From NCBI RefSeq assembly GCF_003352465.1, contig NZ_CP031153.1:546465-610464 (forward strand): a stretch of DNA of 64,000 nt. The letters are read 5' to 3'. Positions 1-64,000 of this stretch are shown here, in pieces. The notes under the pieces were generated by a model, which made no database searches, was not told the DNA's origin, and was given only the letters and a program-made list of their open reading frames with translations. The stretch comes from Kordia sp. SMS9. GTDB lineage: Bacteria > Bacteroidota > Bacteroidia > Flavobacteriales > Flavobacteriaceae. The position numbers and the translations under genes were made by a program. How positions within the stretch are numbered: the first letter of the stretch is position 1; each line of letters opens with the position of its first letter.

Positions 1-2101
1 AATCGGTAGATACATAGATTGGATTTAGTGGATGATTTCCTTGATGTACAATATCTTCTGGATATTCTGTTGCTACAGGAAAGTTTCCTGTGATGTCTGT
101 CCACGTTAACCCGCCATCGGTTGTTTTAAAAATTCCTTTGTTTGCATAATCACCATCAGTGGTAATCCACATTTTACTAGGATCGTCTTTGTGAATGGCG
201 ATTCCCGCAATAGCGTTTCCAACTACATTGGTATTAAAGTCTAACGTTTGTCCACCATCAGAGCTTACACGGAAATTTTGATGACCAGATGACACAATGA
301 TGTTTGGATTGGAAGGCGCAATTTCCATGATGTCTGTATATCCTTGTAAATCGCCGACCAATTCCCACTCATAGGTTGATCTGTTTAACTTAAATAAATT
401 ACTCCAAGCGGCATATACGTCTCCATTACTATCTGCAGATAAAGGTGCTACCCAAACTCCTATACCTGAGTTTGAAGGTCGGTACACTCTTGTAAACCAA
501 CCATCTGCGCGATTGGAAACATATAGCGTTCCTCCATCTTGCGTAAGTCCGTAATACGTATCATCGTCTGTCGGTGTTATTAACGCGTTTACGCCATCTC
601 CAGGATGGAATGCACGCCAATCACCGTTTACATCCAAACCATGTCCGCCATTATCTTGCAAGCCACCTGTAATATTGTTTGCATTTCCTTGTGCAACTGC
701 TACATTAAAGAATTCGCCAATTTGCAATCCTTGATGGTGTGCTGTAAAATTTGTTCCGTTGTCTTCACTGCTGTAGATTCCACCATCGGACGCTACAAAC
801 ACTTTTCCTGCGACTACGCGAATGCTATGAATGTCCGCATGTGTGTAGGCTTCTGTCAATTGATCCCAACGGTTAAGTTTGTCCCATAATTGTCCGCCAT
901 TGGTAGATTTCCAAACGTCCATTACTCCAATATAAAGTTCATTGGCATTGGTATCCGACACGCCTATTGCCATGTTGTACCAAACTTGATTGTTTCCGAT
1001 TAGTGTATACGCACCTTGATCTCGCAATGAAAAACTTTGTCCGCTATTGGTAGATCTGTAAATTCCATGTTCTCGATTGTCGGTAGCATCTGAGCTGAAA
1101 AGATATACATAGTTTGGATTTGCAGGTGTTACATCAATCACCATTCGGAAAGTATTTGTTGGTATGCCATTGGTTATTTGCGTAAAGTTTGCGCCTCCAT
1201 CAGTTGAACGATAAAAAGCTGTGTTACTTACACAGTATATGGTACTCGCATTTCCTGGTTTTATACGTAAATCGCGAATGTTTATTCCTGCCAAACTTTG
1301 TGACCAAGTTACTCCTGCATCTGAAGAAGTATATACTCCATCATCTGAAGACGCAATTAGCGTATTTGAATTTGCTGGATCTATGAATAACTCAGTCATT
1401 CGATTCATAGTTCCTATCGTATTTACATTTAAGCCTGTAGTGCTCCAAGTGATTCCGCCATCTAATGATTTTAGTACTCCAAAAGTTGGAGTTTGATCTG
1501 CATCATCATCTCCTGTAGCGATGTAAATAATGTTTGAATTGTTATAATCTACGGCAATGGCCGAAACGCCTAAGCGTGGTAAGTTGTCTGTCATCGGCGT
1601 CCAATTTGCACCAGCATCTAAGGTTTTCCATAAACCTCCGTTTGGCGCACCTACGTACCAAATACTAGCATTGTTCGGATCTACTGTAACTGCGTTGAGT
1701 CGCCCTTGTCCAGAAGGTTGTGCATTTGCCTGAATGTGATTGTACGGCCCTAACGGTTGCCAATTGCTTAAATCTGTATTCCTTTGTGTTTGTGCAACTT
1801 GACTTTTTGTTTCCCAAGCATCCCATATTTCTTTTGCTTTTGGTAAATAACCATCTTTTTTTACGCGACGTTTCCATTGTTGTTCCCAGCGTTTGAAAGG
1901 TTTGTATCCGCTTCCTTTTTCGTCTTTGTCATGCGTTTGCCAATACGTATTGAATGCTTGTTGTACTTCTTGAAAAGTAGGTTTTTTTCCAGTTTGTTTT
2001 TGCTTGTTGTTCAACTCCTTCATCCAAGGAGCGTTTTGATTGTGTTGTGCTAGCATAAGTACACTAGAAAGCATACATATTAAAAGTATAATTTTTTTCA
2101 T
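1..2101 (-). CDS. BNR/Asp-box repeat beta-propeller protein (sortilin/VPS10- or GH74-like), secreted; C-terminal part runs off the window start (partial)
   Basis: Manual minus-strand translation from the ATG at 2099-2101 (MKKIILLICMLSSVLMLAQ signal peptide) stays open to position 1. Repeated S-x-D-x-G-x-T-W Asp-box motifs are present (SLDGGITWS, SSDAGVTWS, STDGGANFT, SSDGGQTL, TTDGGLTWT). It is absent from the ORF track because there is no in-window stop. Confidence 0.7.
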   Translation of the reverse strand, partial: MKKIILLICMLSSVLMLAQHNQNAPWMKELNNKQKQTGKKPTFQEVQQAFNTYWQTHDKDEKGSGYKPFKRWEQQWKRRVKKDGYLPKAKEIWDAWETKSQVAQTQRNTDLSNWQPLGPYNHIQANAQPSGQGRLNAVTVDPNNASIWYVGAPNGGLWKTLDAGANWTPMTDNLPRLGVSAIAVDYNNSNIIYIATGDDDADQTPTFGVLKSLDGGITWSTTGLNVNTIGTMNRMTELFIDPANSNTLIASSDDGVYTSSDAGVTWSQSLAGINIRDLRIKPGNASTIYCVSNTAFYRSTDGGANFTQITNGIPTNTFRMVIDVTPANPNYVYLFSSDATDNREHGIYRSTNSGQSFSLRDQGAYTLIGNNQVWYNMAIGVSDTNANELYIGVMDVWKSTNGGQLWDKLNRWDQLTEAYTHADIHSIRVVAGKVFVASDGGIYSSEDNGTNFTAHHQGLQIGEFFNVAVAQGNANNITGGLQDNGGHGLDVNGDWRAFHPGDGVNALITPTDDDTYYGLTQDGGTLYVSNRADGWFTRVYRPSNSGIGVWVAPLSADSNGDVYAAWSNLFKLNRSTYEWELVGDLQGYTDIMEIAPSNPNIIVSSGHQNFRVSSDGGQTLDFNTNVVGNAIAGIAIHKDDPSKMWITTDGDYANKGIFKTTDGGLTWTDITGNFPVATEYPEDIVHQGNHPLNPIYVSTD

Positions 2102-2199
2102 TTGGGGTTGGTTATTGTGTAATATTGATGTCTTATACCTAGAAAACTCCCTAGTTGAAAAGTATCAAATACAGGGAGTTGTCATTATTTTTTAATTTT

Positions 2200-5100
2200 T
2201 TATAGTTTATTCACTAAATATCCGTTGAAACCTGATTCAGTTTGTACTATAAAGTTTGCATCTCCAGTACTCTCAACAAATACAGATACGTAATCTCCAG
2301 CACTTAGTTTTAAAATTCCGCTTACATGTTGCGTGTCCCAATTGGCAGTTCCTGCATCCGCATTTCTAATAGAGTGTAAACCGTTTCTAAATCCTTGCTT
2401 GTTACCATTTTTCACAATCATTAAACGTGAATACACCGAACCAGAAGCGCCATTAATTGCATCAATTCGTACTTGTGCTGAGAAGAAATACAATCCATCT
2501 ACCGGAGCTGTAAAACGTCCGTTTGTGAGGTTTAAATGACTTCCATCATTAAAAAGGTCTGTATTTACTGAACTATTCCAATCGCCAACTTCTTTTTCTC
2601 CTGCTGTAGTGTATACGGTTCCGTTAGCGGCTACATTGAACGCTGGCAAACTTGGTATTTTTACACTAGTAGCTTCTACAGTATTTGTCCAACTAGGGTT
2701 TGTTCCGTCAGTAGTTAAAAATTTCCCTGATTCGCCAGCTTGTGTTGGTAATTCAATTTCATTGGTTGGATCATTATCTGCATCGTCTACTGCATCCGTT
2801 ACCCAAGCATAATTTCCTGAACCATCTGTTTTTAATAGTTGTCCGTCAGTTCCTCCACTAGGAAGCATCGTTCCAGCGGCAACTGCTGCCCAAGCAACAT
2901 TTCCAGCTCCATCTGTAGTTAGTACTTGATTTGCTGTTCCATCTTGTGCTGGTAATGTATACGAAGCTCCAGCACCTTGATTGTCTCCATCAATTGTTAA
3001 TTGACCGTTTAAAGTTGTATTTCCGTTTTTAAGCATTACTAAAGCATCACTCCTTGGCGCAGTACCATTATCTGCATCACCATTACCTATAACAAAAAGT
3101 CTATCTGTACTTACCCAATTATTCAAATCCCCTTCGACTAATGTATTATATGTTCCTATAGTAATTTGTTCTTTTGATTGTGCAAGTACTCTATAACCTA
3201 TGGACGTAGAACGCAAGCCATAAGTAGAAGCTGCATGACCTATAGATACCGATTCATCTCCTATAGCAGAAGAAAATGTACCTAAAGCTATAGAAGCACT
3301 ACCTTCAGCAAATGGTCTTCTTCCTAATGCTATAGAAAATTCTCCAACACTAGCATCGTCCCATTCGTTTATTTCTGCAATTCCAGCTCTAAATGCTCCT
3401 TTACTTTTATCAAAAAATAGTCTCCTATCATCATCAGTTGTATTTGTATCGTTATCCAATTGTGTACTTCCAAAAACAAAATCATCTGTAGCAATTGTTC
3501 CATTAGCATTGCTAGTTACACTAGCAGTTGTAGAAAACGCAGACATTGCTGCCATTGGCGCATCTACCCAAGAAGTACTTCCTGATCCATCTGTACTTAG
3601 TATTTGATTTGCAGTACCATCTTGTCCTGGTAATGTGTATCCAGTTCCAGCACCTTGATTATCCGCATCTATTGTTAATTGACCATTTAGCGTTGTATTT
3701 CCGTTTTTTAGCATGACTAAAGCATCACTAAATCCTACAGCCCTAAAAGCTTCATCTGGATTTGTACCGTTACCGATAACAAATAAACGATCTGTTTCAA
3801 CAAATTGAGTTGCATTTCCTGTTACTCGCGTATTATAGGTTCCAATAGATGTTTGTCCAAATGATTCTGCTGTTAAACTTGTACCAGCGGTTATCGCAGC
3901 CACTCCACTCGCAACATTACTTTCTCCTATTGCCACAGCACTCGTATTACTTGCAATAGAGTTATTTCCGAGCACTATAGAATTTCCACCTACATTCATA
4001 TCATTCCATTGTGAACCACTTGCGCCACCTGCTCTAAAAGCTTGTTTGCTTTTATCAAAAAACATACGACTGTCATCATTGGTAGCAGTTGTAATATCTT
4101 CTAATTGTGAACTTCCAAATACAAAGTCGTCTGTAGCGGTATCTCCATTAGCATTGCTAGTTATGTTCGTAGTTGTTATGAATGCTCCTGAACCTGTAGC
4201 AGCATCTGCCCAAGCAACATTTCCAGCTCCATCAGTTGTCATTACTTGATCTACGTTACCATCTTGTGCAGGCAAGGTATACCCACGTTCTATTTCTTGA
4301 TTGTCTCCATCAATGGTTAATGTACCGTTTATAGTTGTGTTTCCGTTTTTTAATACAACTAGAGCATCACTTTTATTTGCCGTATCTGCTCCATTTCCTA
4401 ATACGAATAATCTATCTGTTGCTACAAAAGTTGCCGCATTACCAGTTACTCCTGTATTGTTTGTTCCTAAAGTAATTTGAGCTAAAGATTCTGAGGTTAA
4501 TTGTATCCCTAAGCTCATAGCATACGCACCTGAGGTCGTATTATTAGATCCTATTGAAGCTGAACCAGCGCCTGAAGCTGTATTGAAATCTCCTGTTGAG
4601 AAAGATGCATATCCACTTGAATTGTTAAAAAACCCCATCGTAGCTGCATAATTTCCTCCTGCTTGATTGTTTACTCCAAAACCAACAGATCCTCCTCCCA
4701 TTTGATCTTGATTGAAATATGGTGTATTGAAAGCACTACCTGCTCTAAAGGCACCTGCATTACTTTTATCGAATACAATTCTATTATTATCTGGAATTCC
4801 AGGGATATCGTCTATTTGTGTACTTCCAAATACAAAATCATCTACTGTCGTATCACCGTTTGCATTACTTGTTACATTTCCAGTTGTAGAAAAACCTGCT
4901 GTTGCTGTTTGATTAACCCAAGAATAGACTCCTGAACCATCAGTTACTAATACTTGCCCATTAGTTCCTCCTGTTGGTAATTCATTGGGAACATCTTGCC
5001 AAGCTACGGCAGTTCCGTCTGTTGTTAGGAATTTATCTGCTTCTCCAGTTTGTGTTGGCAATTCTATTTCGTTTGTTGGATCGTTATCTGCATCGTCATT

Positions 5101-6294
5101 AGTTACCCATGATAAAACTCCTAAACCATCTGTAGACAATACATATCCGCTTGTTCCTCCATTTGGAATGGCTGAAGCTGCTGGTGTTACCCACGCAACA
5201 TTTCCTGAACCATCTGTTTGCATGATTTGATTGGCTGAACCATCTTGAGCAGGAAGTGTAAAAGAAGTTCCAGCTCCTGCGTTATCACCATCTATTGTTA
5301 GTGTACCATTTAAGGTTGTATTTCCATTTTTTAGCATGACTAAAGCATCACTGTTTAGTGCTAAGTTGATATCTTCTTGTCCATTACCAATGACAAATAA
5401 ACGATCAGTTGGCACCCAAGTATCTGTTGAACCAGAAACAAAGTTACTGTACTGACCCAATTGAATTTCTGCCATTGAGTTGGCGTTTAATTGTCGCCCA
5501 ATTGCTGTCGAATTTATACCATGAGCACGTGCATTTAATCCAAAACCTCTTGCATAATCTGCAAAACCTCCCGCATTTAATCCGAAAGCAAAAGCCTCAT
5601 TCCCAGTTGCATTGGCATTACGCCCCATAGAGAATGAGTTGCGTCCACTAGCTACTCCACCTTCACCAAAACCTACAGAATAATCTCCTACTTTGGCTTC
5701 ATCCCATTGATCTGTTTGTGTGTATCCTGCTCTAAAAGCCGCTTTGCTTTTGTCGTAGAACATTCTATTTCCAAAGGCTGCATTAAAAGATCCGTTATTA
5801 TCTAATTGATCAGATCCAAATACAAAATCGTCTGTTACGTTATTTCCGTTTCCGTTGCTTACAACACCACCATTTACAGCAAATATTCCTGCATTTCCAG
5901 CTTCGCCACTGTTTAATGCATACATAGCATACGGTACAAATTGCAGTTTTGAGGTGCCTAGTTGGACATAGCTTGTTCCGCCTGTGATGTCTACTTGAAT
6001 ATCGATCCACTGATTTTGAGAACTCCAATTGATTGCTAAGAAGTTAGCTCCAGAAGTTCCACCACCAACTGGCAGCGTAATGACACCTTGTGCATTGGAA
6101 GTTACTGTATGTGTTTCATTGTACACGACACTTCCTGTGGGACTTCCTTCAATAATTCTTACCAGTACACCAATTGACTGATTGGCAACAGGAGTGTTGG
6201 ACGCATCACGAACAACCGCTTGATAATTGAAGTTTTGCGCATAACTTATCACACAAAATAATAAGGCAATTATTAATAAGGTGTTTTTTTTCAT
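2200..6294 (-). CDS. 1364-aa repetitive cell-surface protein with tail-fibre-like Gly/Asn/Thr-rich repeats and a C-terminal C1q/TNF-like globular domain
   Basis: ORF track. N-terminal signal peptide MKKNTLLIIALLFCVISYAQ. Four ~220-330-aa internal repeats (...TDRLFV[IL]GNG...SDALVMLKNGNTTLNGxLTIDGDNxGAG..YTLPAQDGxANQ..TDGSGNVAW), also visible at the nucleotide level (gttgtatttccgtttttta[ag]cat[gt]actaaagcatcac at ~3030, 3700, 4340, 5320). The C-terminus FTAPVDGLYFFSAQV...GDYVSVFVES...ESGFNGYLV matches the C1q hallmark (GLYYFTYH ... FSGFLLF). Confidence 0.75.
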   Translation of the reverse strand: MKKNTLLIIALLFCVISYAQNFNYQAVVRDASNTPVANQSIGVLVRIIEGSPTGSVVYNETHTVTSNAQGVITLPVGGGTSGANFLAINWSSQNQWIDIQVDITGGTSYVQLGTSKLQFVPYAMYALNSGEAGNAGIFAVNGGVVSNGNGNNVTDDFVFGSDQLDNNGSFNAAFGNRMFYDKSKAAFRAGYTQTDQWDEAKVGDYSVGFGEGGVASGRNSFSMGRNANATGNEAFAFGLNAGGFADYARGFGLNARAHGINSTAIGRQLNANSMAEIQLGQYSNFVSGSTDTWVPTDRLFVIGNGQEDINLALNSDALVMLKNGNTTLNGTLTIDGDNAGAGTSFTLPAQDGSANQIMQTDGSGNVAWVTPAASAIPNGGTSGYVLSTDGLGVLSWVTNDDADNDPTNEIELPTQTGEADKFLTTDGTAVAWQDVPNELPTGGTNGQVLVTDGSGVYSWVNQTATAGFSTTGNVTSNANGDTTVDDFVFGSTQIDDIPGIPDNNRIVFDKSNAGAFRAGSAFNTPYFNQDQMGGGSVGFGVNNQAGGNYAATMGFFNNSSGYASFSTGDFNTASGAGSASIGSNNTTSGAYAMSLGIQLTSESLAQITLGTNNTGVTGNAATFVATDRLFVLGNGADTANKSDALVVLKNGNTTINGTLTIDGDNQEIERGYTLPAQDGNVDQVMTTDGAGNVAWADAATGSGAFITTTNITSNANGDTATDDFVFGSSQLEDITTATNDDSRMFFDKSKQAFRAGGASGSQWNDMNVGGNSIVLGNNSIASNTSAVAIGESNVASGVAAITAGTSLTAESFGQTSIGTYNTRVTGNATQFVETDRLFVIGNGTNPDEAFRAVGFSDALVMLKNGNTTLNGQLTIDADNQGAGTGYTLPGQDGTANQILSTDGSGSTSWVDAPMAAMSAFSTTASVTSNANGTIATDDFVFGSTQLDNDTNTTDDDRRLFFDKSKGAFRAGIAEINEWDDASVGEFSIALGRRPFAEGSASIALGTFSSAIGDESVSIGHAASTYGLRSTSIGYRVLAQSKEQITIGTYNTLVEGDLNNWVSTDRLFVIGNGDADNGTAPRSDALVMLKNGNTTLNGQLTIDGDNQGAGASYTLPAQDGTANQVLTTDGAGNVAWAAVAAGTMLPSGGTDGQLLKTDGSGNYAWVTDAVDDADNDPTNEIELPTQAGESGKFLTTDGTNPSWTNTVEATSVKIPSLPAFNVAANGTVYTTAGEKEVGDWNSSVNTDLFNDGSHLNLTNGRFTAPVDGLYFFSAQVRIDAINGASGSVYSRLMIVKNGNKQGFRNGLHSIRNADAGTANWDTQHVSGILKLSAGDYVSVFVESTGDANFIVQTESGFNGYLVNKL

Positions 6295-6783
6295 TTTAGT
6301 AGGTTTAAGATTTTATAGTTTTCTACTCTTATATTGTTATGACAGCAAAAAAGTGACACACCCTATTTTTTTATCATTTATAATTTTTTTGTTTATGACT
6401 ACTATATATTTCCTGTAGATACCAGTAGCATCATGATGATGATAACAATGAAAATGACAACTGCTCTGTGAAGTGAAATTTCTTTTTTCATACGATTTTA
6501 ATGAATTATTTTTTGGTTAAAAATGACGAAGATCAAATCCATACAGATTTGATCTTGTCGCTCGTTAAACTAAAATTGCCCTTTTTGATAATGACATTCG
6601 TTTCTCTAAATTCAGTAAAAATATGTTGCCCTAATCTGATAAATTCTACTGATATGTTTTTAGATTGTAATCAAAATTTCTGAGCTGCTTTTATCTCTAA
6701 GACCGTAAAAAACGAAGACACCCTATTTTATTTTCTGCTTTTTTAAGAGTTTTCAGTATTTTTGACTCTCATAGTTGAAGTAA

Positions 6784-7305
6784 ATGTCAGAGAAAGAACC
6801 TTCTATTTGCGAAGAAAAAAATTATAACACGCTGTTTCGTAAGTTCTACGAACCCGCTACAAAGTACATTTATTACAAATGTGGAAACTTGCAACGCGCT
6901 GAAGATATTGTGCAAAATGTGTTTGTCAAACTTTGGAAACTTTGCGCTACAATTACCTTTTCAAAAGCTAAATCCTATATTTATACGGCAAGCAATCATT
7001 CTTTTTTAAATGAAGTCGCACATGAAAAAGTAGTGCTAAAACACCAAAAAACAGTGATAGAAAATACCGATCATGAAAGTCCTGATTTTTTAATTGAAGT
7101 AGAAGAATTCAGAATCAAACTAAAAGAAGCTATCAACACCTTAAATCCTAAAGAAAGAGAAGTTTTTTTAATGAGTCGCATCGAACAAAAAACCTATAAA
7201 GAAATCGCCGAAATTACTGGGCTCACGGTAAAAGCTATTGAACGCAGAATGAGCAAAGCTTTAAAGGAATTACGCGCCATTTTGGGAAAAGAAATAAAAA
7301 TTTAA
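6784..7305 (+). CDS. RNA polymerase ECF-type sigma-70 factor
   Basis: Sigma-70 region 2 (DIVQNVFVKLWK) and region 4 HTH (KTYKEIAEITGLTVKAIERRMSKALKEL); ~170 aa; followed by a FecR gene. Confidence 0.9.
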   Translation: MSEKEPSICEEKNYNTLFRKFYEPATKYIYYKCGNLQRAEDIVQNVFVKLWKLCATITFSKAKSYIYTASNHSFLNEVAHEKVVLKHQKTVIENTDHESPDFLIEVEEFRIKLKEAINTLNPKEREVFLMSRIEQKTYKEIAEITGLTVKAIERRMSKALKELRAILGKEIKI

Positions 7306-7355
7306 TAGGGTACACACCTTTTTAAATGTCTAGTTAATAAGAAACTAAGCAAAAG

Positions 7356-8258
7356 ATGAAAAACTACGAAACAGACGAATCATTTTTAGGGCGATGGATT
7401 GCTGGTGAACTTTCTGAGGAAGAACGCATTGCTTTTGAAAAGACTGACGCCTTTAGACAATTTGACGTGATCAATAAAGAAGCGCAATTGTTAGATGGTC
7501 CTGAGATTGACGTAGAACGCGCTTTGCAAATCGTAAAAGATAAACTTGCCTCGAAACCAAAAAAAGGAAAATTAATCAAATTGTGGCAAAATATTTCTAT
7601 TGCAGCGATCCTTATTTTGTCAACAGGAATTTTTCTTACCTCAACTAAAACATATACAACTGGCATTGGCGAATCGCAAACAATTACGTTGGCAGATGGC
7701 TCCATCATAAATTTGAATGCAAATTCTAGTGTTTCTCACAAACGCTTCTTTTGGTCATCTCATAAAACAGTAGCATTGAAAGGTGAAGCTTATTTTACAA
7801 TTACAAAAGGAGATAATTTTAGAGTAGCAACATCCAAAGGAACGGTTGCTGTTTTGGGAACTAAATTCAACATTAAAGATCGTACCGATTTTGAATTGAA
7901 ATGTTATGAAGGGAAAATACAATTCACCCAAAATAATGCCGCTAAAAACAATTATATACTCACAAAAGGAACTCAAATTACCATCACTGATGATGTGTTA
8001 ATAGAAGAAACTTTTACAGAAGAAACTCCTGCTTGGAAAAAGGGTGTTTCTACGTTTACAGCAAAACCTTTATCAGAAGTTTTAGCGGAATTGTCTCTGT
8101 ATTTTAATTTAACTTTTGATGCCACGAAAATAGATGCAACACGTCTATTTTCTGGAAGTTTTTATCATTCTAACTTAAAAAATGCATTGAAAGCAACGTT
8201 AACACCTATGGGCATTCGTTATAAAAAAGTGAACTCTAAAATCACACTTTTTAAGTAG
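7356..8258 (+). CDS. FecR-family anti-sigma factor / transmembrane sensor
   Basis: N-terminal cytoplasmic domain, a single TM (IAAILILSTGIFL), and a periplasmic FecR domain; it sits between the ECF sigma and the TonB receptor. Confidence 0.85.
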   Translation: MKNYETDESFLGRWIAGELSEEERIAFEKTDAFRQFDVINKEAQLLDGPEIDVERALQIVKDKLASKPKKGKLIKLWQNISIAAILILSTGIFLTSTKTYTTGIGESQTITLADGSIINLNANSSVSHKRFFWSSHKTVALKGEAYFTITKGDNFRVATSKGTVAVLGTKFNIKDRTDFELKCYEGKIQFTQNNAAKNNYILTKGTQITITDDVLIEETFTEETPAWKKGVSTFTAKPLSEVLAELSLYFNLTFDATKIDATRLFSGSFYHSNLKNALKATLTPMGIRYKKVNSKITLFK

Positions 8259-8281
8259 CATAACATGTAGATATTATTATA

Positions 8282-10948
8282 TTGACACGCCTTAATCTTA
8301 ATTTTATGAAACAGCTTTGTGCACTTTTTTTGTTGTTGATGTTTGCCGTTTCAAACGCACAAAATATAAAGTACAACTACCTAAACACACCGCTTTTAGA
8401 AGTTATTAAAGAAATTGAAAAAACATACGATCTTTCGTTTTCGTATGCAAGTGATTTAATTCAAAATAAAACGATTACGCTCAATGTTTCACAGATAGAA
8501 TTATCAGAATTATTGATCATTTTAGAAGCGCAAACAGGCTTGACGTTTGATCAACTTTCCGACAAGCAAATCATCGTTGCACCAAAGCAAGGAGACAATA
8601 AAATTTGCGGTTATGTGTTGGATGCGATAACGCGAATACCGATTCCGTATGCAACGATTGGCACTGACGAAAACACAGGAGTTATTACCGATTTGAATGG
8701 TTTTTTCACCATTAATAAAACAAACAGCAATCGCTTTACGGCAACTAGTTTAGGCTATGAAGCCAAAGAATTTACAGGCAGCAAAACGTGTATGCAAATT
8801 TATTTGTCGCAAGGAACAGAATCATTGGAAGCCGTGATTATTTCTGGATACATTACCAATGGAATTGACCGAAATAAAGATGGCTCTATCGTTATAGACA
8901 CCAAACGTTTAGGCATTTTACCAGGTTTGTTGAATGCGGATATTGCACAAAGTATGCAATTGATTCCAGGGATTTCTACCTTGGACGAATCGGCAACAGG
9001 CATTCAAATTCGCGGTGGATCGCCCGATCAAAATTTAATTTTATACGACAATATCAAACTCTACAATACAGGACATTTTTACGGAATGTTTTCATTGTTC
9101 AATCCGTTTGCAACAGAAAAAGCGGCCATTTTCAGATCAGGTACAAGCGCGAGTTATGGCGATCGTATTTCTGGAATTATTGATATTTCTAGCGGTGAGG
9201 AAATTCCCAAAAAAACCAACGGAGGTTTTGAATTGGACGGTTTGGCAGTAAATGGTTTTGTAAAAATGCCGCTATCAGACAAAACAGCACTGTATGTATT
9301 TGCACGTCGTTCCTATCCTGATGTTTGGAAAACGCCAACCTACACAAGTTATGCCGATAAAATTTTTACAAATTTTGGCGTAGCACGCGATATTAATGGC
9401 AATGTGTTGGAATTGGAAACCGACGACGATTTTAATCGCGAAAGCAGTAACAACGATTTTTCTTTTGCAGATGTAAATGCAAAAGTGGTTATAAAACCAA
9501 ATGAAAAAAACACACTTTCCGTTAGCGGATTGTTCTCGCGAAATCGACTTGATTTTAATTTTATGGGCGGCGATGAATTACTGATCGATTCCCTCATTAC
9601 CAAAAATAAAGGCTTGAGTTTTGAGTGGAAACATCGCACAAGCGAGAAACAACAAGAAAAATTGACGGTGTATTTTTCAGAATACAATTCGTTCTATCAA
9701 AATAATGAAATTAAGGATGAAACTGGTGACGATATTCCTGAATTGGCCGAAATTAACATTCGTCAGAATGATATTGTAGATATTGGTGCCAACTTTTCTT
9801 TGACAAGAAACTTGACTAATACACAGAGAATTACCGCAGGTTATCAAGTTTCGTATACAAATTTGGACGTGATTATTCGAAAAATAAATCCTCTAGAAAA
9901 TAGCATAGAAGATTCAGGACAAAGTGATACCAATTTTAAAAATGCGTTGTTTGGTGAATATACGTTAAGCTTTAAAAATGATGCGTTCTTAAACGCAGGT
10001 GTACGATTGGTACATTACAATTCGGTAGATCGTTTTTTGGTAGAGCCACGTATCAATTTTGAATATCCGTTGAACGATCGTTTTCGTGTAAAAACAGCAA
10101 TTGAGCGACGAAATCAACCCATTTCACAACTGATAGAATTCAATCATACGGAATTGCGATTGGAAAACAATTTATGGCGTTTGTCGGATGACAATCAATA
10201 TCCGTTACTATCAAGCAATCAAATTTCTGGAGGAATTTTGTACAATCACAAAAATCTAAATATTGACATTGATGCATATTATAAAGAACTGGAAGGTTTA
10301 ACTACGTTTACCAACGGTTTTAGTAATCCACTAGAAAATTTAGAAGAAGGTGAAAGTACCATCAAAGGATTGGACGTTTTATTAAAATACAAATGGCATA
10401 ATTATAAAATTTGGGCAGGATATACATTTAATGACATTACGTTTTCGTTCCCTAATTTACAAGGAAATGAAGAGTTTCCAGGAAATAATGACATCACACA
10501 TGCGTTCCGAATTTCCAACACACTTAAAGTTGACAATTGGCAATTTTCATTAGGTTGGCAAATTCGATCTGGAAAACCTGTAACTCCCGTAAATAGGTAT
10601 GTTATTGAGATTGATGCAGATGGCGAAAATGCAGGTGTTGTCGATTTCGGACCGATTAATAGCGATCGTTTGCCTGCTTTTCATCGGTTGGATGCGTCTA
10701 TTTTGTATGATTTCAACATTAAAAAACTGCGCGCGCAATTAGGAGTTTCTGTACTCAACTTATACAACAGAGTAAAACCAATAAACGTAATTTACAAGGC
10801 AGAACGCAAACCGCTAGATGATGGCGGAATTGCTATTCCAGGCACTACAGGTTCCACTCCAGAAGAATTGGAAGTCATTTTAGAACAAGTGATTCAACGC
10901 TTTTCGCTTGGTTTAACGCCGAATGTTTCTTTTAAAATATTCTTTTAG
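8282..10948 (+). CDS. TonB-dependent outer-membrane receptor/transducer (STN + carboxypeptidase-regulatory-like + plug + barrel)
   Basis: 888 aa. Signal peptide (probable start at the second Met, MKQLCALFLLLMFAVSNAQ). STN-like N-terminal domain, a CGYVLDAITRIPIPYATIG CarbopepD_reg-like segment, and a C-terminus ending ...VSFKIFF (aromatic terminus typical of OM barrels). Confidence 0.9.
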   Translation: MTRLNLNFMKQLCALFLLLMFAVSNAQNIKYNYLNTPLLEVIKEIEKTYDLSFSYASDLIQNKTITLNVSQIELSELLIILEAQTGLTFDQLSDKQIIVAPKQGDNKICGYVLDAITRIPIPYATIGTDENTGVITDLNGFFTINKTNSNRFTATSLGYEAKEFTGSKTCMQIYLSQGTESLEAVIISGYITNGIDRNKDGSIVIDTKRLGILPGLLNADIAQSMQLIPGISTLDESATGIQIRGGSPDQNLILYDNIKLYNTGHFYGMFSLFNPFATEKAAIFRSGTSASYGDRISGIIDISSGEEIPKKTNGGFELDGLAVNGFVKMPLSDKTALYVFARRSYPDVWKTPTYTSYADKIFTNFGVARDINGNVLELETDDDFNRESSNNDFSFADVNAKVVIKPNEKNTLSVSGLFSRNRLDFNFMGGDELLIDSLITKNKGLSFEWKHRTSEKQQEKLTVYFSEYNSFYQNNEIKDETGDDIPELAEINIRQNDIVDIGANFSLTRNLTNTQRITAGYQVSYTNLDVIIRKINPLENSIEDSGQSDTNFKNALFGEYTLSFKNDAFLNAGVRLVHYNSVDRFLVEPRINFEYPLNDRFRVKTAIERRNQPISQLIEFNHTELRLENNLWRLSDDNQYPLLSSNQISGGILYNHKNLNIDIDAYYKELEGLTTFTNGFSNPLENLEEGESTIKGLDVLLKYKWHNYKIWAGYTFNDITFSFPNLQGNEEFPGNNDITHAFRISNTLKVDNWQFSLGWQIRSGKPVTPVNRYVIEIDADGENAGVVDFGPINSDRLPAFHRLDASILYDFNIKKLRAQLGVSVLNLYNRVKPINVIYKAERKPLDDGGIAIPGTTGSTPEELEVILEQVIQRFSLGLTPNVSFKIFF

Positions 10949-11023
10949 CGGCAAATCATTTAAAACATAAAAATGTACACATACAATTTTGTAACTTTAT
11001 GAGATAACCAAAAAACTTATCTC

Positions 11024-11245
11024 ATGAAAAAAAAGAAATTACAAAGTTTACAACTCAACAAAAAAGTAGTTTCCAGCTTACATGCTGAAAAAACGCAAGG
11101 AGGCGCTGCTGCCGGAACCTTATTTGGCGGGCCATGTCCTGGATCGGTTGGTGGTCCCTGTACTTCTATTCAAATACCGTGTACGTATGAAACTGATTGT
11201 TTAATAACGTTACAACAAAAAGAATGCATTGAACAAAAATCTTAA
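11024..11245 (+). CDS. Bacteroidetes-type double-glycine leader peptide with Cys-rich core (bacteriocin/RiPP precursor-like)
   Basis: Leader MKKKKLQSLQLNKKVVSSLHAEKTQGG matches the Bacteroidetes GG-leader pattern (Lys-rich start, LxL..K..IS.L, ending GG). The core has 6 Cys plus Thr/Ser (GPCPGSVGGPCTSIQIPCTYETDCLITLQQKECIEQKS). Confidence 0.6.
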   Translation: MKKKKLQSLQLNKKVVSSLHAEKTQGGAAAGTLFGGPCPGSVGGPCTSIQIPCTYETDCLITLQQKECIEQKS

Positions 11246-11254
11246 TTTAAAATG

Positions 11255-13531
11255 CTATTCATGTTCAGGCAATTGTTCTTGAATTTGATACGTACTAAAG
11301 TTTAAAAAATTACCTGGATGCGCCAGTACATTTTGTAAGATGAATGGCGTATCTGGTGTAGTTCCTGTGTATTGAACGTTTCCATCCATATTGATATCAT
11401 GAATATTATAACCCGAAATAGTAAACGTCGGAAAGTTTAAAAAGTTTCCAGGATCATTGAGCACTTCACTTAAAATGGCAGGTGCATCAGGATTTGTTCC
11501 TGTGTATTGAATAACGTCATTTGTGCTTACATTTCCTGCCCACATGGCAAAACGCCCCGAAGAAATTCCAAATTGCGTTTGCGGGTTGCTTCCGTAGCTT
11601 ATCAAATTAGAATCTTGTGAAAAGTTAATGGAAACCACACTTTCCGATAATTGTGTTGCGCCAATTGTCATAATTCCTAAATGATTTCTATGTCTAATTG
11701 CTACGTAATAATCTGCTGGTGGCACATTGAGTTTCACTGCGGTAGAAACACCATCTATATCTACCACATCGCCGTCGCGTTGAAGCAATGCAGAACGTGC
11801 ATATTTAACTTGCGCAGCATCGTTTGGATCGCGTAATTCTAGGTAGATCCAATCGACAATATCATTGTTTTCTGCACCCAAATTGGCGTCAAACACACTT
11901 GCTTCACAGGTAATTGCATCTTGATATGGAGAAGTGGTTGGCAAGAGATTATTTTGGCGTAAATCGTCTCGCATCAACGCTTCTTGTCCTACATACGGAT
12001 TGATTCCTGCACCTTGCAAGTATACAATTGGAGAAACCGTGGCAGTTTTTATAGAAAAATCTGTGACAACAGGAAAATGATCCGAAGCCGTTTCAGTATC
12101 ATTTTGTTGTAAATTATAGCTTGTCAAGCGCGTAGTTGACATCAATTCGGTTTGTAATACGAACGACTTTTCTGCTTCCAACGTAAAATCTGAAAACAAC
12201 ATAAAATCTAGCTTTCCCGGAGGAAATGCTTGCGAATCGGATCGCCATGTGTAATTCATGCGCACATCTGCTTGTAGCGTATTTTCTTCTTTGACTTCCG
12301 TATCATCCCAATCTAAAAAACCGCCTTGTCCGTAGGTTGCCGTATCTTGAATGTCGCCTGTTTTTAAGGTTTCTAACTGTTGTGCCAAACCTACCAAATT
12401 CAAATCGCCGCCATATACAAAAGGTGTATTCTCTGGAAGATCAATCAATCCGCCAGCAGTTTTCGCATCCAAAATAAATGCGGCATATTGATCTACTTGA
12501 TCTTGTCGTGAGGTATCAGCGCCGCAACAACTTAAATGTGCATTCGTGAATAATAAATCTGTATGATAGATAGCATCTGGTAAATCAATCAATACAGGAA
12601 ATTGGCGTGTTAAATGATCCCATTGTTGGGTAATTTCCCAACGTGAAACCGTGACTTCGCCTCCATGCTGCGCCACATACCAACCATGAGCTGTTCCCAA
12701 AGGCAACCACGTATCAAACAATCCTTTTACATAGGCTTCCGAAGTATTGTAACTTTCTACAAAACCCACAATATCAGGATGGAGCGATTTGATAATGCGC
12801 TCAAATTCATTCAAACGATTGGGTTCTAGCAATCCATTGAATAGCGTATTATACGCTACAATTCTAATGTGTTCGGTAGAATCTTTATTTATGTCAATTG
12901 GTGTGTATGCTGGCACAGGCGTTTCATCAAAAGTATAACTAAACACATTCCCAATATTTGGAATGCGATCAAAATTAGCATCGTTTTTGACGAGTATTTT
13001 TATGGTAGATGATGGAAATAATGCATTGATGCCATCGGGCAATACATGACGTCCAATCGCAATTTCAAACTCGTCCGAACTTACCGTGGGCGCTACTCTC
13101 ACTTTTAAATCTGACATGCTTACTTGCGAATACGGCGTTACGTTGTAATGTGCAAATAATCGTGTAAAAAGCAATCCCAATTCCGAACCATAATCTTGCT
13201 GAATGTCAAATCCTGTATTCGTATTATTATCTGCATCAATAAAAAGTCCTATTTCTTGTATAATGGTATTGTCATCTGTTAAATCAAATTCTTGATCTGC
13301 TTTGATGCGAATGAACAAAAATTCATCATCATTCGTCACTTGAATTTCTAACAAATCAACACCTGAAATACTTTCATTCGTGTCAACATACGTAGTTAAT
13401 CCGGAATGCCAATCCTCAAAAACACCATCAATGGTAATGGCAGCAGATTGTGAACAAACAAATTGAAGATTCAGCAAAAGAAAAATAAAAAAGTAGTTAA
13501 ATTTCATAAAAAGTGTATCATTTGTAACCAC
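11255..13531 (-). CDS. Secreted endonuclease/exonuclease/phosphatase (EEP) family protein with C-terminal dockerin/Ca-binding-like repeats
   Basis: Signal peptide MKFNYFFIFLLLNLQFVCS (likely true start at the second Met, ~13507). C-terminal EEP motif SDHFPV. Duplicated D-x-N-x-DG-N-V-QYTGT..PD.P.IL repeats at the C-terminus. Confidence 0.8.
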   Translation of the reverse strand: MVTNDTLFMKFNYFFIFLLLNLQFVCSQSAAITIDGVFEDWHSGLTTYVDTNESISGVDLLEIQVTNDDEFLFIRIKADQEFDLTDDNTIIQEIGLFIDADNNTNTGFDIQQDYGSELGLLFTRLFAHYNVTPYSQVSMSDLKVRVAPTVSSDEFEIAIGRHVLPDGINALFPSSTIKILVKNDANFDRIPNIGNVFSYTFDETPVPAYTPIDINKDSTEHIRIVAYNTLFNGLLEPNRLNEFERIIKSLHPDIVGFVESYNTSEAYVKGLFDTWLPLGTAHGWYVAQHGGEVTVSRWEITQQWDHLTRQFPVLIDLPDAIYHTDLLFTNAHLSCCGADTSRQDQVDQYAAFILDAKTAGGLIDLPENTPFVYGGDLNLVGLAQQLETLKTGDIQDTATYGQGGFLDWDDTEVKEENTLQADVRMNYTWRSDSQAFPPGKLDFMLFSDFTLEAEKSFVLQTELMSTTRLTSYNLQQNDTETASDHFPVVTDFSIKTATVSPIVYLQGAGINPYVGQEALMRDDLRQNNLLPTTSPYQDAITCEASVFDANLGAENNDIVDWIYLELRDPNDAAQVKYARSALLQRDGDVVDIDGVSTAVKLNVPPADYYVAIRHRNHLGIMTIGATQLSESVVSINFSQDSNLISYGSNPQTQFGISSGRFAMWAGNVSTNDVIQYTGTNPDAPAILSEVLNDPGNFLNFPTFTISGYNIHDINMDGNVQYTGTTPDTPFILQNVLAHPGNFLNFSTYQIQEQLPEHE

Positions 13532-13544
13532 GCAAAGATAAAAT

Positions 13545-14558
13545 TTACTCCGAATATTGACTTGCAGCGGCAGCTAATTTTTTGCGAATACGTTTGCGCA
13601 ACAATCGCGGTTCTAATACTTCAATTGTTTCGCCAAAACCAAGAATCAAGCGTTCCAACTCGAAATTGATGTGTACTTGTAATTGTACCGTAATGCTTCC
13701 ATTTTTATGGACTGAAATAATTTCTTGTGTATGATGAAGCGGTTTTGTGGTGACATACGGCGCGTTGCTTCGATCTATTCTAAGCACAATGCGTTGAATG
13801 TGTTTTTGATCTAAAACCGTCACACCAATTGTGTTTTTATAATACGTATCTCCATCAAATTGTTCGTTGCGGTAAGGAATGTCCAAATCATAATCTACAT
13901 GAATAATTCGGTCCAAAGCCAAGGTCATAATTTTAGGTTTATTCCCAGAAACGCCTACCAAAAACCAGCGATTGTTGAATTCTTTCAAAATAAACGGATG
14001 AAAAATAACTTCGGAAGCTTGGCGCGCTTTAAACGATCTGTACGTCAATCGCAACACGATTTTCTTTAAAATAGCTTGATACAACACATCGAGATGTTGC
14101 AAACCTTTCAAACCTTCATTTTTGTCTAAATGTATAATTGCCGACTGATGTGTTTTTTCGCTATATACCTTATCTTCCAAACGTTGAATGATGCCGCCTA
14201 ATTCTGAAAACAACGAAAAATCTTTAAACTGTTTCAACATTTCTACCGTTTCCGAAAGTACGTTCATGTCATTCTCGGTCAACGGAATATCCGTGATGGA
14301 ATACTCTTCTTCTTCATATTTGTAAAACTTACGATCGTACACTACAATTGGCGCATTATAGCCCAATTTGTCACTGCGCATCATTTGAATATCGAGTTGA
14401 ACCGTTCTGCGACTCACATTTACTTCACGACCTTCATATTCGTGCAACGCGTCTGAACAGGCTTCAATCAAATCGTTCAACGTCCATTGACGATAATGGT
14501 TTTGCAAACATTTATCAATGGTTTTATACCGAATTAGTGCGTTTTTATTAATTGCCAT
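13545..14558 (-). CDS. HTH + WYL-domain transcriptional regulator (YafY/PafBC-like)
   Basis: N-terminal HTH (INKNALIRYKTIDKCLQ...) and a central WYL-type region (...RWFLVGVSGNKPKIMTLALDRI). Divergent from the exonuclease/RtcB genes. Confidence 0.7.
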   Translation of the reverse strand: MAINKNALIRYKTIDKCLQNHYRQWTLNDLIEACSDALHEYEGREVNVSRRTVQLDIQMMRSDKLGYNAPIVVYDRKFYKYEEEEYSITDIPLTENDMNVLSETVEMLKQFKDFSLFSELGGIIQRLEDKVYSEKTHQSAIIHLDKNEGLKGLQHLDVLYQAILKKIVLRLTYRSFKARQASEVIFHPFILKEFNNRWFLVGVSGNKPKIMTLALDRIIHVDYDLDIPYRNEQFDGDTYYKNTIGVTVLDQKHIQRIVLRIDRSNAPYVTTKPLHHTQEIISVHKNGSITVQLQVHINFELERLILGFGETIEVLEPRLLRKRIRKKLAAAASQYSE

Positions 14559-14594
14559 TTTCTTGTATTTGGTGTGAAAATAACAAAAAAATCG

Positions 14595-14620
14595 CTACTG
14601 CGTAAAAAGATTGCGTAGTT
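14595..14620. promoter_or_regulatory. Operator-like motif copy 1 (ctactgcgtaaaaagattgcgtagtt)
   Basis: One of four near-identical ~25-nt motifs (consensus ACTACGYAAAAAKAWTGCGCASTT) in intergenic regions of the RNA-repair island; this copy lies between the WYL regulator and the exonuclease. Confidence 0.5.
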
Positions 14621-14708
14621 AAATAACATTCTTTGCACAAGTTCTTTTACATACATGTGCGTCGGCTTCATCTGTCAAACAAAAACAAATATTAAATTTA
14701 ATTAAAAG

Positions 14709-15260
14709 ATGAAAACAACAAACAAAATCCTAGTAGTAGACTTAGAAGCTACGTGCTGGGAACAAGATGGCGAATACCAACGAGCTCACAGTGAGATTAT
14801 TGAAATTGGTGTTTGCGAATTGGATACCCTTACGGGAGAAATATCCAAGCAACAAGGAATTCTCGTAATTCCTGAACATTCCGAAATCAGTCGATTTTGC
14901 ACAGAACTCACCTCAATTACACCCGAAATGGTAGCGCAAGATGGCGTTCCGTTTGAAGATGCAATTGAGATACTTTTTAACGAGTATGATGCGTCTGCAT
15001 ACACCTGGGCAAGTTACGGCGCGTACGATCGCAACAAAATGATCGAAACATGCAGACAAAAAAATGTCGATTTCCCATTCGGATATCAACACATAAACGT
15101 GAAAGAAGAGTTCAGACGTTGCAACCGAATGCGACGCGGCATCGGAATGGCACGCGCATTAAAACAACTTCGGATTCCTTTAGAAGGAAAACATCACCGA
15201 GGCGTTGATGATGCCAACAACACCGCAAAAATCTTACATTGGTGTTTAAATAATCCGTAA
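14709..15260 (+). CDS. DEDDh-family 3'-5' exonuclease (ERI-1/KapD-like)
   Basis: Exo I motif VVDLEAT, Exo II YGAYD, Exo III HHRGVDDANNTAKI (H-x4-D). Confidence 0.7.
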   Translation: MKTTNKILVVDLEATCWEQDGEYQRAHSEIIEIGVCELDTLTGEISKQQGILVIPEHSEISRFCTELTSITPEMVAQDGVPFEDAIEILFNEYDASAYTWASYGAYDRNKMIETCRQKNVDFPFGYQHINVKEEFRRCNRMRRGIGMARALKQLRIPLEGKHHRGVDDANNTAKILHWCLNNP

Positions 15261-15315
15261 GATGACCTTATAAATTTTTAAATTTTGATTAGCCTGGTGG
15301 CTAATTTTTTTTGCT

Positions 15316-15340
15316 TAAAAAACTTTACTACGTAAAAAGA
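15316..15340. promoter_or_regulatory. Operator-like motif copy 2 (tactacgtaaaaagattgcgcagtt)
   Basis: Second copy of the same motif, upstream of 15453. Confidence 0.5.
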
Positions 15341-15452
15341 TTGCGCAGTTTTTTACTTCTTTTGCCAAAGTTCATTGAAACACTTTTGAAATCAGTTTCC
15401 AAAAGATATGTGTGCCAATCATGACACATATAACTTTTAAAAAACAAACATT

Positions 15453-15749
15453 ATGAATTGGAAAATTCAAAAACTACTTGATGGTGAGACCATCATTTCA
15501 AAAGAACCTGGTAATTCTATGTTGCCACTTTTAAAATCGAAGCAACCTGTAAAGTTGCAGCCTATTTCTTGGGAAGATTGCGAAGTGGGTGATATTGTCT
15601 TTTGTAAAGTTCGCGGAAATGTATTTACACATTTAGTGAAAGGAAAAAACGAACGGCGCGGATTGTTAATTGGAAACAATCATGGCAGAATTAACGGATG
15701 GACAAAAAATGTATATGGTAAAGTAATAGAAATATTACCGATGTCATAG
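15453..15749 (+). CDS. Small S24/S26-like serine peptidase domain protein (LexA/UmuD-like catalytic domain without HTH)
   Basis: GNSMLP motif, which resembles the GDSM catalytic-Ser box of LexA/UmuD and signal peptidase I, with downstream Lys residues; 98 aa. Confidence 0.4.
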   Translation: MNWKIQKLLDGETIISKEPGNSMLPLLKSKQPVKLQPISWEDCEVGDIVFCKVRGNVFTHLVKGKNERRGLLIGNNHGRINGWTKNVYGKVIEILPMS

Positions 15750-15947
15750 ACATTCTTCACGTATTCAAATTAACAATCGTAATATTTTGGGCGTTCCCGC
15801 TAAGCGGTCGGGCTTTCCGTAGTCGCTTTTTTGTGTTGTCATTACAACTCAAAAAGAGCTCCAACAAAACGTCAATCCCTAACGCAAACTACCATTTAAA
15901 ATTCAAACTACATTGCCACAAAATAAAAACCTAAAAACACTACGCAA

Positions 15948-15972
15948 AATAATTGCGCACTTCCAATCAATA
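15948..15972. promoter_or_regulatory. Operator-like motif copy 3 (cactacgcaaaataattgcgcactt)
   Basis: Third copy, ~190 nt upstream of rtcB. Confidence 0.5.
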
Positions 15973-16153
15973 TTTGTTTCGGAATTATAAATAAGGTCAT
16001 TTCTATATGACAAAGTAACAACGCTCCGCTACATATTGAAAGTAGCGGAGTTTACAAAAAAAGTATCATGAAATGAGGCATAACGAGTAGTTGACACCTA
16101 CCAAATGACGATGGCGAATTCCATCTGACAAATTAAAAACAATAAAATAGTAA

Positions 16154-17542
<1,389 letters not shown>

Positions 17543-17586
17543 CCTACATTGTCAAAAACTATCTTAAAAATGCACGGAATAAAAAA

Positions 17587-18054
17587 ATGAAAACAATTAG
17601 TAAATTCGTAAAGTTTTTGGGCATAGTTTTTGGCTTTTTAGGCTTCTTATTGGTCCTTTTACTAGTATCTCCTTGGATCTATGTAAAAAACCGAATTTGG
17701 GGACGAAAACTTCGAAAAAAAATAAAAGCTCAATTAAAAAAATACGATGGGAAAATAATATTTCTATATGGAGAATATCACACCTTTGACTTTGAATGGT
17801 ATTTTCAAAAATTTCATCCAGATATCACTTGTTTGCAAGTTCCTAATCATCCTCCAATGGATCCGTTTATTCTGTATTTAAGTGCTAGAAACCCACCTAA
17901 AAGCTTACCACAATTGGTAAAGGTTACAGACGGACACACCTTTAAAAAAACACACTATTCGTCATTCAAATATTACATACGAAAACAGAAAGATGTCATC
18001 CGTTTTTTTGAACTCATGGAGCGATCTATTAAAAATTTACAAGAAATCGAGTGA
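17587..18054 (+). CDS. Hypothetical membrane-anchored protein
   Basis: ORF track; N-terminal TM (FLGIVFGFLGFLLVLLLV); no recognisable catalytic motif. Confidence 0.45.
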   Translation: MKTISKFVKFLGIVFGFLGFLLVLLLVSPWIYVKNRIWGRKLRKKIKAQLKKYDGKIIFLYGEYHTFDFEWYFQKFHPDITCLQVPNHPPMDPFILYLSARNPPKSLPQLVKVTDGHTFKKTHYSSFKYYIRKQKDVIRFFELMERSIKNLQEIE

Positions 18055-18068
18055 AAAATTAAATCACC

Positions 18069-18782
18069 ATGACCAAAAGAAGCAGAGGAAAAGAAGGAAG
18101 TGACGACCGTTTATTTGGCGATCCAAAAATGCAGTCAAAAATGCGAGAAGCCATCAAAGACTTGTCGTATTTATTGAGCAGAGGATTCTCTGAAAAATCG
18201 TCATTGGCATTGGTTGGAAATCGATATAAGCTCAACAATCGCCAACAACGTGCCGTTCAAGGAATGAGTGAAGCAAGTCACAAACTCGAAAAACGTGCAG
18301 CGAACTGTTTATTGCCAAATCAATTAGCAGAAAAGGAAGTCTATATAGACGGTTTTAATGTATTAATCCTATTAGAAAGTGCGTTGTCGGGCGCGTATCT
18401 CTTCAAAGGTTTAGATGGTTGCTATCGTGATATATCAAGCGTGCATGGAACGTATAAAAAAGTAAAACAAACGCCAGAAGCCATTCAACTCATTGCAAAC
18501 TTTCTACAAGAAAACAAGGTCAAAAAAGCTACTTGGATCTTTGACAAACCTGTTTCCAATAGTGGACGACTAAAAACAATGCTACGAGAATTCGCAGACG
18601 AGCATCAACTCCATTGGGAAATCATTTTAGACAATAATCCTGACAAATTTATCGCAGAAAGTAATCAAATCGCCATCAGTTCGGATGCTTGGATTTTAGA
18701 CAATGCAACAACTTGGTGCAATATGGTACGACAGATTGTAGACGAACACATTCCACAGAAAAATGTAGTGGAATCTGAATAA
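18069..18782 (+). CDS. Hypothetical protein (operon partner of RtcB island)
   Basis: ORF track; 237 aa; no motif I can assign with certainty. Confidence 0.45.
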   Translation: MTKRSRGKEGSDDRLFGDPKMQSKMREAIKDLSYLLSRGFSEKSSLALVGNRYKLNNRQQRAVQGMSEASHKLEKRAANCLLPNQLAEKEVYIDGFNVLILLESALSGAYLFKGLDGCYRDISSVHGTYKKVKQTPEAIQLIANFLQENKVKKATWIFDKPVSNSGRLKTMLREFADEHQLHWEIILDNNPDKFIAESNQIAISSDAWILDNATTWCNMVRQIVDEHIPQKNVVESE

Positions 18783-18786
18783 AAAA

Positions 18787-18812
18787 TTACTACGCAAAAA
18801 TAATGCGCACTT
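18787..18812. promoter_or_regulatory. Operator-like motif copy 4 (ttactacgcaaaaataatgcgcactt)
   Basis: Fourth copy, upstream of the nucleotidyltransferase operon. Confidence 0.5.
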
Positions 18813-19154
18813 ACAAATCATCTTTGAACTCAGAAATACAAAACAACGAAACATATAAAATCATGCAAACTAAAAAAGGTACCGTGTATTAAGTTTTAAC
18901 AAATAACTTAATACAAAATGAAAACACGTGAGAACAAGAAATTTTACAATTTCAAGGAAGTTCACAAACGCAAAAAAAGAACACGAGCTGCAAAAATTCA
19001 CTGGAAAAGCAACACTTGGGAATACCGTCGCTTTTTGCGTCAACAATACCGAACAAAATGCAAAGTCATTCTCAGAAAACAGCTCGAAGGACACGAAATA
19101 GAATTCCCAAGATTCCGAAAAACACTTTGGTGGGAATGGTAAAAACATTTAAAA

Positions 19155-19900
19155 TGAAAACAAGAATACTAGAAAAATTAGCAGAAATAGAACGCGATAA
19201 AAATATCGAAATCTTATTCGCTGTCGAATCAGGAAGCAGAGCTTGGGGCTTTGCTTCTCCCGATTCCGATTATGACATTCGTTTTGTGTACAAACACAAA
19301 ACCGAATGGTATTTGAATCTTTGGGAACAAAAAGATACGATTCAATTCATGACGGAAGACGAATTAGACGGTTCTGGTTGGGACATTAAAAAAGCATTAA
19401 AACTGCTCTCAAAATCGAATGCGTCTTTATTGGGCTGGCTCTTCTCTCCTATTGTGTACAGAAGTTCGGGAACGTTCTTGGAAGAAATGAAAATGGTCGC
19501 TGAAAAGAATTTCAATCCTGTTGCAGGTTTCTTTCACTATCACAGCATGAACAAAAATTTTGAAGAAACGTTAGACACCAATGAAATGACTTTAAAAAGT
19601 TATTTCTATACCATACGAACTGCTTTGTGTGCCAATTGGGTTTACAAAAAGGAAACGGTTCCGCCAGTAAATTTTCGTGAATTATATCCGCTTTTAGATG
19701 AGGAATCTAGTGCTCTTTTGGATGAATTAATTCTGCTAAAAAGCAACGAAATTGAAAAAAGTAATGCGCCTGTGGAGGCTTCTTTAATAAATTTGGTAAA
19801 AAGGATTGTTGCAGAAAACAACGAGATCAAAAATGATCTTAAAAACGTGAAACCAAACCCTGAAGATTTTAATACGCTATTTATAAAAACAATACAATGA
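19155..19900 (+). CDS. Pol-beta superfamily nucleotidyltransferase (COG3541-like), paralog 1
   Basis: ESGSRAWGFASPDSDYDIRFVY matches the G[GS]x9-13 D-x-[DE] pol-beta NTase signature. The start is placed at the internal Met MKTRILEK (the ORF track begins at 19016). Its stop overlaps the next gene (ATGA). Confidence 0.6.
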
Positions 19901-20958
19901 CACTCTCAGAACTCAAGAAATCAGGACATATCATCTTTGAATGTATCAGTGGAAGTCGCGCGTACGGATTAGACACGCCAACTTCCGATACCGATATTCG
20001 TGGTGTTTTTGTATTGCCAAAATCCATGTATTATTCACTCGACTATATTGATCAAATTAATGATGAAACGAATGATACTGTATATTATGAATTGCAAAAA
20101 TTCATTTCATTATGCGCCAAAAATAATCCTAACATCTTAGAATTACTGAATGTTTCGGAAGATTGTATTTTATACAAAAATCCGTTGTTTGACAACATTA
20201 AATTAGATACATTTCTATCCAAACAATGCGAAAAATCGTTTGCAAACTATGCGTTTACTCAAATCAAAAAAGCACGTGGATTGGAAAAGAAAATAGTCAA
20301 TCCAATGGAAAAAGAACGCAAATCTGTGTTGGACTTTTGTTTTGTGTATGAAAATGACACTTCCATTCCTTTAAAGGATTTTTTGATTGATAAAAACATC
20401 CAACAAGAACACTGTGGTATTGCAAACATTCCGCATCTAAAAGATTGTCACAACCTATATCACAACGAAAATATTCCCTACAAAGGAATCATCAAAAGTG
20501 AACTTGCAAACGAATTGGCATTGAGTTCTATCCCAAAAGAAGAAACGACAATTGGAATGCTATTTCACAATAAAGACAGTTATTCTAGTTATTGCAAAAA
20601 GTACAAGGAATATTGGAATTGGGTCGAAAAACGAAATGATGAACGTTACAAAACAACGGTTTCTCATGGAAAAAATTACGATTCCAAAAACATGATGCAT
20701 ACGTTTCGTTTGTTGCGCATGGCAAAAGAAATTGCAACTGAAAAAACGATTCACGTAAAGCGCCCAGATCGTGAATTTTTATTAGATGTAAAACATGGAA
20801 AATATGAATATGATGAATTGGTGACTTGGGCAACAGAATTAAAAACAGAATTGGAAAGACTATATGCAAATTCAACATTGCCAAAACGTCCTGATATAGA
20901 AAAAATTAATAATTTACTCATTAACATTAGAACCGATTTTTACACTAAAAACCCGTGA
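19897..20958 (+). CDS. Pol-beta superfamily nucleotidyltransferase (COG3541-like), paralog 2
   Basis: ISGSRAYGLDTPTSDTDIRGVFV is the same NTase signature; it is translationally coupled to its neighbours. Confidence 0.6.
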   Translation: MTLSELKKSGHIIFECISGSRAYGLDTPTSDTDIRGVFVLPKSMYYSLDYIDQINDETNDTVYYELQKFISLCAKNNPNILELLNVSEDCILYKNPLFDNIKLDTFLSKQCEKSFANYAFTQIKKARGLEKKIVNPMEKERKSVLDFCFVYENDTSIPLKDFLIDKNIQQEHCGIANIPHLKDCHNLYHNENIPYKGIIKSELANELALSSIPKEETTIGMLFHNKDSYSSYCKKYKEYWNWVEKRNDERYKTTVSHGKNYDSKNMMHTFRLLRMAKEIATEKTIHVKRPDREFLLDVKHGKYEYDELVTWATELKTELERLYANSTLPKRPDIEKINNLLINIRTDFYTKNP

Positions 20959-21662
20959 ATGCTCTTCAAAACATAGCATATTCCTGTAAAAGCTTCCTTT
21001 CGGAGGAATGGAAAGCAACATATAGCGCGTTTTTACAAAACGAACACTTGTCTGTACTAGCGCGCAATACGTTTGCCTTGTATAAAAATGATGTTGAGAA
21101 ATTTCACGGGAAACCCAATTTTGAAGAAGAAATTATTCCAAATCTCACGGAAGCATTTGCAATCTTTAAAGAACAATTCAAAACTTTAAAAAAGTATAAC
21201 TTTGAAGATAATAAACTAACGCGTAAAGCGTTTGCCACTGCCGTAGAACGGACAAACTTTGAACACATTTTGATACTTTCCGGACAACGATTGACCTCAG
21301 CGAGTTTGCAAGACGAAAACGCAATTCCGCCATTGCAATACGCATTGATGAAACACAGTTTTGAAGCACACAACGATCAAATTTCAAAAGCAGTCCGCGC
21401 TTGGGAAAAACATGCGCAACGCTCTACGGAAAGTTTCTGGGGAACCGTCAAAGGAAGTGCCGAAGACAAAGAAAAATATGTACAAAAATTGATAACACAC
21501 ATCCTAAAACACAAAACCTGGTGGAATGTATTTACACATTACAAACACGAAGTTGTATATGAAGCTAGAATTGCAAGCGGACACGGAATTCGCTGGAAAA
21601 AAGCTACCTTAGAACTCATCGGATTTTTAGAACCTTTTGAAGATTTTGACAATGGAACATAA
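20955..21662 (+). CDS. Hypothetical protein
   Basis: ORF track; overlapping start/stop with neighbours suggests the same operon. Confidence 0.45.
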   Translation: MNALQNIAYSCKSFLSEEWKATYSAFLQNEHLSVLARNTFALYKNDVEKFHGKPNFEEEIIPNLTEAFAIFKEQFKTLKKYNFEDNKLTRKAFATAVERTNFEHILILSGQRLTSASLQDENAIPPLQYALMKHSFEAHNDQISKAVRAWEKHAQRSTESFWGTVKGSAEDKEKYVQKLITHILKHKTWWNVFTHYKHEVVYEARIASGHGIRWKKATLELIGFLEPFEDFDNGT

Positions 21663-23019
21663 CGAACAAACCTATAATTTTTCGCAACAAGAATGGGAAA
21701 CGTGCTTAAAAGTATTGCATGCGCTCAAAGAAAATCCGTTTGAAAATCCAGATAACAAACAATTTGGAACACTCATCACGAAGATTTCTAAAAAGGCAAA
21801 AAAGGCAAATCGGAAAGATACATTTTCAACCAAAAGACAAGAAGATTTAGAAACGATCTTACATAGTGAAATCTCTAAAAATGCTTTGCAAAACAAGACC
21901 ATTTATCAAGACGAAAAAAAATCGCAACACTCGTTTACAAAACTGAATGTTCCAAAAAATTGTTATTGCTGTAATACTTCGTTCACTTTTGCACATTCGT
22001 TCTACAACCGTTTGTGTCCAACCTGCGCTGAACTCAATTATGAAAACCGGTTCAAAAATCTCGATCTATCAAATCGCAAGGTAATCTTAACAGGCGGACG
22101 TGTAAAAATTGGCTATGCAACAGCGTTGAAAATGCTACGTTTTCATGCACATGTAACGGTAACAACACGTTTTCCTGCAACTGCTTTAGACTTATTTCGC
22201 CAAGAAAAAGATTATGAATCTTGGAAAGATAACTTAGTCATATACGGATTGGATTTACGAAATCTAAAATCGGTTGAAAACTTCATTCACTATTACAAAA
22301 ACACACACAAAACGCTCGATATTCTCATCAATAATGCAGCGCAAACGATCAAATATACCGACCAATACTACACACCATTAATTGCGAGAGAACAACAATT
22401 GGCATTAGAATTTTCTGGTCAGCAAAACTTAATCGCGAATGAAACACCTGTGGCGAATGTGAAATTATTGAACAATCATGTAGAAAAAAGTTTCTTGGAA
22501 CTCAATCGTTTTGGACAACCTATTGACACTCGTTCAAAAAATAGCTGGAATGCTACTTTGGAAGAAATCTCCATGCAGGAATTGATTGAAGTCAACTTGA
22601 TCAATCAAATTTCGCCGTACTTTATCATCAAAGAATTGTTGCCATTGTTGAAAAATTCTAGCTTTCCTAAAAAACACATCATCAATGTCACTTCTTCGGA
22701 AGGACAATTCAGTTACAACAACAAAACTATGTTTCATCCGCACACCAATATGACCAAAGCGGCTTTAAACATGATGTCGTTAACCGCGGCAAAAACCTTT
22801 GAAAAAGATAACATTTACATGAACGCTATAGATGTTGGTTGGGTTTCTACAGGAGCAAACGAAACCTTACGAAAACAACAATTTGAAAAAGGATACATTC
22901 CGCCACTTGATCCTGTGGATGGCGCTTCAAGAATCGTACATCCTATCTATGAAAATGAAGAAAACAATACTATCTTTACAGGAAAGTTATTAAAAAACTA
23001 CTGTATTGTAGATTGGTAA
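21637..23019 (+). CDS. SDR-family oxidoreductase with N-terminal Cys4 zinc-ribbon-like extension
   Basis: Rossmann TGGrvkIGyAtA motif plus a downstream NNAAQ; the N-terminal region has CYCC...CPTC. Confidence 0.65.
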   Translation: MKILTMEHNEQTYNFSQQEWETCLKVLHALKENPFENPDNKQFGTLITKISKKAKKANRKDTFSTKRQEDLETILHSEISKNALQNKTIYQDEKKSQHSFTKLNVPKNCYCCNTSFTFAHSFYNRLCPTCAELNYENRFKNLDLSNRKVILTGGRVKIGYATALKMLRFHAHVTVTTRFPATALDLFRQEKDYESWKDNLVIYGLDLRNLKSVENFIHYYKNTHKTLDILINNAAQTIKYTDQYYTPLIAREQQLALEFSGQQNLIANETPVANVKLLNNHVEKSFLELNRFGQPIDTRSKNSWNATLEEISMQELIEVNLINQISPYFIIKELLPLLKNSSFPKKHIINVTSSEGQFSYNNKTMFHPHTNMTKAALNMMSLTAAKTFEKDNIYMNAIDVGWVSTGANETLRKQQFEKGYIPPLDPVDGASRIVHPIYENEENNTIFTGKLLKNYCIVDW

Positions 23020-23034
23020 AAGCTAAAAGATACA

Positions 23035-23109
23035 GCAGTAGTTCAAAAGAGTTGGAAGAACACTACCTTGCAAAGGTAGAGGATGCGGGTTCGAGTCCCA
23101 TTTACTGCT
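23035..23109 (+). tRNA. tRNA-Cys(GCA)-like
   Basis: Acceptor GCAGTAG/TTACTGC, anticodon arm CTACC-TTGCAAA-GGTAG (anticodon GCA), T-loop GGGTTCGAGTCCC. The T-stem has one mismatch and the D-arm is atypical. Confidence 0.45.
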
Positions 23110-23149
23110 CTTTAAAAACAATAATAAGAAATTTTGATACGCAAAGATT

Positions 23150-23410
23150 GATGGTTTAATTGGAAGAACACCTAGCTCATCACTGGAAGTGCGAGTTCAA
23201 ACCTCGCTCAATCTTTGCTCAAAAAACGGCAGTGATAGTAGCTCAATTGGAAGAGCATCTGCTCAACCAGCAGAGGGTTTTGAGTTCAAATATCAAGTAT
23301 TGCTGCCTATTAAAAATCATTACGAGAGTTGGTAGTTTAACTGGAAGAACACCTGGCAACCACTCAGGAAGTGCGAGTTCAAACCTTGCGCAACGCTCGT
23401 ATCACAATGG
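23150..23410 (+). pseudogene. Three degenerate tRNA-like repeats (paralogous to flanking tRNAs)
   Basis: Units share D-arm-like GGTTTAAYTGGAAGAACA and a perfect T-arm GCGAGTTCAAACCTCGC. Anticodon arms and acceptor stems pair poorly and carry 4-nt extras between the T-stem and the acceptor strand. Confidence 0.4.
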
Positions 23411-23412
23411 CA

Positions 23413-23485
23413 ACGGTAGTAGCTCAGTTGGAAGAGCGCATGCCTGTCACGCATGAGGTCGCGGGTTCGAATCTCGTTTACTGTT
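23413..23485 (+). tRNA. tRNA-Asp(GUC)
   Basis: D-arm GCTCAGTTGGAAGAGC, anticodon arm CATGC-CTGTCAC-GCATG (GTC), T-loop GGGTTCGAATCTC. The acceptor pairs with two G-U wobbles. Confidence 0.6.
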
Positions 23486-23507
23486 GCCTATTTAAAAAAA
23501 GAAACAC

Positions 23508-23732
23508 ATGAAATACGCATTAGAAAAAACCACCAATACACATATTTTGGAAGCCGAAAACATAAAAGTTCGCCATACAGTTGGTAGTACGCAAGTATTA
23601 CAAATTGAAGGTGAAGGAATGGTGTCACATGGAGAACACGGAATTATAAAAACAGACAGTAAATATGTGATTAAGTATGTGCAACAAGAATTTAATCCTG
23701 TAACACGCATCATTGAAAATGCTTTTGATTAA
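23508..23732 (+). CDS. Hypothetical small protein
   Basis: ORF track; 74 aa; directly upstream of the 676-aa ORF. Confidence 0.3.
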   Translation: MKYALEKTTNTHILEAENIKVRHTVGSTQVLQIEGEGMVSHGEHGIIKTDSKYVIKYVQQEFNPVTRIIENAFD

Positions 23733-23744
23733 GAGTTTAGGATC

Positions 23745-25775
23745 GTGAAAACCATAAAAATACATACTGAAGAAGATATTTCAAAAATCACGGAAACGGA
23801 TACTATTCGATTAGAAATATATCTAAAAAATGCTGTAATCCCCATTCAGGAAATGAGTGGCGAATTGTACGTACGCGCTGTTGGTTGTAAATTTCCAAAC
23901 TTAACAACCGTTTTCGGATTGGTTTCTTTAGATGCGCATAAAGCGGAATTGCCAAAACTCACAGAAATTCAAGGAAATTTGAACATTCATGGGAATGATA
24001 TTTTACTTCCTGAATTAAGCAAAATATTAGGTGATTTTAAACAACATCATCCTGTAGAATTACCCAAACTCAAAATAATCACGGGAAAATCCAATGTGCC
24101 AAAAAGTTGTATCCCAAAAAAATGGCAACGTGTTCTTTTTCAAAAGGATTTAGATATCTTGGAACAAGGCGAATTATACAATCTTAGTATAGAAAATTGT
24201 AATGTTACTTTGCGTAGTCATGTAATTTATGGAAACTTGAAAACTATCAATGCAAAAGTAAACTGTCCTAACTTAGAAACAATTTATGGTGATTTCACAC
24301 TTGAAATCTCTGATAAATTCAGTAATTATACAGCAAAACCAAGCTTAAATTTTGATGACATTGAAAGTGGAAAAGCAGCAAGTCTTTTTGAAAGTCCCAA
24401 GCTTAAAACAATTCATGGAAGCTGTGAAATCAACACAACAAAACCTATAAATATTGATGTTGAAAACGTTAACGATAGAATTGAAATTCAAAAAGGAAAA
24501 GCTTCTTTTAGAAAACTTCTTAAAACGGGAGCGCTAATTGTAAGAGAAAAATCAAAAATGGTTTGTGATGCGCTCACAGAAACAACAAAGAAACTCGTAA
24601 CGCACCAAGAAAGTTACCTAAGTGCAAAATCACTCTATAAAATTGGAAAACATTGTGGTATCGGTTCCAAAATTGATATTCCGAATTTACTTTTTATTCA
24701 GGGAGATTTATCTTTAAGCCAACGCAATTATAATGATCCAAAAATTAAGCATGAATTCAAAAGTCTAAAATATATAGGTGGAAAAATAACGTTTGATGAA
24801 TTCTGCTCATTTCCTAAATTAGAAGAAGTAAAAGGTGTTTGCAACATAAGAATGTTAAAAAACATCTCTGCTGCAACAGCACCAAAATTAACGTATATAG
24901 ATACCTTAGATATTGGTGAACAACAAAATTCTCGAATTAGAGAACGACTTCCAAGTCTGCAAAAAGTAGGAACAATGATGTATCAAGACAATACTGAACA
25001 TCTAGTTATTGATCATTTTTTTCATACTATAGAAAATCGAAATACAAAATTCATCATCTCAAAGGAATCTTTCTCAATATGGAATAGTTTAAGTGAAGAT
25101 AAATTACCTATACAAAGACTAATTGCTATTTTAAAAATGCGTCATATTTCTTTTGATAATTTTTACACACGTGAAGTGACTCGCGAATGGAAGTATGAAA
25201 GCAATCCGTCTTTTGATGAAATAATTCGTTCCATCAAAAAGAAATGGAAAAAGGTTACGCCATTAACGTATGAAGATATATTTCAACTTCATGACTTTTC
25301 TTTGCGAAGATTTGCGTTTAACTATGTTGGTGTAGACACTTTTATGCAAAAACTAAAAGCAAAACGAATTGCTACAGAAGGAATTGAAGTCAATCATATT
25401 CAATATGATGAATTAGGAAATAAAAAAATGGTGCAAAAACACAACGTTTTTGAAATTTACGAAGCCGATTTTAACAAAGTGGAACACTTTAGATCTTGGC
25501 GCGGAGAAAAACAATTGCGTTATGCTGTAAAATGTTGGTGTACTTCTACCCATCAAGAACATTGGATTTGGATTGAAGAAGCATACAAGAATGATCCACT
25601 TTCTGCGATTGCTTCTACATTTCGCGTGCATGAAAATGTGATTCCATATATTTCTTGTCTAAAGCGTCAAGGAGATATTTTATTATGTGAAATGAAACGA
25701 AATGTACGACCTGAAGGAACAATTAGAGCCTTAACCAAAGAAGAATATTTTGGCCTGCTTGTTGCAGAATCCTAG
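23745..25775 (+). CDS. Hypothetical 676-aa protein with leucine-rich-repeat-like N-terminal half
   Basis: ORF track; repeated LPKLxEIxGNLNIxGN-type units; no signal peptide. Confidence 0.55.
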   Translation: MKTIKIHTEEDISKITETDTIRLEIYLKNAVIPIQEMSGELYVRAVGCKFPNLTTVFGLVSLDAHKAELPKLTEIQGNLNIHGNDILLPELSKILGDFKQHHPVELPKLKIITGKSNVPKSCIPKKWQRVLFQKDLDILEQGELYNLSIENCNVTLRSHVIYGNLKTINAKVNCPNLETIYGDFTLEISDKFSNYTAKPSLNFDDIESGKAASLFESPKLKTIHGSCEINTTKPINIDVENVNDRIEIQKGKASFRKLLKTGALIVREKSKMVCDALTETTKKLVTHQESYLSAKSLYKIGKHCGIGSKIDIPNLLFIQGDLSLSQRNYNDPKIKHEFKSLKYIGGKITFDEFCSFPKLEEVKGVCNIRMLKNISAATAPKLTYIDTLDIGEQQNSRIRERLPSLQKVGTMMYQDNTEHLVIDHFFHTIENRNTKFIISKESFSIWNSLSEDKLPIQRLIAILKMRHISFDNFYTREVTREWKYESNPSFDEIIRSIKKKWKKVTPLTYEDIFQLHDFSLRRFAFNYVGVDTFMQKLKAKRIATEGIEVNHIQYDELGNKKMVQKHNVFEIYEADFNKVEHFRSWRGEKQLRYAVKCWCTSTHQEHWIWIEEAYKNDPLSAIASTFRVHENVIPYISCLKRQGDILLCEMKRNVRPEGTIRALTKEEYFGLLVAES

Positions 25776-26460
25776 ATATCAATAGGGTTAGAATAATTAT
25801 AAATAACACCCAAAATTTGGAAGAAACCCTATAAAAATGACATATTTGCCACACTAATGACAAAAAACTATTTACATATAGCCTCAATTTGCCTGAAAAG
25901 TCAGGACACAAATCGCGGAATGGTTGAACCATTTTGGCGAAACGAGACGCTTTATGTACATTTTTATCAGTGAAGTTTATGATGAAATAACACAAAAATT
26001 ATACAAATAGTAAAGCGTCCAAGGAATTGGGCGCTTTTTTTATGAAAAAAAATTAAAAAATGTTCAAAGCATAATCAAATAGAAACATAAAAGGTTGAAA
26101 CAAAAAGCAATTGAGAGACAGACAGTTGGCAAAAAGTTCAATATCCGTTGCATAACGGACAGGAATTCCCATATCTAAATCTAAACATAACTACTTGATT
26201 ATCAATAAAATAAATTTAAAAAAATTTGTGTAATCAAAAAATCGTTTTCATATTTGCAACGTCAAAAACAAAAAACGACAATATAAAAAACATCATGAAA
26301 TATACGATACATCACATATCCGCCTTAGCAAACATTCTCCGATCACTGGAAAATTGCAGCTTGTTTGTTTGGGAACAGAAGGGAGATTTTATGTATAGAA
26401 AAAAATGGGAGTATGATAAAGATACGTTACTATGATCGTAACTATATAGAAACTTTATAA

Positions 26461-26492
26461 AAGCATCTCCCAAAAAAGAGATGCTTTTTTTA
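26461..26492 (+). terminator. Rho-independent terminator
   Basis: GCATCTC...GAGATGC hairpin followed by a T-run, immediately before the tRNA array. Confidence 0.6.
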
Positions 26493-26513
26493 TGGTTTTT
26501 ATTTAACAAAAAA

Positions 26514-26588
26514 TGATGCATAGCTTAGTTGGTTAGCCCAGAGGCGCTTTTAACGTCAAGGTCGTGAGTTCGAACCTCACTGCGTCAA
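26514..26588 (+). tRNA. tRNA-Lys(UUU)-like
   Basis: Acceptor TGATGCA/TGCGTCA, anticodon loop CTTTTAA, T-arm GTGAG-TTCGAAC-CTCAC. The anticodon stem has a mismatch. Confidence 0.5.
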
Positions 26589-26594
26589 CAAAAA

Positions 26595-26681
26595 GGAAGA
26601 GCAAGCCAATTGGCGGTGGCCACGGTCTTGAAAACCGTTCGGAGTTAATGACTCGTGTGGGTTCGACTCCCACTTCTTCCG
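26595..26681 (+). tRNA. tRNA-Ser(UGA), type II
   Basis: Acceptor GGAAGAG/TTCTTCC, anticodon arm ACGGT-CTTGAAA-ACCGT, long variable arm, T-arm GTGGG-TTCGACT-CCCAC. Confidence 0.6.
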
Positions 26682-26691
26682 CAACTAATTT

Positions 26692-26778
26692 GGAGTGTAG
26701 GTAAATATTGGTTCGTTACGCTTGACTGCTAATCAAGTCCGTTTAACCGCGGTGAAGGTTCAATTCCTTTGCGCTCCG
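26692..26778 (+). tRNA. tRNA-Ser(GCU), type II
   Basis: Acceptor GGAGTGT/GCGCTCC (G-U wobbles), anticodon arm CTTGA-CTGCTAA-TCAAG, long variable arm, T-loop GGTTCAATTCC. Confidence 0.55.
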
Positions 26779-26787
26779 CAACATATT

Positions 26788-26914
26788 GGGGATATAGTTT
26801 ACCAAGCTAAAACAGTGGGTTTAACTCGATGATACCTATTTGATATTATGGTCTCATTGAATTCGCAAGCTTATTTGCTTCTCGCAGCACGGAGTGCAAG
26901 TCTCCGTATCTCCA
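26788..26914 (+). other. Oversized (127-nt) tRNA-like element
   Basis: Good acceptor GGGGATA/TATCTCC, D-arm GTTT-ACCAAGCTA-AAAC and T-like arm CGGAG-TGCAAGT-CTCCG, but ~50 extra nt in between with no clean anticodon arm. The T-loop has G at position 55. Confidence 0.35.
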
Positions 26915-26920
26915 CAACAT

Positions 26921-26992
26921 GATATTATAGCTCAATGGCAGAGCAAAGACCTGTTAAGTCTGAGGTTGAAGGTTCGAATCCTTCCGATATCG
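26921..26992 (+). tRNA. tRNA-Asn(GUU)
   Basis: D-arm GCTCAATGGCAGAGC, anticodon loop CTGTTAA, T-arm GAAGG-TTCGAAT-CCTTC. 3' end ...CGATATC-G-CA. Confidence 0.6.
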
Positions 26993-26996
26993 CAAC

Positions 26997-27069
26997 GACA
27001 AGGTGGCTGAATGGCAAAGGCAGCAGTCTGCAAAACTGTTTTGTATGAGTTCGAATCTCATCCTTGTCT
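26997..27069 (+). tRNA. tRNA-Cys(GCA)
   Basis: Acceptor GACAAGG/CCTTGTC perfect, anticodon arm GCAGT-CTGCAAA-ACTGT, T-arm ATGAG-TTCGAAT-CTCAT. Confidence 0.65.
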
Positions 27070-27117
27070 CAATGATTATGTAGTATCAAACTTGTTTGAA
27101 TAGTATATAATTTACTT

Positions 27118-27200
27118 GGAAGTGTTGAGAAATTGGTTGGCTTGCCAGACTGTAAATCTGGTCTCTTCGGAGCGTGTAGGTTCGAGTCCTACTACTTCCA
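27118..27200 (+). tRNA. tRNA-Tyr(GUA), type II
   Basis: Acceptor GGAAGTG/TACTTCC, anticodon arm CCAGA-CTGTAAA-TCTGG, long variable arm, T-arm GTAGG-TTCGAGT-CCTAC. Confidence 0.65.
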
Positions 27201-27206
27201 CAACAC

Positions 27207-27278
27207 ACGCTTGTGGTGTAACTGGTAGCATGTACGTCTCCAAAACGTACGGTTGAGGTTCAAATCCTTGCGGGCGTG
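27207..27278 (+). tRNA. tRNA-Trp(CCA)
   Basis: Anticodon arm TACGT-CTCCAAA-ACGTA, T-loop GGTTCAAATCC. The acceptor pairs with two G-U wobbles. Confidence 0.55.
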
Positions 27279-27282
27279 CAAA

Positions 27283-27440
27283 ATATAGCTATGGTGTAAT
27301 GGATAGCACATGAGATTTAGCTCACATGTTATTCATTATAGATTAAGCAGTTCGTGAATGTGAAAACATTTCTAACCTCATAGTCTAAGTTCGAAATGCT
27401 TTGCATTCATGAGTTCCTATTTATTAAGATAAGAACAAAA
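27283..27440 (+). pseudogene. Degenerate tRNA-Arg-like 5' half followed by ~100 nt of unassigned structured sequence
   Basis: Starts ATAGCTATGGTGTAATGGATAGCACA (same acceptor/D-arm as the tRNA-Arg at 27888), but the anticodon arm is broken and no intact T-arm/acceptor follows. Only an AAGTTCGAAATGC T-loop-like fragment is present. Confidence 0.35.
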
Positions 27441-27467
27441 CGAACTAATCTTAGTAGCTATACAAAT

Positions 27468-27539
27468 AGTATCGTGACTCAACGGTAGAGTGCTCGACTG
27501 TCTCTCGAGAAGTTGCGGGTTCGAATCCCGTCGGTACTG
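27468..27539 (+). tRNA. tRNA-Asp(GUC)-like (pyrimidine at position 37)
   Basis: D-arm ACTCAACGGTAGAGT, anticodon arm CTCGA-CTGTCTC-TCGAG, T-arm GCGGG-TTCGAAT-CCCGT, acceptor AGTATCG/CGGTACT. Confidence 0.5.
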
Positions 27540-27545
27540 CAAAAT

Positions 27546-27618
27546 CTGGGAATAGAACAATTGGCTGTTTACTCGCCTTGGACGCGAGAGGATGTAGGTT
27601 CGAATCCTGCTTCCCAGA
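27546..27618 (+). tRNA. tRNA-Pro(UGG)
   Basis: Acceptor CTGGGAA/TTCCCAG perfect, anticodon arm CTCGC-CTTGGAC-GCGAG, T-arm GTAGG-TTCGAAT-CCTGC. Confidence 0.6.
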
Positions 27619-27709
27619 CGACTAAATCAAAGCAAGCTTGCTTGAATTTGATTTGCAGTGAGGCATAGCAGGAACACTTTGCAAATCCTGCTTCTGAAAC
27701 AAATAAAAT

Positions 27710-27781
27710 GCTCCGTTCGTCTAATGGCTAGGACACCTGCCTTTCGAGCAGATAATAAGAGTTCGATTCTCTTACGGAGTA
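27710..27781 (+). tRNA. tRNA-Glu(UUC)
   Basis: Acceptor GCTCCGT/ACGGAGT, D-arm GTCTAATGGCTAGGAC, anticodon loop CTTTCGA, T-arm AAGAG-TTCGATT-CTCTT. Confidence 0.55.
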
Positions 27782-27787
27782 CAAAAT

Positions 27788-27860
27788 GCAGAGGTGGCGG
27801 AATGGCATACGCAGCTGTCTTAGAAGCAGTTTTTTGAGAGTTCGAATCTCTCTCTCTGTA
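27788..27860 (+). tRNA. Atypical tRNA: anticodon UAG (Leu) on a 73-nt type-I body
   Basis: Acceptor GCAGAGG/TCTCTGT (G-U wobbles), anticodon arm GCTGT-CTTAGAA-GCAGT, 5-nt variable loop, T-arm GAGAG-TTCGAAT-CTCTC. Bacterial tRNA-Leu normally has a long variable arm. Confidence 0.4.
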
Positions 27861-27887
27861 CAAACGCAATCTTGAAAGGAGTGCAAC

Positions 27888-27959
27888 AAGTTTATGGTGT
27901 AATGGATAGCACATTGGCCTACGAAGCCAAGAGTATAGGTTCGAATCCTATTAGACTTA
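27888..27959 (+). tRNA. tRNA-Arg(ACG)
   Basis: D-arm GTGTAATGGATAGCAC, anticodon arm TTGGC-CTACGAA-GCCAA, T-arm ATAGG-TTCGAAT-CCTAT. Confidence 0.6.
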
Positions 27960-27965
27960 CAATAT

Positions 27966-28037
27966 TGATCTGTGGTGTAACGGTTAGCACACGAGACTTT
28001 GACTCTCGGGGAAGAGGTTCGGTTCCTCTCAGATCTA
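27966..28037 (+). tRNA. tRNA-Gln(UUG)
   Basis: Anticodon arm CGAGA-CTTTGAC-TCTCG perfect, T-arm AGAGG-TTCGGTT-CCTCT, acceptor ...GATCTG/CAGATCT. Confidence 0.6.
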
Positions 28038-28041
28038 CTAT

Positions 28042-28137
28042 AGCGATATAGCTTAATTGGTAAAGCACTGGTCTCATAAGCCAGAAGTTGAAATGCCTGT
28101 ACTGAACTTGATTCAGTATCTAAGATTTCTATCGCCA
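28042..28137 (+). pseudogene. tRNA-Met/Ile2(CAU)-like gene whose T-loop is replaced by a ~29-nt palindromic (REP-like) insertion
   Basis: Acceptor AGCGATA, D-arm GCTTAATTGGTAAAGC, anticodon arm CTGGT-CTCATAA-GCCAG, then T-stem GAAAT/ATTTC enclosing GCCTGTACTGAACTTGATTCAGTATCTAAG in place of the 7-nt T-loop. It is a paralog of the intact tRNA-Ile that follows. Confidence 0.5.
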
Positions 28138-28145
28138 CTAAAAAT

Positions 28146-28218
28146 AGTGATATAGCTTAACTGGTAAAGCGTCAATCTGATAAGTTGGCAGATGAAAGTT
28201 CAAATCTTTCTATCACTA
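28146..28218 (+). tRNA. tRNA-Ile(GAU)
   Basis: Acceptor AGTGATA/TATCACT perfect, D-arm GCTTAACTGGTAAAGC, anticodon loop CTGATAA, T-arm GAAAG-TTCAAAT-CTTTC. Confidence 0.65.
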
Positions 28219-28225
28219 CAAAAAT

Positions 28226-28298
28226 GGTGACTTTAGTTTATTTGGTAAAACGCCTCACTGTGAATGAGAGGAACAGGGTTCGATCCCCGAAGTCACCC
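28226..28298 (+). tRNA. tRNA-His(GUG) with encoded G-1
   Basis: 5' GGTGACTT..., anticodon loop CTGTGAA, 3' ...AAGTCACC-C (G-1:C73 pair typical of bacterial tRNA-His). The T-stem is imperfect. Confidence 0.55.
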
Positions 28299-28303
28299 AA
28301 CCA

Positions 28304-28427
28304 GGAATAATGACAGAGTTGGTCAATGCGATGGATTGAAATGAGTTTACGAATTCATCGAAACCTATTTAATAAAATAGAATTCTATGAGATAAACCCA
28401 GAGATATAGGTTCGAATCCTATTTATT
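28304..28427 (+). other. Oversized (124-nt) tRNA-like element
   Basis: Acceptor GGAATAA/TTATTCC perfect and T-arm ATAGG-TTCGAAT-CCTAT, but ~50 extra nt internally, including a GAATTC-centred palindrome; no clean anticodon arm. Confidence 0.35.
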
Positions 28428-28533
28428 CCACAAAAGAAATGTAGTTTAAAATTAAAATAGCGAGCTAGTATCTCGAAGATGCAAGTAAAGTCTTGCCATT
28501 TCTCAAATTAAAAATTAATAAAAACAAACAGTC

Positions 28534-28848
28534 ATGAGACCAGATGTATTACAAAGGTTCTTTTACAGAACTGAAGATTCAGGAAGATTCCTTGTGACTT
28601 CAAAAAGAACAGGAGTCACCTATTTTGTAGAACCAATAGCTACTGGAAAGCCTGCTATTTTATGGGGCGATGTAGATCCAGCTACAAATAAATTGACGGG
28701 AGATTATGGAACTAAAAGAAGAGGCGCCGTTTTGCCAGAAGATTCTCTGATTACTAAGGAGAATGGTTTTCAAAATATTTCCACATTCAAAGGAAGTCCT
28801 TTCGGAGAAATTGATCGCAGAGATCGATTGTATGAAGATAAAATTTAA
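28534..28848 (+). CDS. Hypothetical protein
   Basis: ORF track; 104 aa; between the tRNA array and the RNA ligase. Confidence 0.4.
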   Translation: MRPDVLQRFFYRTEDSGRFLVTSKRTGVTYFVEPIATGKPAILWGDVDPATNKLTGDYGTKRRGAVLPEDSLITKENGFQNISTFKGSPFGEIDRRDRLYEDKI

Positions 28849-28884
28849 TAATAAAAAAGTAATCTGAAAAGATTTAAAAACGTC

Positions 28885-28954
28885 ATTCTGAACTTGATTC
28901 AGAATCTCACTCTACTAATTTTCAATTTATGATGAGAAACCGAATCAAGTTCGG
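28885..28954. repeat. Two adjacent REP-like palindromes (attctgaacttgattcagaat and ccgaatcaagttcgg), opposite orientation
   Basis: 15-nt palindromic cores related by compensatory changes. The same core occurs at 28100-28118 (inside the tRNA-Met-like gene) and at 42354-42372. Confidence 0.6.
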
Positions 28955-29006
28955 CTTGACGAAAATCCAACTTTTTAGGAAATTCTAAAAAAACAAAAAA
29001 GAAATC

Positions 29007-30014
29007 ATGTTTAAAAAATATAATAGTATCGAAAATACCTACCGTGAAAAGGCAACCGAACAAGTATATCTTCACGGGTATGGAAACGATGTATTTGTGG
29101 TACAAGAAAAAGTACATGGCGCTAATTTTTCTTTCATTACGGATGGAGATACAATTAGAGTTGCCAAACGTACATGTCTAATTGCAGAAGATGAAAACTT
29201 CAACAATCACAGATATGTTTTACACAAATATGAAAAAGCAATTACAGGGCTTTTCAAACGTGTAAAGAACGATTTTCCAGAAACAGAAATGATCACTGTT
29301 TTTGGTGAAATTTTCGGAGGAAGCTATCCGCATGCGGAGGTAGAAAAGATCGATGGAATGGTTCGCATTCAAAAAGGTGTTTTTTACAGTCCAGAAAATG
29401 ACTTTTACGCGTTTGATATTTGTATCAATCACACGCAATATCTTGATGTTACCATCGCGAACACATACTTTGAAGCAACAGGAATGTTGTATGCAAAAAC
29501 ACTTTTTGCAGGAACCTTTAGCGAATGTATGGCATATCCAAATGCATTTGAATCAAAAGTTCATGAATGGCTACATCTTCCAAAGATTGAAGACAATGTT
29601 TGTGAAGGAACCATCATCAAACCATTAACTAGCAAGCGTTTTGGAAATGGACAACGTGTTATTTTCAAAAACAAAAACGAAAAATGGTCTGAAAAGTCAC
29701 ATGAAAAACGATCAAGAGTTTCAAAGCCAAGTGCAATAGGAATGCTTTCACATACTGAAAAAGAATTGATGCACACGCTTTTGGGCTACGTGAACGAAAA
29801 TCGTTTGATGAATGTACAAAGTAAGCTTGGAGAGTTTTCACCAAAACAAACGGGAAAAACGATCGGATTGCTTGCCAAAGATGCACTAGAAGATTTTGTA
29901 AAAGATCATGAAAATGATTGGAATAACGTACAAAAAGAGCATCAAAAAGTATTAACAAAAATACTGAACAAAGAAGCAGTTACTGTCGTAAAAAAAGTAC
30001 TTCTTTTTAGGTAA
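29007..30014 (+). CDS. ATP-dependent RNA ligase, T4 Rnl2-like
   Basis: Nucleotidyltransferase motif I EKVHGANF (compare T4 Rnl2 EKIHGTN), motif IV VCEGTIIKP, motif V VIFKNKNEKW; 335 aa. Confidence 0.7.
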   Translation: MFKKYNSIENTYREKATEQVYLHGYGNDVFVVQEKVHGANFSFITDGDTIRVAKRTCLIAEDENFNNHRYVLHKYEKAITGLFKRVKNDFPETEMITVFGEIFGGSYPHAEVEKIDGMVRIQKGVFYSPENDFYAFDICINHTQYLDVTIANTYFEATGMLYAKTLFAGTFSECMAYPNAFESKVHEWLHLPKIEDNVCEGTIIKPLTSKRFGNGQRVIFKNKNEKWSEKSHEKRSRVSKPSAIGMLSHTEKELMHTLLGYVNENRLMNVQSKLGEFSPKQTGKTIGLLAKDALEDFVKDHENDWNNVQKEHQKVLTKILNKEAVTVVKKVLLFR

Positions 30015-30023
30015 TGTAGAAAT

Positions 30024-30060
30024 GACTGTCCAAGCTTCTATTCTTGGACAGTCTTTATAA
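30024..30060 (+). terminator. Rho-independent terminator after RNA ligase
   Basis: GACTGTCCAAG...CTTGGACAGTC hairpin followed by TTTAT. Confidence 0.55.
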
Positions 30061-30142
30061 AAGATACAAACAATGTGTTCAAGTAAAAACAGCCGCAAAC
30101 CAAAACTGTTGGCTGTAGTTAACTTGATATAAAATTAAACAG

Positions 30143-30628
30143 ATGAAAATAACAATGAACAAGTGGCGAAACTTTTCAGGCAAAGTGTTCAATGAACCCA
30201 TAACTACACTTGTTGAGAATGCCATTGTAAAAGAACAAAAAGCTGGTCACAGATTGAAAATCTATGTGGGTTCGGATTCACAAGCCTATAAAACACATGT
30301 AAACTATGGTACTGTCATAGTGATTCTTAGAAAAGGAAAAGGTGGTTTTATGTTTATCAAAAACGAAAAAGGAACCACTAAAATAGGACTAAAAGAGCGT
30401 ATGCTAAGAGAGGTAGCACTATCCGTAGAAACAGCCTACCGCATTTGTGACCTATTGGAAAAATACAATATTGAATTGGAAGTTCATGCAGATATCAATA
30501 CAGACTCAAAATTTGAATCAAATGTGGCACTTAAAGAAGCGATGGGATATATCATAGGAATGGGCTTTGCATTCAAGGCAAAACCGTATGCTTTCGCAAG
30601 TTCTTCTTGTGCAGATAGTATTGTCTAA
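30143..30628 (+). CDS. Hypothetical protein (possibly RNase H-like YkuK/DUF458 fold)
   Basis: ORF track; YVGSDSQ motif is reminiscent of YkuK-family proteins; the assignment is uncertain. Confidence 0.4.
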   Translation: MKITMNKWRNFSGKVFNEPITTLVENAIVKEQKAGHRLKIYVGSDSQAYKTHVNYGTVIVILRKGKGGFMFIKNEKGTTKIGLKERMLREVALSVETAYRICDLLEKYNIELEVHADINTDSKFESNVALKEAMGYIIGMGFAFKAKPYAFASSSCADSIV

Positions 30629-30934
30629 ATAACATTATATCTCTTCTTTTTTAATGAATATTTTAACTGCGCAAAATGAATGCGTAGTACTGTAAAATAT
30701 TTGTTCCCGAAAGAAAAACAGTTGCTAATCAATATACTGTTTATGCAGTTAATCATCCTCGCTACACGTTGATGGTAGCGAGGTTTAATAAAAAAGTATA
30801 AAATCTCGATTATCGAGTTAAAAATATCAAGCGAGTCTTGTTGCGTGTTTCTATATAGCACCATTGTATAAAACGTTGCACAATGTGTATCATGCTTTTA
30901 TATGCAACTCGACTTGGAGGCTTCGGGTTATAGC

Positions 30935-31140
30935 CAAATATAATCCTCCATAGAGAAACATGGGTCATGGGTTCGAATCCCATTCTCGCAAGAGATAGTT
31001 CAGCGGTTAGAACAATGTTTTTGGATGTTGCCGGTTCGAGTCCGGTCAGTAGTTCCGAAAGGGCGGCTATTGTAACTCAATTGGTAGAGTACTACACTTT
31101 TAATGTAGATTGAAGTTCGATTTCTTCTAAAAAAATCACC
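30935..31140 (+). pseudogene. Three tRNA-like fragments (minihelix-like T-arm+acceptor; D-arm+T-arm without acceptor pairing; Lys(UUU)-like D/anticodon arms without acceptor)
   Basis: ATGGGTTCGAATCCCAT flanked by GAGAA/TTCTC; GTTCAGCGGTTAGAAC ... GCCGGTTCGAGTCCGGT; ACTCAATTGGTAGAGT + CTACA-CTTTTAA-TGTAG + AAGTTCGATTTCTTC. None folds into a complete cloverleaf. Confidence 0.4.
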
Positions 31141-31450
31141 AGCCTGTCACGCTGTTAAATTTGACGAAAACGATGTTGCGTGTATCTGCTGAAGTTTCAC
31201 AAGAAACGAACAGCAATTTTGAAGTCACTTCGACATAAAAAGTGCTTACTGATCGCAACTGGAATTTCTTGAAGATCAGATCAAACTAAAAATATAGCTT
31301 TTGTTGTGTTTTGGTGCGATTCCATCCTCAAAAAAGAACAAGTGAACATGAGTAAAATCTTTTATCTCCGTGAACCAGAAATGATACATGTACGTCGTTT
31401 TTAAAACAAAGTAGAATCGCCAGTAATGGCACAAAATTAGAATAGAAATC

Positions 31451-32551
31451 ATGAAACGAGTACGAATTCACACTGGAAAAGTAGGGTTGGTTTTCAAAAA
31501 TGGAAACTACCAAAAAGTTTTGACAGAAGGCACCTATTGGTTAGGCTTCCGCCAGCATGTATTGATCTATAATATTACAGAAAAGTTTCATGCGTCAGTA
31601 GCGAGTGAAATTTTACTGCAAGATGTCACCTTGACAAACATGTTAGACGTAATCGACATTAAAGACAACGAAATTGTGTTGCTTTTTGAAAGAGGAAACT
31701 TTAAAACAGTTTTAGAAGCTGGACAACATTTGTATTGGAAAGGTTTAGTAGAACGAACGTTTACACGAGTTGACTTGAATACAACAGCAATTACAGAAAT
31801 CAACGATAAAAACTTGCTAAACGATTATAAATTAACAAAGTATATACGAACGTTTGAAGTCTTAGAATACGAAAAAGCAATTTTATTGATTGATGACAAA
31901 TTTGAAAAAATTCTAACCTCAGGAATCTATCATTTTTGGCGAAATGCCACTAATATTAAAATTTCAAAAGTAGATATGCGTCAGTTACAATTGGAAATTG
32001 CAGGACAAGAATTGTTAACAAAAGATAAAGCCGCAATTCGAATCAACTTTTACACACAATACAAAGTTACTGATGTTAAAAAAGCAATTTTAGACAACAA
32101 AGACTTTGAGAAGCAACTATACATTGCTATGCAGTTGAAGCTTCGCGCTTTTGTTGGAAACTATACATTGGATGAATTGTTGGATCAGAAAGAAGACATT
32201 GCCAATGCCGTTTTTGAAAACACAAAAGATGCCGCAGAAAACTTAGGAATCAACGTTTTGTATTGTGGTATTCGCGATGTGATTTTAACAGGAGAAATGA
32301 AAGATATCATGAATCAGGTTTTAATCGCACAGAAAAAAGCACAAGCAAACATCATTACACGACGTGAAGAAACGGCTTCCACAAGAAGTTTGCTCAACAC
32401 CGCAAAATTGATGGAAGAAAACGCAATGTTGTATCAGTTGAAAGAGATGGAATATGTGGAGAAAATCGCAGATAAAATTGGCGAAATCACGGTTGCTGGA
32501 AACGGCGGCGTGGTAAAGCAATTAAAAGACATCTTTTCTGTCAACAAATAA
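31451..32551 (+). CDS. SPFH/band-7 (slipin-like) domain protein
   Basis: C-terminal half KAAIRINFYTQYKV...QKKAQANIITRREETAS... is typical of stomatin/HflKC-type SPFH domains. Confidence 0.75.
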   Translation: MKRVRIHTGKVGLVFKNGNYQKVLTEGTYWLGFRQHVLIYNITEKFHASVASEILLQDVTLTNMLDVIDIKDNEIVLLFERGNFKTVLEAGQHLYWKGLVERTFTRVDLNTTAITEINDKNLLNDYKLTKYIRTFEVLEYEKAILLIDDKFEKILTSGIYHFWRNATNIKISKVDMRQLQLEIAGQELLTKDKAAIRINFYTQYKVTDVKKAILDNKDFEKQLYIAMQLKLRAFVGNYTLDELLDQKEDIANAVFENTKDAAENLGINVLYCGIRDVILTGEMKDIMNQVLIAQKKAQANIITRREETASTRSLLNTAKLMEENAMLYQLKEMEYVEKIADKIGEITVAGNGGVVKQLKDIFSVNK

Positions 32552-32585
32552 GCATCAAGAAACATAATCACTATGTTTTTATTTC

Positions 32586-32633
32586 GGTCTCACGACTGCG
32601 CTACCAACGTAGTTGTGAGACTACTTTTATTTA
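32586..32633 (+). terminator. Rho-independent terminator
   Basis: GTCTCAC...GTGAGAC hairpin followed by TACTTTTATTT. Confidence 0.55.
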
Positions 32634-32661
32634 AAAAGCTAACTATGTTAATACCATTAAA

Positions 32662-33102
32662 ATGTCACGCCTATTACAAAAAATTACATACTTTTTTTCT
32701 TCTTTTTTTTCGGAAAAAGAGAATGAAAAACCCAAAGCAAATACACTAAAAATAAGTGATGAAATTGTGTTAAATGTTATGGAGCGATTGTCTCATTTTG
32801 AGCAAACAAAAGGGTTTTTAAAACCAATGACGTTACATAAATTGGCAAAAAAACTAAAAACAAATCCTAAATATTTATCAAGAATCATCAATGATCAATA
32901 TCAGAAGAACTATAGTTCCTACATCAACGATTTGCGTATTTCCTACTTACTAAAAGCATTGGAAAACGATGATTCGTTAAAAAAAGTAACCGTAAAATCA
33001 CTAGCAAAAAAGTTAGGATTTGGCAATACAGAATCCTTCGCAAAAGCATTTAAAAAGTATACAGGAGTCAATCCTTCTGTCTATTTAAATAGCTTGCCAT
33101 AA
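32662..33102 (+). CDS. AraC-family transcriptional regulator (short, HTH domain)
   Basis: C-terminal KSLAKKLGFGNTESFAKAFKKYTGVNPSVY is the AraC-type HTH signature. Confidence 0.75.
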   Translation: MSRLLQKITYFFSSFFSEKENEKPKANTLKISDEIVLNVMERLSHFEQTKGFLKPMTLHKLAKKLKTNPKYLSRIINDQYQKNYSSYINDLRISYLLKALENDDSLKKVTVKSLAKKLGFGNTESFAKAFKKYTGVNPSVYLNSLP

Positions 33103-33405
33103 ATAGGAAATAACATTTTTTATCTGACACTTTTCTTGTATGGATGAGCTCCTTTATTTATAAAAAACGTAAATATTGGAGCTTTTCTTTTTAAGCCAAA
33201 CTCATAAGTATATTTTTCTTCTTCCCAAAAAAACACAAGTAGGTTTTGTCAATGCAAAAGCTATTTTTTTGTAATAATTATCTGATAATCAACTACAAAA
33301 ATCGTTTCAAAAAAATCACTAAATCATCAGCAAATACTTTTCCTGCATTCAAAAGTGATAATACTCAATCTGAAAATCAAGTAAAACTACGCATCTATAT
33401 AATAG

Positions 33406-34977
33406 GTGTATTGTAGAACTTTGATACACTCTAATCAACCTCAACACTGTATGGAATCTAGCCAAGAAAACACACCGCAAACTGATACAATCGAAATCAA
33501 AGTCTATGTCCCAATCAACGAAGTGACAGAGCGACAAAAGGGAATGATTGACAATGCTATTGCCAAACACCCTAGAGATCGAAAATACCTCTCAAACTCA
33601 GCGCATTCAGAAATTTTTGCTCCTAGTAAAAATGATGCCAACGACATTATTGAACATGCACAAGCTCAGAACTGGGAAGTAGATTTCAATGAAAAAGCTC
33701 GTAAAATTACGATCAAAATAAACTCAGAAGATATTGCTGACCAAAATAATCCTGTTACCCTTGATACGCTTCAATTTCTAAGTTCACAAGGAGATATTCA
33801 CATGGAAGTACTTGGTGAAGATCAACATGCAAAAGCCGAAGACATTACAGATCCTACACAAAAAACAGGCTTTGTAAAAAGTAATCAAGAACAACGCGTA
33901 GGTCGTGGACGCCAAATTCCAATTCAAGAACCTGCACACGGATACAGCGTCTTAGAAATTGCAGAAAGCTACAACTTCCCTGATGGTGATGGCGAAGGAC
34001 AAACCATAGGAATTATAGAATTAGGTGGAGAAGTACAGCAAAGCGACTTGGAAAAATTCTTTGCAGAATACAACACGCCAATTCCAGAAATTCAAATTGT
34101 GGGCAAACCAACTACAACTCCCGTAAATGATAACGTAGAAGTAACTGCAGACATTCAAGTAGCTGGAATCTTAGCGCCAAAAGCAAAGTTTGTCATCTAT
34201 TACGGAACTACCATCTTAGAAGCAATGAAAGCAGCATTGGCAGATACTGAAAACAAACTAACCGTCATTTCCATCAGTTGGGCAGGATCTGAATTGGGAT
34301 ATGCGCAACAAGAAATTATAGAACTCAACAATGTTTTTCATGAAGCTTCCTTAAAAGGAATTACTGTAGTGGGCGCTTCGGGCGATAATGGTGCTTTAAA
34401 CAACAAAGCATATGCAAATGTAAATGTGCCTGTAAACTCTCCGTATGTACTCGCTTGTGGCGGAACACAAACCTATATTACAGATGATAAAATTGCAGCA
34501 GAAGTTGTATGGAACGAATCTACGCAACAATCGCAAATAGGATCTGGTGGCGGATTCAGTCAGCGTATTTCCCAACAACAATATCAAATAAAATCTTCAC
34601 AAGAATACATTCAAAAATTTCCAAAATTTGCATCTTACCATCAAGCTGGCGGAAGAGGAATTCCAGACATTGCTGCAAATGCGGCAGATGCTTCGGGCTA
34701 TAGTATTGTTTTTCAAGGTCAATGGGTTAAAGTTGGCGGAACCAGTTTAGCAACACCACTTTGGGCTGCTCTAATCGGGCGTATGAATCAAAACTTAGGA
34801 TACCGATTAGGATTTATAAATCCATACTTATATGAGTTAATGGGTTCTTCGTCATTTCATCAAATTTTAGAAGGAAACAACAACCTCTATGTTGCCTCGG
34901 AAGGATGGAATCCATGTACAGGATTAGGCACGCCTGATGGAAAAGAACTAATGCATTCCATTGATAGTTTAGAATAA
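33406..34977 (+). CDS. S53 (sedolisin/kumamolisin-like) serine-carboxyl peptidase with pro-domain, no signal peptide
   Basis: YSVLEIAESYNFPDGDGEGQTIGIIELGG (start of the mature S53 domain), GASGDNGA (oxyanion Asp box), GGTSLATPLWAALIGRMNQ (catalytic Ser). The N-terminal ~180 aa form a pro-segment, and no secretion signal is present. Confidence 0.8.
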   Translation: MYCRTLIHSNQPQHCMESSQENTPQTDTIEIKVYVPINEVTERQKGMIDNAIAKHPRDRKYLSNSAHSEIFAPSKNDANDIIEHAQAQNWEVDFNEKARKITIKINSEDIADQNNPVTLDTLQFLSSQGDIHMEVLGEDQHAKAEDITDPTQKTGFVKSNQEQRVGRGRQIPIQEPAHGYSVLEIAESYNFPDGDGEGQTIGIIELGGEVQQSDLEKFFAEYNTPIPEIQIVGKPTTTPVNDNVEVTADIQVAGILAPKAKFVIYYGTTILEAMKAALADTENKLTVISISWAGSELGYAQQEIIELNNVFHEASLKGITVVGASGDNGALNNKAYANVNVPVNSPYVLACGGTQTYITDDKIAAEVVWNESTQQSQIGSGGGFSQRISQQQYQIKSSQEYIQKFPKFASYHQAGGRGIPDIAANAADASGYSIVFQGQWVKVGGTSLATPLWAALIGRMNQNLGYRLGFINPYLYELMGSSSFHQILEGNNNLYVASEGWNPCTGLGTPDGKELMHSIDSLE

Positions 34978-35015
34978 GATTTAGCAAAATCATTACTCAC
35001 CTAAAACTCAAAATT

Positions 35016-35450
35016 ATGACTAAAAAATTGGCATTAGATGAACTTCCTAAACGTCTCACTATAGATGGTAAAAAAATAGACGATATGCTAATGATCTATG
35101 GTTTTGTGGCTCCAGGAACAGCAGAAAACAACATCAAATTCTACCTAGATCCTTCTTTGAAAACATCAGTAGTTATTAACGATGAAGATATCATTCACCA
35201 TGCAAAAGTGAACAAGTCGCACAATCCTATTGGTGGAACAGTCATTTGGGTTAAAAATGCAGCTAAGTACATACAAGGAAACGCAACACCAGCACAGGCA
35301 GTAGCAAACATACAAGCACAACAACATGCTGAACAATTTTTCCAAGGAGACATTTATCAACAATATGCAAACACTGTTCAAGGAAATACCCAACCAAAAC
35401 CACAAAACCCTTATGCACCAGTTTGTGGATGCGGAAAATGCGAACAGTAA
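35016..35450 (+). CDS. Hypothetical 144-aa protein with Ala/Gln-rich segment and C-terminal CGCGKC
   Basis: ORF track. TPAQAVANIQAQQHAEQ resembles the AQAQ punctuation of the downstream precursor. The C-terminus reads PVCGCGKCEQ. Confidence 0.5.
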   Translation: MTKKLALDELPKRLTIDGKKIDDMLMIYGFVAPGTAENNIKFYLDPSLKTSVVINDEDIIHHAKVNKSHNPIGGTVIWVKNAAKYIQGNATPAQAVANIQAQQHAEQFFQGDIYQQYANTVQGNTQPKPQNPYAPVCGCGKCEQ

Positions 35451-35542
35451 AAGAGATCATACCCAAAATTGATAAGCAACTATCAATTTCCAAAATCGTA
35501 AGATTTTAAAAATCATATTATTAACCTTTAACTTAAATTATT

Positions 35543-36850
35543 ATGTTTACATTTTTTCACGGATGTGGAATTCCGCCTATCACAGTAACATGTGGTCAAG
35601 GTGGTGCACATGCACAGAATGTTGGACCTACGGGGACATTCGGTTGTACACAACCAGGTCATTGTTTAGGCCCAACAGGAACGCAAGGTTGTACAGTAGC
35701 TACTGCGCCACCACATTGCTTAATTGGACCTACGGGAACGCAAGGTTGTACGCAACCAGGTCATTGTGTTGGACCTACTGGAACGTATGGATGTACAGTA
35801 GTTGGACCAACAGGAACACAAGGCTGTACACAACCACAAACTATTTTACCTCCAACTATTGGATGTATTACAGTTACAACAACAGTAGTAACACATGCGC
35901 AAGCACAAGCTAATGTACCTAACACTATTGGATGTACAGCTATTACACCTTGTCCTACTTTACCTTGTCCACAAGGTGGAAATGCACAAGCGCAAACTAT
36001 TTTACCGCCAACATTACCTCCAGCATGCGTACCTCATACAGTAGGATGTACGGCTATTACGCCATGTGTAACAATTGGTGGTCATGCACAAGCACAAACT
36101 GTTCCACGTCCATCTGCCATTTGTGCAACAGCTATTGCATGCACAATTACGACAGCTCCACAGGCTGCACAAGCACAAACTATTGGTATTACTGGATGGC
36201 ATGGATGCACTGTGGTTGGACCAACAGGAACACAAGGATGTACAGTTGTAGGACCGACAGGTTACCAAGGTTGTCTAACACCAACAGGAACACCTCCAGC
36301 TACAGTTTGCCCAGGTGGTAATGCACAAGCACAAACAATCGGTGTTACGGGATGGCATGGTTGCACAGTTGTAGGACCAACTGGTTATCTAGGATGTTTA
36401 ACTCCAACAGGAACGCCTCCAGCTACAGTTTGCCCAGGTGGTAATGCACAAGCACAAAACGTAGGACCAACAGGATGGGAAGGTTGTCACCAACAAAACA
36501 CGCTTGCTACTGTTTGCACACAAATTGATTGTGGCGGACCAACACACCTTTTAGGTTGTACAGGTTACGAAGGTTGCCTAACTCCAACAGGAACGCCTCC
36601 AGCTACAGTTTGCCCAGGCGGCGATGCACAGGCACAGACTCTTGGTCATACAGCGTATGAAGGTTGTGGACAGCATGGAACAGAAGCTACGGTATGTACA
36701 CAAATTGGATGCGGACCAACACATCTTTTAGGATGTACTGGATATGAAGGATGTCATAATGGAGGAAATGCTCAGGCACAAATTCATAGTATTCCTGTAG
36801 CAGACTGTATTCCTACACGTAGTTGTACAGGAGCTTGGCCAGTATGTTAA
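35543..36850 (+). CDS. 435-aa Cys/Thr/Gly/Pro-rich multi-cassette polypeptide (candidate multi-core RiPP/lanthipeptide precursor)
   Basis: No signal peptide (MFTFFHGCGIPP...). About nine segments are separated by the conserved punctuation (P)GG[NHD]AQAQ[TN][IVL]. The segments are dominated by Cys, Thr, Gly, Pro (for example TIGVTGWHGCTVVGPTGYLGCLTPTGTPPATVCP). Two cassettes are nearly identical. The other-frame ORFs 35563-36321 are artefacts of this repetitive DNA. Confidence 0.55.
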   Translation: MFTFFHGCGIPPITVTCGQGGAHAQNVGPTGTFGCTQPGHCLGPTGTQGCTVATAPPHCLIGPTGTQGCTQPGHCVGPTGTYGCTVVGPTGTQGCTQPQTILPPTIGCITVTTTVVTHAQAQANVPNTIGCTAITPCPTLPCPQGGNAQAQTILPPTLPPACVPHTVGCTAITPCVTIGGHAQAQTVPRPSAICATAIACTITTAPQAAQAQTIGITGWHGCTVVGPTGTQGCTVVGPTGYQGCLTPTGTPPATVCPGGNAQAQTIGVTGWHGCTVVGPTGYLGCLTPTGTPPATVCPGGNAQAQNVGPTGWEGCHQQNTLATVCTQIDCGGPTHLLGCTGYEGCLTPTGTPPATVCPGGDAQAQTLGHTAYEGCGQHGTEATVCTQIGCGPTHLLGCTGYEGCHNGGNAQAQIHSIPVADCIPTRSCTGAWPVC

Positions 36851-36908
36851 TGATAGCTTATCTACAATAGATACAGCTATTTTTTAGTAGTATAAAGCTG
36901 CCTGTACA

Positions 36909-38027
36909 TTGCAGGCAGCTTTCAAAACTCAAAAAACTATTTTTATGCGCTTAACGAAAAAAAACATCACTCATTACCTACTAGACAAAGGATTTTTAGA
37001 ACCTACATCCTTTATGTCAGGAGAGTATATGCTTACGCAAACTCAAAGTAGAAACTCCATCTTTAAAATTCAACAACAACAAGACAAAGGATTATTTGTT
37101 AAGCAACTCATCGCGCAAGATGCTACAAATAGCTACTTGATGCAGAAAGATGCCACAAGTCACTATTTAATTCATCAATCAGATTTATATAAAGAAACCG
37201 CAACACATATTCCTGAATATTACGGGTACGATCCGTATCATAACATTTTAGTCACGGAATATTTTGCAAACACCAAAAACATACACGAAGTTGTTTATCG
37301 TGATAAAAAATTATCAGAATCACACGCAGTAAAAATGGCGCATATATTAGCTTCGTTTCATTTTGATATTACAAAAGAGATTAAAAATAATAGTTCGCTT
37401 CAATTCTTCAGTAAACAAATTCCGTGGATTTTAAACACAAATCAACTACTAAACAACAACTCCCAAAGTATTAATAATGCTGTCATTGCAGAAATTCACA
37501 AACATCAAGATTTGGTGAAACGCATGGACAAAGTGGCTTCGCAGTGGGAAACTTCAAGCTTGATTCATGGAGATATTAAGTGGATGAATTTCATCGTAAT
37601 GCCAAATAATGAAGAGGTAAAACTCATTGATTGGGAAATTGCCGATTTAGGCGATCCACTATGGGATGTAGCCGGAGTTTTTCAATCGTATTTCTGTGCT
37701 TGGGTTTTAAGTTTTAACAATCAAAACATACAGGATCATCAACAAATGCCTGGTACGGAGTTTTTATCGGTAGAAACCATCACACCAGTTGTAAAATTGC
37801 TTTGGGAAACCTATGCATCTGCTCAAAAATTTACAGCTACCGAAGCTAGAGAAAAGTTACTCAAAACACTTTCCTACATGGCAGCTCGCATGATACAAAC
37901 TGCTTTTGAAAACAATATGGCGCAACAACAACAAATGTATCCGAATTCGGCACGTATCCTACAATTCTGCAATCATATTTTAGCAGATGTTGAAGGAATT
38001 GCAAAACAATGGAATTTAATAGACTAA
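36909..38027 (+). CDS. Aminoglycoside-phosphotransferase-fold (APH/CotS-like) kinase
   Basis: Catalytic loop HGDIKWMNF and IDWEIADLGDPLWDVAG (D-[FW]-E ... GDP..D of the APH fold); N-lobe Lys in GLFVKQL. 4-nt gap to the next ORF. Confidence 0.65.
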   Translation: MQAAFKTQKTIFMRLTKKNITHYLLDKGFLEPTSFMSGEYMLTQTQSRNSIFKIQQQQDKGLFVKQLIAQDATNSYLMQKDATSHYLIHQSDLYKETATHIPEYYGYDPYHNILVTEYFANTKNIHEVVYRDKKLSESHAVKMAHILASFHFDITKEIKNNSSLQFFSKQIPWILNTNQLLNNNSQSINNAVIAEIHKHQDLVKRMDKVASQWETSSLIHGDIKWMNFIVMPNNEEVKLIDWEIADLGDPLWDVAGVFQSYFCAWVLSFNNQNIQDHQQMPGTEFLSVETITPVVKLLWETYASAQKFTATEAREKLLKTLSYMAARMIQTAFENNMAQQQQMYPNSARILQFCNHILADVEGIAKQWNLID

Positions 38028-38031
38028 AACC

Positions 38032-39087
38032 ATGAAAAACAACACACATACAAAACAAGTACGTCAAATTATAGATGCTATTGAAATTACTTCGTTAACC
38101 ACGTATAAAGTACATGGTGAAGAAGAATATGTGCAAAATCAAATGCCGTATCAAACCTTTGCAGAAGATTTTAAATCGTTTGGAAGCAATGCCACTGTAG
38201 ATTCACAGCAACAGCGCACCAACTTAACCAACGCACTTACCAATACGATTTACGCTAAATTCTATTGTGGAATTCAAAATGGCAATCATACGTCAAAAAT
38301 TCCACCAAAAGTGGAACGAGATGAATTTATGAATCAACTTTCGCAGGCAAATACTTCCGTTAATGGACTCGACTATCATTGGAATATTTACAATATTGAC
38401 GCCAAAACAGGAAGCGCATACGTTCAAAAAAACGGCGAATTGCGTTGGTTACAACCGAACGGATTTCAATTTGTAAATCCGCAGCAAAAACAAGCAATCG
38501 TGAATACGAAAGTAAATCTAACACGTCAAAAAGAAAACAGAAACCTTCAACCTGTATTTTATCATGTGTTTAGCAATGAAATGTTTCCGCAGGAAGTCGA
38601 AATTGGAAGATTCTACTGGAACGTTTCGCCAGAAGGCGCTGCCAAACTCGTCAACTTGCTCACAACAACGTTGAATGATTATAAAATTCCATTTCAATTC
38701 AAATGCTTAAATCACCCTGAGTTGTATGTCCGATCCGACTCCGCCGTTTTATATGTAAGTAAAAAACACGTGCAATTAGTTTCCATCATTTTACAAAGTG
38801 TCATTCCGAATTTAGAACCGTATCTTGTAGACGAAATTCCGATGTTTACCAAACAGCTTCACAAAGGTGTTGGGTACGCAGAAGATCCTGGGAAAGGGCA
38901 AAGTTTTGGAATGAGTCGCTCATCTACCATTGCAGAAGCGTTGGTAGAAGCATTCTTGCAAGAACAAAATGCCACACAAAGGTTCAACACAGTGGTCAAT
39001 TCTTTATCGCGAAAAGGAATGTCACTCGATCGTTTGCACCTAAACAAACACACCGCATTAACGCCAACATTCCCAACATATGAATAG
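38032..39087 (+). CDS. Hypothetical 351-aa protein between kinase and LanC-like genes (candidate phospho-Ser/Thr lyase partner)
   Basis: ORF track; translationally coupled on both sides; no motif I can assign from memory. Confidence 0.5.
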   Translation: MKNNTHTKQVRQIIDAIEITSLTTYKVHGEEEYVQNQMPYQTFAEDFKSFGSNATVDSQQQRTNLTNALTNTIYAKFYCGIQNGNHTSKIPPKVERDEFMNQLSQANTSVNGLDYHWNIYNIDAKTGSAYVQKNGELRWLQPNGFQFVNPQQKQAIVNTKVNLTRQKENRNLQPVFYHVFSNEMFPQEVEIGRFYWNVSPEGAAKLVNLLTTTLNDYKIPFQFKCLNHPELYVRSDSAVLYVSKKHVQLVSIILQSVIPNLEPYLVDEIPMFTKQLHKGVGYAEDPGKGQSFGMSRSSTIAEALVEAFLQEQNATQRFNTVVNSLSRKGMSLDRLHLNKHTALTPTFPTYE

Positions 39088-40342
39088 TATAGAAACCACC
39101 CAAAAAACAGACGTACAAATGTATGTAAAAACGGCACACAATATTGGCAAGTACTTAGCCAAAGAAGCATTATGGTATAAAGATATGTGCAACTGGACTG
39201 GGCATGAAGTGGCGCCCGTTGGCGATACATTCCAAACGGTTGTCAAAGCGTGTAGCATTGATTTGTACAGCGGACTCACAGGAATTGCTTTATTTTTAGC
39301 AGAATTATATGATAAAACGCAAGATACAATCATTTTGCACACCTTAAATGGTGCCTTAAAAACCATCTATTCAAATTTAGAAGGTGACAAAGTAAACAAC
39401 TTCGGATACTACTCTGGAAAAATTGGATTGGGATATACGCTGTGGCGCATTGGGAAAAAATCAGCAAATGCGGAATTGGTAGACAAAGCACTTTCCATAG
39501 TAAAATCTGTCAAAGACAAAGACATTGCCGATTATGAAGTAGATATCATTTCTGGCGCTGCGGGATCCATCTCAGTGTTATTAAAACTATACTATGCCGA
39601 ACAAGACAATGACTTTTTGGAAATTGCTGAAAAATGTGGTCAATTTCTATTGAAAAAAGCGATCCGACAAGGTGAAATCTGTTCATGGATGACGGTTGAC
39701 AAATCCAATGCACTTACAGGCTATTCGCATGGCGCTTCGGGTATTGCTTCCGCATTGATGGAACTCTATGCAACCACAAAGAAAGAGGAATACTGGCATA
39801 CCGCTATGGGCGGATACAACTATGAGAAACAATGGTTCAATCAGCAAACTCAAAACTGGCCCGATTTACGTGAATATGATGGTTCCAAACCGTTAAACTA
39901 CGGCGTTATGTGGTGTCACGGCGCACCCGGAATTGCCATTGCGCAACTAAAAGCCTACGAAATGACGAAGCATGAATACTTTTTACAGGAAGCGAAAGTT
40001 GCTTTGGAAACTACCAAAAGAACAGTCATTCAAGAAATCAATATAAACTCGAAAGCAAACTTTTCACTATGTCACGGATTGGCTGGAAATGCTGATATAT
40101 TACTCTACGGAAGTCAAATACTAAATCATCCAGAATATGCGCAAATTGCCAAAAATGCAGGCGATTTCGGAATTGCACACTACGATGCAACAGGTGTGAT
40201 ATTTCCAAGTGGCGTGAACGATCCTAGCGGACTCACCATCGGACAAGAAGAAAATCCTGGACTCATGTTAGGACTTTCAGGAACAGGCATGTTTTACTTG
40301 CGTTTGGCAGATATCATGGTTCCTTCGGCGTTGGTGCCTTGA
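39080..40342 (+). CDS. Stand-alone LanC-like lanthionine cyclase domain protein
   Basis: All three LanC zinc-ligand motifs are present: GYSHGASGIASAL, VMWCHGAPGIAIAQL, SLCHGLAGNADILLYG. 420 aa; it overlaps the upstream stop by 8 nt. Confidence 0.8.
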   Translation: MNSIETTQKTDVQMYVKTAHNIGKYLAKEALWYKDMCNWTGHEVAPVGDTFQTVVKACSIDLYSGLTGIALFLAELYDKTQDTIILHTLNGALKTIYSNLEGDKVNNFGYYSGKIGLGYTLWRIGKKSANAELVDKALSIVKSVKDKDIADYEVDIISGAAGSISVLLKLYYAEQDNDFLEIAEKCGQFLLKKAIRQGEICSWMTVDKSNALTGYSHGASGIASALMELYATTKKEEYWHTAMGGYNYEKQWFNQQTQNWPDLREYDGSKPLNYGVMWCHGAPGIAIAQLKAYEMTKHEYFLQEAKVALETTKRTVIQEININSKANFSLCHGLAGNADILLYGSQILNHPEYAQIAKNAGDFGIAHYDATGVIFPSGVNDPSGLTIGQEENPGLMLGLSGTGMFYLRLADIMVPSALVP

Positions 40343-40378
40343 CATAAAAAATAATTCCTACAACCAAAACTTCATAAC

Positions 40379-40406
40379 AAGGGTTTTTTTCCCTTTTATT
40401 TTTAAG
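40379..40406 (+). terminator. Rho-independent terminator closing the putative RiPP operon
   Basis: AAGGG-TTTTTTT-CCCTT hairpin followed by TTATTTTT. Confidence 0.6.
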
Positions 40407-40678
40407 GTATTCCCTAGAGGATTCCTATTCAGAAGCATGTACTTTTATTTGCTGAAAGTTCACATACAATTTATGTATATTTCTGAATAGAGGTTGTAGT
40501 CATTCATAGATAGTTAGATGCATAAACTCAATGAACTTTCGAAAATCCCAAGTGTCCGCTTGGGATTTTTAAAATATCTTCACTTCGCTTGTAAAGTTTT
40601 GAAAAAAATCTCGTCTCATTATAGAATGTTTGTTTTTGCGTATTTTAGCAAATCTCAAATGAAAAATAAGAACGAAGC

Positions 40679-41014
40679 ATGGACAAATCATACTACAACC
40701 CAAGAGACTTAAAAAAATTCGGATCCATTACTGAATGGAGTGAAGAATTGGGAAACAAATTCTTTGAATACTACGGAAAAGTGTTTGAAGAAGGCGCGCT
40801 CACACCTCGCGAAAAATCACTCATCGCTTTAGCAGTAGCACATACCGAGCAATGTCCGTATTGCATTGATGCCTATTCACAAGACGGTTTGCAACGCGGA
40901 ATCACAAAAGAAGAAATGATGGAAGCCATTCACGTTGGTGCCGCCATCAAAAGTGGTGCAACATTAGTGCATGGTGTGCAAATGATGAACAAAGTAAATA
41001 AATTGGAAATGTGA
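40679..41014 (+). CDS. AhpD/carboxymuconolactone-decarboxylase-fold protein (arsenosugar-biosynthesis-associated peroxidase-like)
   Basis: 111 aa; CPYC within the helix-rich AhpD core (LIALAVAHTEQCPYCIDAY); immediately upstream of ArsS. Confidence 0.7.
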   Translation: MDKSYYNPRDLKKFGSITEWSEELGNKFFEYYGKVFEEGALTPREKSLIALAVAHTEQCPYCIDAYSQDGLQRGITKEEMMEAIHVGAAIKSGATLVHGVQMMNKVNKLEM

Positions 41015-41127
41015 TTTTTATAATTTCAAAAATTATAAAAATCATCCTGAGCACCGTCGAAGGATCTTTGAAACTCAAATACTCTGAATTACGTATATAA
41101 TTTAGAAACGAAACACAAAACATATAC

Positions 41128-42183
41128 ATGGCGACAAAGTCCCTACAAAAAAGAGAAAGTGAACTTGCAAGTACAAAACGACAACTGGAAATTCTGTCTA
41201 ACGGAATCTTTCAAAGTGGCGAATTGCCAACGTTTGCCAACAAAATAAAAGAAACAAATCAATTTCCCCTAAAGCCCAAAAAAATTGAAATCTTACAAAT
41301 CAATGTTGGGTATATGTGCAATCAAGTCTGTTCGCATTGTCATGTAGATGCAGGTCCCGACCGAAAGGAAATCATGACGCGTGAAACCATGCAACAATGT
41401 TTGGATGTCATTGAAAAAACGGGCGCACATACGCTCGATTTAACAGGTGGCGCACCCGAAATGAATCCACACTTTCGTTGGTTTGTAGAAGAAGCGTCTA
41501 AAATTGGTGTGAAAGATTTTATTGTACGATCAAATCTTACGATCATTCGTGCGAACAAAAAATACTACGATTTGCCAGAATTCTTCAAAAAACACAATGT
41601 ACATGTCGTTTCTTCCATGCCGCACTGGACACGTGGAAAAACGGACAAACAACGTGGCGACGGTGTTTTTGACAAATCTATCAAAGCCTTACAAGAACTC
41701 AACGCAGTTGGCTACGGAATGCCCGATAGCGATTTGCGATTAGACTTGGTATACAATCCGTCAGGAGCGTTTTTACCGGGAGATCAAACAGCGATGGAAA
41801 AAGATTTCAAAAAAGCCTTATTCGACGATTTCGGCATTCAATTTCACAACCTATTTGCCATTACTAACTTGCCGATCAGTCGTTTTTTGGATTACCTTAT
41901 TGCTTCTGAAAACTATGAAGATTATATGTACTCTTTGGTGGAAGCGTTCAATCCGGGCGCGGTGACAAATGTCATGTGCACCAATACCATTTCCGTAAGT
42001 TGGGACGGTTGGTTGTACGATTGCGATTTCAACCAAATGCTCGATTTAAAAGTAGCAAGCAAGGTAAAACACATTTCAGAATACAACGAAGAACTATTAC
42101 AAAACAGAAACATCATCATCTCTCAACACTGTTATGGTTGCACCGCTGGCGCAGGAAGCAGTTGTCAAGGAAGTGTTGCTTAA
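41128..42183 (+). CDS. arsS: Radical SAM protein ArsS (rSAM/Cys-rich-domain, arsenosugar biosynthesis)
   Basis: CNQVCSHC (CxxxCxxC) radical-SAM cluster motif and a C-terminal Cys-rich tail CYGCTAGAGSSCQGSVA. There is no in-frame TGA, so it is the Cys form, not the Sec form. Confidence 0.75.
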   Translation: MATKSLQKRESELASTKRQLEILSNGIFQSGELPTFANKIKETNQFPLKPKKIEILQINVGYMCNQVCSHCHVDAGPDRKEIMTRETMQQCLDVIEKTGAHTLDLTGGAPEMNPHFRWFVEEASKIGVKDFIVRSNLTIIRANKKYYDLPEFFKKHNVHVVSSMPHWTRGKTDKQRGDGVFDKSIKALQELNAVGYGMPDSDLRLDLVYNPSGAFLPGDQTAMEKDFKKALFDDFGIQFHNLFAITNLPISRFLDYLIASENYEDYMYSLVEAFNPGAVTNVMCTNTISVSWDGWLYDCDFNQMLDLKVASKVKHISEYNEELLQNRNIIISQHCYGCTAGAGSSCQGSVA

Positions 42184-42353
42184 AATATACAAAATTTGGT
42201 ATGATAGCTTTTCCGCAGTGTCGCAATGATTTTTCGTTAAAAATTTTTGAAGCCTTGGAAAAAATTTAGAAAAATTATTGCGGTTGTAGTTTTTCAATAA
42301 CAGAAAAACTACAAACACCTCTGGAAAAATTCCCTTTCTTTTGTTGACGCCTG

Positions 42354-42372
42354 TGCTGAACTTGATTCAGTA
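42354..42372. repeat. REP-like palindrome tgctgaacttgattcagta
   Basis: Same 15-nt palindromic core as at 28100, 28885, and 28940. Confidence 0.55.
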
Positions 42373-42483
42373 TTCTTTGGGAAGGCAAAGAAAACGAAAA
42401 TAAAAAACTGAAAATTGAGCTATGAAACAAATGATTACTTTGAGTATTTCAATTTTTCTTTGAAAGAATTAAATTTATATTAA

Positions 42484-43005
42484 ATGAAAAACATTCTTTA
42501 CATACTAACTTTTCTAGGTGTCGCTTTCGCGAATAGCCAAACCGCACTCGACAGTCTCTTGCAAAAAGAAAACAAAGCATCTGTTCCCTACATCACGGTT
42601 TCAGAATTGCTTCAAAAGGAAAACATCGTTCTCTTAGACAGTCGCGAAAAAGTAGAATATGAAACCAGCCATATTGAAAATGCGGTGTGTGTTGGCTATG
42701 ATAAATTCAAACTGAAAAAAGTAAAAAAACTATTGCCTAAAGATAAAAACACGCCAATTGTTGTTTATTGTTCTTTGGGAATTCGCTCAGAAGATGTTGG
42801 CGAAAAACTACAAAAAGCAGGCTACAAAAACGTGTACAATCTTTATGGGGGTATTTTTGAATGGAAAAATCAAGATCAGACTGTGGTAGACAACAAAGGA
42901 GAAACGACCGAAAACATACACACGTTCAATGAAGATTGGAGCATTTGGCTAAAAAAAGGCGTGAAAATTTTCGACAAGAAAAAATCCAACAAAGACAAAT
43001 CATAA
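42484..43005 (+). CDS. Secreted rhodanese-domain sulfurtransferase
   Basis: Signal peptide MKNILYILTFLGVAFANSQ; active-site loop YCSLGIRS. Confidence 0.75.
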   Translation: MKNILYILTFLGVAFANSQTALDSLLQKENKASVPYITVSELLQKENIVLLDSREKVEYETSHIENAVCVGYDKFKLKKVKKLLPKDKNTPIVVYCSLGIRSEDVGEKLQKAGYKNVYNLYGGIFEWKNQDQTVVDNKGETTENIHTFNEDWSIWLKKGVKIFDKKKSNKDKS

Positions 43006-43007
43006 AC

Positions 43008-43616
43008 ATGCATAAAAGCAACACGTTACTTATGACGTTTACACGAAATCCCGAATTGGGAAAAGTAAAAAGTCGCTTGGCAAAAGGCATTGGTGAAAAA
43101 GCCGCATTGGAAGTATATATTCAACTTTTAGAACATACCAAAAGTGTACTGCAACAAATAGACGTAGACAAATGTGTATGGTATTCTGTCGCAGTGCGAA
43201 AAAATGATTTGTGGAATGATAAAATCTATCAAAAAAAAGCACAAATTGGAGACGATTTAGGCGCACGAATGTTAAATTCATTCAAAGATGCTTTTCAAAA
43301 TAATTATGAAAAAGTCATTATCATTGGAAGCGATTTATACGATTTGCGCCCAACACACATTCAAGAAGCCATTGATGCTTTAGACACTAATGATGTTGTC
43401 ATCGGACCTGCAAAAGATGGCGGATACTATTTATTGGGAATGAAAACACTGCACGAAAAAGCGTTTGCACCAAAAGCTTGGGGAACGGAAACCGTATTGG
43501 CAGACACCTTAAAAGAGTTAGATTCACAAAAAATACAGTTGTTAGAAACGCTAAACGATATAGATTACGCAGAAGATTTACTACCTTACGAAACTTTTAA
43601 AAAATACACTTCATAA
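43008..43616 (+). CDS. DUF2064/TIGR04282-like transferase (rSAM/selenodomain-associated transferase 1)
   Basis: Start set at the internal Met MHKSNTLLMTFTRNPELGKVKSRLA (the track ORF begins at 42936, overlapping the rhodanese gene). ...IIIGSDLYDLRP...GPAKDGGYYLLG is typical of this MobA-like family. Confidence 0.55.
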   Translation: MHKSNTLLMTFTRNPELGKVKSRLAKGIGEKAALEVYIQLLEHTKSVLQQIDVDKCVWYSVAVRKNDLWNDKIYQKKAQIGDDLGARMLNSFKDAFQNNYEKVIIIGSDLYDLRPTHIQEAIDALDTNDVVIGPAKDGGYYLLGMKTLHEKAFAPKAWGTETVLADTLKELDSQKIQLLETLNDIDYAEDLLPYETFKKYTS

Positions 43617-43624
43617 ATATATTT

Positions 43625-44437
43625 ATGTTAAAACACATCGCAGAAACCACCGAATATTTACAAAAAAAAGGATTTGACAATCCTGAAATTGGCATCGTTC
43701 TAGGAACAGGTTTGGGAAAACTCATAGACGATATCGAAATCATCGCAGAAGCCCATTATAACAATATTCCTTACTTTCCATTGGCAACAGTAGAATTCCA
43801 TACGGGAAAGCTTGTCTTTGGAAACTTGGCAGGAAAAAAAGTAGTCGTAATGCAAGGACGTTTTCATTTATATGAAGGCTATGATTTTATCGACATCACC
43901 TACCCGATTCGCATCATGCACAAACTCGGAATTCAAAAACTCCTAGTGTCTAATGCCGCAGGTGCCATCAATCTCAATTACAAAAAAGGCGACATCATGA
44001 TCATTGACGATCACATCAACTTGCAAGGTGGATCGCCATTGGCTTTTAAAGGTGTGAGCGAATTTGGAGAACGTTTTGCAGACATGAGCGCTCCGTACGA
44101 TGCAGACATGATTGCAACCGTGGAGAACATTGCCGCAAATCACAATATTGACATTCAAAAAGGGGTTTACGCAAGTGTTGTGGGGCCGCAATTAGAAACA
44201 CGTGCCGAATACCGAATGTTAAAAATCATTGGTGCAGATGCCGTGGGAATGAGTACCGTTCCCGAAGTTATTGTTGCCAATCACTTAAACGTGCCGTGTT
44301 TGGCAGTTTCGGTGTTGACAGACGAATGCGATCCTGATAACTTAGCACCTGTAGACATTGCGGACATCATTGCAGTCGCTGGAAAAGCCGAACCAAAAAT
44401 GATTACTCTTTTTAGTGAACTGATCAAAACGTTGTAA
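43625..44437 (+). CDS. Purine nucleoside phosphorylase (PNP family I)
   Basis: IGIVLGTGLG, ...GRFHLYEGY..., GMSTVPEV. Confidence 0.85.
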   Translation: MLKHIAETTEYLQKKGFDNPEIGIVLGTGLGKLIDDIEIIAEAHYNNIPYFPLATVEFHTGKLVFGNLAGKKVVVMQGRFHLYEGYDFIDITYPIRIMHKLGIQKLLVSNAAGAINLNYKKGDIMIIDDHINLQGGSPLAFKGVSEFGERFADMSAPYDADMIATVENIAANHNIDIQKGVYASVVGPQLETRAEYRMLKIIGADAVGMSTVPEVIVANHLNVPCLAVSVLTDECDPDNLAPVDIADIIAVAGKAEPKMITLFSELIKTL

Positions 44438-44443
44438 GATGTC

Positions 44444-44507
44444 AGTATGAAGTTATGAGTATTGAGAGGTTAGTATTGAGAAATTAGTATTGAGTATTGA
44501 GAAGTTA
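44444..44507. repeat. GTATTGAG heptamer-based tandem repeat array
   Basis: agtattgagaggttagtattgagaaattagtattgagtattgagaagtt immediately 3' of the PNP stop. The same family occurs at 45547-45580 and 62285-62306. Confidence 0.6.
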
Positions 44508-44575
44508 AAAAGCGTGGTCTGAGGCACTCGAAGACCACCCCAAAGCAAACAGCTAGAAGCTAAAAAAACAAAAAA

Positions 44576-45544
44576 ATGAGTTATTTAGACACTACACACG
44601 ACGTATATAAAGAAGCAGCCTTAACGCCAGACGTTGGACTGTGTTGCACTACAAACCCAATTTGGGAATTGCCAGGGTTAAAAATTCCGAAAATCATGCA
44701 GGAAATGAATTATGGATGCGGAAGTACAGTGCATGCGCGCGATTTAACCAACAATCCAACGATGTTATATGTTGGCGTTGGTGGCGGAATGGAATTATTG
44801 CAATTTTCATATTTCAATCGCCAAAAAGGTGGCGTGATTGGATTGGATGTCGTAGATGAAATGTTAGAAGCATCTCGTAAAAACTTTACAGAAGCCGAAG
44901 CACAAAACGATTGGTTTAAAAGTGAGTTTGTAGACTTGCGAAAAGGCGATGCGCTCAACTTGCCTGTGGATGATAATAGTATAGATGTAGCAGCGCAAAA
45001 CTGCTTGTTCAACATCTTTAAAACAGACGATTTAAAGAAAGCGATTGCAGAAATGTATCGTGTACTCAAACCACATGGAAAACTCGTCATGAGTGATCCA
45101 ACGTGTGAACAACCGATGAACGAAACCTTACGTAACGACGAACGCTTACGCGCTTTATGTTTAAGTGGAAGCTTGCCAATTGCAGAATATGTAAAAATGT
45201 TGACAGACGCAGGTTTTGGAACCATTGAAATTCGCGCTAGAAAACCATACAGAATTTTAGATCCAAAAAACTATCCAACAGACGAATTAATCTACATCGA
45301 ATCTATTGAAGTGGCAGCCATCAAAGATCCAATGCCAGCGGACGGACCGTGTATTTTTACAGGAAAAGCGGCAATTTACTTTGGTACAGAAGATTACTTT
45401 GACGATGAAAAAGGACATATTTTATTGAAAAATCAGCCGATTGCGATTTGTGACAAAACTGCACAAGCGTTGGCCGATTTAGGACGCGACGATATTTTCA
45501 TTTCAGAATCTACCTATCATTATGATGGTGGTGGATGTTGTTAA
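44576..45544 (+). CDS. arsM: SAM-dependent arsenite methyltransferase (ArsM-like)
   Basis: N-terminal Cys pair (GLCCTT), YGCGS, and SAM motif I LYVGVGGG, as in ArsM/AS3MT. Confidence 0.7.
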   Translation: MSYLDTTHDVYKEAALTPDVGLCCTTNPIWELPGLKIPKIMQEMNYGCGSTVHARDLTNNPTMLYVGVGGGMELLQFSYFNRQKGGVIGLDVVDEMLEASRKNFTEAEAQNDWFKSEFVDLRKGDALNLPVDDNSIDVAAQNCLFNIFKTDDLKKAIAEMYRVLKPHGKLVMSDPTCEQPMNETLRNDERLRALCLSGSLPIAEYVKMLTDAGFGTIEIRARKPYRILDPKNYPTDELIYIESIEVAAIKDPMPADGPCIFTGKAAIYFGTEDYFDDEKGHILLKNQPIAICDKTAQALADLGRDDIFISESTYHYDGGGCC

Positions 45545-45724
45545 AAAGTATTGAGTATTGAGATGTTAGTATTGAGAAGTACTTTGAAACGTCATCATTA
45601 CGAGCGATAGCGCGGTAATCTGTTTATCATAAGCAGTTTCGTTATTTGAAGCATGAGATTGCCATGAATTTTCACAAAAACTTGTAAAACAAATCTAAAC
45701 GTTCTCTATGAACGCAAACTATAT

Positions 45725-45770
45725 AAACACCACAGTTTACGAATTGAACTGTGGTGTTTTTTTATTTTTT
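45725..45770 (+). terminator. Rho-independent terminator after arsM
   Basis: AACACCACAGTT...AACTGTGGTGTT hairpin followed by a long T-run. Confidence 0.65.
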
Positions 45771-45889
45771 GAAAGGTCGCTACAAAAAACACGACCGATT
45801 CCTTAGGTTTTTTTGCGAAGTTTGAGTTACCAAACGAACGAAAAAGCAAGCTCAATAGAAACGGAAAAGAATACGTAAATTTGTAAGCT

Positions 45890-46771
45890 ATGGAAAACTA
45901 TCTTGATATCTTTCTAAAATCATACAGCGAGTATTGGAATTACTTTTTGAACTTGATTTATTTTAGAGAAATTGAAAACTATTTTTACGGCTTAATCGCA
46001 ATTTCTTTGATCGTTTGGATATTGGAAATCTTATTTCCTTGGCGAAAAAATCAAGCTATTTTTCGCAAAGATTTTTGGTTGGATACGTTTTACATGTTTT
46101 TCAACTTCTTCATTTTTAATTTGATTCTTTTTACAGCACTTTCCAACACAACCGCGGCGTTTTTTAATGATATTTTAGGTGTAATCGGACTTTCGATAGA
46201 AAGCATACAATTGTTCAATGTGAGCGCGCTTCCAGCTTGGGCTGGCTTGTTGATTTTCTTTGTCGTTTCTGATTTTGTGCAATGGAATACACATCGTTTG
46301 TTGCACAGAGTTGACTTTTTGTGGAACTTTCACAAAGTGCATCATTCCGTAAAAGAAATGGGCTTTGCCGCACATTTACGCTATCATTGGATGGAAACGG
46401 TTGTGTACAAATCGTTGCTTTACATTCCGATTGCGCTTATTGGTGGATTTAGTGTTCAAAATGTTGCGTTTGTATATTTCTTTACCATTTCTGTTGGTCA
46501 TTTGAATCATGCCAATTTGGGTTGGGATTATGGTTTTTTAAAATATATTTTCAACAATCCGAAGATGCATATTTGGCATCACAGCAAGAAATTGCCTAGA
46601 AAATACGGTGTCAATTTCGGTCTTACGTTAAGCATTTGGGATTATCTTTTCAGAACAAATTATATTCCAAAAAGCGGGCGCGATATTGAACTAGGTTTTG
46701 CAAATGACGAAACCTTTCCGCAAGATTTTCTACAACAAGAAATCTATCCTATCAAACTAAAAAAAGATTAA
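45890..46771 (+). CDS. Sterol-desaturase/fatty-acid-hydroxylase-family membrane protein
   Basis: His boxes HRLLH, HKVHH, WHHSKK; multiple TM helices. Confidence 0.75.
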   Translation: MENYLDIFLKSYSEYWNYFLNLIYFREIENYFYGLIAISLIVWILEILFPWRKNQAIFRKDFWLDTFYMFFNFFIFNLILFTALSNTTAAFFNDILGVIGLSIESIQLFNVSALPAWAGLLIFFVVSDFVQWNTHRLLHRVDFLWNFHKVHHSVKEMGFAAHLRYHWMETVVYKSLLYIPIALIGGFSVQNVAFVYFFTISVGHLNHANLGWDYGFLKYIFNNPKMHIWHHSKKLPRKYGVNFGLTLSIWDYLFRTNYIPKSGRDIELGFANDETFPQDFLQQEIYPIKLKKD

Positions 46772-46775
46772 CACT

Positions 46776-47618
46776 ATGCGACAAATTATAAGTACAATTG
46801 TGATAACAATTTGTTTCATTTCTTGTGGAACGCAGCAAAAATCTACTAAAAAAACTCCAGAAACGGTGTTCACTATATTAGATTCTATTCAGAAGAAATT
46901 TGATGAAATTGCGGAAAAAGATAGTATCAATTTTAAAAAGAATGCAAAGTTTGTTTCTAGTAAATCCATTTCAAAATCCAATCATACAGCGTGGCACAAT
47001 CTGCTTCAAAAATATGTGTCTGACGACGGAAAGGTAAATTATGTAGGATTGAAAGAAGATCGCCAAAAGGTATTGATGTATATTGATCAGTTGGGAGCAC
47101 AAAAACCTACGAAAGACTGGTCTAGAAACGAAACTTTGGCGTATTGGATCAATGCGTATAATGTGATGACCGTTGATTTGATTTTGGATAGTTATCCTGC
47201 AAGAAAAGGCATCAAAGAAATTCGAAATCCTTGGAAACAACGACGCTGGACAATTGAAGGAAGAGCGTATAATTTAGATGAAATTGAGCATGACATTTTA
47301 CGTAAAATGAACGAACCAAGAATTCATTTTGCCATCAATTGCGCTTCGTTTTCCTGTCCTCCATTATTGAATGAAGCATTTACGGCAAACAAAATGGAAT
47401 CGCAATTAACGCAAGTTACCAAAGCATTTTTGGCGGATTCAAAACGAAATACCATCACCAAAAATCAACTGGAAATCTCTAAGATTTTTAAGTGGTTTTC
47501 AAAAGATTTTAAACAAAAGGGTTCGCTGATCGATTTTTTAAATTTGTACAGTCCCATCAAAATAAACGCAGACGCCAATATTGATTATAAAGACTACGAT
47601 TGGCGTTTGAACGAATAG
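46776..47618 (+). CDS. DUF547-domain lipoprotein
   Basis: Lipoprotein-type signal (ICFISCG); HFAINCASFSCPPL core motif of DUF547. Confidence 0.7.
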   Translation: MRQIISTIVITICFISCGTQQKSTKKTPETVFTILDSIQKKFDEIAEKDSINFKKNAKFVSSKSISKSNHTAWHNLLQKYVSDDGKVNYVGLKEDRQKVLMYIDQLGAQKPTKDWSRNETLAYWINAYNVMTVDLILDSYPARKGIKEIRNPWKQRRWTIEGRAYNLDEIEHDILRKMNEPRIHFAINCASFSCPPLLNEAFTANKMESQLTQVTKAFLADSKRNTITKNQLEISKIFKWFSKDFKQKGSLIDFLNLYSPIKINADANIDYKDYDWRLNE

Positions 47619-47659
47619 ATTTTCAATAAAACCATCAAGACAGTTTCGTATACAAAGCA

Positions 47660-48436
47660 ATGACAGCAAACAAAATTTCCATCATCGTTCCAATTTTCAA
47701 CGAAGCAAATACCATTGTTTCGTTGCTGGAAACGTTGTTGGATCGCATGAAATATAAACATCATGAAATACTTTTGGTTGATGGCGGAAGTTCGGACGAA
47801 ACGGTTGAACTTGTTTCCAACTTCATCTCAAAATTCAACAGAACTCAAAATGAACATCGAAAAAGATGTGTAGATCAGTTGTTTGGAAACGAAGATTTTG
47901 CCGTGTACATTCAACTTTTTGAATCTAAAAAAGGACGTGCCAAACAGATGAATTTTGGCGCGCAGAAAGCAACTGGAGACACCTTGTATTTTCTGCATGC
48001 AGACACGTTTCCTCCACAACATTTTGATGAATTTATTCTACAAGAAATCAACAACGGAAACGAAGCTGGCTGTTTTCGCATGAAATTTAATTCGTGGCAT
48101 CCTGTGTTGCTCGTTTCACAGTTTTTTACACGTTTCAATCTCAGTTGGTGTCGTGGTGGCGACCAATCTTTATACATTTCTAAATCACTTTTTGACGAAT
48201 TAAATGGTTTTGACGAATCATATATTATTTATGAAGATTGCGAATTTATCAATCGGTTGTATGCGCAGAAACAGTTTACTATCATTCCCAAAAGCGTGAA
48301 AACTTCTGCCAGAAAATACAAAACCAATGGCACCTGGAAATTACAATATCATTTCGCCATGATTCACGTCAAAAAATCTAAAGGTGCTACTCCACAAGAA
48401 TTGTACGCGTATTATCAAAAACATATAGCTTCTTAG
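47660..48436 (+). CDS. Family 2 glycosyltransferase (rSAM/selenodomain-associated transferase 2-like)
   Basis: ISIIVPIFNEANTI...LLVDGGSSDETV is the GT2 N-terminal signature. Confidence 0.7.
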   Translation: MTANKISIIVPIFNEANTIVSLLETLLDRMKYKHHEILLVDGGSSDETVELVSNFISKFNRTQNEHRKRCVDQLFGNEDFAVYIQLFESKKGRAKQMNFGAQKATGDTLYFLHADTFPPQHFDEFILQEINNGNEAGCFRMKFNSWHPVLLVSQFFTRFNLSWCRGGDQSLYISKSLFDELNGFDESYIIYEDCEFINRLYAQKQFTIIPKSVKTSARKYKTNGTWKLQYHFAMIHVKKSKGATPQELYAYYQKHIAS

Positions 48437-48883
48437 ATAGTTAGACGCGCTTCGCTGTTAGATTTTAGACATGTTCGATACGTCTGTGCAAAAATTTCAG
48501 AAAAATTCGTGGCAATCTGTTTGTTTCATATTTGTATGTGTTATTTGGATTTTTCATAAAATAAGCTAATCGTTTTTAAATTCTCTATCAAAAAGTTCGA
48601 CTTTAGAAACTTTGGGTTTAGGCTTCTTAGACAATATTAGAAAGAAGTATTAGAAACGTCCTTGAGGAGCATAACGACGTGGCAATCTGTTTCTTTAATA
48701 ATTAAAAAGTTTTCTTTGAAAAACGCTAAATACTCACAGCTTTTTACCACGAATGCACGAATGTAGACGCACTTTGGGTTTAGACTTTTTCCACTTAGCA
48801 AAAATCTCTTAGATTGTTAGATAATTTCATTGTAAAAAGTTCAAAAAGCAATCGCGTGTCTAAAAGCGCAGCGTATCTAACAA

Positions 48884-49507
48884 TCATTCTTCAAACTGTT
48901 CCAAAATCTCTTCTAACTTTCGTACGTGTACGCCATACAATTTATCTGTCCAAAGTACCGTAATGTAGTAAATTAGTAATCCGCACACCAAGTATCCTAA
49001 AATCACTAAAATCAACGTGCTAGTTGGCATTTGTAATAAAAACCATTCTGAAAAACGATCGACATCATTACGAACAGAGCCCATAAACAAGGCTGCGATA
49101 GGAATTGGTAATACTAACGAACCCGCAATAATTCCTGATTTATACACTTCCATGGTGAGTTTAATGTCGTAAATAAAACGCAATATAGTTTCTTTGGTTT
49201 GCTGAGTTATATTAGACGTTCTTCGCAGAAACCAAACCATTTTTGCTAAATATCCAAGCGTCATAATAAACGTTAGAAACATACAAATAAGGTAGGTCGC
49301 ACGTGGCAATTCGTACATTTTAATGATAAATGGATAGCAAAAGAAAACAATAAAAGCAACCAATTGAATCGCAATTTCTCCTTTCATCGTTTTGCGAATT
49401 TGAGCAATTGGCATTTGACTTTTTTTGAGGTTTTCTAAACTTGTTGGCAGTTGTAAATCGTCTTGATTTTCGTCATCCATCAATTCTTTTATTTTATCAA
49501 AATCCAT
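48884..49507 (-). CDS. Membrane protein downstream of ECF sigma (possible anti-sigma)
   Basis: ORF track; 4-5 predicted TM helices; overlaps the sigma gene by 11 nt. Confidence 0.5.
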   Translation of the reverse strand: MDFDKIKELMDDENQDDLQLPTSLENLKKSQMPIAQIRKTMKGEIAIQLVAFIVFFCYPFIIKMYELPRATYLICMFLTFIMTLGYLAKMVWFLRRTSNITQQTKETILRFIYDIKLTMEVYKSGIIAGSLVLPIPIAALFMGSVRNDVDRFSEWFLLQMPTSTLILVILGYLVCGLLIYYITVLWTDKLYGVHVRKLEEILEQFEE

Positions 49508-50000
49508 GATGTTGTGTTTTTATAATTTCTTTTAATTTTTTCTTCGTTCTATTGAGCTTTACGCGAACATTTACAGGCGACATTCCTAAGTTTTTCGCCA
49601 TTTCTTCTCCTGAAAATCCTTCGATAAACTGAAAGATCAGCGCTTTTTCAATTTTATTTAATTGCTGCACAGCTTTGTAAAAAATTGCCAGTTGTTCTTC
49701 CTTTTCATCCGAATATTCTTCATGCGCCAATTGCACATGTTCAGGCATTTTATAAGTATCTGGCTTGCGCTTTTCTTTCTTAAAAAATACAATTGCTGTA
49801 TTCAATGCTACGCGATACATCCAGCTTGAAAATTGACTATTTCCATTGAACGATTTGAGCGATTTCCACAGTTGCAAAATAATTTCTTGTACCAAGTCTT
49901 CACGATCGTTCGCATCTTCAAAATACATGCGAGAGACCTTGTGCAAAATACCTTTGTGTGTGGTAATTTTAGTAAGAAATTCGTGTTCTGTGAGTTCCAA
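49497..50000 (-). CDS. ECF-type sigma-70 factor (probable TTG start)
   Basis: Sigma region 2 (DLVQEIILQLWKS) and region 4 (EEMAKNLGMSPVNVRVKLNRTKKKL). The track ORF (to 50147) overlaps the upstream gene by 135 nt. An in-frame TTG at 49998-50000 immediately after the upstream stop gives MELTEHEF..., a canonical ECF N-terminus. Confidence 0.75.
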   Translation of the reverse strand: MELTEHEFLTKITTHKGILHKVSRMYFEDANDREDLVQEIILQLWKSLKSFNGNSQFSSWMYRVALNTAIVFFKKEKRKPDTYKMPEHVQLAHEEYSDEKEEQLAIFYKAVQQLNKIEKALIFQFIEGFSGEEMAKNLGMSPVNVRVKLNRTKKKLKEIIKTQHHGF

Positions 50001-50011
50001 TGGTTGATGCT

Positions 50012-50863
50012 TTAAAATACAGGTGTCACCGTAAATCCTTGTTTTTGAAGTAATGCAATTACGCCGTTTTCTCCTGGCAAATGTGCTGCGCCCACGGCAA
50101 ATAAATTGGATTGTTTTTTCATAAGTTCTGGCATCAGTTTCGCCCAATTATTGTTGCGAACGGTCAACATCCAATATTCCGCATTTTTGTTAAAAAAACG
50201 TTCGTCTTTCATATCGTTATGGAGCTTGCCAATTTCTTCATTCTTGTACGATGTTACCATGTCTTGCATCATTGTTTTGTATTCAGAGAACAGTTTTACT
50301 TGCTGCCATAAAAAGTCTTTTGGATATGCTTTCGCAAAAAAATCCAATTGACCGTCCAAGGTTTCCAATCCGGCTACTTTTTTATTATTTGCTTTTGCAA
50401 GACTTGTCAATTCTACTTCATACATTTTTTTAATAGGACAATTATAACTTTGCTGAATCAACAGCGTATACACTGTCATTAAGGTATAACTATTCACCAT
50501 TTGCAGTGACATGTTTAGTTCTTTTTTCAGTAAATTATCGAGAAATGTTTGCTGCTCTTTTGACAATTCTTCCGTTAATTTTCCGCCAGACATCATCTTT
50601 TTTTGAGCTGCCATTAATGCTTTTGTGTCCGACATGTCAACTTCTAACACTAAATTTTCTGTTTCTTTAAACGCATTGGTCACCTTTGCAGGAATGGCAA
50701 AATCATCTTTGCACAGAATATGAATCGTTCCCAGCAAATACGAAGGTTTTTCAAGGTCTTTGTGTTCAATTTTCCACAGAACAGAATTTTCAAGTTTTTG
50801 ATCTTGTGCGTTGATTGTAAAACTGCTTACGATGAAGCAACAGAGTGCAATAATTTTTTTCAT
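50012..50863 (-). CDS. TraB/GumN-family protein (secreted)
   Basis: Signal peptide; YLLGTIH and AVGAAHLPGENG motifs. Confidence 0.7.
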   Translation of the reverse strand: MKKIIALCCFIVSSFTINAQDQKLENSVLWKIEHKDLEKPSYLLGTIHILCKDDFAIPAKVTNAFKETENLVLEVDMSDTKALMAAQKKMMSGGKLTEELSKEQQTFLDNLLKKELNMSLQMVNSYTLMTVYTLLIQQSYNCPIKKMYEVELTSLAKANNKKVAGLETLDGQLDFFAKAYPKDFLWQQVKLFSEYKTMMQDMVTSYKNEEIGKLHNDMKDERFFNKNAEYWMLTVRNNNWAKLMPELMKKQSNLFAVGAAHLPGENGVIALLQKQGFTVTPVF

Positions 50864-51027
50864 GATGTTGTTTTTTATACAAGAAATTTTTCAGCTGAAT
50901 AGATTTTCTTTCAATTTATATCTATTTGCTCCGTAAGTAGCAACTTTGAAAATATGTTACAAAAAAAATATTTTTATTTTTAATTAACTGATTGCCTGCA
51001 TTATAAAATATTTTAAAACACTCTTAA

Positions 51028-51546
51028 TCAACTTGAAAATATACCAAGCTGATCTTTCATATCAAAAATCATATCAATAACACTAAAGTGATACGGAATA
51101 AACTGTTTCGATTGAATGAGCGTAACTATCTCGTCTTTATAAGCCCATTTTACATTTTGCACTTCAGTTTCTTGCAGTGTTAATTTTGTAAGATCTACCT
51201 CAGCTTTTAGAATATAATAATCGTCAAATCCTCTTTGAAAGTTGATGGTGAAATGAGGTCTGATAGTTGTAAAATCAAATGCATACCCTAATTCTTCAAA
51301 CAATTCTCTTTCTGCGGCTTGTTGAGAAGTTTCACCAGCTTGCGCTGTTCCTCCAACGGTAATATCCCATAAATTTGGCCAGCCTTTTTTAAATGGTTGT
51401 CGCTGTTGAATGAGCAATTGATTGTTGGAATTGATAATTGCTACGTGAATCACCAAATGAAATTCATCAGCATTCAACGTATCGCCACGCGTAACAACTT
51501 TACCTTTTTTGATTCGATACTTGTCGTAAATATCCCATTCTTCCAT
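51028..51546 (-). CDS. Nudix hydrolase
   Basis: Nudix box GGTAQAGETSQQAAERELFEELG. Confidence 0.85.
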   Translation of the reverse strand: MEEWDIYDKYRIKKGKVVTRGDTLNADEFHLVIHVAIINSNNQLLIQQRQPFKKGWPNLWDITVGGTAQAGETSQQAAERELFEELGYAFDFTTIRPHFTINFQRGFDDYYILKAEVDLTKLTLQETEVQNVKWAYKDEIVTLIQSKQFIPYHFSVIDMIFDMKDQLGIFSS

Positions 51547-51584
51547 GAAAATGACTGCTTTTTAATAAATATTGAAAAGTGATA

Positions 51585-52040
51585 TTATTTCGCCGCAATG
51601 ACGTCAATTTCAATTTTTGCACCAATAGCGAGTCCGCCAGCCGCAAAAGTTGTCCGTGCAGGTTTGTTTGGAAAGTATTGTACATACACACTATTAAAAT
51701 CTTTAAAATCGTTGATGTCTGCTAGAATTACCGTGCATTTTACCACACGATCTAACGAAGAATTGTGTTGTGCTAAAACCGCTTTTATGTTTTCAATGGC
51801 TTGTTTGGTTTCCGCTTTAATTCCGCCTTCGACCAACATTCCTTTGGTATGATCTTTCCCTATTTGTCCAGCTAAGAAGAGTAAATTTTCCGTTTCTACT
51901 GCGGCGCTAAATGGTGTGTTTTGTCGTTGTGGCAAGTGTGATTTGTGGAATTTGACATCCGTTGTTTTGGTTTCGTTTGACGTTTGACAACTGGTGAAGC
52001 ATAGTAAAAATACTACGCAAAGAGAAAAGATGGTTTTCAT
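51585..52040 (-). CDS. ridA: RidA/YjgF-family protein with signal peptide
   Basis: ...DRVVKCTVILADINDFKDFNSVY...PARTTFAAGGLAIGAKIEIDVIA is a typical RidA C-terminus. Confidence 0.8.
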   Translation of the reverse strand: MKTIFSLCVVFLLCFTSCQTSNETKTTDVKFHKSHLPQRQNTPFSAAVETENLLFLAGQIGKDHTKGMLVEGGIKAETKQAIENIKAVLAQHNSSLDRVVKCTVILADINDFKDFNSVYVQYFPNKPARTTFAAGGLAIGAKIEIDVIAAK

Positions 52041-52052
52041 GGTGTTTGATTT

Positions 52053-53114
52053 TCAGACTTTGAGTGTCTCTTTCTTTGACTTTAAAGAATCTTTTTTAAC
52101 TTGAATGTAATCATTAATCCCTTTAGATTCTAGATGAAGTTTTATTTGCTTTGCCAATTCATAAGCTAGATTAACTGGAACTGCATTTCCTATCATTTTA
52201 TACCCAGCTGCTACTTTGTTATAAACAAATATGAAATCATCAGGAAAAGTTTGTATTCGAGCACATTCTCGAACACTTAAACGTCTATATAAATGCTCTT
52301 TACCAGGCACAAAAATCCTAATATTTTTTTCTATAAATTTCATTTTGGGTGCTTGAGGATGAATAGGAGCATGCCTTCCTCCTGCTTGAATAGTGAAAGA
52401 TTGTTCATCCCAACTTCTTACTCTATTTCGAGACATAAATATCGTTGAAAAACTTCCAACCATATACTCATTATTAGGTACTAGGCAACTATTTCCATTT
52501 GTATAATTCTTTTCCTTGGCGGCTAAAACTGAATCTTTTAAATCACTAATTCTTTCTTTTAATGATATTTTTTGTGAAAATTTTTCAGGAAACTTAAAAT
52601 TGATTTTTAAATCTTTTCTAAAACCTATAAAAAAAACTCTTTTTCTATCTTGAGGAACTCCATAGTCCGAAGCATTCAATAATTCAAATGATAAATCATA
52701 TCCAACACCAGCACTTTTGAACATTTCTTTAATATTTTTTAAAGCATCATTATGCCTAGGAAGTAACATTCCTGACACATTTTCAGCTAAAAAAAATAAA
52801 GGTTGTTTATCTTCTAAGACTTCAATAAAATTAAAAAAAAGTTGTCCTCTTTTATCTTTAATTCCTCTCAATGCTCCTGCTTCACTCCAACTCTGACAAG
52901 GAGGTCCTCCAATAATTCCAATAGGATTATCTGGGATTTCAGAAACCGAAATATTACGCATACTTCTCCTATCTAAAAAAGTGTTTGGATGATTTTTCTC
53001 ATACGTTTCCCATATCTCTTTGTCGTATTCATTTGCCCATGTCACATTGAATCCAGCTTTTTCAAAACCAAGGTCAAGTCCACCTGCACCTGCAAAAAAA
53101 GAAATTATATTCAT
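52053..53114 (-). CDS. DNA (cytosine-5)-methyltransferase
   Basis: [12 protein letters not shown] (motif I), GGPPCQSWS (motif IV PCQ), ENV (motif VI). Confidence 0.9.
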
Positions 53115-53992
53115 TATTTAATATTATATTTTATTAGTATGGAATCCAACAATTTTGCTGTATTGTTAGGGTTTTTAATCTTAACCGATTTCATCTTTAC
53201 TTGCTTTAAAGATTCTAAATTTTCTCGATCTATTTTTGAAAATGAATTAAACTTATCACGAGTCATTAACACCCTTAGTTTAAATGCAGCACCTTCATTG
53301 TCATTTATATATTGGAAAACCTTATTTGGATTAGCAATATGCCACATACCTCTTATTCTTAAATCAGTAATTCCCAAAGGATCAACTTTCTTAACTTTAC
53401 CTAACTCTTTTGTTTCTGTAAATTCAACATCGCTAATTTCAGTTATACCTTCAGTTATTTTATTTTTTATTCTTTGATAAATAGATTTGTCCGCGGCATA
53501 ACAATCTCCATATACCAACCATAACCAGTTTATCTTATCATCACTAGTATAACCTACTGCATAAATAATATCTTTTACTTTCCAATCTTCACAATCTCTA
53601 CATGATTTTGTTATCATTGGACTATCTGAATATAATTTAGCTTTAGGGAAAGAACTATTCAATGCCAAAGTACTACCTGGACTCTGAATCTTTTTAACTT
53701 CGATAGCATCTCCATTCTTAATCATCAAATCTGGAGGATTATTCTGATTTCCTAAATATGAGAAGTGTTTTTCATACTCTGTGAGACTTTCTCCTTCACT
53801 ACTATTAATTGTATTTGCAAATATATCTTTAATATAAGTTTCTAAAGCACCCCCAACGCTATTTGCTCTATTTCTTCCTTGATAATAAGATTTTATATCT
53901 ATTACAGGGTTTTCTACCAAATTTTTTATTGCAATCAAAATATTTGTCATAGTAACAAAAATAAAAATTTCGAACTTACCTTTTTCAACCAC
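53114..53992 (-). CDS. Putative type II restriction endonuclease partnered with the m5C methyltransferase
   Basis: PD-(D/E)xK-like [16 protein letters not shown]; its start overlaps the MTase stop (ATGA). Confidence 0.55.
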
Positions 53993-54048
53993 TCCAATTA
54001 ATTATAAACAAATATAAAACGTAAATGAAGATTCAGTATTCAAAAATA

Positions 54049-54113
54049 GAGATTCCTGCCTGCGCAGAAATGACAGAGTAAACAGGATGAGATTCCTGCC
54101 TACGCAGGAATAA
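54049..54113. repeat. Two copies of hairpin repeat gagattcctgcct[ga]cgcag[ga]aat
   Basis: Near-palindromic ATTCCTGC-CTGC-GCAGGAAT; a third copy lies at 63577-63599. Confidence 0.6.
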
Positions 54114-54125
54114 AAAAGTAGCTAA

Positions 54126-55388
54126 TTAAAAATACTGCCCAATTCCAAAGACGATTCCGCGACTTGCATTTTTAGTAATTCCGTAGCCGTAATCTATTCG
54201 GAAAATAGCGTTGAAGATGCGCTTGTGTATGAATCGTAAACCAACTCCAGGATAGATTCTAAAGTTTTGACTGTCTACGAAATCGCCAAAGTCTCCGCCT
54301 GGATTTCGCCACGTTCCTGCATCAATGAATCCGTTTCCTTGTAGAATAAACCAACCTTTTTCATACAGTGTATAACGATATTCAGAGTTTAATACAATAC
54401 TTCCTGTTCCGCGATCAATGATGTTTCCAACACCTCGAATGTTTAAATTATTATCTACTGAAAATGGTGCAAATGGACTGTCATCATTGGAGGAAAGACC
54501 AAAACGAAAACGATTTGCCCAGTTTCCTTTTTCGCCAATGCGTTTAAAATATAAAAAGTCGCTCCAACCAATTAAGAAATTGTCTTGAAAATCATTTTCA
54601 GTGGTCACATATTGTAAATATAACGTGTTTTTGATGCCTTCTACATATTGATAATCATAATCTAAATCATCGTATTCATAGACAAATTTGAGCATTTGCT
54701 TGTCTAGCGAGAGACTTTGCGGAATGACAGTAGAAGTCAATCCATTTAAGTAACTGTATTCTTCTTTGAATATGTTGATTCCGAATTGCAATAAGTTTTT
54801 AAAGTTGATTTGATACAACGCCAATACTTCAAACGACGTGTTGCTGTATTTGTAATTTGCCGAACCGTTGTCAAAAAACAATGGCTCTTCACTCGTCCAG
54901 TTTTGGTGATTGATGGCGAGTCCGAAGTTTCGTGTAATTAAATTCGGCGCACGCAAATTGATTCCGTATGAGTCAAATCCGTTGTTCTGATAAAATCCGC
55001 CAAAAGCGATGTTTCTTCCCAAAAAATTATAATCATACAAACCTACTTTATAGGCAAATTGCTGATTGGTTGTTGTCCAAATATTGACATTGGGAATGAG
55101 CGTGAAGTTTTCTTCAATATTAAAATAGACATTATACAGATTGTCATGCGAATAGAAAATTTGATAGTACGCATGTGAAACTCCCGCCAATCGCTTCAAA
55201 AGAATAACATCTTTGTCCAACTGAAGTGAATCTAAAGTATCACCGTTTCGGACACTGACATAGTTTCTTAAAAACCCGACTTTGTTCTTTTTTTGTCCTT
55301 GAAATTTTACATCATACACAATCTTATCTTGTGCAATTCCGCTAAAGACCATCAAGAAAAACGTAATAAAAAGAAGTATTTTTTTCAT
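54126..55388 (-). CDS. Omp85-superfamily outer-membrane protein (POTRA + barrel; BamA/TamA/ShlB-like)
   Basis: Signal peptide, N-terminal POTRA-like segment (VYDVKFQGQKKNKVGFLRNYVSVRNGDTLD), and a C-terminus ending ...GIGQYF. Confidence 0.6.
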   Translation of the reverse strand: MKKILLFITFFLMVFSGIAQDKIVYDVKFQGQKKNKVGFLRNYVSVRNGDTLDSLQLDKDVILLKRLAGVSHAYYQIFYSHDNLYNVYFNIEENFTLIPNVNIWTTTNQQFAYKVGLYDYNFLGRNIAFGGFYQNNGFDSYGINLRAPNLITRNFGLAINHQNWTSEEPLFFDNGSANYKYSNTSFEVLALYQINFKNLLQFGINIFKEEYSYLNGLTSTVIPQSLSLDKQMLKFVYEYDDLDYDYQYVEGIKNTLYLQYVTTENDFQDNFLIGWSDFLYFKRIGEKGNWANRFRFGLSSNDDSPFAPFSVDNNLNIRGVGNIIDRGTGSIVLNSEYRYTLYEKGWFILQGNGFIDAGTWRNPGGDFGDFVDSQNFRIYPGVGLRFIHKRIFNAIFRIDYGYGITKNASRGIVFGIGQYF

Positions 55389-55390
55389 AG

Positions 55391-56146
55391 CTATTCAGCT
55401 ATAAATATACTCTGAATTACTGTATTTACCCAATTATCTTCGCTTACGTCCATTAATGTGAATTTATACGGATTGTCAACCGTTAATTCGAGCGGATTTT
55501 CCTCAGAAATATTTAAAACTACGTTGGATGTGTTGTAGTATTGAAATTGGTTTTCAAACGTGTACGTTCCGGAAAGTAAACCATCATCAACAGTAGAAAC
55601 AATTTGAAAATAAATAGCATTATCGCCATTGGCATTGTGTTCCCACAAAAATTTTGGCATTTTAGACACTTCATGATCCACCGTCACTACATCTGTCCAA
55701 ACAGTTGGTTTTGTTATATTTTTTGTACGAATCGGATTGGAGAGCTTCACTTCACCATCCAACTCAAATGCAATGATAATCCATTGTTCCTGTGCAAAAG
55801 GTCGTGTAAATTGATAGATGAATCCTTCAAAAAGTGCTGTTGATGGCAAATCTAACTTTCGATAGTTACTATAATCGTTTGCGTCAACATCTGCGGTATT
55901 GGTTTCAAAAAACTGCACATTCGTTGCGCCTTCTTCCAAATAATAAAAAATATTTACAATAGCTGTATTGGAAGTATCACTTGCCGCACAAGCAATGACC
56001 GCACCGTTTTCAATAGTTCTATTCGCAATGATATCTGATAGTTTCGCCGTATTTTCTATCCTAATAGCTTCAACTGTATCATCTGATTGACAGGAAAGTA
56101 TCGTTGAAAATACCGTGAGATATAGAAGTATTTTTAGTTTGTTCAT
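55391..56146 (-). CDS. Lipoprotein, unknown function
   Basis: Lipobox LSCQS after the signal peptide. Confidence 0.5.
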   Translation of the reverse strand: MNKLKILLYLTVFSTILSCQSDDTVEAIRIENTAKLSDIIANRTIENGAVIACAASDTSNTAIVNIFYYLEEGATNVQFFETNTADVDANDYSNYRKLDLPSTALFEGFIYQFTRPFAQEQWIIIAFELDGEVKLSNPIRTKNITKPTVWTDVVTVDHEVSKMPKFLWEHNANGDNAIYFQIVSTVDDGLLSGTYTFENQFQYYNTSNVVLNISEENPLELTVDNPYKFTLMDVSEDNWVNTVIQSIFIAE

Positions 56147-57147
56147 TCGTGTTTTTTATAATTTTCACGGACAATTGCCTCCGCAGGCTTGTTTTGTGGT
56201 GTAAATTGATTGTTTTCCAAGCCACCTACTTTTTCATCGTTTATAAACCATTTCCAGATAAATCCGCCCGCAAACCATTCTTCTTTCCAAAATTCATTGT
56301 ACAACGCTTGCAACGCAATTTCCTGTGCTTTTAAATTGAGTACTTTTCCGCTTCTGCTAGAATCCCAAGGTTCTTTGCCAGTATATTCCATACTGCGATA
56401 TCCGTATTCAGTGAAGAGTATTTTTCGCTGTAACTTTTCAGACAAGCTTACGATTTTCTGTTTGTGCGATTGCCAACCTTTTTGCAAATTTTCTAACGAA
56501 GGAATTTTTTCTTCACTTAACGGAAAATACGCGTCAATTCCTATAAAATCTAAGGCTTCCCAAAACGGTACCTTGTCAAACGAATCCCAATTTTCTGCAT
56601 AGGTCAATTTTCCTTTGTATACTTTTTTCACTTTCGTGATGAGTTCCTTCCAAAAAGCCGGTCGCGCTGCTACAAACTTGTGCAATTCCGTGCCAATGCA
56701 GTACATTTCTGCTTTGAGCTCTTCTGCCAAACTTGCATATTCCAGAATAAAACTTTCATATGATTTTTCAAACGCTTTCCAATCTTCCTCAGATTCCATT
56801 TCAATAAAACCTGTAAATTCACCATTCCAAACCCAAATTTGCGGTTTGATCATGATTTTAATGTTGTTCTTTTGCAACAATTCCGAATATTGCTTTGCTC
56901 CTTTTCGCGTTTCGCCAAACCATTGTCGGTCTGTGTTATGAATGACATCCGTAGTATTCAATTTTCGCATAAAACCAAAAGGCATAATTGCCGCGTAATT
57001 TGCGTTTACACTAATTACAGGATCTACATGCGTTTGATTCGCAGGTTGTGATGCAGCGACAAAACTTACACCATTTATTTTTTTGGTTTGACTAGTACAA
57101 GAAAGTTGCAACAGGCCAAAAAATATGCAAAGGAGCCTACATTTCAT
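56143..57147 (-). CDS. TIM-barrel glycoside hydrolase-like lipoprotein (GH5/GH113-like)
   Basis: Signal/lipobox LQLSCTS; catalytic-Glu context ILFTEYGY. Confidence 0.55.
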   Translation of the reverse strand: MKCRLLCIFFGLLQLSCTSQTKKINGVSFVAASQPANQTHVDPVISVNANYAAIMPFGFMRKLNTTDVIHNTDRQWFGETRKGAKQYSELLQKNNIKIMIKPQIWVWNGEFTGFIEMESEEDWKAFEKSYESFILEYASLAEELKAEMYCIGTELHKFVAARPAFWKELITKVKKVYKGKLTYAENWDSFDKVPFWEALDFIGIDAYFPLSEEKIPSLENLQKGWQSHKQKIVSLSEKLQRKILFTEYGYRSMEYTGKEPWDSSRSGKVLNLKAQEIALQALYNEFWKEEWFAGGFIWKWFINDEKVGGLENNQFTPQNKPAEAIVRENYKKHE

Positions 57148-57183
57148 AGTTGATTGTTTTAGACTCCTAAAATAAGTATATTC

Positions 57184-58107
57184 TTAAAAAAGTGCTCTTA
57201 AACCTATGCTAAAAGTTTGTCCTAGTCCTTGAAAATTACTTCCCCGAACAAACTTGTCAAAAGAAGCTTCTACGTTTAACACACTTGTCAATTGATATTT
57301 TGTTCCAATTCCTAACGAAGTAGAATTTTGCGAAAAATCGTTTCCTAAATCTATTAAAAATGCCTGTTTTGTATTTACATAAACAGTAGATTTTGGCGAT
57401 GGAAAGTAGCTTAAAAATACAGCAAGTGGCATGAATAAACTGTTATTTGCAAAACGTTCGCCTACGTTAGAATCATTTGGATTAGCATCTTCTGCTTTTT
57501 CTCCAAAATTGAATCCGAAATCAGCTTGTGTAAATAACTGCCATTTGTCTTGTCCGAACGTTTTGTCATAGAAAAATTTGGTTTCCCAAAACACACTTCG
57601 TTTGTCTAAATACGGCGCATTGGCTTTGTCTGCAAAAATTGGTAAGTAGATAGAACTTGTAAATGAAAACGTTGATAAACTCTTAAACGGTTGCACACGA
57701 ATTGACGGCGCAATGGTTGTAAATCCGCTTCTAGAAGTTGCGTTATCTCTAAAGTTAAATACATCTAACGCGCCAGCACCACCAAAGGTATTAGAACGCA
57801 CTTGGAAAATAAAACCGATGTTGACACGGCGATTTTCACTAATTCCTGTGTAAATTTCTGTGGTATTTGTAAAAAAGGTTTCTCTCGGAATCGTGACTGA
57901 AGTACTTCCTGCGTCGGTTCTTTCCGTTTGTGTATAAATACTGTTGAAAAACTTAATATCCCATTGTCCTTTTTTCAATAATTTTGAAGGTGTAAACTCT
58001 TGAATATTCGTTAAATTATCAGTAGTATCCTCATCTTCATCTTGTGCAAATGAGAAGCTTACACATAATACTGCAAGCGCAGTGAGCCATAAATTTTTAG
58101 TGTTCAT
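57184..58107 (-). CDS. Outer-membrane beta-barrel protein, unknown function
   Basis: Signal peptide ending FAQ; alternating amphipathic strands; C-terminal ...GLRALF. Confidence 0.5.
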   Translation of the reverse strand: MNTKNLWLTALAVLCVSFSFAQDEDEDTTDNLTNIQEFTPSKLLKKGQWDIKFFNSIYTQTERTDAGSTSVTIPRETFFTNTTEIYTGISENRRVNIGFIFQVRSNTFGGAGALDVFNFRDNATSRSGFTTIAPSIRVQPFKSLSTFSFTSSIYLPIFADKANAPYLDKRSVFWETKFFYDKTFGQDKWQLFTQADFGFNFGEKAEDANPNDSNVGERFANNSLFMPLAVFLSYFPSPKSTVYVNTKQAFLIDLGNDFSQNSTSLGIGTKYQLTSVLNVEASFDKFVRGSNFQGLGQTFSIGLRALF

Positions 58108-58315
58108 TTTTGATTTAATTTAGTATTGGTTCTTTTAATTTTTTTCTATATTAATGTTCACACTGAGCATCTCAAAGTATCAATGTGTTCACACTGAGCC
58201 TGTCGAAGTGTCTAGTTTTCCAAGTACTTCTCGATACAATTTTCTTGGGAAAATCACTCGAAGTGACGATTGAAAACAATTTATAATTCAACATTTAGCA
58301 TTTAAAATTTTTCAA

Positions 58316-59032
58316 CTATTTCGTTTTATTCAAATTCCAGTTGTAAGGATAATAGCTGATTTTAGATTTTTTGGCAATTTTTTCTTCTCTATATTGATTG
58401 ATAAAGTCGATTTCAGTTCCGTTTTGGATAAAATCTTCTTTGTACCATTTCATAATTTCAGAAAGTTGTACACGCTTTTTCTTGGTATTTACTTTGATAA
58501 AATCATTACTATTTAAGGCAATTCGTGTTTGCTTGTCAAGCTGTTCGTCTAAAGTGTTTGGCAAATATGCTTCCGCGATGATTGGAGGACACCCCAAACC
58601 TGCGCACACCAACACAAAGTGAAAACGTGCATCAGCAAACTGTCCGCGTAACAACTTATGTTCTATATCGTTGAGTGTGATTTTTTTTCCGCCAACAGCA
58701 TGTGTTGTTTTATCGAAAAATCCTTTAATATCCAACGGTGATTTTACAGGATACTTTTCAACAATTCCCTTAATAACCGATAAATTGTAGATATTAATCC
58801 AAAATGCTTGATACGCTGCTGCATCACTCTTATCAATCTTAATACTATTGGTCGCTGTTAAAATCTTTTCTAGTTGTGCTGGATTCTTTTGGATCGCTTT
58901 ATAATTGACACGTCCATTCTTCACATGTGCTTCCAAAAAAGCATTGGTATCTTCAAAAAAGGTATCTATATTTTGTGCAAATCCGAACGTAGTAACACAG
59001 AAGACAATAAGTGTGATGATTTTAGATTTCAT
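58316..59032 (-). CDS. DUF547-domain protein (second paralog)
   Basis: HFVLVCAGLGCPPI motif; signal peptide. Confidence 0.7.
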   Translation of the reverse strand: MKSKIITLIVFCVTTFGFAQNIDTFFEDTNAFLEAHVKNGRVNYKAIQKNPAQLEKILTATNSIKIDKSDAAAYQAFWINIYNLSVIKGIVEKYPVKSPLDIKGFFDKTTHAVGGKKITLNDIEHKLLRGQFADARFHFVLVCAGLGCPPIIAEAYLPNTLDEQLDKQTRIALNSNDFIKVNTKKKRVQLSEIMKWYKEDFIQNGTEIDFINQYREEKIAKKSKISYYPYNWNLNKTK

Positions 59033-59312
59033 AGCAATTTTTAATAATTAATTTTTAGTTGTAATGCTGGGTAAGTCCACTAAAGGGTTCAGAACTTACA
59101 AACTTTCTGAAAAAAAATTCAAATCGCATCAAATTGACTTTCAAAGACAAAGCGAGTTGTAGTTTTTTAAAAATCCTTACAAAAAGGTTTTAATTTATAA
59201 TAATTCTAAATTCCTTACCTTGGTTAAGTTCTTAACTTTAACAGCGACAGAACTCACGACATAAGTCAATTCCTAAGCACCAATAGGAATCAATATAACC
59301 AATTCACAATTT

Positions 59313-60662
59313 ATGGAACACATTGTCATTATAGGGAACGGAATTTCTGGAGTTACGGCTGCCAGACATATCCGAAAAAACTCCGACAAACGCATTACTA
59401 TTATTTCTGCGGAGACCGAATATTTCTTCTCGCGTACAGCGCTCATGTACATTTATATGGGACACATGAAGTTTGAACACACACAACCATACGAAAATTG
59501 GTTTTGGAAAAAGAATCGTATCGAACTGAAAAAAGGCTTCGTTAAAACCATAAAAGATACTTCAAAAGAATTGGTTTTTGCCAGTGGAGAAACGCTAAAA
59601 TATGACAAACTCATCATCGCCACAGGTTCTAAACCCAACAAATTTGGTTGGCCTGGACAAGATTTGGATGGCGTTATGGGCATGTATCACAAACAAGATT
59701 TGGAAAATTTAGAGAAATTTGCACCCAATAATAAAGTGTGTAAACGCGCGGTCATTGTCGGCGGTGGACTCATCGGAATTGAATTGGCAGAAATGTTACA
59801 AAGTCGCGATATTCCTGTAACCTTCTTAGTGCGTGAAAAAAGTTTTTGGAATGGTGTGTTGCCTGCGGGCGAATCGGCAATGATAAACGAACATATAAAA
59901 GAACATCATATTGACTTACGCTTAGGCGTGAATTTACAAGAAATCAAAGCAGACGAACACGGAAAAGTAAAGTCGATCGTCATCCAAGAAACGGGCGAAG
60001 AAATTGAATGTTCTGTGGTTGGATTGACCGCAGGTGTTTCACCAAATGTAGATTTCTTAAAAGATTCTAACATTGAAATTGGTCGTGGCGTAAAGGTGAA
60101 TCGCATGTTAAAAACCAACGTAAAAGATGTGTATGCCATTGGCGATTGTGCCGAACAGCATGAAGCCATTGGCAATCGCAGACCCATTGAAGCGGTTTGG
60201 TACACAGGTCGCATGATGGGCGAAACGGTTGCGCAAACTATTTGTGGAAATCCGAAAGAATATAATCCTGGACATTGGTTCAATTCTGCTAAGTTTTTAG
60301 ACATTGAATACCAAACCTACGGATGGGTTTTTGGCGAACGCGGACGACCAGAATACGAACAACATTTTCATTGGAAACATCCAAAAGAACACCTTTGCAT
60401 TACGATTGCATTTCATAAAGAAACCAATCTTTTCTTAGGAATCAATACGTTTGGCATTCGCATGCGCCATCATGCGTTTGACAAATGGTTAACAGAAAAA
60501 CGTTCCGTAGAATATGTCTTAGAACATTTAGCCGACGCCAATTTTGATCCTGAATTTTACAAATTGCACGAAAAAGATATAGTAGCACAATTCAATCAAG
60601 AACACAACACCAATATTCAATTAAAGAAAAGAAGCTGGAAACGTATTTTTCAATTTTCTTAA
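59313..60662 (+). CDS. FAD-dependent pyridine-nucleotide-disulfide oxidoreductase
   Basis: Two dinucleotide-binding motifs: VIIGNGISG and AVIVGGGLIGIELA. Confidence 0.8.
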   Translation: MEHIVIIGNGISGVTAARHIRKNSDKRITIISAETEYFFSRTALMYIYMGHMKFEHTQPYENWFWKKNRIELKKGFVKTIKDTSKELVFASGETLKYDKLIIATGSKPNKFGWPGQDLDGVMGMYHKQDLENLEKFAPNNKVCKRAVIVGGGLIGIELAEMLQSRDIPVTFLVREKSFWNGVLPAGESAMINEHIKEHHIDLRLGVNLQEIKADEHGKVKSIVIQETGEEIECSVVGLTAGVSPNVDFLKDSNIEIGRGVKVNRMLKTNVKDVYAIGDCAEQHEAIGNRRPIEAVWYTGRMMGETVAQTICGNPKEYNPGHWFNSAKFLDIEYQTYGWVFGERGRPEYEQHFHWKHPKEHLCITIAFHKETNLFLGINTFGIRMRHHAFDKWLTEKRSVEYVLEHLADANFDPEFYKLHEKDIVAQFNQEHNTNIQLKKRSWKRIFQFS

Positions 60663-60689
60663 TCTGTCATAACCACTTACAGCAACAAC

Positions 60690-62279
60690 ATGAAAGCAAT
60701 ACAAAATATAGGATTGAGTCTTTTTTTAGCAGGACTTGCCATTTTCACCATACTTCCATTGATTGGTTCGTATAAAATCAGTTCTGAAAAACTGGATGAA
60801 ATCGTAAGAAATAAAGGAATTAAAAGTGAACTTTTCATCGAAGATTTACAAGCTAATATGGTTGGTAAAGAATTTACAAATCCATTCACATTTTCTTCCA
60901 CCATTATATCTGCCATTGAAAATGCGAATGAAAAACACAAAGCAAACAGCGAATGGGATAAAGTGATTTGGGATAAAAAACACAGTTTTTCATACAATAT
61001 TGCCAAAGATGTTGGTTCAGGGCCTGTGCAGGAAAATAAAGGACTGTTTTGGTGGCTCACTTTTGGGTTGGGAATTATTGGTTCGCTACTATTTATCATT
61101 CCTGAATTGTATCGAAAACCAATTCCAGGCATTAAAAACAACGGAATTTGGCTAAATCCGTCCACCAATAGAGGTTGGATTGCTTGGTTTGCCTTTGTCT
61201 TCCTTGTCGGATTTTACATTCTCCTCTACTTCTATCCAGATTATATTGTGAATTGGACGTATATCGTTGATCCCATCAGTGAAAGTATTAGTGGAAATAG
61301 GGCGAGTCAGTGGTTTTTATACGGATTCATGTATTGTACGGTAATGACAGTGATGGCGATTCGGATGTACATCAAATACCGTCACAATAAATACCAAATG
61401 TTGCGTACGACTTCAGTATTATTCTTTCAAATTGTATTTGCGTTTTTAATTCCTGAAATCATGGTAAGTTTTGAAATGCCTTGGTACGACTTTAAAAATG
61501 CCTTTCCATTGGATTATGATTTTTTCTTTCAGTGGAATATAAAAGATTTGATTAATAGTGGTGGCATTGGCATTTTTATTCTCGTTTGGGGAATTTTACT
61601 GACCATCGTCGTCGTTCCTGTGATGGTCTACTTTTTTGGAAAACGCTGGTATTGTTCTTGGGTTTGCGGTTGCGGTGGATTGGCAGAAACGCTGGGTGAT
61701 CCGTACCGACAATTATCTGACAAATCTTTACGATCGTGGAAGGTAGAACGCTGGTTGATTCATGGAGTTTTGGTATTTGCGGTAGTTATGACAGGAATGA
61801 CCTTATATGCGTTCTTTACAGGAGCAGATACTGTGCTAGGAATCAAGACGCAAACCATTCAAGATATATATGGATTCTTGATCGGATCTATTTTTGCAGG
61901 CGTGATTGGAACTGGATTTTACCCAATTTTCGGAAACCGAGTTTGGTGTCGTTTTGGATGTCCGTTAGCAGCGTATTTGGGAATTGTACAACGTTTCAAA
62001 TCGAAATTTAGAATTACCACTAACGGCGGACAATGTATTTCATGTGGAAATTGCTCCACCTATTGCGAACAAGGAATTGACGTGCGAGCGTATGCGCAAA
62101 AAGGACAAAACATTGTACGTTCATCCTGTGTCGGTTGCGGAATTTGTAGTGCGGTGTGTCCAAGAGGCGTTTTAAAACTAGAAAACGGTACAGACGATGG
62201 CGACACACGTCACAAAGTTCCAGAAGTCATCTTAGGAAACGACATGGATTTGTTTGAAATGTTGGAAGAAAATAAGTAG
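60690..62279 (+). CDS. Membrane-bound 4Fe-4S polyferredoxin (NapH/MauN-like)
   Basis: Multiple TM helices plus CSWVCGCGG, CISCGNCSTYC, and CVGCGICSAVCP cluster motifs. Confidence 0.75.
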   Translation: MKAIQNIGLSLFLAGLAIFTILPLIGSYKISSEKLDEIVRNKGIKSELFIEDLQANMVGKEFTNPFTFSSTIISAIENANEKHKANSEWDKVIWDKKHSFSYNIAKDVGSGPVQENKGLFWWLTFGLGIIGSLLFIIPELYRKPIPGIKNNGIWLNPSTNRGWIAWFAFVFLVGFYILLYFYPDYIVNWTYIVDPISESISGNRASQWFLYGFMYCTVMTVMAIRMYIKYRHNKYQMLRTTSVLFFQIVFAFLIPEIMVSFEMPWYDFKNAFPLDYDFFFQWNIKDLINSGGIGIFILVWGILLTIVVVPVMVYFFGKRWYCSWVCGCGGLAETLGDPYRQLSDKSLRSWKVERWLIHGVLVFAVVMTGMTLYAFFTGADTVLGIKTQTIQDIYGFLIGSIFAGVIGTGFYPIFGNRVWCRFGCPLAAYLGIVQRFKSKFRITTNGGQCISCGNCSTYCEQGIDVRAYAQKGQNIVRSSCVGCGICSAVCPRGVLKLENGTDDGDTRHKVPEVILGNDMDLFEMLEENK

Positions 62280-62284
62280 TGAGT

Positions 62285-62306
62285 TATTAGTATTGAGTAT
62301 TGAGAT
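62285..62306. repeat. GTATTGAG tandem repeat (third locus)
   Basis: tagtattgagtattgagattgta immediately 3' of the polyferredoxin stop. Confidence 0.55.
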
Positions 62307-62421
62307 TGTATCAAAGAAAATTTTGAGTTTTACATTTTATTTCAATTTTATGTTGAATGTTAAATTTTTCTTAGATAAAAACCTATGATTTGCTAGCAAA
62401 TCATAGGTCAGAGATAATGTT

Positions 62422-62661
62422 CTATTGCGGTTCTGAAGTATCGCAAGCATTACAAATATATATCCAACTGGAAGGACATGCTTCACTTTCAGGACAACTT
62501 AGGGCAGTTTCACAATGATTGCTACAATGACGCGTACAATCATGGGAACAAGCCATCGGTGTAGTATAATCGGCTGAGCTTCCACCATTAATGGCGTTAC
62601 CATGCAATTGTGAAATTGACTTTTTATTAAGTTTTAACGATTTAAAATTTTTCTTTTTCAT
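62422..62661 (-). CDS. Second Bacteroidetes-type GG-leader peptide with Cys-rich core
   Basis: Leader MKKKNFKSLKLNKKSISQLHGNAINGG; the core has 10 Cys plus His (CSHDCTRHCSNHCETALSCPESEACPSSWIYICNAC). Confidence 0.6.
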   Translation of the reverse strand: MKKKNFKSLKLNKKSISQLHGNAINGGSSADYTTPMACSHDCTRHCSNHCETALSCPESEACPSSWIYICNACDTSEPQ

Positions 62662-62875
62662 GATTTAATTTTTTAAAGAATTAATAACAATGTAAAGAAA
62701 GAATATATTTACAAAATATCCTAAAGGGAAAATTCCCCTTTAACATTTAGACAGTAAAGAATCTTTCATTAAACAAAACATTCGTTAGGTTTTACTGTAA
62801 GTTTAAACGATTCATAAAGACCATTAAACTAATCCAAAGTAAAGCGACCAAAAACCCAAGACCTAAACCAAAAAA

Positions 62876-63352
62876 ATGAAAAACTTTCTCATCACCCTTT
62901 GCCTCAGTATTACCTTCTGCGGAAGCGCACAAAAAAAGTATCAAAAAGATTATTATGATAACGGACAACTAAAAGCGGAAGGTTGGGTAAAAGATGATGT
63001 AAAAATTAAATACTGGAAGTTTTACCATCCAAATGGTGCGTTGCAAAAACAAGGGCGTTACAAGAATGGAAAACCCACAAAATATTGGTACTTTTATCGC
63101 GAAAATGGCACAAAAAAAAGTGAAGGTCATTATGTAAAAGGTCTAAAAAGTAAATGGTGGCTTTTTTATGATGAAAACGAAAAAGTGAATCATAAATGCC
63201 AATTGAAAAACAATGAGAAAAATGGGTATTGTTTGTTGTATGCAAATGAAGAATTGATTAGCGCTGAGAAATACAAAAACGGACAAAGAATTGGAAAATG
63301 GACCGATTTAGAAAGTTTTAAAAAAGAAAATAGTGTTTGGGATTTGCAGTAA
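62876..63352 (+). CDS. YwqK-family (MORN-like repeat) protein with signal peptide
   Basis: Repeated G-x-W-x-x-Y/F-x-x-NG units (WKFYHPNG, YWYFYRENG, WWLFYDENE). Confidence 0.65.
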   Translation: MKNFLITLCLSITFCGSAQKKYQKDYYDNGQLKAEGWVKDDVKIKYWKFYHPNGALQKQGRYKNGKPTKYWYFYRENGTKKSEGHYVKGLKSKWWLFYDENEKVNHKCQLKNNEKNGYCLLYANEELISAEKYKNGQRIGKWTDLESFKKENSVWDLQ

Positions 63353-63619
63353 ATTGGTTGCTTGTTGTTAGTTACTAGTTGCTTGTTTTATCTACTTTTG
63401 AATATCGGTTTGAAACGTAAACTTATAAACTCTTAAACCTTTAAACTAAGAATTATAAATGCTAAATGTTGAATGTTGAATGTTGAATGTTGAATATATT
63501 TCAAAACGTAATTCAGAAACGCATTCAACATTTACAATTTAAAAAATAACATAAAAGCCAAAGGCTAAAAGCAAGAGAGATTCCCGCCTGCGCAGGAATG
63601 AAAAATACAAGTAAGATAT

Positions 63620-64000
63620 ATGAACATAACAGTCATCATTCCTGCATATAATGAAGAAGATTCTATTGCGAATGTTATTCAGGAAATCCCCGAAATTGTT
63701 ACAGAAGTTATTGTGGTAAGCAATAATTCTACCGATCATACGGAAGCAAATGCGGCGGCGGCGGGCGCAACAGTTTTGAAAGAACCCAAAAAAGGCTACG
63801 GATACGCATGTTTGAAAGGTATGGAATATATTGCCAATCAAGAAAAAAAGCCTGAGATTCTTGTATTTTTAGACGGCGATTATTCGGATTATCCTGAAGA
63901 ATTGACTAAAATTGTGGCGCCAATTGTAGAGCAAGATATTGATTTTGTGGTGGGTGCGCGTGTAAAATCGCTTCGTGAACAAGGTTCTATGACACCGCAA
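63620..64000 (+). CDS. Family 2 glycosyltransferase (dolichyl-phosphate-sugar synthase-like), partial, runs off window end
   Basis: MNITVIIPAYNEEDSIANVI...LVFLDGDYSD is the GT2 signature; there is no stop before position 64000. Confidence 0.7.
   Translation, partial: MNITVIIPAYNEEDSIANVIQEIPEIVTEVIVVSNNSTDHTEANAAAAGATVLKEPKKGYGYACLKGMEYIANQEKKPEILVFLDGDYSDYPEELTKIVAPIVEQDIDFVVGARVKSLREQGSMTPQ

Follow-up and report, generated by a model that had tools for sequence, protein, structure and literature searches.

A hairpin repeat in place of the T-loop of an array-borne tRNA(CAU) gene in Kordia sp. SMS9, and its loop-nested relatives

Additional sequence within tRNA genes is familiar from introns. 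In bacteria these are group I elements placed in anticodon loops, and archaea have non-canonical introns of the bulge-helix-bulge type, some of which lie in the T-loop. The catalytic core of a group I intron comprises about 200 nt or more (RF00028). In the folded tRNA, T54-A58, Psi55-G18 and C56-G19 build the elbow between the D-loop and the T-loop, and RNase P makes use of this structure, as do the CCA-adding enzyme and the ribosome. Hairpin-forming DNA repeats provide the other set of relevant systems. Closest among these, ahead of REP/BIME elements and the IS elements that enter REP hairpins, is the NTS repeat of Neisseria, CGTCATTCCCGCGMAVGCGGGAATCYRG, which contains dRS3 and belongs to a broader set of Ssn-related motifs, or SRM (Chenal et al. 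2025, Nat Commun 16:2388; PMC11893778). Ssn is a small single-domain GIY-YIG protein that binds NTS hairpins and cuts nearby, acting only on single-stranded DNA (ssDNA) and not on double-stranded DNA or RNA (PMC11893778). Its genes typically have repeats on both sides, in the arrangement SRM-ssn-SRM, and its biochemistry is known from the Neisseria and Wolbachia enzymes only (PMC11893778). The GTCAT 5' flank is critical for cleavage. Extension of the NTS loop leaves cleavage in place (PMC11893778), which makes hairpin loops permissive sites. On the mobility of NTS and SRM that work goes no further than speculation, and in it neither nesting in the loops of other hairpins nor tRNA genes are mentioned (PMC11893778). 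REP hairpins are known as targets for insertion of IS1397, ISKpn1 and ISPpu9/10 (Tobes & Pareja 2006, PMC1525189). A literature search retrieved no REP-like hairpin replacing a bacterial T-loop, and no decay of a tRNA array member by invasion of a hairpin repeat.

The DNA analysed here, termed the window, is a stretch of 64,000 nt from the Flavobacteriaceae member Kordia sp. SMS9 (NZ_CP031153.1, positions 546,465 to 610,464). It carries a tRNA(CAU) gene in which the T-loop and the closing pair of the T-stem are replaced by a copy of a hairpin repeat (table 1). The remainder of the gene is ordinary. The acceptor strands (AGCGATA/TATCGCC, 28042-48 and 28130-36), the D arm (GCTT-AATTGGTA-AAGC, 28051-66) and the anticodon arm (CTGGT-CTCATAA-GCCAG, 28068-84, with CAT at 28075-77) are all intact, as the initial annotation held and as the sequence and the Rfam tRNA model confirm; the variable region reads AAGTT. 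The same annotation described a long insert enclosed by the T-stem. This stem is indeed present as GAAAT (28090-94) and ATTTC (28125-29), and the enclosed segment measures 30 nt rather than the 29 nt given. Together with a new closing pair, T28094/A28125, it stands for G53, the 7-nt T-loop and C61, so that the gene has neither the TTCRAMT loop nor the G53-C61 pair seen in its orthologues. The gene scores 47.2 bits over 28042-28137 against RF00005, for which the gathering score is 29, and ARAGORN reports a 93-nt tRNA-Met(cat) at 28041-28133. The covariance model assigns 32 nt to nine T-loop positions, and a normal tRNA with a long variable arm, the reading that the initial annotation had set against its own, is thereby rejected. 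An alternative T-arm within the insert was also rejected: its loop would be ACUUGAU, which has none of the marks of a T-loop, and ATTTC leads straight into the 3' acceptor strand.

Table 1. Features of the interrupted tRNA genes and hairpin repeats, with coordinates in the window except for the last entry.
Feature	Position	Strand	Basis or remark
Interrupted tRNA(CAU), Met or Ile2 type	28042..28137	+	Rfam RF00005, ARAGORN, orthologue alignments
Segment within T-stem, 30 nt, GCCTGTACTGAACTTGATTCAGTATCTAAG	28095..28124	+	Alignment to 8 intact orthologues; RNA fold
23-nt unit of the loop-nested subtype, CCTGTACTGAACTTGATTCAGTA	28096..28118	+	Same CYTGTRCTG... unit in at least 120 metagenome stretches
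Intact paralogue, tRNA-Ile(GAU)	28146..28218	+	Rfam 69 bits
Interrupted tRNA-Phe(GAA)	28304..28430	+	Rfam 42.9 bits with 56-nt insertion; orthologues normal
Canonical hairpin repeat, CGTCA-TTCTGAA-CTTGA-TTCAGAA-TCTC	28881..28908	+	Flanks fit pan-bacterial consensus
Inverted partner, CGTCA-AGCCGAA-CTTGA-TTCGGTT-TCTC	28934..28961	-	BIME/MITE-like inverted pair with 28881-28908
Second copy of the 23-nt subtype, CCTGTGCTGAACTTGATTCAGTA	42350..42372	+	Conserved intergenic module
Two tandem NTS/dRS3-like hairpins, TGTCATTTCTGCGCAGGCAGGAATCTCTA and ATTCCTGCGTAGGCAGGAATCTCA	54047..54111	-	ATTCC...GGAAT type
Interrupted tRNA-Ile(GAU) of Kordia L008 (5.4-Mb chromosome)	7289-7384		Sequence and excision test

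The insert is itself a hairpin. Its core, TACTGAA-CTTGA-TTCAGTA, occupies 28100-28118, and both RNA and DNA folds of 28086-28134 contain a stem of 7-8 bp with a 5-nt loop (DNA z = -2.8). In the minimum-free-energy RNA fold of the gene the cloverleaf is retained, with a 5-bp T-stem that continues through a 4x5 internal loop into an 8-bp hairpin with a 5-nt loop. The fold of 28042-28137 has the 4x5 internal loop and not 3-nt bulges around a 4-bp helix, and hence no bulge-helix-bulge motif. Rfam scans of the gene returned no intron family, and at relaxed threshold the hairpin gave chance-level matches alone (RefA5, E = 0.27). The likeness to intron-containing tRNAs is limited to extra sequence with the other arms intact; the differences are an insert of 30 nt, its nature as a dispersed DNA repeat, and a T-loop that is replaced and not split. 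Within the segment, the copy belongs to a distinct 23-nt subtype, CYTGTRCTGAACTTGATTCAGTA, with asymmetric arms TGCTGAA/TTCAGTA (a G.T mismatch) and CYTG replacing GTCA at the 5' end. On the 5' side of the tRNA copy GCCTG stands in place of CGTCA; the 3' end, ...GTATC, is kept.

The gene is a member of an array of some 24 AT-rich tRNA genes, all on one strand. The setting is a bacterial accessory tRNA array within what resembles an RNA-repair island. This island is conserved in Kordia chromosomes and includes two RlaP genes, a short-chain dehydrogenase (adh_short), the tRNA array, a 104-aa ORF, Rnl2, an RNaseH-like gene and Band_7, to which some relatives add a Ro60/TROVE gene. The protein of the Rnl2 RNA ligase gene (29007-30014) is 100% identical to the database entry for Kordia sp. 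SMS9 and 79-91% identical to those of other Kordia genomes and metagenome assemblies; exact-protein look-ups of window ORFs gave no match. Bacterial and phage tRNA arrays accompanied by RNA-repair genes are similar in setting only, in that Rnl2, RlaP and (in relatives) Ro60 lie beside a variable array. The one-strand gene order, a GC content of 35% and the number of tRNAs had raised the idea of a phage origin. This was rejected: BLAST against 50,697 phage records gave scattered tRNA-sized matches alone, the Rnl2 protein is that of Kordia sp. SMS9, and Kordia chromosomes share the gene order of the locus. A search of viral contigs with the anticodon-arm pattern found an unrelated tRNA-Met alone, on a 424-kb contig (L007).

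Comparison within the genus defines the change precisely. The order Gln-Met(CAU)-Ile(GAU)-His-Phe is common to ten Kordia arrays. Met(CAU) is intact in eight of these, absent from one and interrupted in SMS9 only. The intact orthologues are 73-74 nt long, have the T-arm GAAAG-TTCRAMT-CTTTC and score 69-70 bits; the SMS9 gene lies about 23 bits lower, at 47 instead of some 70. Relative to them it has lost 9 nt (G53, the loop and C61) and gained 32 nt. The closing pair has changed from G-C to U-A with Watson-Crick pairing retained, and elsewhere the tRNA body matches that of one or more intact orthologues (L008) without a difference. The comparison with related genomes proposed in the initial annotation supports that annotation, the insert being missing from eight of the nine Met(CAU) orthologues, all eight of which are ordinary genes. 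Since eight other Kordia arrays carry an ordinary gene, the T-loop change is specific to the SMS9 lineage. Array members appear to be individually dispensable, because gene content differs between Kordia species. An unchanged body and a re-paired closing pair fit a very recent event, and also fit continued selection on the RNA.

The adjacent tRNA-Ile(GAU) was described in the initial annotation as a paralogue of the interrupted gene, and alignment bears this out. Among the ten arrays it is intact in five, absent from four and interrupted in one, that of Kordia L008. There the T-arm reads GAAAG-CTTGTGCTGAACTTGATTCAGTATCTCAG-TTTC: the T-loop is replaced at the same position as in SMS9 Met, the T-stem is down to 4 bp, and Rfam at the gathering threshold leaves the gene unreported. 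The SMS9 and L008 inserts are homologous. They differ at 4-5 of about 30 positions, and the tRNA bodies differ by 0-2, which favours two separate T-loop events over one recent shared event. The two replacements might also share ancestry through gene conversion between adjacent paralogues. A further interruption affects tRNA-Phe(GAA) of the SMS9 array, where a strain-specific insert of 56 nt (28341-28396) lies directly 3' of the anticodon, at the canonical intron position 37/38. This sequence is not the hairpin repeat. The initial 17 nt of the Phe insert are found again at the array head in two relatives, and the insert has no match in viral contigs.

Further copies of the repeat are present in the window. 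The 15-mer CTGAACTTGATTCAG occurs exactly at 28102, 28888 and 42356, and was found in none of 100 dinucleotide shuffles. At 28940(-) the variant CCGAACTTGATTCGG has changes in both arms and keeps its pairing. The recurrence of the palindrome reported in the initial annotation therefore stands at 28888, at 42356 and for the 28940 variant, with the quoted start 28885 corrected to 28888. The copies at 28881-28961 form an inverted pair with termini CGTCA...TGACG, and the DNA fold of 28876-28964 is strong (z = -5.2). This pair is missing from the orthologous spacers of seven other Kordia and is thus strain-specific; those spacers are too diverged to define a target duplication. GTCAT and ATC-Y flanks are present at 28881-28908(+), 28934-28961(-) and 54047-54075(-), and copy 42350 has neither. 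The 42350 copy resembles the tRNA insert past the limits of the palindrome: 25 of 26 nt are alike, in the form GCCTGT[A/G]CTGAACTTGATTCAGTAT. The intergenic module that holds the 42350 copy is shared with K. aestuariivivens (L011) and K. algicida (L064), and among other Flavobacteriia with L178, L193, L214 and L225. A REP/MITE-type element had been proposed for the palindrome. Its dispersed, REP-like nature is upheld by the window copies, by at least 120 stretches elsewhere and by the strain-specific pair. The tRNA copy does not look like a classical MITE insertion, since 9 nt are lost and 32 gained with no target-site duplication relative to eight empty sites. The resemblance to REP and BIME repeats extends to extragenic palindromes in inverted pairs (28881-28961), hairpins as insertion targets and ssDNA hairpin biology. 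The repeats differ from the REP/RAYT system in their association with GIY-YIG rather than with a Y1 HUH transposase, and in a 5' motif GTCA rather than GTAG.

The family is widely distributed. When one genome per prokaryotic species was scanned with the pattern TNCTGAACTTGATTCAGNAT, at least 120 stretches matched, where about 17 would be expected by chance (an estimate from 18 specified bases). The matches listed come from Flavobacteriia, Treponema, Patescibacteria, Sphingomonas (67% GC), Rickettsia, Chloroflexi, Armatimonadota and a nanoarchaeon. Aligned copies give the consensus GTCA-T[N]CTGAA-CTTGA-TTCAG[N]A-TC(T/C)C, and the oriented flanks GTCAT and ATC are found in about 116 canonical copies among the matches listed. 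Many copies are followed by an inverted partner whose arms differ from theirs and are complementary to one another, for example GATTCCGGGTCAAGCCCGGAATGAC. Small GIY-YIG genes are recurrent neighbours. In L083 hairpins at 5324(+) and 5686(-) enclose a 105-aa GIY-YIG ORF (5359-5676; PF01541, E = 2e-16), in keeping with the SRM-ssn-SRM arrangement, and ORFs of 94-105 aa adjoin hairpins in L083 (on both sides), L141 and L012, with further such ORFs in L028 and L190. A tblastn search of the window revealed no ssn-like GIY-YIG ORF, and the best 120 GIY-YIG homologues listed include no Kordia entry. Function of the repeat as a promoter (TTGACG...CAGTAT) or an intrinsic terminator is disfavoured: it has no T-run, may face either way with respect to genes and is nested in hairpins.

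These features relate the repeats to NTS and SRM. Both are short imperfect palindromes that can form a hairpin (20-50 nt for the NTS/SRM class), and canonical copies have oriented flanks, 5' CGTCAT and 3' ATC-Y; both occur in many copies, often as inverted pairs and in many phyla, and copies of the present subfamily flank small GIY-YIG genes in L083, L141 and L012. The differences are that the tRNA copy has no GTCAT flank, that the window has no ssn gene, and that the stem of the CTGAACTTGATTCAG subfamily is AT-rich. The published SRM search string, HGTCWYN(0-2)YYVSBRHN(0-5)WNVSBRGN(0-2)RNCYNB, has no match on either strand of the window and recovers 0 of the 116 canonical CTGAACTTGATTCAG copies listed; the same expression does recover the model NTS. 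The string demands a GC-rich stem. Judged by sequence, the CTGAACTTGATTCAG repeats are not SRMs according to the search string; they resemble SRMs in their flanks and gene association.

The 23-nt subtype has a peculiar distribution. A scan of metagenomes with the pattern CYTGTRCTGAACTTGATTCAGTAT gave at least 120 stretches, and the matches listed comprise 126 distinct contexts. In 86 of these the 23-mer lies in or beside another repeat hairpin. GTCA is found no more than 14 nt upstream in 77, and at exactly 12 nt in 66, a distance equal to GTCA plus a 7-nt arm plus 1 nt. The unit is thus nested in a host hairpin, as in GTCA-TGCTGAA-C[CTTGTGCTGAACTTGATTCAGTA]TTGT-TTCAGCA-TCTC. The outer host arms vary (TCCCGGA/TCCGGGA, TCCTGGG/TTCAGGA, TTCTGAA/TTCAGAA) and the inner 23-mer is constant. 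The four bases that follow the unit, TTGT, TTGG, TCGT, TTGA or TTAT, correspond to what is left of a usual host loop, which places the insertion point at C^TTGA. A further nine listed copies adjoin hosts in reverse orientation, with the junction ..CAAG^TTCAG.., so that same and reverse orientation stand at 77:9. Pairing between the two flanks is seen in 56% of listed copies, compared with 7.5% for random 23-nt gaps at the same loci. Flanks re-paired among copies still pair in 36%, a control value raised by the common family of most hosts. The unit also sits in terminator-like hairpins (L163, L238), in long hairpins of unrelated sequence (L169, L228, L144/L233) and, in the GC-rich contig L006, in a hairpin that overlaps a start codon. 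Triple nesting occurs in L181 and L258. The insertion sequences that target REP elements provide a parallel with a difference, as the entrant into the loop here has just 23 nt and is itself a hairpin repeat rather than a transposase-bearing IS.

Invasion of T-loops is not a general property of the repeat. Excision of the unit followed by ARAGORN identified two tRNA-borne copies among 149, then among 137, listed copies, and both are the Kordia genes, which form one paralogous pair. With two of the 137 listed subtype copies in tRNAs, the T-loop is best seen as an occasional off-target, particular to this AT-rich T-arm, and not a preferred site. The initial annotation had offered an insertion-inactivated tRNA and an element that targets a T-loop as alternatives. 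The two are not exclusive and the data fit both, with the T-loop as a general target excepted.

The explanation preferred here, and considered likely, is that a dispensable tRNA lost its activity through a DNA-level event directed at the loop of a hairpin. The proposed course is as follows. (i) By extension from Neisseria Ssn, the hairpin repeats would act in DNA and not in RNA. (ii) As single-stranded DNA, the T-arm would form the hairpin GAAAG-TTCAAAT-CTTTC. (iii) Its 5' stem/loop junction, AAAG^TTCA, resembles the junction of reverse hosts, TCAAAG^TTCAGG (L167, L186). (iv) A loop-directed process, by copy-in or template switching, may then have struck the T-arm as an off-target. (v) An inactive tRNA(CAU) would be tolerated, the array being dispensable. 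In both Kordia cases the unit begins directly after the 5' strand of the T-stem. The right-hand junction, unlike that of the nested copies, is unclean, with the loop and C61 gone and extra TCTAAGA and TCTCAG, so that the same reaction accompanied by deletion is not distinguished from a template switch. In the tRNA no clean pair of empty and filled sites is seen, and recombination or template switching rather than transposition could fit such an event. The missing GTCAT flank of the tRNA copy, the lack of an ssn gene in the window and the small number of tRNA hits, two among the 137 listed copies, likewise speak against the proposed course. The gene product is most probably non-functional, because T54, Psi55, C56 and A58, and hence the elbow, are lost. 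A broader proposal is put forward tentatively, and is held with distinctly less assurance than inactivation: the 23-nt CYTGTRCTGAACTTGATTCAGTA may be a minimal mobile module, copied strand-specifically into ssDNA hairpin loops at a defined point (C^TTGA or ..AAG^TTCA..), with repeat copies, terminator-like hairpins and AT-rich T-arms as its hosts.

It is conceivable, and rated improbable, that the interrupted gene still yields a functional RNA. The cell might tolerate a tRNA with an extended T-arm, or the transcript might be trimmed and rejoined by Rnl2, RlaP and the RNaseH-like protein; a tRNA-like non-coding RNA or decoy in a response to RNA damage is a further variant. The unchanged tRNA body, the T-stem closing pair that is still paired and the cloverleaf as minimum-free-energy fold are all compatible with such a role. 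So is the position of the array between RlaP and the Rnl2/RNaseH-like genes, with Ro60/TROVE there in relatives, and so is the Phe gene of the same array, whose insert likewise occupies the intron position 37/38. Against this, the insert is a DNA repeat of intergenic and terminator-like hairpins that has nuclease genes as neighbours and spans many phyla, and it is missing from eight of nine orthologues. All universally conserved T-loop nucleotides have been removed; as they are replaced and not split, excision could not restore the loop. The fold has no bulge-helix-bulge, 30 nt is far below the size of a group I intron, and the T-stem of the L008 gene is only 4 bp long. RNA is not bound by the published Ssn enzyme (PMC11893778).

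An account without any dedicated mobility is somewhat more plausible than a functional RNA, though still unlikely. Here another copy of the hairpin repeat would have supplied the sequence that overwrote the T-arm, by gene conversion or by ectopic template switching at replication (repair of the quasi-palindrome type) through microhomology (for instance TGAA.../...ATCT), and the nested copies would have arisen likewise. Such an origin suits a replacement that shows no target duplication and is not a clean insertion, as well as the similarity of the insert ends to the abutting sequence (TGAAC/TGAAAG on the left, ATCT on the right) and the arm direct repeats that flank nested copies, TGCTGAAC...TGCTGAAC and TTGATTCAGTA TTGATTCAGCA. 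It is less easily reconciled with an inner unit that stays constant in outer arms as varied as TCCCGGA, TCCTGGG, TTCTGAA and others, with an insertion point that is exact to the nucleotide in 66 of 77 listed forward hosts, or with the 77:9 bias in orientation among the listed contexts. The constant unit, fixed point and orientation bias make a directed, strand-specific process look likelier than sporadic slippage. Artefact or chance, in the form of an assembly error, an adapter remnant or a chance palindrome, is very improbable. A sequencing adapter or linker was considered on account of an identical 27-mer in L006, an unrelated viral contig of 54% GC, and was rejected: the repeat is found in independent assemblies that number in the hundreds and differ in centre of origin and method, shows natural variation with stem changes that preserve pairing, and is associated with specific genes. 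An independent Kordia genome has an insert of the same kind in a paralogue, and none of 100 shuffles contained even one exact 15-mer.

The preferred explanation, inactivation of a dispensable tRNA by a DNA-level event, has consequences of different reach. Should the gene simply be dead, little follows for the biology of the locus. For annotation, the insert explains a low-scoring tRNA in the array and a paralogue that is missed in another genome, and for tRNA arrays it documents a route of member loss. As a family the hairpins are known; nesting within loops and the T-loop cases are absent from the literature searched. A large AT-rich subfamily goes unrecognised by the published SRM string. 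For the spread of NTS, SRM and REP-like repeats, the 23-nt junctions with fixed nucleotides are material for tests of mechanism. If the unit is indeed a mobile module, it would provide the first sequence-level evidence of NTS/SRM multiplication, and invasion of hairpin loops would join the known routes of bacterial tRNA gene loss. The tRNA is a minor casualty in these events. The greater interest lies in the 23-nt unit, which among the listed contexts is constant, enters at a fixed point, is mostly oriented as its host and nests recursively.

The 23-nt unit, a loop-nested subtype of the hairpin repeat that replaces the T-loop of the interrupted tRNA(CAU), recurs in other genomes. In two metagenome contigs (L181 and L258), the hairpin unit is nested three deep, as GTCATGCTGAG-C[CCTG TGCTAAA-C[CCTG TGCTGAA CTTGA TTCAGTA]TTGA TTCAGTA]TTGA TTCAGCATC. 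Here the loop of an earlier insert has been re-entered by the unit, with the insertion point unchanged. An identical 27-mer, GCCTGTGCTGAACTTGATTCAGTATTC, is found in an unrelated IMG/VR viral contig of 54% GC (L006, 10573-10597), where its host is a CCTGAA...TTCAGG hairpin overlapping the start codon of a gene. The unit thus crosses very different genomes without change.

Within the window, the 23-mer also lies in an intergenic module laid out as ..CTTTCTTTTGTTGAVG-[23-mer]-TTCTTTG-N6-CAAAGAAAA.., which is conserved across several species of Kordia; in other Flavobacteriia its conservation is looser. Neither of its flanking genes in the window (radical SAM/DUF3641 and rhodanese) is found by tblastn beside the module in the other loci. 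This may be a small intergenic module, conserved or mobile. Two hairpins resembling NTS/dRS3 repeats, ATTCCTGC-GTAG-GCAGGAAT and TGTCA-TTTCTGC-GCAG-GCAGGAA-TCTC, show that this family of repeats is also represented in the Kordia sp. SMS9 genome by its GC-richer branch.

Features of the Kordia sp. SMS9 window and the other loci in which they occur
Feature	Position	Strand	Details	Also in
Kordia island holding the tRNA array	19897-32551			L008-L010, L137 (other Kordia loci)
tRNA-Phe(GAA), same array as the interrupted tRNA(CAU)	28304-28430		insert 28341-28396	
Intergenic module with 23-mer (42350-42372)	42290-42420		~70 nt	L011 (K. aestuariivivens), L064 (K. algicida), L178, L193, L214, L225 (other Flavobacteriia)
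Two tandem NTS/dRS3-like hairpins	54047-54111	(-)	within 133-nt intergenic region	

The tRNA-Phe(GAA) gene carries a strain-specific insert of 56 nt directly 3' of the anticodon, replacing nucleotides 37-38; normal orthologues occur in L008, L009 and L010. This insert folds into a hairpin of its own, with ATGAG at each end, and is not the SRM-like hairpin. Its first 17 nt, together with the preceding TTGAA, are found again in L010 (5598-5619) and L009 (5639-5660), at the array head and 3' of an apparent tRNA 5' fragment.

The acceptor stem of the arrays' Met(CAU) genes is topped by an A1.C72 mismatch (28042/28136 in the window, and orthologues), replaced in L137 by A1-U72; in the same alignment, the Ile(GAU) paralogues are paired throughout this stem. 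The 1:72 mismatch is reminiscent of bacterial initiator tRNA, but just two of the three G-C pairs are present in the anticodon stem. The array Met(CAU) tRNA may be an initiator, an elongator or Ile2.

About 24 tRNA genes make up the array (23032-23488, 26514-28504 and 31066-31135). Those of the first cluster score low (30-45 bits) and have unusual anticodons: Gly ACC and Val AAC in the window and, in the related loci L008 (3326-3399) and L010 (2852-2925), the UCA of a 74-nt tRNA labelled SeC by ARAGORN. First-cluster genes may be degenerate or may encode suppressor-like tRNAs. Two tRNA-like genes, 28435-28504 (46.1 bits; 6-nt T-loop, anticodon probably AGU) and 31066-31135 (35.3 bits), are recognized by Rfam and not by ARAGORN.

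Conserved genes of the Kordia island encode two RlaP nucleotidyltransferases, a dehydrogenase, a 104-aa ORF, an Rnl2 RNA ligase, an RNaseH-like protein (PF04308) and Band_7. In the L010 and L137 islands, a Ro60/TROVE-vWA gene is also present, with a tRNA-like gene after it. The Kordia island looks like an RNA-damage response island that carries its own tRNA supply.

Follow-up and report, generated by a model that had tools for sequence, protein, structure and literature searches.

The combination of a LanK kinase, a LanY lyase and a LanC cyclase is now termed class Vb, and its route has been established experimentally for SmoA, by a single reconstitution so far (SmoA/SmoK/SmoY/SmoC; Pei, Zhu, Sarksian, van der Donk, Nair, JACS 2022). 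In class Va, which includes cacaoidin (CaoK/CaoY), lexapeptide (LxmK/LxmY/LxmX), pristinin and the triantimycins, dehydration is likewise carried out by a LanK–LanY pair, and the K219A substitution in CaoY abolished elimination while R187A nearly abolished it. The association of HopA1 with LanC has been seen bioinformatically in Proteobacteria, Bacteroidetes and Actinobacteria, in a dataset that includes the HopA1 proteins of Kordia algicida and K. zhangzhouensis (Eyles et al. 2021, Chem Sci 12:7138; bioRxiv 2020.12.17.423248). An earlier note on a locus of Kordia sp. SMS9 had taken its enzyme combination, and any Bacteroidetes example of it, to be undescribed. Both views are superseded by these precedents, as the three-enzyme set was noted bioinformatically in 2020/21 before SmoKYC was reconstituted, and the dataset of 2020/21 already covers the genus.

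We analysed this locus within a 64,000-nucleotide stretch of the Kordia sp. SMS9 genome (the window), and consider it likely, with a probability of about 0.7, that it is a class V(b)-type lanthipeptide operon in which LanK, LanY and LanC act on the cassette array of a 435-residue protein (p435), an S53 peptidase cleaves that array and a 144-residue protein (p144) acts as a leader in trans. Sequence checks support the earlier proposal of a lanthipeptide-type RiPP operon working by phosphorylation, elimination and Cys addition, through the Pfam and NCBIfam assignments of its enzymes. The seven co-directional ORFs that had been described are all present in the ORF check (Table 1), with gaps of 38 nt between S53 and p144, 92 nt between p144 and p435, 58–94 nt between p435 and lanK and 4 nt between lanK and lanY, and with an 8-nt overlap of lanY and lanC. 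The run was said to begin at position 33406, where the S53 ORF opens with GTG (annotated start ATG 33451; NCBI name ‘S53 family peptidase’, 508 aa), but the AraC gene lies 5′ of that point. It directly precedes S53 in most Kordia-clade loci whose contig reaches that far, and the 349-nt AT-rich intergenic region on its 3′ side is probably the site of the operon promoter. A pattern scan also found a terminator-like hairpin 5′ of the AraC gene (32586–32622). The ‘clean terminator’ reported at the other end of the operon did not hold up, the hairpin there being weak, with a fold energy (−6.8 kcal/mol, z = −0.24 against shuffles) indistinguishable from chance.

Table 1. Features of the Kordia sp. 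SMS9 locus (window coordinates, except where residues are given).
Feature	Position	Strand	Evidence
AraC-family regulator, HTH only, 146 aa	32662..33102	+	Pfam HTH_18 1.2e-15, HTH_AraC 1e-7
Kumamolisin-like S53 (sedolisin-family) serine-carboxyl peptidase	33451..34977	+	PDB kumamolisin-As 8e-74
p144, free-standing leader-type domain protein, 144 aa	35016..35450	+	Profile search, AF2 model, fused homologues
p435, predicted leaderless multi-cassette precursor, 435 aa	35543..36850	+	Composition, cassette split, orthologues, codon pattern
p435 AQAQ segments	Residues 1-122, 123-151, 152-185, 186-212, 213-264, 265-305, 306-365, 366-413, 414-435		
LanK, predicted APH-fold Ser/Thr kinase	36945..38027	+	Pfam APH 1.2e-8; HGDIKWMN and IDWE motifs
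LanY, predicted HopA1-family phospho-Ser/Thr lyase (earlier ‘351-aa unknown’)	38032..39087	+	Pfam HopA1 (PF17914) 3.1e-39
LanC, predicted stand-alone zinc-type lanthionine cyclase	39080..40342	+	LANC_like 1e-67
Terminator-like hairpin AAGGG-N7-CCCTT, 5-bp stem, then T-run	40379..40405	+	Pattern scan

The sequences identify the four enzymes of the operon, with intact active sites, and the motifs quoted for the kinase and cyclase in the earlier note were all found. The catalytic loop of LanK is intact (HGDIKWMNF and IDWE..GDP.WD), and its ORF opens with TTG at 36909 ahead of the RefSeq start ATG 36945. Its best NCBIfam match is the class V LxmK model (NF038156, 5e-18), at 65.2 bits against a cutoff of 315; by this score LanK is only distantly related to the class Va kinase and represents a distant subfamily, not an LxmK orthologue. 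The supposedly unassigned partner of the kinase, 100% identical to KORDIASMS9_00551, is a HopA1/LanY lyase by its Pfam match. Its residues R193, K224, R234 and Y241 do not vary among 22 homologues, and their spacing nearly matches the mutationally tested R187/K219/R229 and the conserved Y236 of CaoY, so that the lyase retains the Arg/Lys/Arg/Tyr residues on which CaoY catalysis is built. For LanC, alignment to LicM2 and LanCL2 showed that SHG, WCHG and CHG are kept and that the zinc site (Cys, Cys-His) and the active-site His are complete, and the NCBIfam comparison with the LanM C-terminal region gave 285 bits. The genes proved to be co-conserved as well: the order kinase–HopA1–LanC is kept in 65 of 65 related species-level loci from Bacteroidota, Gamma- and Alphaproteobacteria, Acidobacteriota and others, contig-end truncations apart, with lanK directly 5′ of the HopA1 gene in every locus not cut by a contig end. 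Class Va systems have LanD and LanX, form AviMeCys and lack LanC, whereas the Kordia operon has LanC, and Pfam scans of the operon and flanking genes found neither LanD (HFCD flavoprotein) nor LanX (second kinase-like protein).

The 435-residue Cys/Thr-rich protein had been proposed as the likely substrate, a view backed by its Thr/Ser–Cys register and by the position of such ORFs. It consists of 18% Thr, 17% Gly, 11% Pro and 9% Cys (79 Thr, 40 Cys), and eight AQAQ spacers divide it into nine segments, the first of which holds a single-AQ spacer (GGAHAQ, residues 20–25), giving about ten cassettes in total. Thr or Ser stands at −2 to −6 of all 40 Cys and at −5 of 25 of them (shuffle mean 7.4, z = 7.5), and the unrelated cassettes of other lineages follow the same N-to-C register of Ser/Thr then Cys, with (S+T)/Cys of at least 1.47 everywhere. 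Unlike a conventional short precursor, in which an N-terminal leader precedes one core, p435 starts directly with a cassette: the first begins at Met1, cassettes after AQAQ open with residues like those of the protein start (MFTYF... versus TYF...), and the last carries no spacer. Orthologues range from 282 to 585 aa with cassette number, the N- and C-terminal cassettes being shared, and the coding DNA contains tandem repeats with periods of 123 and 180. Compared with the orthologue from L001, the frame has 61 differences at the third codon position versus 10 and 5 at the others, and synonymous changes exceed non-synonymous ones among orthologues; p435 is a real coding frame under purifying selection. 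Among the Kordia loci the precursor evolves faster than the enzymes beside it (46–80% versus 70–93% identity). In about 50 of the 65 loci, a Cys/Thr/Pro-rich cassette ORF of 200–670 aa lies immediately 5′ of the kinase; these ORFs are repetitive and Ser/Thr-rich with 7–12% Cys, and most of the exceptions are contig-end cuts.

S53 enzymes are typically secreted and acid-active, and a cytoplasmic role is therefore unusual. The Kordia peptidase has no hydrophobic N-terminal segment (max KD(12) = 0.73), hence no signal peptide, and the earlier description of it as cytoplasmic by sequence and unusual for a RiPP cluster stands. A hydrophobicity scan found no signal-peptide-like or transmembrane stretch in any operon protein. 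Its Pfam match is Peptidase_S8 (5e-8), and about 178 residues precede the catalytic domain, with a Pro-kuma_activ match of 3.9e-4 (21.1 bits versus a gathering score of 23.5). The catalytic motifs E-x3-D, GD(N)G and GGTS (Ser-Glu-Asp triad and oxyanion Asp) are kept in 26 of 26 cluster-associated S53s. Both Asp residues of the S1 region are N, S or M in all of the cluster enzymes, and these are the two positions at which the engineered 4NE7 departs from wild-type kumamolisin-As (1SIO); by analogy with engineered kumamolisin, this may point to a preference for Gln at P1. The peptidase is restricted to loci whose precursors carry AQ(AQ) spacers: AQ density per 100 aa of precursor is 1.64–7.32 in 23 loci with S53 and 0–1.18 in 23 loci without it, with no overlap, and AQAQ is never present in the precursors of the latter. 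In the HopA1+LanC tree, the S53-bearing loci fall into what is essentially one clade, in which S53 has apparently been lost once (L018). The association therefore amounts to one or two independent events and not 46. The S53 gene remains part of the cluster even though its place shifts, from 5′ of the precursor in Kordia and Hymenobacter to 3′ of LanC in Gammaproteobacteria.

The p144 protein comprises a small beta domain (residues ~20–85), a Q-rich linker, a conserved FFQGDIYQQYANT motif and a CGCGKCx tail. No Pfam or NCBIfam model, NHLP and Nif11 leader models included, matched it at E <= 0.01, and its AF2 model (pLDDT 70–85 over residues 20–85) has no match in the PDB. A profile search with the domain found 705 representative clusters, where it almost always sits at the N-terminal end or near it; of the 109 best matches of at least 170 aa, 104 have a Cys-rich tail. 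In P0211/L066 the domain and the cassettes form one protein, whose operon has the order precursor–APH–HopA1–LanC with Kordia-like cassettes and is devoid of S53, p144 and AQAQ. Judged by these sequences, p144 represents a domain that elsewhere forms the N-terminal part of Cys-rich proteins, here detached as a protein of its own. Several S53-bearing loci of Rahnella and Hymenobacter with leaderless precursors have no detectable p144, so a trans leader cannot be generally required. In Gammaproteobacteria, p144 travels with S53 and not with the precursor, and this could indicate a protease-related role.

From these sequences we infer a route that runs from ring formation to the fate and export of the products. 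LanK would phosphorylate Thr and a few Ser residues of p435, LanY would eliminate the phosphate to give dehydrobutyrine or dehydroalanine, and the zinc enzyme LanC would add Cys thiols, closing rings that are mostly methyllanthionines between Thr(i) and Cys(i+5). Instead of a short leader–core peptide, the substrate would be a string of some ten different cassettes that has no leader and is divided by (G)G-x-AQAQ spacers. The cytoplasmic S53 peptidase would most likely cut at the AQ(AQ) spacers to release polycyclic peptides of roughly 20–100 residues, and p144, as a detached leader domain, would probably act in trans in the recognition or activation of the enzymes.

Cleavage is the step at which p435 might instead part from this route: modified by the same enzymes, it could stay uncut and work as an intact, heavily thioether-cross-linked protein, such as a protease-resistant structural, adhesive or metal-binding polymer, with S53 only trimming it or acting otherwise. 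A leaderless protein with almost no charged residues would suit such a polymer, as would the very large precursors seen elsewhere (up to 673–916 aa), the many loci without any protease gene and the finding of no transporter or immunity gene inside or adjoining the operon in Kordia as well as Rahnella. We nevertheless regard an intact polymer as improbable, because conserved spacers separate otherwise dissimilar cassettes and co-occur with S53, because sequence inspection places other peptidases next to the precursor elsewhere (C1-like in L059, S8-like in L065), and because cassette number varies freely among close species, as expected of a library of separate products.

The identity of the precursor can be questioned too, since the p144 domain forms the N-terminal leader of Cys-rich precursors elsewhere and the Kordia tail keeps three invariant Cys and the invariant Thr120; p144 might then be the true or a second precursor, a long leader domain with a short CGCGKCx core, and p435 would have another role. 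This is quite improbable in our estimate: stand-alone homologues in the gammaproteobacteria Oceanospirillum and Oleiphilus contain no Cys at all, P0124 and P0130 also lack Cys tails, the tail breaks the Thr(−5)Cys rule, many loci have no p144, and the near-universal partner of the kinase, lyase and cyclase is a p435-type ORF. That the enzymes make dehydroamino acids but LanC closes no intramolecular lanthionines, an external thiol being added or the Cys serving in disulfides or metal binding, seems highly improbable. LanC does match the LanCL2 and LanCL1 structures, the eukaryotic LanCL glutathione transferases offer a model for external-thiol addition, and class Va cyclises spontaneously without LanC. 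Against this, each Cys of p435 has an in-register upstream Ser/Thr partner, LanC resembles the cyclase domains of LanM and LicM2 more closely than it does LanCL, and the characterised class Vb LanC is a lanthionine cyclase.

With processing of p435 by LanK, LanY, LanC and S53 as the preferred reading, a bolder extension can be put forward tentatively, and we would sooner expect it to fail in some part than to hold entire. In Kordia and its relatives, a single leaderless polyprotein would yield a combinatorial library of polycyclic lanthipeptides, p144 would activate or guide LanK, LanY and LanC in trans, the cytoplasmic S53 would excise at AQAQ as a new type of RiPP protease, arrays would be reshuffled rapidly between species and so generate diversity naturally, and a family of hundreds of giant Cys-rich precursors would have been skipped by RiPP miners built for short peptides. 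Class Vb enzymology is established, but with a single known product, and the present locus points to a large and phylogenetically wide group of clusters (65 species-level loci, 705 leader-domain protein clusters) with substrates of hundreds of residues and up to about 60 Cys, which short-peptide genome mining has overlooked. If true, this would enlarge lanthipeptide sequence space, provide a natural case of multi-core and possibly trans-leader-guided lanthionine installation that is useful for engineering, and add S53 peptidases to the RiPP protease repertoire. One would then also ask what use a marine algicidal genus has for polycyclic peptides that are not exported or are exported unconventionally.

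Multi-core RiPP precursors with spacer-separated cores and a dedicated protease are known from cyanobactins (PatE type), multi-core microviridins and fungal Kex2-processed repeats. Like p435, they carry several cassettes per polypeptide between conserved recognition or cleavage sequences; they have an N-terminal leader, other chemistries and other proteases. Class III LanKC and class IV LanL use the same chemistry with a lyase and a kinase, and LanL also has a zinc LanC-type cyclase, yet these are single three-domain polypeptides with an OspF-type lyase, whereas Kordia encodes three discrete proteins and its lyase is of the HopA1 type; in the comparison with the NCBIfam LanL and LanKC models, the cyclase region alone gave matches, and these fell short of the cutoffs. 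A literature search found no lanthipeptide whose single precursor carries tens of rings, no S53 protease in a RiPP cluster and no description of the substrate side (cassette precursors, p144 domain, S53/AQAQ link). The giant precursors, leader domain and S53 link are not reported by Eyles et al. (2021), whose short-peptide search assigned the Kordia and Pectobacterium peptides to unrelated or out-of-frame small ORFs. Three features that the earlier note did not contain seem new, namely the cassette/spacer architecture across phyla, p144 as a detached leader-type domain and the link between S53 and AQAQ. The closest system remains Smo, which shares with Kordia a discrete APH-type kinase (PF01636), a HopA1-type lyase (PF17914) and LanC, has no LanD or LanX and gives only (Me)Lan rings. 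Smo (with its orthologue SpcC from Streptomyces) is described as having a conventional single precursor peptide, whereas the operon of this marine flavobacterium encodes a 435-aa leaderless array of about ten cassettes, together with an S53 peptidase and a leader-type domain carried on its own protein. The enzyme set is ordinary, and it is the architecture of precursor and protease that seems new.

The operon encodes the kinase (LanK), lyase (LanY) and zinc cyclase (LanC) of a lanthionine synthetase, together with a kumamolisin-like S53 peptidase, and its earlier interpretation as a lanthipeptide-type RiPP operon was right. The sequence shows which enzymes these are and that their active sites are intact, and it also establishes the cassettes of the proposed precursor, its Thr/Cys register and the conserved gene set described below. 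LanY, initially listed as a 351-aa unknown protein, belongs to the HopA1 family (PF17914, 3e-39) and is the phospho-Ser/Thr lyase that class V lanthipeptide pathways use; it is 100% identical to KORDIASMS9_00551 of Kordia sp. SMS9, the source of the window. An alignment of 22 homologues, reaching down to 28% identity, shows no variation at its R193, K224, R234 and Y241, whose spacing (31, 10, 7) nearly matches that of R187/K219/R229/Y236 in the class Va protein CaoY (32, 10, 7). In CaoY, elimination was lost with K219A and nearly lost with R187A, and dehydration was inefficient with R229Q (PMC9486802). The APH fold proposed for LanK was borne out by family search and motifs (HGDxxxxN and the metal-binding DW(E)); NCBIfam scores it highest against LxmK, a class V kinase, but far under the equivalog cutoff. 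LanC (LANC_like, 1e-67) is closer to the LanM cyclase domain (285 bits) than to NisC, and the zinc-ligand motifs previously recognized in it (SHG, WCHG and CHG) are kept in the alignment. The S53 peptidase is closely related to kumamolisin-As (8e-74) and retains E-x3-D, the oxyanion Asp and GGTS. It carries no secretion signal, as had been noted, and no signal-peptide-like or membrane-spanning segment was found in any of the six operon proteins.

The co-directional gene set described from the AraC regulator to LanC is real, with all ORFs present; an operon interval opening at 33406 contains the genes from S53 to LanC but leaves the AraC regulator outside. An SPFH-family gene lies upstream of the operon. 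The 'clean terminator' reported after LanC is a weak hairpin (-6.8 kcal/mol, z = -0.24), no better than shuffles, and a sigma-70 promoter scan, a model unsuited to Bacteroidota, returned 29 matches versus 26 expected from shuffles.

Features of the operon and its 5' flank (window positions)
Feature	Position	Strand	Remark
Good hairpin	32586-32622		5' of operon
AraC-type HTH regulator	32662-33102	+	outside the interval of the earlier note
S53 peptidase	33451-34977	+	ORF opens at GTG 33406
p144 (leader-type domain protein)	35016-35450	+	144 aa
p435 (proposed precursor)	35543-36850	+	435 aa
LanK kinase	36945-38027	+	ORF opens at TTG 36909
LanY (HopA1)	38032-39087	+	351 aa; 4 nt 3' of kinase
LanC	39080-40342	+	8-nt overlap with lanY

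Directly 3' of the operon, and unrelated to it, lies an arsenosugar pair (40679-42183) that is syntenic in most Kordia loci, comprising an AhpD-like peroxidase-related protein (TIGR04169, 3.6e-57) and the radical SAM protein ArsS (TIGR04167, 4e-133). Elsewhere in the window, a dense + strand tRNA array (23032-23488, 26514-28504 and 31066-31135; 21 genes by ARAGORN, 24 Rfam matches) covers about 18 amino acids, with unusual anticodons (Val-AAC, Gly-ACC) and duplicated Cys, Met, Asp and Ser tRNAs. Directly 3' of the array, at 29007-30628, are a T4 Rnl2-type RNA ligase (PF09414, 4.5e-21; PF18043, 1.6e-21) and an RNaseH-like PF04308 protein, a pair whose synteny extends to at least one further Kordia genome. 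Array, ligase and RNaseH-like gene together look like a mobile or phage-type module for tRNA supply and RNA repair.

The proposed precursor, p435, contains 79 Thr, 3 Ser and 40 Cys; it lacks Lys, and just 10 of its residues are charged. AQAQ cuts it into nine segments, the first of which holds an extra single-AQ spacer (GGAHAQ), bringing the number of cassettes to about ten. Every Cys (40/40) has a Thr or Ser 2-6 residues N-terminal to it, and 25/40 have one at exactly -5, versus 7.4 ± 2.3 in shuffles (z = 7.5, inflated by the repeats). The T-x4-C spacing recurs across dissimilar cassettes (TGTQGC, TAITPC, TLATVC, THLLGC, TLPPAC) and is also kept in Saprospiraceae, Hymenobacter and Chitinophaga lineages, while precursors of the Flavobacterium clade use -6 and -3 instead. 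Judged from sequence, this register has the N-to-C donor-then-acceptor order that would be expected of enzyme-made (methyl)lanthionine rings. Kordia orthologues of p435 range from 282 to 585 aa via cassette gain and loss, keep the first (MFTFFHGCGIPPVTLTC) and last (IHSIPVADCIPTRSCTGAWPVC) cassettes, and show 46-80% identity, lower than the 70-93% of the enzymes in the same loci. Compared with the orthologue at locus L001, 10, 5 and 61 differences fall on the first, second and third codon positions, and 51 codon changes are synonymous against 14 non-synonymous, so the p435 frame is genuine. A 15-billion-protein collection lists the four neighbours of p435 under Kordia sp. SMS9 accessions but lacks the exact 435-aa sequence; either a different annotated start or a missed gene call may explain this.

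A profile of HopA1 homologues gathered 65 species-level loci, from Kordia, other Flavobacteriaceae, Saprospiraceae, Hymenobacter, Spirosoma, Chitinophaga, Flavobacterium, Pectobacterium, Rahnella, Oceanospirillum, Oleiphilus, Acidobacteriota, Alphaproteobacteria and others. The gene-neighbourhood check suggested in the earlier note gave the same kinase-HopA1-LanC order in 65/65 loci. In about 50 of them a long cassette-repeat protein (200-673 aa, 7-12% Cys, Ser/Thr/Pro-rich) ends just 5' of the kinase. The exceptions are mostly contig-end cuts or Spirosoma-type precursors, in which an N-terminal domain dilutes the Cys fraction. In Rahnella sp. AA (L025, 5215-7251), two ORFs that, by inspection of their sequences, look like an FHA-domain regulator and a Hanks-type Ser/Thr protein kinase precede the precursor, a putative regulatory set-up that would differ from the AraC type of Kordia.

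The p144 protein has no Pfam or NCBIfam match. In its AF2 model (overall pLDDT 59), residues 20-85 form a small beta domain (pLDDT 70-85), which is followed by a disordered Q-rich region and then by short helices at a conserved FFQGDIYQQYANT motif; Foldseek against PDB gave no match under E = 0.3. Searching 1.84 billion representatives with a profile returned 705 clusters at E <= 1e-3, in proteins of about 100-916 aa; with few exceptions the domain lies at the N-terminus or a short way into the protein. Of the best 148 matches, 109 reach 170 aa or more, and in 104 of these Cys makes up at least 5% of the tail (median 10.4%). The precursors of Spirosoma- and Saprospiraceae-type loci, Cys-rich and located directly 5' of the kinase, carry the domain as a fusion. 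One match (P0211, 916 aa) fuses it to Kordia-like cassettes (TIGVTGWQGCTVVGPTGTQGC..., ATVCTQIGC...THLLGC, ...CTGIPFIC) in a precursor-APH-HopA1-LanC operon without S53, p144 or AQAQ, and in another (P0152) an F-x-G-D-(I/L)-Y motif is repeated before each of three Cys-rich blocks. Stand-alone homologues in Oceanospirillum and Oleiphilus lie directly after S53 and contain no Cys; they are thus not core-bearing precursors there, and p144 was rejected as the main precursor. Most simply, p144 is read as a leader or recognition domain that has become detached. Rahnella, Pectobacterium and Hymenobacter combine a leaderless precursor and S53 with no detectable p144, which counts against a general requirement for it. 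A further metagenomic match (P0139, 1003 aa) aligns only with the linker/motif part of the profile, in 12 tandem copies (…FGYGKIYQSIPSTISSETTPTS…); it is Ser/Thr/Pro-rich, its repeat region lacks Cys, and it could represent a repeat precursor of a related kind with other chemistry, or a compositional match.

Among loci with sufficient flanking DNA, precursors had 1.64-7.32 AQ per 100 residues in 23 S53-containing loci versus 0-1.18 in 23 S53-less loci, and AQAQ occurred in 0 of the 23 S53-less precursors. In a neighbour-joining tree of HopA1 plus LanC, the S53-containing loci form essentially one clade, so the link amounts to one or two evolutionary events and was downgraded from strong statistics. 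The sister group (L027/L029/L031) is AQ-poor and S53-less, and the clade includes a single S53-less member (L018), which is AQ-free. S53 is retained in the cluster despite moving between a position before the precursor and one after LanC. In 26/26 cluster S53s, two Asp residues are replaced by Asn, Ser or Met, at the positions where the engineered 4NE7 departs from wild-type kumamolisin-As (1SIO). The 4NE7 substitutions were reportedly intended to shift P1 preference from Arg toward Gln, and a neutral S1 pocket in the cluster enzymes would suit cutting after the Gln of AQAQ. By sequence inspection, the putative peptidases next to the precursor in some S53-less loci look papain-like (L059) or subtilase-like (L065).

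We infer rings and cleavage sites as follows: LanK would phosphorylate Thr and Ser of p435, LanY would remove the phosphate by elimination, LanC would close methyllanthionine rings, mainly i-to-i+5, and S53 would cut the AQ(AQ) spacers to release about ten different polycyclic peptides, with p144 possibly aiding recognition in trans. The main rival is that p435 stays intact as a cross-linked polymer. No transporter or immunity gene was found with the operon, among its flanking genes or in the Rahnella locus.

RiPPER-type short-peptide mining missed the cassette precursors, its picks in the table of Eyles et al. (2021) being the downstream AhpD-like protein in Kordia and out-of-frame fragments in Pectobacterium. 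The full-text literature searched yielded no account of a lanthipeptide or other RiPP cluster with a sedolisin/S53 peptidase or of a multicore HopA1 precursor, and neither the class Vb papers nor those on HopA1 and lanthipeptides since 2023 describe such an architecture; within this literature the giant leaderless multi-cassette precursor family, the detached leader-type domain and the S53 partner seem undescribed. The enzyme set, by comparison, is class Vb, so the claim that the combination, or a Bacteroidetes example, was new is wrong: Eyles et al. (2021) proposed exactly this kinase/lyase/cyclase division of labour for HopA1-LanC clusters, and their supplementary table has entries for Kordia algicida and K. 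zhangzhouensis. Later papers apply the name class Vb to the LanK/LanY/LanC set, still list SmoA in 2024-2025 as its sole characterised member, and credit Pei et al. (2022; PMC9621591, DOI 10.1021/jacs.2c06808) with showing that LanC directs SmoA ring formation.

Follow-up and report, generated by a model that had tools for sequence, protein, structure and literature searches.

A putative stand-alone leader protein for a leaderless multi-cassette lanthipeptide precursor in Kordia

Gene content of the locus

The stretch of DNA analysed here (hereafter, the window) comprises 64,000 nucleotides of the Kordia sp. SMS9 genome (NZ_CP031153.1, positions 546,465 to 610,464) and includes, on the forward strand at positions 35016-35450, an ORF for a protein of 144 amino acids that ends in PVCGCGKCEQ. 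Both the exact coordinates and the C-terminal end given for this ORF in a preliminary description of the sequence were confirmed. The ORF is the third gene of an operon encoded entirely on the forward strand. The operon opens with an AraC-family regulator (32662-33102; Pfam HTH_18), which heads Kordia-type clusters, followed by an S8/S53 peptidase of the pro-kumamolisin type (33406-34977; Pfam Peptidase_S8 and Pro-kuma_activ), separated from the 144-aa ORF by a gap of 38 nt. The start of the next gene, 92 nt beyond the end of the ORF, is that of a leaderless multi-cassette core protein of 435 aa (35543-36850), the presumed substrate of the cluster, with 40 Cys, 82 Ser/Thr and eight AQAQ delimiters. 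Three enzyme genes complete the operon, namely, an APH-family, LanK/LxmK-like kinase (36909-38027; Pfam APH, E = 1.2e-8), which is syntenic wherever the flanking sequence suffices and has LxmK as its best NCBIfam match, at 65 bits, under the cut-off of 315 for that model; a HopA1-family, LanY-like phospho-Ser/Thr lyase (38032-39087; Pfam HopA1, E = 3e-39); and a stand-alone LanC-like cyclase (39080-40342; Pfam LANC_like, E = 1e-67).

The same gene order, from AraC to LanC, was found in K. algicida OT-1 and K. periserrulae, and the most divergent homologue of the 144-aa protein (P0030) is embedded in the same order from AraC to the start of the cassette protein, which is the extent of its short contigs. 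The cassette proteins, of 313-435 aa, are conserved at both ends, and the cassettes between these ends differ in number and sequence. The N-terminus, M(F)TFFHGCGIPPxTxxC, is conserved in the window (35543-35600) and in four of the loci compared below (L001, L003, L008 and L013); in the window protein, this conserved N-terminus reads MFTFFHGCGIPP and the N-terminal peptide is MFTFFHGCGIPPITVTC. The C-terminal cassette, IPVA[DN]CIPTRSCTGAWPVC, is conserved in the window (36790-36850), L001 and L003, with variants in L008 and L013. In the window, tblastn detected neither the small protein nor the cassette protein a second time, BLASTP comparison of the 144-aa protein with the 435-aa precursor revealed no similarity (best E = 3.5), and scans of the region for promoters and terminators yielded sites no more numerous than in shuffled sequence.

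Two features flank the operon. Downstream of LanC, at 40679-42183, lie a CMD-family gene and a radical-SAM/DUF3641 gene, which are syntenic in K. algicida and absent from synteny in K. periserrulae; because synteny is not kept in the latter species, both genes are probably outside the lanthipeptide cluster. Upstream, a tRNA-like element was identified at 31066-31135 of the forward strand (Rfam RF00005, 35.3 bits, E = 9e-5; no ARAGORN call), near an Rnl2-type RNA ligase (29007-30014) and an RNaseH-like ORF (30143-30628). This element may correspond to the tRNA-like module found in Y RNAs of the YrlA type because a Ro60/TROVE gene is present in the corresponding neighbourhood of K. algicida.

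The 144-residue protein and its domain family

A database search retrieved 30 clusters of homologues that have the same length as the 144-aa protein and are 50-92% identical to it; the named ones all belong to Kordia or unclassified Bacteroidota, and the remainder are metagenome sequences. In the alignment of these sequences with the window protein, the C-G-C-G-x-C motif (CGCGKC in the window; residues 137-142, 35424-35441) is invariant in 31/31 sequences. The Cys-rich end to which the preliminary description had drawn attention thus held up, and conservation at this level points to a real, selected feature. The motif lies inside a short tail (residues 122-144, 35379-35447) that is predicted to be disordered and occupies the place where fused relatives (see below) have a core; counted with this tail in the window protein are T120, T125 and three Cys. 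Directly preceding the tail is a predicted amphipathic helix, AEQFFQGDIYQQYANTV (residues 105-121, 35328-35378), which is nearly invariant in Kordia and contains a putative enzyme-recognition motif, F-[FL]-[QE]-G-x-I; the conserved stretch in the 31 Kordia-type sequences is QFFQGDIYQQYxNT.

The helix is connected to the N-terminal part of the protein by a Q/A-rich linker (residues 91-104, 35286-35327), and the AQ-rich segment TPAQAVANIQAQQHAEQ comprises residues 91-107. This segment had been interpreted as an echo of the AQAQ punctuation of the cassette protein, an interpretation that the comparison does not sustain. The window protein contains one QAQ, one AQA and zero AQAQ; QAQ arises in 10% of composition-preserving shuffles, and QAQ together with AQA in 2.4%, so that the motif content is within chance. 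Among the 30 orthologues, AQAQ is present in only one and QAQ in eight, and the linker varies in length and falls in gap-rich, poorly conserved columns of the alignment; the conserved part, directly after the linker, consists of Q102-Q103 and the helix. Furthermore, the leader proteins from other lineages in which leader and core are separate genes (P0036, P0039, P0182 and P0033) have unrelated linkers, yet their cassette proteins share AQAQ-type delimiters.

A profile built from the 31 Kordia-type sequences and searched against 1.84 billion representative proteins (hmmsearch, E ≤ 1e-3) matched 671 representatives. In almost all of the best 150 of the 671, the match covers the N-terminal ~115 residues, in proteins of 100-1000 aa, and most of the 149 non-Kordia matches contain the motif F-[FL]-[QE]-G-x-[IL] near residue 100. 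What follows this domain is, among the matches listed, a hypervariable tail of 40-760 aa, with ~10% Cys and rich in Ser/Thr/Pro, which is often repetitive, e.g. CPPPTQICPTHPLVCPPPT. An alignment of 35 diverse N-terminal regions (A2) contains six invariant positions (G29, L48, G73, G74, W78 and G111), and the window protein fits the family profile over its N-terminal ~115 residues, these invariant residues included. The combination of a conserved N-terminal module with a hypervariable, Cys/Thr-rich C-terminus is characteristic of RiPP precursors whose leaders are protein-like, and the 144-aa protein is almost certainly homologous to the N-terminal leader domains of such precursors. Residues 1-121, i.e. 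the predicted barrel described below and the helix FFQGDIYQQY, form part of a large family of unannotated leader domains of ~115 residues. Of the roles proposed earlier for the ORF, that of a leader-like partner gains support, by virtue of the match between its first ~120 residues and precursor N-terminal domains rather than of the AQ-rich segment.

The family comprises at least 671 clusters at 50% identity and is outside both Pfam and NCBIfam: neither database gave a match for the ORF, ten long relatives or, at E ≤ 0.01, the 35 leader domains, and PDB sequence searches with the Kordia-type and diverse profiles were likewise negative. The label DUF1330, attached by JGI to one member (P0009), was rejected after no Pfam match was obtained for the window protein (E ≤ 0.1) or for the 35 members (E ≤ 0.01). 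With the diverse alignment as query, a word-indexed protein search yielded few of the distant members, and a search for related loci with the narrow alignment recovered four loci.

With the Kordia-only alignment, AlphaFold produced a weak model (pLDDT 63), whereas the diverse alignment A2 yielded an AF2 model with a pLDDT of 80 overall and 89-95 over residues 21-80. The latter model consists of a short helix and a small five-stranded barrel, which together make up the core of the leader domain (residues 1-90, 35016-35285; strands 24-33, 39-43, 51-55, 59-64 and 75-80), followed by two helices, 92-108 and 112-121, in which the conserved motif lies. Foldseek comparison of both models with the PDB produced nothing significant (best E = 0.13, an SH3 domain), and we regard the SH3/PTB/OB-like matches as noise. 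The preliminary description had also considered an RRE/PqqD-like winged helix; the predicted fold includes no winged helix-turn-helix, and no PqqD-type match was obtained from Pfam, NCBIfam or PDB, so that, within the limits of prediction, assignment of the protein to these recognition elements is rejected.

Fused and split precursor architectures

In 10/10 distinct loci with enough downstream flank, the genes for APH, HopA1 and LanC directly follow the precursor gene or genes. In the split-type loci (the window, K. algicida L001, L003, L008 and L013), the leader domain and the core are encoded by separate genes; in the fused-type loci (L007, L009, L015, L017 and L018), both are parts of a single protein. 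L002, a second K. algicida contig with the same protein as L001, was counted once. The ORF is conserved in the orthologous clusters and showed no homology to a housekeeping family. The earlier characterization of the ORF as cluster-specific therefore stands with respect to its strict co-occurrence with the cluster; it does not stand with respect to Kordia, given that the domain is found also in MAGs labelled Saprospiraceae, Terriglobia and Ca. Dormiibacterota. More generally, the leader family is a marker of APH-HopA1-LanC lanthipeptide clusters in MAGs that carry the labels Bacteroidota or Acidobacteriota, among others.

Among the fused forms, a protein of 516 aa (P0059) and the precursors from Terriglobia (L018) and from a MAG labelled Ca. 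Dormiibacterota (L017) all have the enzyme trio downstream. A fused equivalent of the Kordia pair of proteins is P0130, a MAG protein of 916 aa in which the leader domain is fused to a multi-cassette core and which is followed by APH, HopA1 and LanC. BLASTP shows the core of P0130 to be a homologue of the leaderless protein of Kordia (E = 7e-20), and the two have in common a C-terminal CIPTxxCTG…C as well as the motifs TIGVTGWQGCTVVGPTGTQGCT, ATVCTQIxC and PTHLLGC. A neighbour-joining tree of the leader domains, which is weak, being based on ~115 residues, groups the short-tailed Kordia-type proteins together, with the exception of P0052, and places P0130 and P0161 as the fused proteins nearest to the split-type leaders. 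The idea that the Kordia tail is the ancestral first cassette is not supported, the comparison of the tail plus the core N-terminus with the P0130 junction being not significant (93/500 shuffles scored as high).

In the Saprospiraceae MAG locus L007 (10001-11323), two tandem precursors of 214 and 208 aa, with near-identical 115-aa leaders and divergent Cys/Pro-rich cores, precede APH, HopA1 and LanC; this tandem arrangement is the classic RiPP precursor pattern. The sequence TPY(E/G)M closes both L007 precursors and may serve as a conserved C-terminal signal for processing or export.

The window ORF has a tail of only ~25 residues and no substantial Cys/Ser/Thr-rich core in the same polypeptide; the long core is encoded in a separate ORF (35543-36850), and therefore the window ORF belongs to the split subtype. 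The same layout, a small leader protein followed by a separate leaderless Cys/Thr-rich ORF with its own Met, was found in at least five further lineages, among them L008 (P0182), L010 (P0033), L011/L012 (P0039) and L013/L014 (P0036). Another of these lineages is probably represented by P0052 (JGI 3300072015), where the next genes encode a 480-aa protein without a Pfam match and then an APH kinase. Leader and core genes are separated by spacers of 31-175 nt, and across lineages each of the three relative reading frames is represented, which rules out a programmed frameshift, read-through or assembly error and identifies the two as separate genes.

Given these architectures, we lean towards the view that the ORF is the leader half of a split lanthipeptide precursor, with the leader acting in trans. 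The composition of the tail bears on this view and on the main alternative, an ordinary, independent second precursor, in which the leader would direct the synthetase to its own short core (…NTVQGNT…PVCGCGKC) and the cassette protein would be recognised by other means. The three Cys and T120 are invariant in the Kordia-type proteins and are located where relatives have cores, which fits selection on the tail itself and is compatible also with a role as substrate; several relatives in sister lineages have tails that resemble genuine single cores (FTQxC...PxC), e.g. FTQYCEQTQAPIC and FTHTCVATQPPVC, and multiple precursors per cluster do occur elsewhere, as in L007. However, outside Kordia, the tails are not conserved, with 0-5 Cys, often in P-x-C, CxC or CC. 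The split-type leaders P0033 and P0039 have zero tail Cys and are still encoded upstream of leaderless Cys-rich ORFs, and the tail of the closely related P0038 (for which the tail sequence was compared) is also devoid of Cys. Within Kordia, the orthologues P0015 and P0022 have merely one or two tail Ser/Thr against three Cys. Moreover, on the reading as an independent second precursor, the 435-aa substrate would have no leader, although this is the very domain that P0130, the fused homologue of that substrate, employs. A second substrate, one of the options listed in the preliminary description, is accordingly possible for the short Cys tail and is insufficient as the sole explanation, in view of the Cys-free relatives of the same architecture; on the whole, we consider the second-precursor reading rather unlikely.

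The tail has the appearance of a core position that is residual or minimal and can be dispensed with, whereas the leader domain cannot, and because some split relatives of the same layout lack tail Cys, the leader domain serves as more than a substrate. The tail of P0039 (L011, 5957-6511), which consists of 67 residues, is Cys-free and rich in Lys/Ala/Pro/Ser, with the polycationic appearance of histone H1.

Could the small protein instead be unrelated to leaders and act through CxCxxC, as an RRE-like, immunity or small metal (Zn/Cu) protein? A CxCxxC at the C-terminus could plausibly bind metal and shows no variation in Kordia, and CGCGK is seen again in P0052, which ends in KCGCGKNHD, resembling the Kordia CGCGKC tail. 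This distantly placed family member may represent a split-type lineage that is independent of Kordia and has the CGCG motif in common with it. In sister lineages, however, the Cys cluster is missing or different and the leader domain is conserved, and the predicted fold and the profile searches described above offer nothing in favour of an RRE. Neither a signal peptide nor a membrane segment was found in the sequence of the 144-aa protein, leaving the immunity or chaperone role that had also been suggested unsupported. This explanation is, in our estimation, very improbable.

The split-type loci are further distinguished by the S53 peptidase gene, which lies directly upstream of the leader gene in every such locus with upstream sequence except for L010, where the 402 nt upstream of the leader gene contain no coding sequence. 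No S53 peptidase was found in any of the five fused-type loci, and in the split-type clusters, the peptidase is accompanied by AQAQ-type cassette delimiters, making it a likely candidate for the protease that releases the cassettes. The spacing of the two genes, with the leader gene 10-40 nt downstream of S53 in Kordia, L008, L011 and L013, and the lack of S53 in fused-type loci could be taken to indicate that the small protein is a partner of the peptidase, i.e. a substrate adaptor, inhibitor or chaperone that governs cassette release. Such a partnership seems improbable, considering that fused precursors, to which the domain is ancestral, occur in clusters without a nearby S53 gene, that L010 retains the leader gene with no coding sequence in the adjacent 402 nt, and that the protein is dissimilar to the peptidase and its propeptide.

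Proposed action of the leader protein and comparison with known systems

Leader peptides serve RiPP enzymes as the handle for substrate recognition. Under the split-precursor reading that we favour, the small protein would perform in trans the task that falls to its fused homologues in cis, namely, offering the synthetase a recognition element. The long multi-cassette core would, in the Kordia-type clade, have become a separate, leaderless downstream gene, with the leader keeping its ~25-residue tail. The leader protein would then bind the kinase, lyase and cyclase via the conserved helix and the barrel and would switch on or assemble these enzymes in trans; it might, in addition, dock the core protein by its conserved N-terminus, MFTFFHGCGIPP. 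The cassettes would subsequently be dehydrated and cyclised, and the S53 peptidase would cleave at the AQAQ delimiters. The three activities reside in separate proteins, so that a folded leader protein could also aid their assembly.

The contribution of the Cys tail to such a mechanism could be that of a residual mini-core or of a metal or docking site. In particular, the tail may help the protein to dock onto the conserved HGCG N-terminus of the core or onto the zinc site of LanC. The core N-terminus M(F)TFFHGCGIPP is common to three split lineages, and these are the ones with Cys-containing leader tails; in this small sample (n = 5), the coincidence is compatible with docking between tail and core and, equally, with simple relatedness. 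Alternatively, the core protein might be recognised unaided, through its own conserved N-terminus or its repeated GG-x-AQAQ elements.

To our knowledge, leaders are generally taken to be joined covalently to their cores, and activation in trans has so far been an in vitro engineering trick. The more general proposition, that a natural RiPP leader resides on a polypeptide other than that of the core and that a folded protein of ~120 residues activates or assembles a three-protein synthetase in trans for a leaderless substrate of 300-480 residues, is one that we put forward tentatively. If true, it would mean that evolution has used the trans-leader trick naturally; it would account for a leaderless 435-residue cassette protein as a substrate; and it would provide a genetically separable activator for the engineering of leader-free lanthipeptide libraries. 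No description of the leader family, or of a naturally separate RiPP leader, was found in the searchable literature, which covers few subscription journals.

A precedent is offered by the kinase-type class III enzyme ThurKC, which in vitro can be activated by a leader added in trans (PMC10604976). HopA1-APH pairs adjoining LanC, the Kordia HopA1 included, have been noted only bioinformatically, by Eyles et al. 2021 (PMC8153245). In the part of the supplement of that study that was accessible, the short peptide that RiPPER lists at the Kordia HopA1 locus is the CMD enzyme encoded downstream, and the leader and cassette proteins do not appear, so peptide-centred genome mining appears to have missed these precursors.

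Comparison with established RiPP systems reveals partial similarities in each case. The NHLP and Nif11 leaders of proteusins, prochlorosins and related precursors resemble the present family in having a long (~70-115 aa) conserved N-terminal region joined to hypervariable cores, in often occurring in several copies per cluster and in their spread across phyla. In sequence, they are unrelated (0/35 members of the family match any NCBIfam or Pfam model at E ≤ 0.01), and unlike them, the Kordia-family leader is predicted to form a five-stranded barrel with helices, is associated with APH, HopA1 and LanC, and is here separate from the main core.

Class III and IV lanthipeptides employ the same type of dehydration machinery, with kinase, phospho-lyase and cyclase activities. 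In the Kordia family, the most conserved element of the leader is the amphipathic helix F-[FL]-[QE]-G-x-I, and class III/IV leaders contain a helical LELQL-type motif that binds the kinase domain; we treat this resemblance as a lead only. In contrast to the Kordia leader, those of class III/IV are short peptides covalently joined to their cores, and the Kordia enzymes differ in being three separate proteins, with a kinase of the APH type, not the Ser/Thr-kinase fold, and a lyase of the HopA1 type.

The same kinase/lyase pair as in Kordia is found in class V (LanK, APH, and LanY, HopA1; lexapeptide and cacaoidin) and in the thioamitides (TsaC/TsaD). Class V, however, is defined as LanC-less, whereas the Kordia cluster encodes a canonical LanC, and its precursors are entirely unlike those of Kordia; together with the kinase score of 65 against the LxmK cut-off of 315 bits, the canonical LanC led us to reject the assignment of the cluster to class V. 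Finally, split borosins and the discrete RRE proteins of lasso peptides are alike in that a module fused in some lineages is separate in others; in those systems, the separated module is the enzyme or the RRE, whereas in Kordia it would be the substrate's own leader.

Follow-up and report, generated by a model that had tools for sequence, protein, structure and literature searches.

A candidate multi-core lanthipeptide precursor in Kordia sp. SMS9

We uncovered in the marine bacterium Kordia sp. SMS9 a gene whose product is very likely a giant multi-core lanthipeptide precursor. It lies at 35543..36850 (+) of the window, that is, of the whole 64,000-nucleotide stretch that was analysed, and codes for a LanA-like, leaderless protein of 435 aa, which in all likelihood is the substrate of the kinase (LanK), lyase (LanY) and cyclase (LanC) encoded alongside it; up to 40 thioether rings could be formed on this chain.

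The protein is rich in Cys (40 residues, 9.2%), Thr (79 residues, 18.2%), Gly (16.8%) and Pro (11.3%), has just 10 charged residues and not a single Lys, and returns no family match in Pfam and NCBIfam. AlphaFold, supplied with a shallow alignment of 10 sequences, gave a mean pLDDT of 36 with neither secondary structure nor a fold. An earlier note on this DNA had read here a 435-aa ORF with near-duplicate cassettes, neighboured by an S53 peptidase and a LanC-like protein, and had held that a signal peptide would point to a secreted structural protein instead. Translation bears out the ORF, both neighbours are present and the protein lacks a signal peptide; the near-duplicates are real, as Tandem Repeats Finder recovers repeats at 36218-36486 (period 123, 2.2 copies, 79% matches), 36399-36750 (period 180, 2.0 copies, 77%) and 35768-35830 (period 33). 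The gene is under purifying selection, with a dN/dS of 0.05-0.12 at a dS of ~0.75 over the last 70 codons, in an ungapped comparison for which only the two in-register orthologues L011 and L014 were usable, the other six of the eight being out of register. The further ORFs at 35563-35913, 35932-36321 and 36014-36268 (-) overlap this real frame and are its compositional shadows.

The architecture departs from that of a short precursor in which a leader at the N-terminus is followed by one C-terminal core. What stands at the N-terminus (MFTFFHGCGIPP..TC) is a module of the core type, found again at internal positions in homologues, the leader-like domain is encoded by a separate gene, and several core cassettes are carried in one chain, split by a conserved repeated motif.

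Gene cluster and RNA elements

The cluster, all on the + strand, is framed by two terminator-like hairpins: an intrinsic one with a 15-bp stem and a T run at its upstream edge (32586..32631) and another, likewise with a T run, at its downstream edge (40379..40405). The first gene (32662..33102) codes for a 146-aa AraC-type HTH regulator (PF12833, E 1e-15), which is conserved at this position in Kordia and also in locus L007 of Saprospiraceae. It is followed by the gene for a sedolisin/kumamolisin-like serine peptidase of the S53 family with a prodomain and without a signal peptide (33451..34977; kumamolisin-As, E 8e-74); the mechanical ORF begins with a GTG at 33406, and the probable start is the ATG at 33451 (MESSQEN...), which matches the orthologues. 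Next comes a 144-aa protein (35016..35450), here termed LD, which is homologous to the N-terminal leader-like domain of other lineages. Its residues ~20-85 make up a small beta-rich domain; it also has a linker rich in Q, the FFQGDIYQQYANT motif and, at the C-terminus, an invariant CGCGKC. In those other lineages the leader-like domain is fused N-terminally to a Cys-rich region; LD could serve as a leader in trans or itself be another small substrate. We considered and rejected the possibility that the 144-aa and 435-aa genes are a single gene split by error: their frames differ, and the stop along with the ~90-bp spacer is kept in at least 15 Kordia genomes.

The gap between the precursor and kinase genes features two RNA hairpins (36852..36922; MFE -31.3 kcal/mol, z = -6.1), the first at 36852-36881 being followed by a U6 run and the second having a 13-bp stem (36894-36922). 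A hairpin 3′ of the precursor gene is seen in eight loci from different lineages, namely the window and seven diverse related loci; these elements are attenuator- or stabiliser-like, of the kind common 3′ of lanA genes. LanK (36945..38027) is an APH-fold Ser/Thr kinase with HGDIKWMN and IDWE motifs (PF01636, E 1.2e-8, above cutoff). Its mechanical ORF starts with a TTG at 36909, within the hairpin, and the probable start is the ATG at 36945 (MRLTKK), again matching the orthologues. Against the NCBIfam LxmK model (NF038156; E 5e-18) it scores 65 bits, far under the 315-bit cutoff, and hence it is a relative of LxmK rather than an orthologue. LanY (38032..39087) is a HopA1-like phosphoSer/phosphoThr lyase (PF17914, E 3.1e-39, 135 bits against a cutoff of 22.7), and LanC (39080..40342) is a zinc-dependent lanthionine cyclase (PF05147, E 1e-67) with SHG, WCHG and CHG ligand motifs, whose zinc ligands (His, Cys, Cys-His) are invariant in 61 of 61 homologues.

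Among all the ORFs between the two terminators we found neither a flavoprotein decarboxylase nor a second APH; a LanB dehydratase (PF04738/PF14028) is absent from every cluster ORF, and no conserved transporter or exporter was found in the cluster. Since LanD and LanX are absent, only (methyl)lanthionine rings would be expected from this system. A radical SAM gene at 41128-42183 was considered as a RiPP maturase and rejected: it is the ArsS of an arsenosugar cluster and lies past the terminator.

Distribution and gene-neighborhoods of the precursor family

The precursor belongs to a family that is not confined to this genome: it is widespread in Bacteroidota, with dozens of species represented, and extends to Longimicrobium and Methylogaea. 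A genome scan seeded with a lyase alignment of four sequences recovered 57 genome loci with an identical gene order as far as the contig extends. We tabulated 62 distinct related loci that have a kinase call, most of them from Bacteroidota. Kinase, lyase and cyclase genes stand side by side in this order, and a Cys-rich ORF (at least 10 Cys) is found near them in 61, as a rule directly upstream; the single locus without one has just 324 bp upstream of the kinase. All six of the distinct distant homologues that were looked up likewise adjoin kinase, lyase and cyclase genes, among them a Longimicrobium locus, a locus in which the three genes are transcribed divergently and another in which kinase and lyase are fused but the cyclase is separate. 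A leader-domain gene and a peptidase are both missing from several related loci, and in other subfamilies an S8 subtilase adjoins the precursor in place of the S53 enzyme.

Among the cultured hosts of the family are Hymenobacter, Spirosoma, Flavobacterium and two Kordia species, K. jejudonensis and Kordia algicida OT-1, the latter with the same cluster as the window (locus L022). No description of the precursor family was found in the searchable literature. One relative gives a weak match to Keratin_B2_2 (E 0.53), and P0066, an autotransporter-like repeat protein retrieved by the representative search, was discarded as a compositional false positive.

Thr/Ser–Cys pairing

The spacing of residues within the precursor is consistent with ring formation by lanthionine-forming enzymes. 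Each of the 40 Cys can be assigned a distinct Ser/Thr at -3 to -6 within the same cassette (shuffle mean 20.6, maximum 31) and 25 of the 40 have a Thr at -5 (shuffle mean 7.2, with 0 of 5000 shuffles reaching 25), in tests that ignore the non-independence of duplicated cassettes and with a Thr content of 18% that yields some pairing by chance. The same preference is seen in 16 homologues, where 53-68% of the Cys have Thr at -5.

AQAQ punctuation and the S53 peptidase

Nine A(Q/H)AQ sites divide the protein into ten cassettes of 21, 93, 25, 30, 23, 48, 37, 56, 44 and 22 aa. The first is an AHAQ at residue 22 (GG-AHAQ-NV, 35606..35617), and it is followed by eight AQAQ sites, also on the + strand, at residues 119 (TH-AQAQ-AN, 35897..35908), 148 (GGN-AQAQ-TIL, 35984..35995), 182 (GGH-AQAQ-TV, 36086..36097), 209 (PQA-AQAQ-TIG, 36167..36178), 261 (GGN-AQAQ-TIG, 36323..36334), 302 (GGN-AQAQ-NVG, 36446..36457), 362 (GGD-AQAQ-TLG, 36626..36637) and 410 (GGN-AQAQ-IHS, 36770..36781), the last of which precedes a near-invariant C-terminal cassette, IHSIPVADCIPTRSCTGAWPVC. 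Every one of the motifs listed in the earlier note was thus located, and its division into cassettes is real, with the range measured at 21-93 rather than 20-80 aa. The double glycine that it took as part of an excision site is not required: TH-AQAQ and QA-AQAQ exist, and the cluster lacks a C39 peptidase.

The eight occurrences of AQAQ compare with a mean of 0.02 and a maximum of 1 in 5000 protein shuffles. The codons at these sites vary synonymously (GCA/GCG/GCT and CAA/CAG), and hence it is in the protein that the motif is maintained, and not merely through recent copying of DNA. The precursor is modular: orthologues gain or lose entire AQAQ-bounded cassettes.

The punctuation follows the peptidase. 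At least two AQAQ are present in the precursor in 19 of the 20 loci with an S53 gene as against 0 of the 27 without one, a pattern that essentially marks one clade of the LanC tree and amounts to roughly a single gain with one or two losses rather than 19 independent events. AQAQ is kept in the Kordia-like, Saprospiraceae and Hymenobacter precursors despite their differing cassettes. The situation named earlier as telling against a multi-cassette precursor, namely punctuation that is unconserved among orthologues, is therefore not what is seen: in three deeply diverged lineages it is the punctuation that is conserved while the cassette sequences differ. On the Chitinophaga branch, which lies within the S53 clade, the peptidase and AQAQ have been lost together. 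This co-occurrence is the behaviour that would be expected of a cleavage site. In distant homologues without S53 AQAQ degenerates, the spacers are Gly/Ala/Gln-rich and the cassette motifs persist. Thus, the cores and not the spacers are the most conserved part of the family. The proposal of a multi-core RiPP precursor is supported in part: the strictly conserved gene order in about 60 loci, Thr/Ser–Cys pairing, the hairpin after the gene and modularity all point to a substrate of lanthionine machinery, whereas cores that are the most conserved part are the reverse of cyanobactin logic.

As for the peptidase itself, alignment to kumamolisin-As reveals conserved Glu/Asp/Asp/Ser catalytic positions (EVTADIQVAG, SGDNG, GGTSLATP), and the prodomain matches PF09286 weakly (E 3.9e-4). 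Secretion by way of a signal peptide, a mark of the S53 family, is not found in this enzyme, and in most of 21 orthologues the N-termini, read directly from the sequences, are hydrophilic (MEATQENSSQKD...). Kumamolisins are typically secreted and acid-active, and their known specificity is silent on AQAQ; a cytoplasmic processing role is unusual for an enzyme of this type. No S53 enzyme described as a lanthipeptide protease was found in the searchable literature. The "HAQAQN" in the prodomain was examined as a self-cleavage site and rejected as a chance occurrence, with 20 orthologues having differing sequences (HAEANH, HAKANN and others). Taken together, we lean slightly towards the S53 peptidase excising the cassettes at AQAQ.

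The strongest alternative, which we nevertheless consider rather unlikely, is that the protein is modified by LanK, LanY and LanC and then left intact as a protein-sized chain with ~40 thioether rings, with the AQAQ stretches serving as flexible spacers and the S53 enzyme in trimming, turnover or immunity. Such a product would sit well with the 27 related loci that have no S53 gene nearby (several of them without any peptidase), with the Kordia cassettes being heterogeneous and not repeats of identical cores, with a cluster that encodes no exporter and with the merely Gly/Ala/Gln-rich spacers of the distant homologues. However, an exact AQAQ that is kept amid synonymous codon variation and tracks S53 would be needless in a mere spacer; moreover, the S8 peptidase paired with the precursor in other subfamilies speaks for processing, and in the Flavobacterium relatives there are 5-10 near-identical copies of the cassette forming the C-terminus of the Kordia protein, which suggest released copies.

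It is improbable, in our estimate, that AQAQ is instead an internal mini-leader that recruits the kinase, lyase or cyclase to each cassette and is no protease site at all. This would supply the recognition element of a leaderless protein, and it has a parallel in the recognition-like motif GDLYQGYM, which is repeated ahead of each of three cores in Arcicella (L051) and Flavisolibacter (L061); yet precursors of the TxxxxC type with orthologous enzymes are entirely devoid of AQAQ (L003, L005/L030, L006 and L008), and AQAQ occurs solely in loci that encode S53. Finally, it is very improbable that the protein just neighbours the enzymes and is a structural, disulfide-bonded or metal-binding protein rich in Cys, akin to metallothionein or keratin: its abundant Cys, Gly and Pro and its G-x-y triplets (GPT-GTQ-GCT) are reminiscent of collagen- or metallothionein-like proteins, one relative has the above keratin match, and the nearest solved S53 relatives are kumamolisins, of which kumamolisin-As is collagenolytic, but a signal peptide and a predicted fold are both absent, the adjacency persists in ~60 loci from different phyla, through rearrangements and a fusion of kinase and lyase, and Thr at -5 of Cys has no rationale in metal or disulfide binding.

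Proposed pathway

We hence propose that the 435-aa protein is probably the LanA of a class Vb-type lanthipeptide pathway, ringed by LanK, LanY and LanC and diced by the S53 peptidase. The protein would be synthesised in the cytoplasm, leaderless and unfolded, with LD providing recognition in trans or being a second small substrate. The APH-fold LanK would phosphorylate Thr and rarely Ser, the HopA1-like LanY would eliminate the phosphate to yield dehydrobutyrine, and the zinc-dependent LanC would add the thiol of every Cys to a dehydro residue lying 3-6 positions before it, in most cases 5. The outcome would be up to 40 small, consecutive and non-overlapping methyllanthionine rings, like beads on a string. 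The cytoplasmic kumamolisin-like S53 enzyme might then cut within or beside the (G)G-x-AQAQ spacers to release up to ten different ring-rich peptides of ~21-93 residues.

The full version of this scheme, a natural "polyprotein" route in which a leaderless substrate receives ~40 rings from a split synthetase with the 144-aa protein as trans leader and is diced by a sedolisin at AQAQ into about ten ringed peptides, is offered tentatively, as a possibility that we hold to be somewhat doubtful. If true, it would widen the substrate range of LanK, LanY and LanC to a leaderless, protein-sized chain, extend the multi-core strategy to lanthipeptides and give S53 peptidases, a family not known in RiPP maturation, a part in that process in the cytoplasm. 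The precursor family also offers natural material for the study of enzyme action without a leader and of how one gene might encode many ring scaffolds. To our knowledge, the lanthipeptide precursors described so far stay well below ~100 residues and combine a single leader and a single core with few rings; the Kordia protein, at several times that size, would hold ten cassettes and as many as 40 rings.

Comparison with known systems

The known substrate of class Vb is a short peptide in which an N-terminal leader precedes one core, whereas that of Kordia has 435 aa, no leader, ten cassettes and 40 Cys. The LanK, LanY and LanC trio corresponds to the published definition of this class (PMC12291118, PMC11186320), for which the sole characterised product is given as mSmoA of Streptomyces (Pei et al. 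2022, as cited in PMC11186320 and PMC12291118). LanK/LanY dehydration has been reconstituted for cacaoidin, lanthipeptide precursors in general are short peptides with an N-terminal leader, and the characterised LanK enzymes recognise that leader (PMC9486802), which the 435-aa precursor does not have. The Kordia cluster shares with class Vb a stand-alone PF01636 kinase, a PF17914 lyase and a PF05147 zinc LanC; it differs in its host, which belongs to Bacteroidota and not, as in the known class Vb, to Actinobacteria, in the addition of an S53 peptidase and a separate leader-domain protein, and in its kinase, with 65 bits against the LxmK equivalog cutoff of 315.

Multi-core RiPP precursors such as cyanobactin PatE provide a parallel in layout: one gene carries several core cassettes with repeated short punctuation, and a dedicated serine peptidase is encoded alongside, as in the Kordia locus. 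However, the chemistry proposed here is that of thioether rings in place of heterocycles or head-to-tail cyclisation, the peptidase is of the S53 and not the PatA/PatG-type S8 family, and there is no N-terminal leader. Moreover, the cassette motifs of the Kordia family are at least as conserved as the punctuation, unlike the hypervariable cyanobactin cores.

With the class I lanthipeptides of Bacteroidota (pinensin-type, LanB + LanC) the system shares the phylum and a stand-alone LanC, but it lacks LanB, its dehydration being assigned in our proposal to kinase and lyase, and its precursor differs in size and architecture. The Kordia LanC resembles LanM-type cyclase domains (TIGR03897, E 1e-84), in line with Bacteroidetes LanCs having been noted as LanM-cyclase-like (PMC7268733). 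Unlike class IV (LanL), where they form one polypeptide, the lyase, kinase and cyclase are three separate genes in Kordia, and the LanL model matches the LanC part only (132 bits against a 650-bit cutoff). The peptidase shares with kumamolisin and kumamolisin-As the catalytic domain, its aligned Glu/Asp/Asp/Ser residues and a pro-kumamolisin activation domain, but it is devoid of a signal peptide and its gene lies within a RiPP cluster. The LanK, LanY and LanC enzyme set is already described as class Vb; what sets the Kordia system apart is the giant, leaderless, multi-cassette protein that is very likely its precursor.

A constrained coding gene with repeated punctuation

The ORF at 35543-36850 (+), which the earlier note had picked out as a multi-cassette precursor-like protein, is real and translates to 435 aa, including 79 Thr, 73 Gly, 49 Pro and 40 Cys; Lys is absent, and ten residues are charged. 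Its last 70 codons show a dN/dS of 0.05-0.12 at dS ~0.75 against two in-register orthologues; it is a constrained coding gene, and the ORFs overlapping it were set aside as shadows. The repeated punctuation described in that note likewise holds: nine A(Q/H)AQ sites (residues 22, 119, 148, 182, 209, 261, 302, 362 and 410) delimit ten cassettes of 21-93 aa each. AQAQ occurs 8 times versus 0.02 expected (maximum 1 in 5000 shuffles), with synonymous codons varying among the sites, and the near-duplicate cassettes were also seen by Tandem Repeats Finder (36218-36486, period 123; 36399-36750, period 180). Neither Pfam, searched up to E = 10, nor NCBIfam matched the protein, no signal peptide was found on it, and AlphaFold, with a shallow alignment, gave a mean pLDDT of 36 and no secondary structure.

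Thr lies at -5 of 25 of the 40 Cys (shuffle mean 7.2; 0 of 5000 shuffles reach 25), and of 53-68% of the Cys in 16 homologues, independently of the local motif (TGTQGC, TQPGHC, TAITPC, THLLGC, TGYEGC, TLATVC). By greedy assignment, all 40 Cys receive their own distinct Ser/Thr 3-6 residues upstream within the same cassette, at spacings of 5 (25 times), 3 (7), 6 (5) and 4 (3), versus an average of 20.6 and a maximum of 31 paired Cys in shuffles. Consecutive, non-overlapping methyllanthionine rings along a chain would require such pairing.

Gene cluster and conserved gene neighborhoods

The gene belongs to a run of seven + strand genes framed by strong terminator-like hairpins at 32586-32631 and 40379-40405. 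These code for an AraC-type regulator (32662-33102; PF12833), an S53 peptidase related to kumamolisin-As (33451-34977; E 8e-74, catalytic residues aligned, pro-kumamolisin domain weak), a 144-aa protein matching no family (35016-35450), the 435-aa protein, an APH-fold kinase that domain searches place as distantly LxmK-like (36945-38027), a HopA1-like lyase (38032-39087; PF17914, E 3e-39) and a LanC cyclase (39080-40342; PF05147, E 1e-67). Between the 435-aa gene and the kinase gene, two hairpins fill the spacer (MFE -31.3 kcal/mol, z = -6.1), the first of them followed by U6; seven diverse related loci have a strong hairpin of unrelated sequence at the equivalent position. A hairpin after the structural gene is the usual arrangement in lanthipeptide clusters.

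Homologues of the 435-aa protein, many from Kordia and other Flavobacteriaceae, have the N-terminus MFTFFHGCGIPPVTLTC in common, and also a near-invariant C-terminus, IPVADCIPTRSCTGAWPVC. The family is rare, with 24 cluster representatives at E <= 0.001 among 1.84 billion proteins, one of them a false positive. Kinase, lyase and cyclase genes adjoin all six distinct homologues looked up; these include a Longimicrobium (Gemmatimonadota) locus, a metagenomic homologue (~36% identity) at whose locus the three enzyme genes are divergently transcribed, and a locus with a kinase-lyase fusion plus a second Cys/Thr-rich gene. A lyase-seeded scan of one genome per species recovered 57 loci, every one from Bacteroidota (Kordia, Flavobacterium, Hymenobacter, Spirosoma, Chitinophaga, Larkinella, Aureispira and Saprospiraceae among others), and the kinase-lyase-cyclase adjacency and order are constant wherever the contig reaches. 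In 61 of the 62 distinct tabulated loci (the window, the six via homologues and 55 of the 57 scan loci) a Cys-rich ORF (>= 10 Cys, 113-620 aa) lies near the enzyme genes, generally immediately upstream of the kinase gene; the lone remaining locus has only 324 bp available there. The zinc-ligand His, Cys and Cys-His of LanC are invariant in 61/61 cyclases, and no conserved exporter was found across the related loci.

Two outlying homologues were also seen: a TxxxxC-type one (P0027) in the gammaproteobacterium Methylogaea oryzae, and an AQAQ-punctuated one (P0014) in an MMETSP transcriptome of the ciliate Favella. The latter, probably from a bacterium associated with the ciliate, is a hint that genes of this kind are transcribed.

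The AQAQ motif and the S53 peptidase

At least two AQAQ are present in the precursor at 19 of the 20 tabulated loci with an S53 gene, and an AQAQ pair at none of the 27 without one, counting only those where the upstream sequence extends to 6 kb or more. The database search for homologues keeping the punctuation, proposed in the earlier note, found the motif (~[G/Q][G/N/Q]-AQAQ-[T/N/F/A]) retained in Kordia-like, Saprospiraceae and Hymenobacter precursors, the cassettes otherwise differing. The S53 gene lies upstream in some loci and downstream of LanC in others. The S53/AQAQ loci make up one clade of the LanC tree; within that clade the Chitinophaga branch has lost both together and has AAEQ, PQAG or AAAQ spacers. 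The association is thus genuine, though few independent events underlie it. Other subfamilies have an S8 subtilase beside the precursor, or a histidine kinase and LytTR regulator. Within the S53 prodomain, a HAQAQN stretch (residues 84-89 of the mechanical ORF at 33406-34977) resembles the substrate punctuation; as it is unconserved in orthologues, we attribute it to chance.

Cleavage at AQAQ is probable, and we rate excision of the cassettes there by the S53 enzyme at even or slightly above. The strongest competitor is a ring-studded protein that stays uncleaved. Next, AQAQ could be an internal recognition element, but homologues that lack AQAQ and are served by orthologous enzymes contradict this.

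A split-off leader-like domain and multi-core relatives

Many lineages have the domain of the 144-aa protein fused N-terminally to Cys-rich regions: it matches P0015 by BLASTP (E 1e-10), and its HMM matches precursors in Spirosoma, Saprospiraceae, Larkinella, Flavisolibacter, Arcicella and one Hymenobacter genome. A single chain, the 916-aa protein P0065, combines the domain with a GDIYSNY motif, TxxxxC modules and the C-terminal cassette. Kordia encodes this leader-like domain in a gene of its own, and it is missing altogether from several relatives; the Kordia protein could be either a trans-acting leader or a second small substrate. Its C-terminal end has an invariant CGCG(K/Q)C in 23 Kordia orthologues, with no conserved Ser/Thr nearby; hence it is probably not a lanthionine core, and metal binding or another role is possible.

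Precursors of the Flavobacterium type carry another domain at the N-terminus and share the GDIY motif; after these, the cassette IPTLPISQCIPTVSCTGISPIC, the very one that ends the Kordia 435-aa protein, is repeated in 5-10 near-identical copies with Q/A/N/G spacers between them. These precursors show the clearest multi-core architecture within the family. In the Flavobacterium-/Lacinutrix-type loci (L035 7162-8745, L043 6875-8608, L056 7006-8475, L063 7510-8598) the N-terminal domain spans ~190 aa with 6-8 Cys, the 5-10 cassettes are of 22 aa with three Cys, and some loci have a histidine kinase and LytTR regulator upstream. Two further precursors (L051 5148-6755, L061 7305-8828) contain three units of a recognition-like motif and a core, with GD(L/M)Y..YM before each core and (F/Y)(N/D)PY after it, and an S8 subtilase gene directly upstream.

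Other genes in the window

A dense tRNA gene array (23032-23488, 26514-28504 and 31066-31135, +) comprises 21 genes by ARAGORN and 24 by Rfam, including two tRNA-Cys and several that are low-scoring or have unusual A34 anticodons (Val-AAC, Gly-ACC, Arg-ACG). Seven other Kordia genomes have similar arrays of varying content upstream of the same cluster. Between array and cluster lie genes for a T4 Rnl2-like RNA ligase and an RNaseH-like protein (29007-30014 and 30143-30628, +), joined at the corresponding place in the related locus L001 by a Ro60/TROVE+vWA gene (2510-4108); these may constitute an RNA-repair module associated with the array. Right beyond the cluster terminator are an arsenosugar biosynthesis pair, an AhpD-like peroxidase (TIGR04169) and a radical SAM ArsS (TIGR04167), and a rhodanese gene (the three at 40679-41014, 41128-42183 and 42484-43005, +); they are syntenic in Kordia and do not belong to the lanthipeptide system. 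A 1364-aa ORF occupies the left of the window (2200-6294, -).

A probable giant class Vb-type substrate

The best explanation of the 435-aa protein is a giant leaderless multi-cassette precursor of a class Vb-type lanthipeptide. LanK and LanY would dehydrate it, LanC would cyclise the product into up to 40 rings, and a cytoplasmic S53 enzyme (N-termini of the orthologues, read directly, show no signal peptide) would probably release about ten peptides from it by cutting at AQAQ. That it is a substrate of LanK, LanY and LanC we regard as very likely. The last-ranked rival, an unmodified structural or metal-binding protein, which a Cys-rich composition might otherwise bring to mind, is contradicted by both the conserved gene context and the position-specific Thr.

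In the searchable literature we found no description of a substrate of such size and architecture, of the missing leader, of the split-off leader domain or of an S53 partner, and antiSMASH-based Kordia surveys list just a "lanthipeptide" cluster. The system should interest RiPP specialists and is directly testable in cultured strains. Its enzymology is of an already known kind, class Vb, which is defined by stand-alone LanK (PF01636), LanY (PF17914) and LanC and has mSmoA as its sole characterised product (PMC12291118, PMC11186320); for cacaoidin, reconstitution has shown a LanK/LanY pair to carry out the dehydration (PMC9486802).
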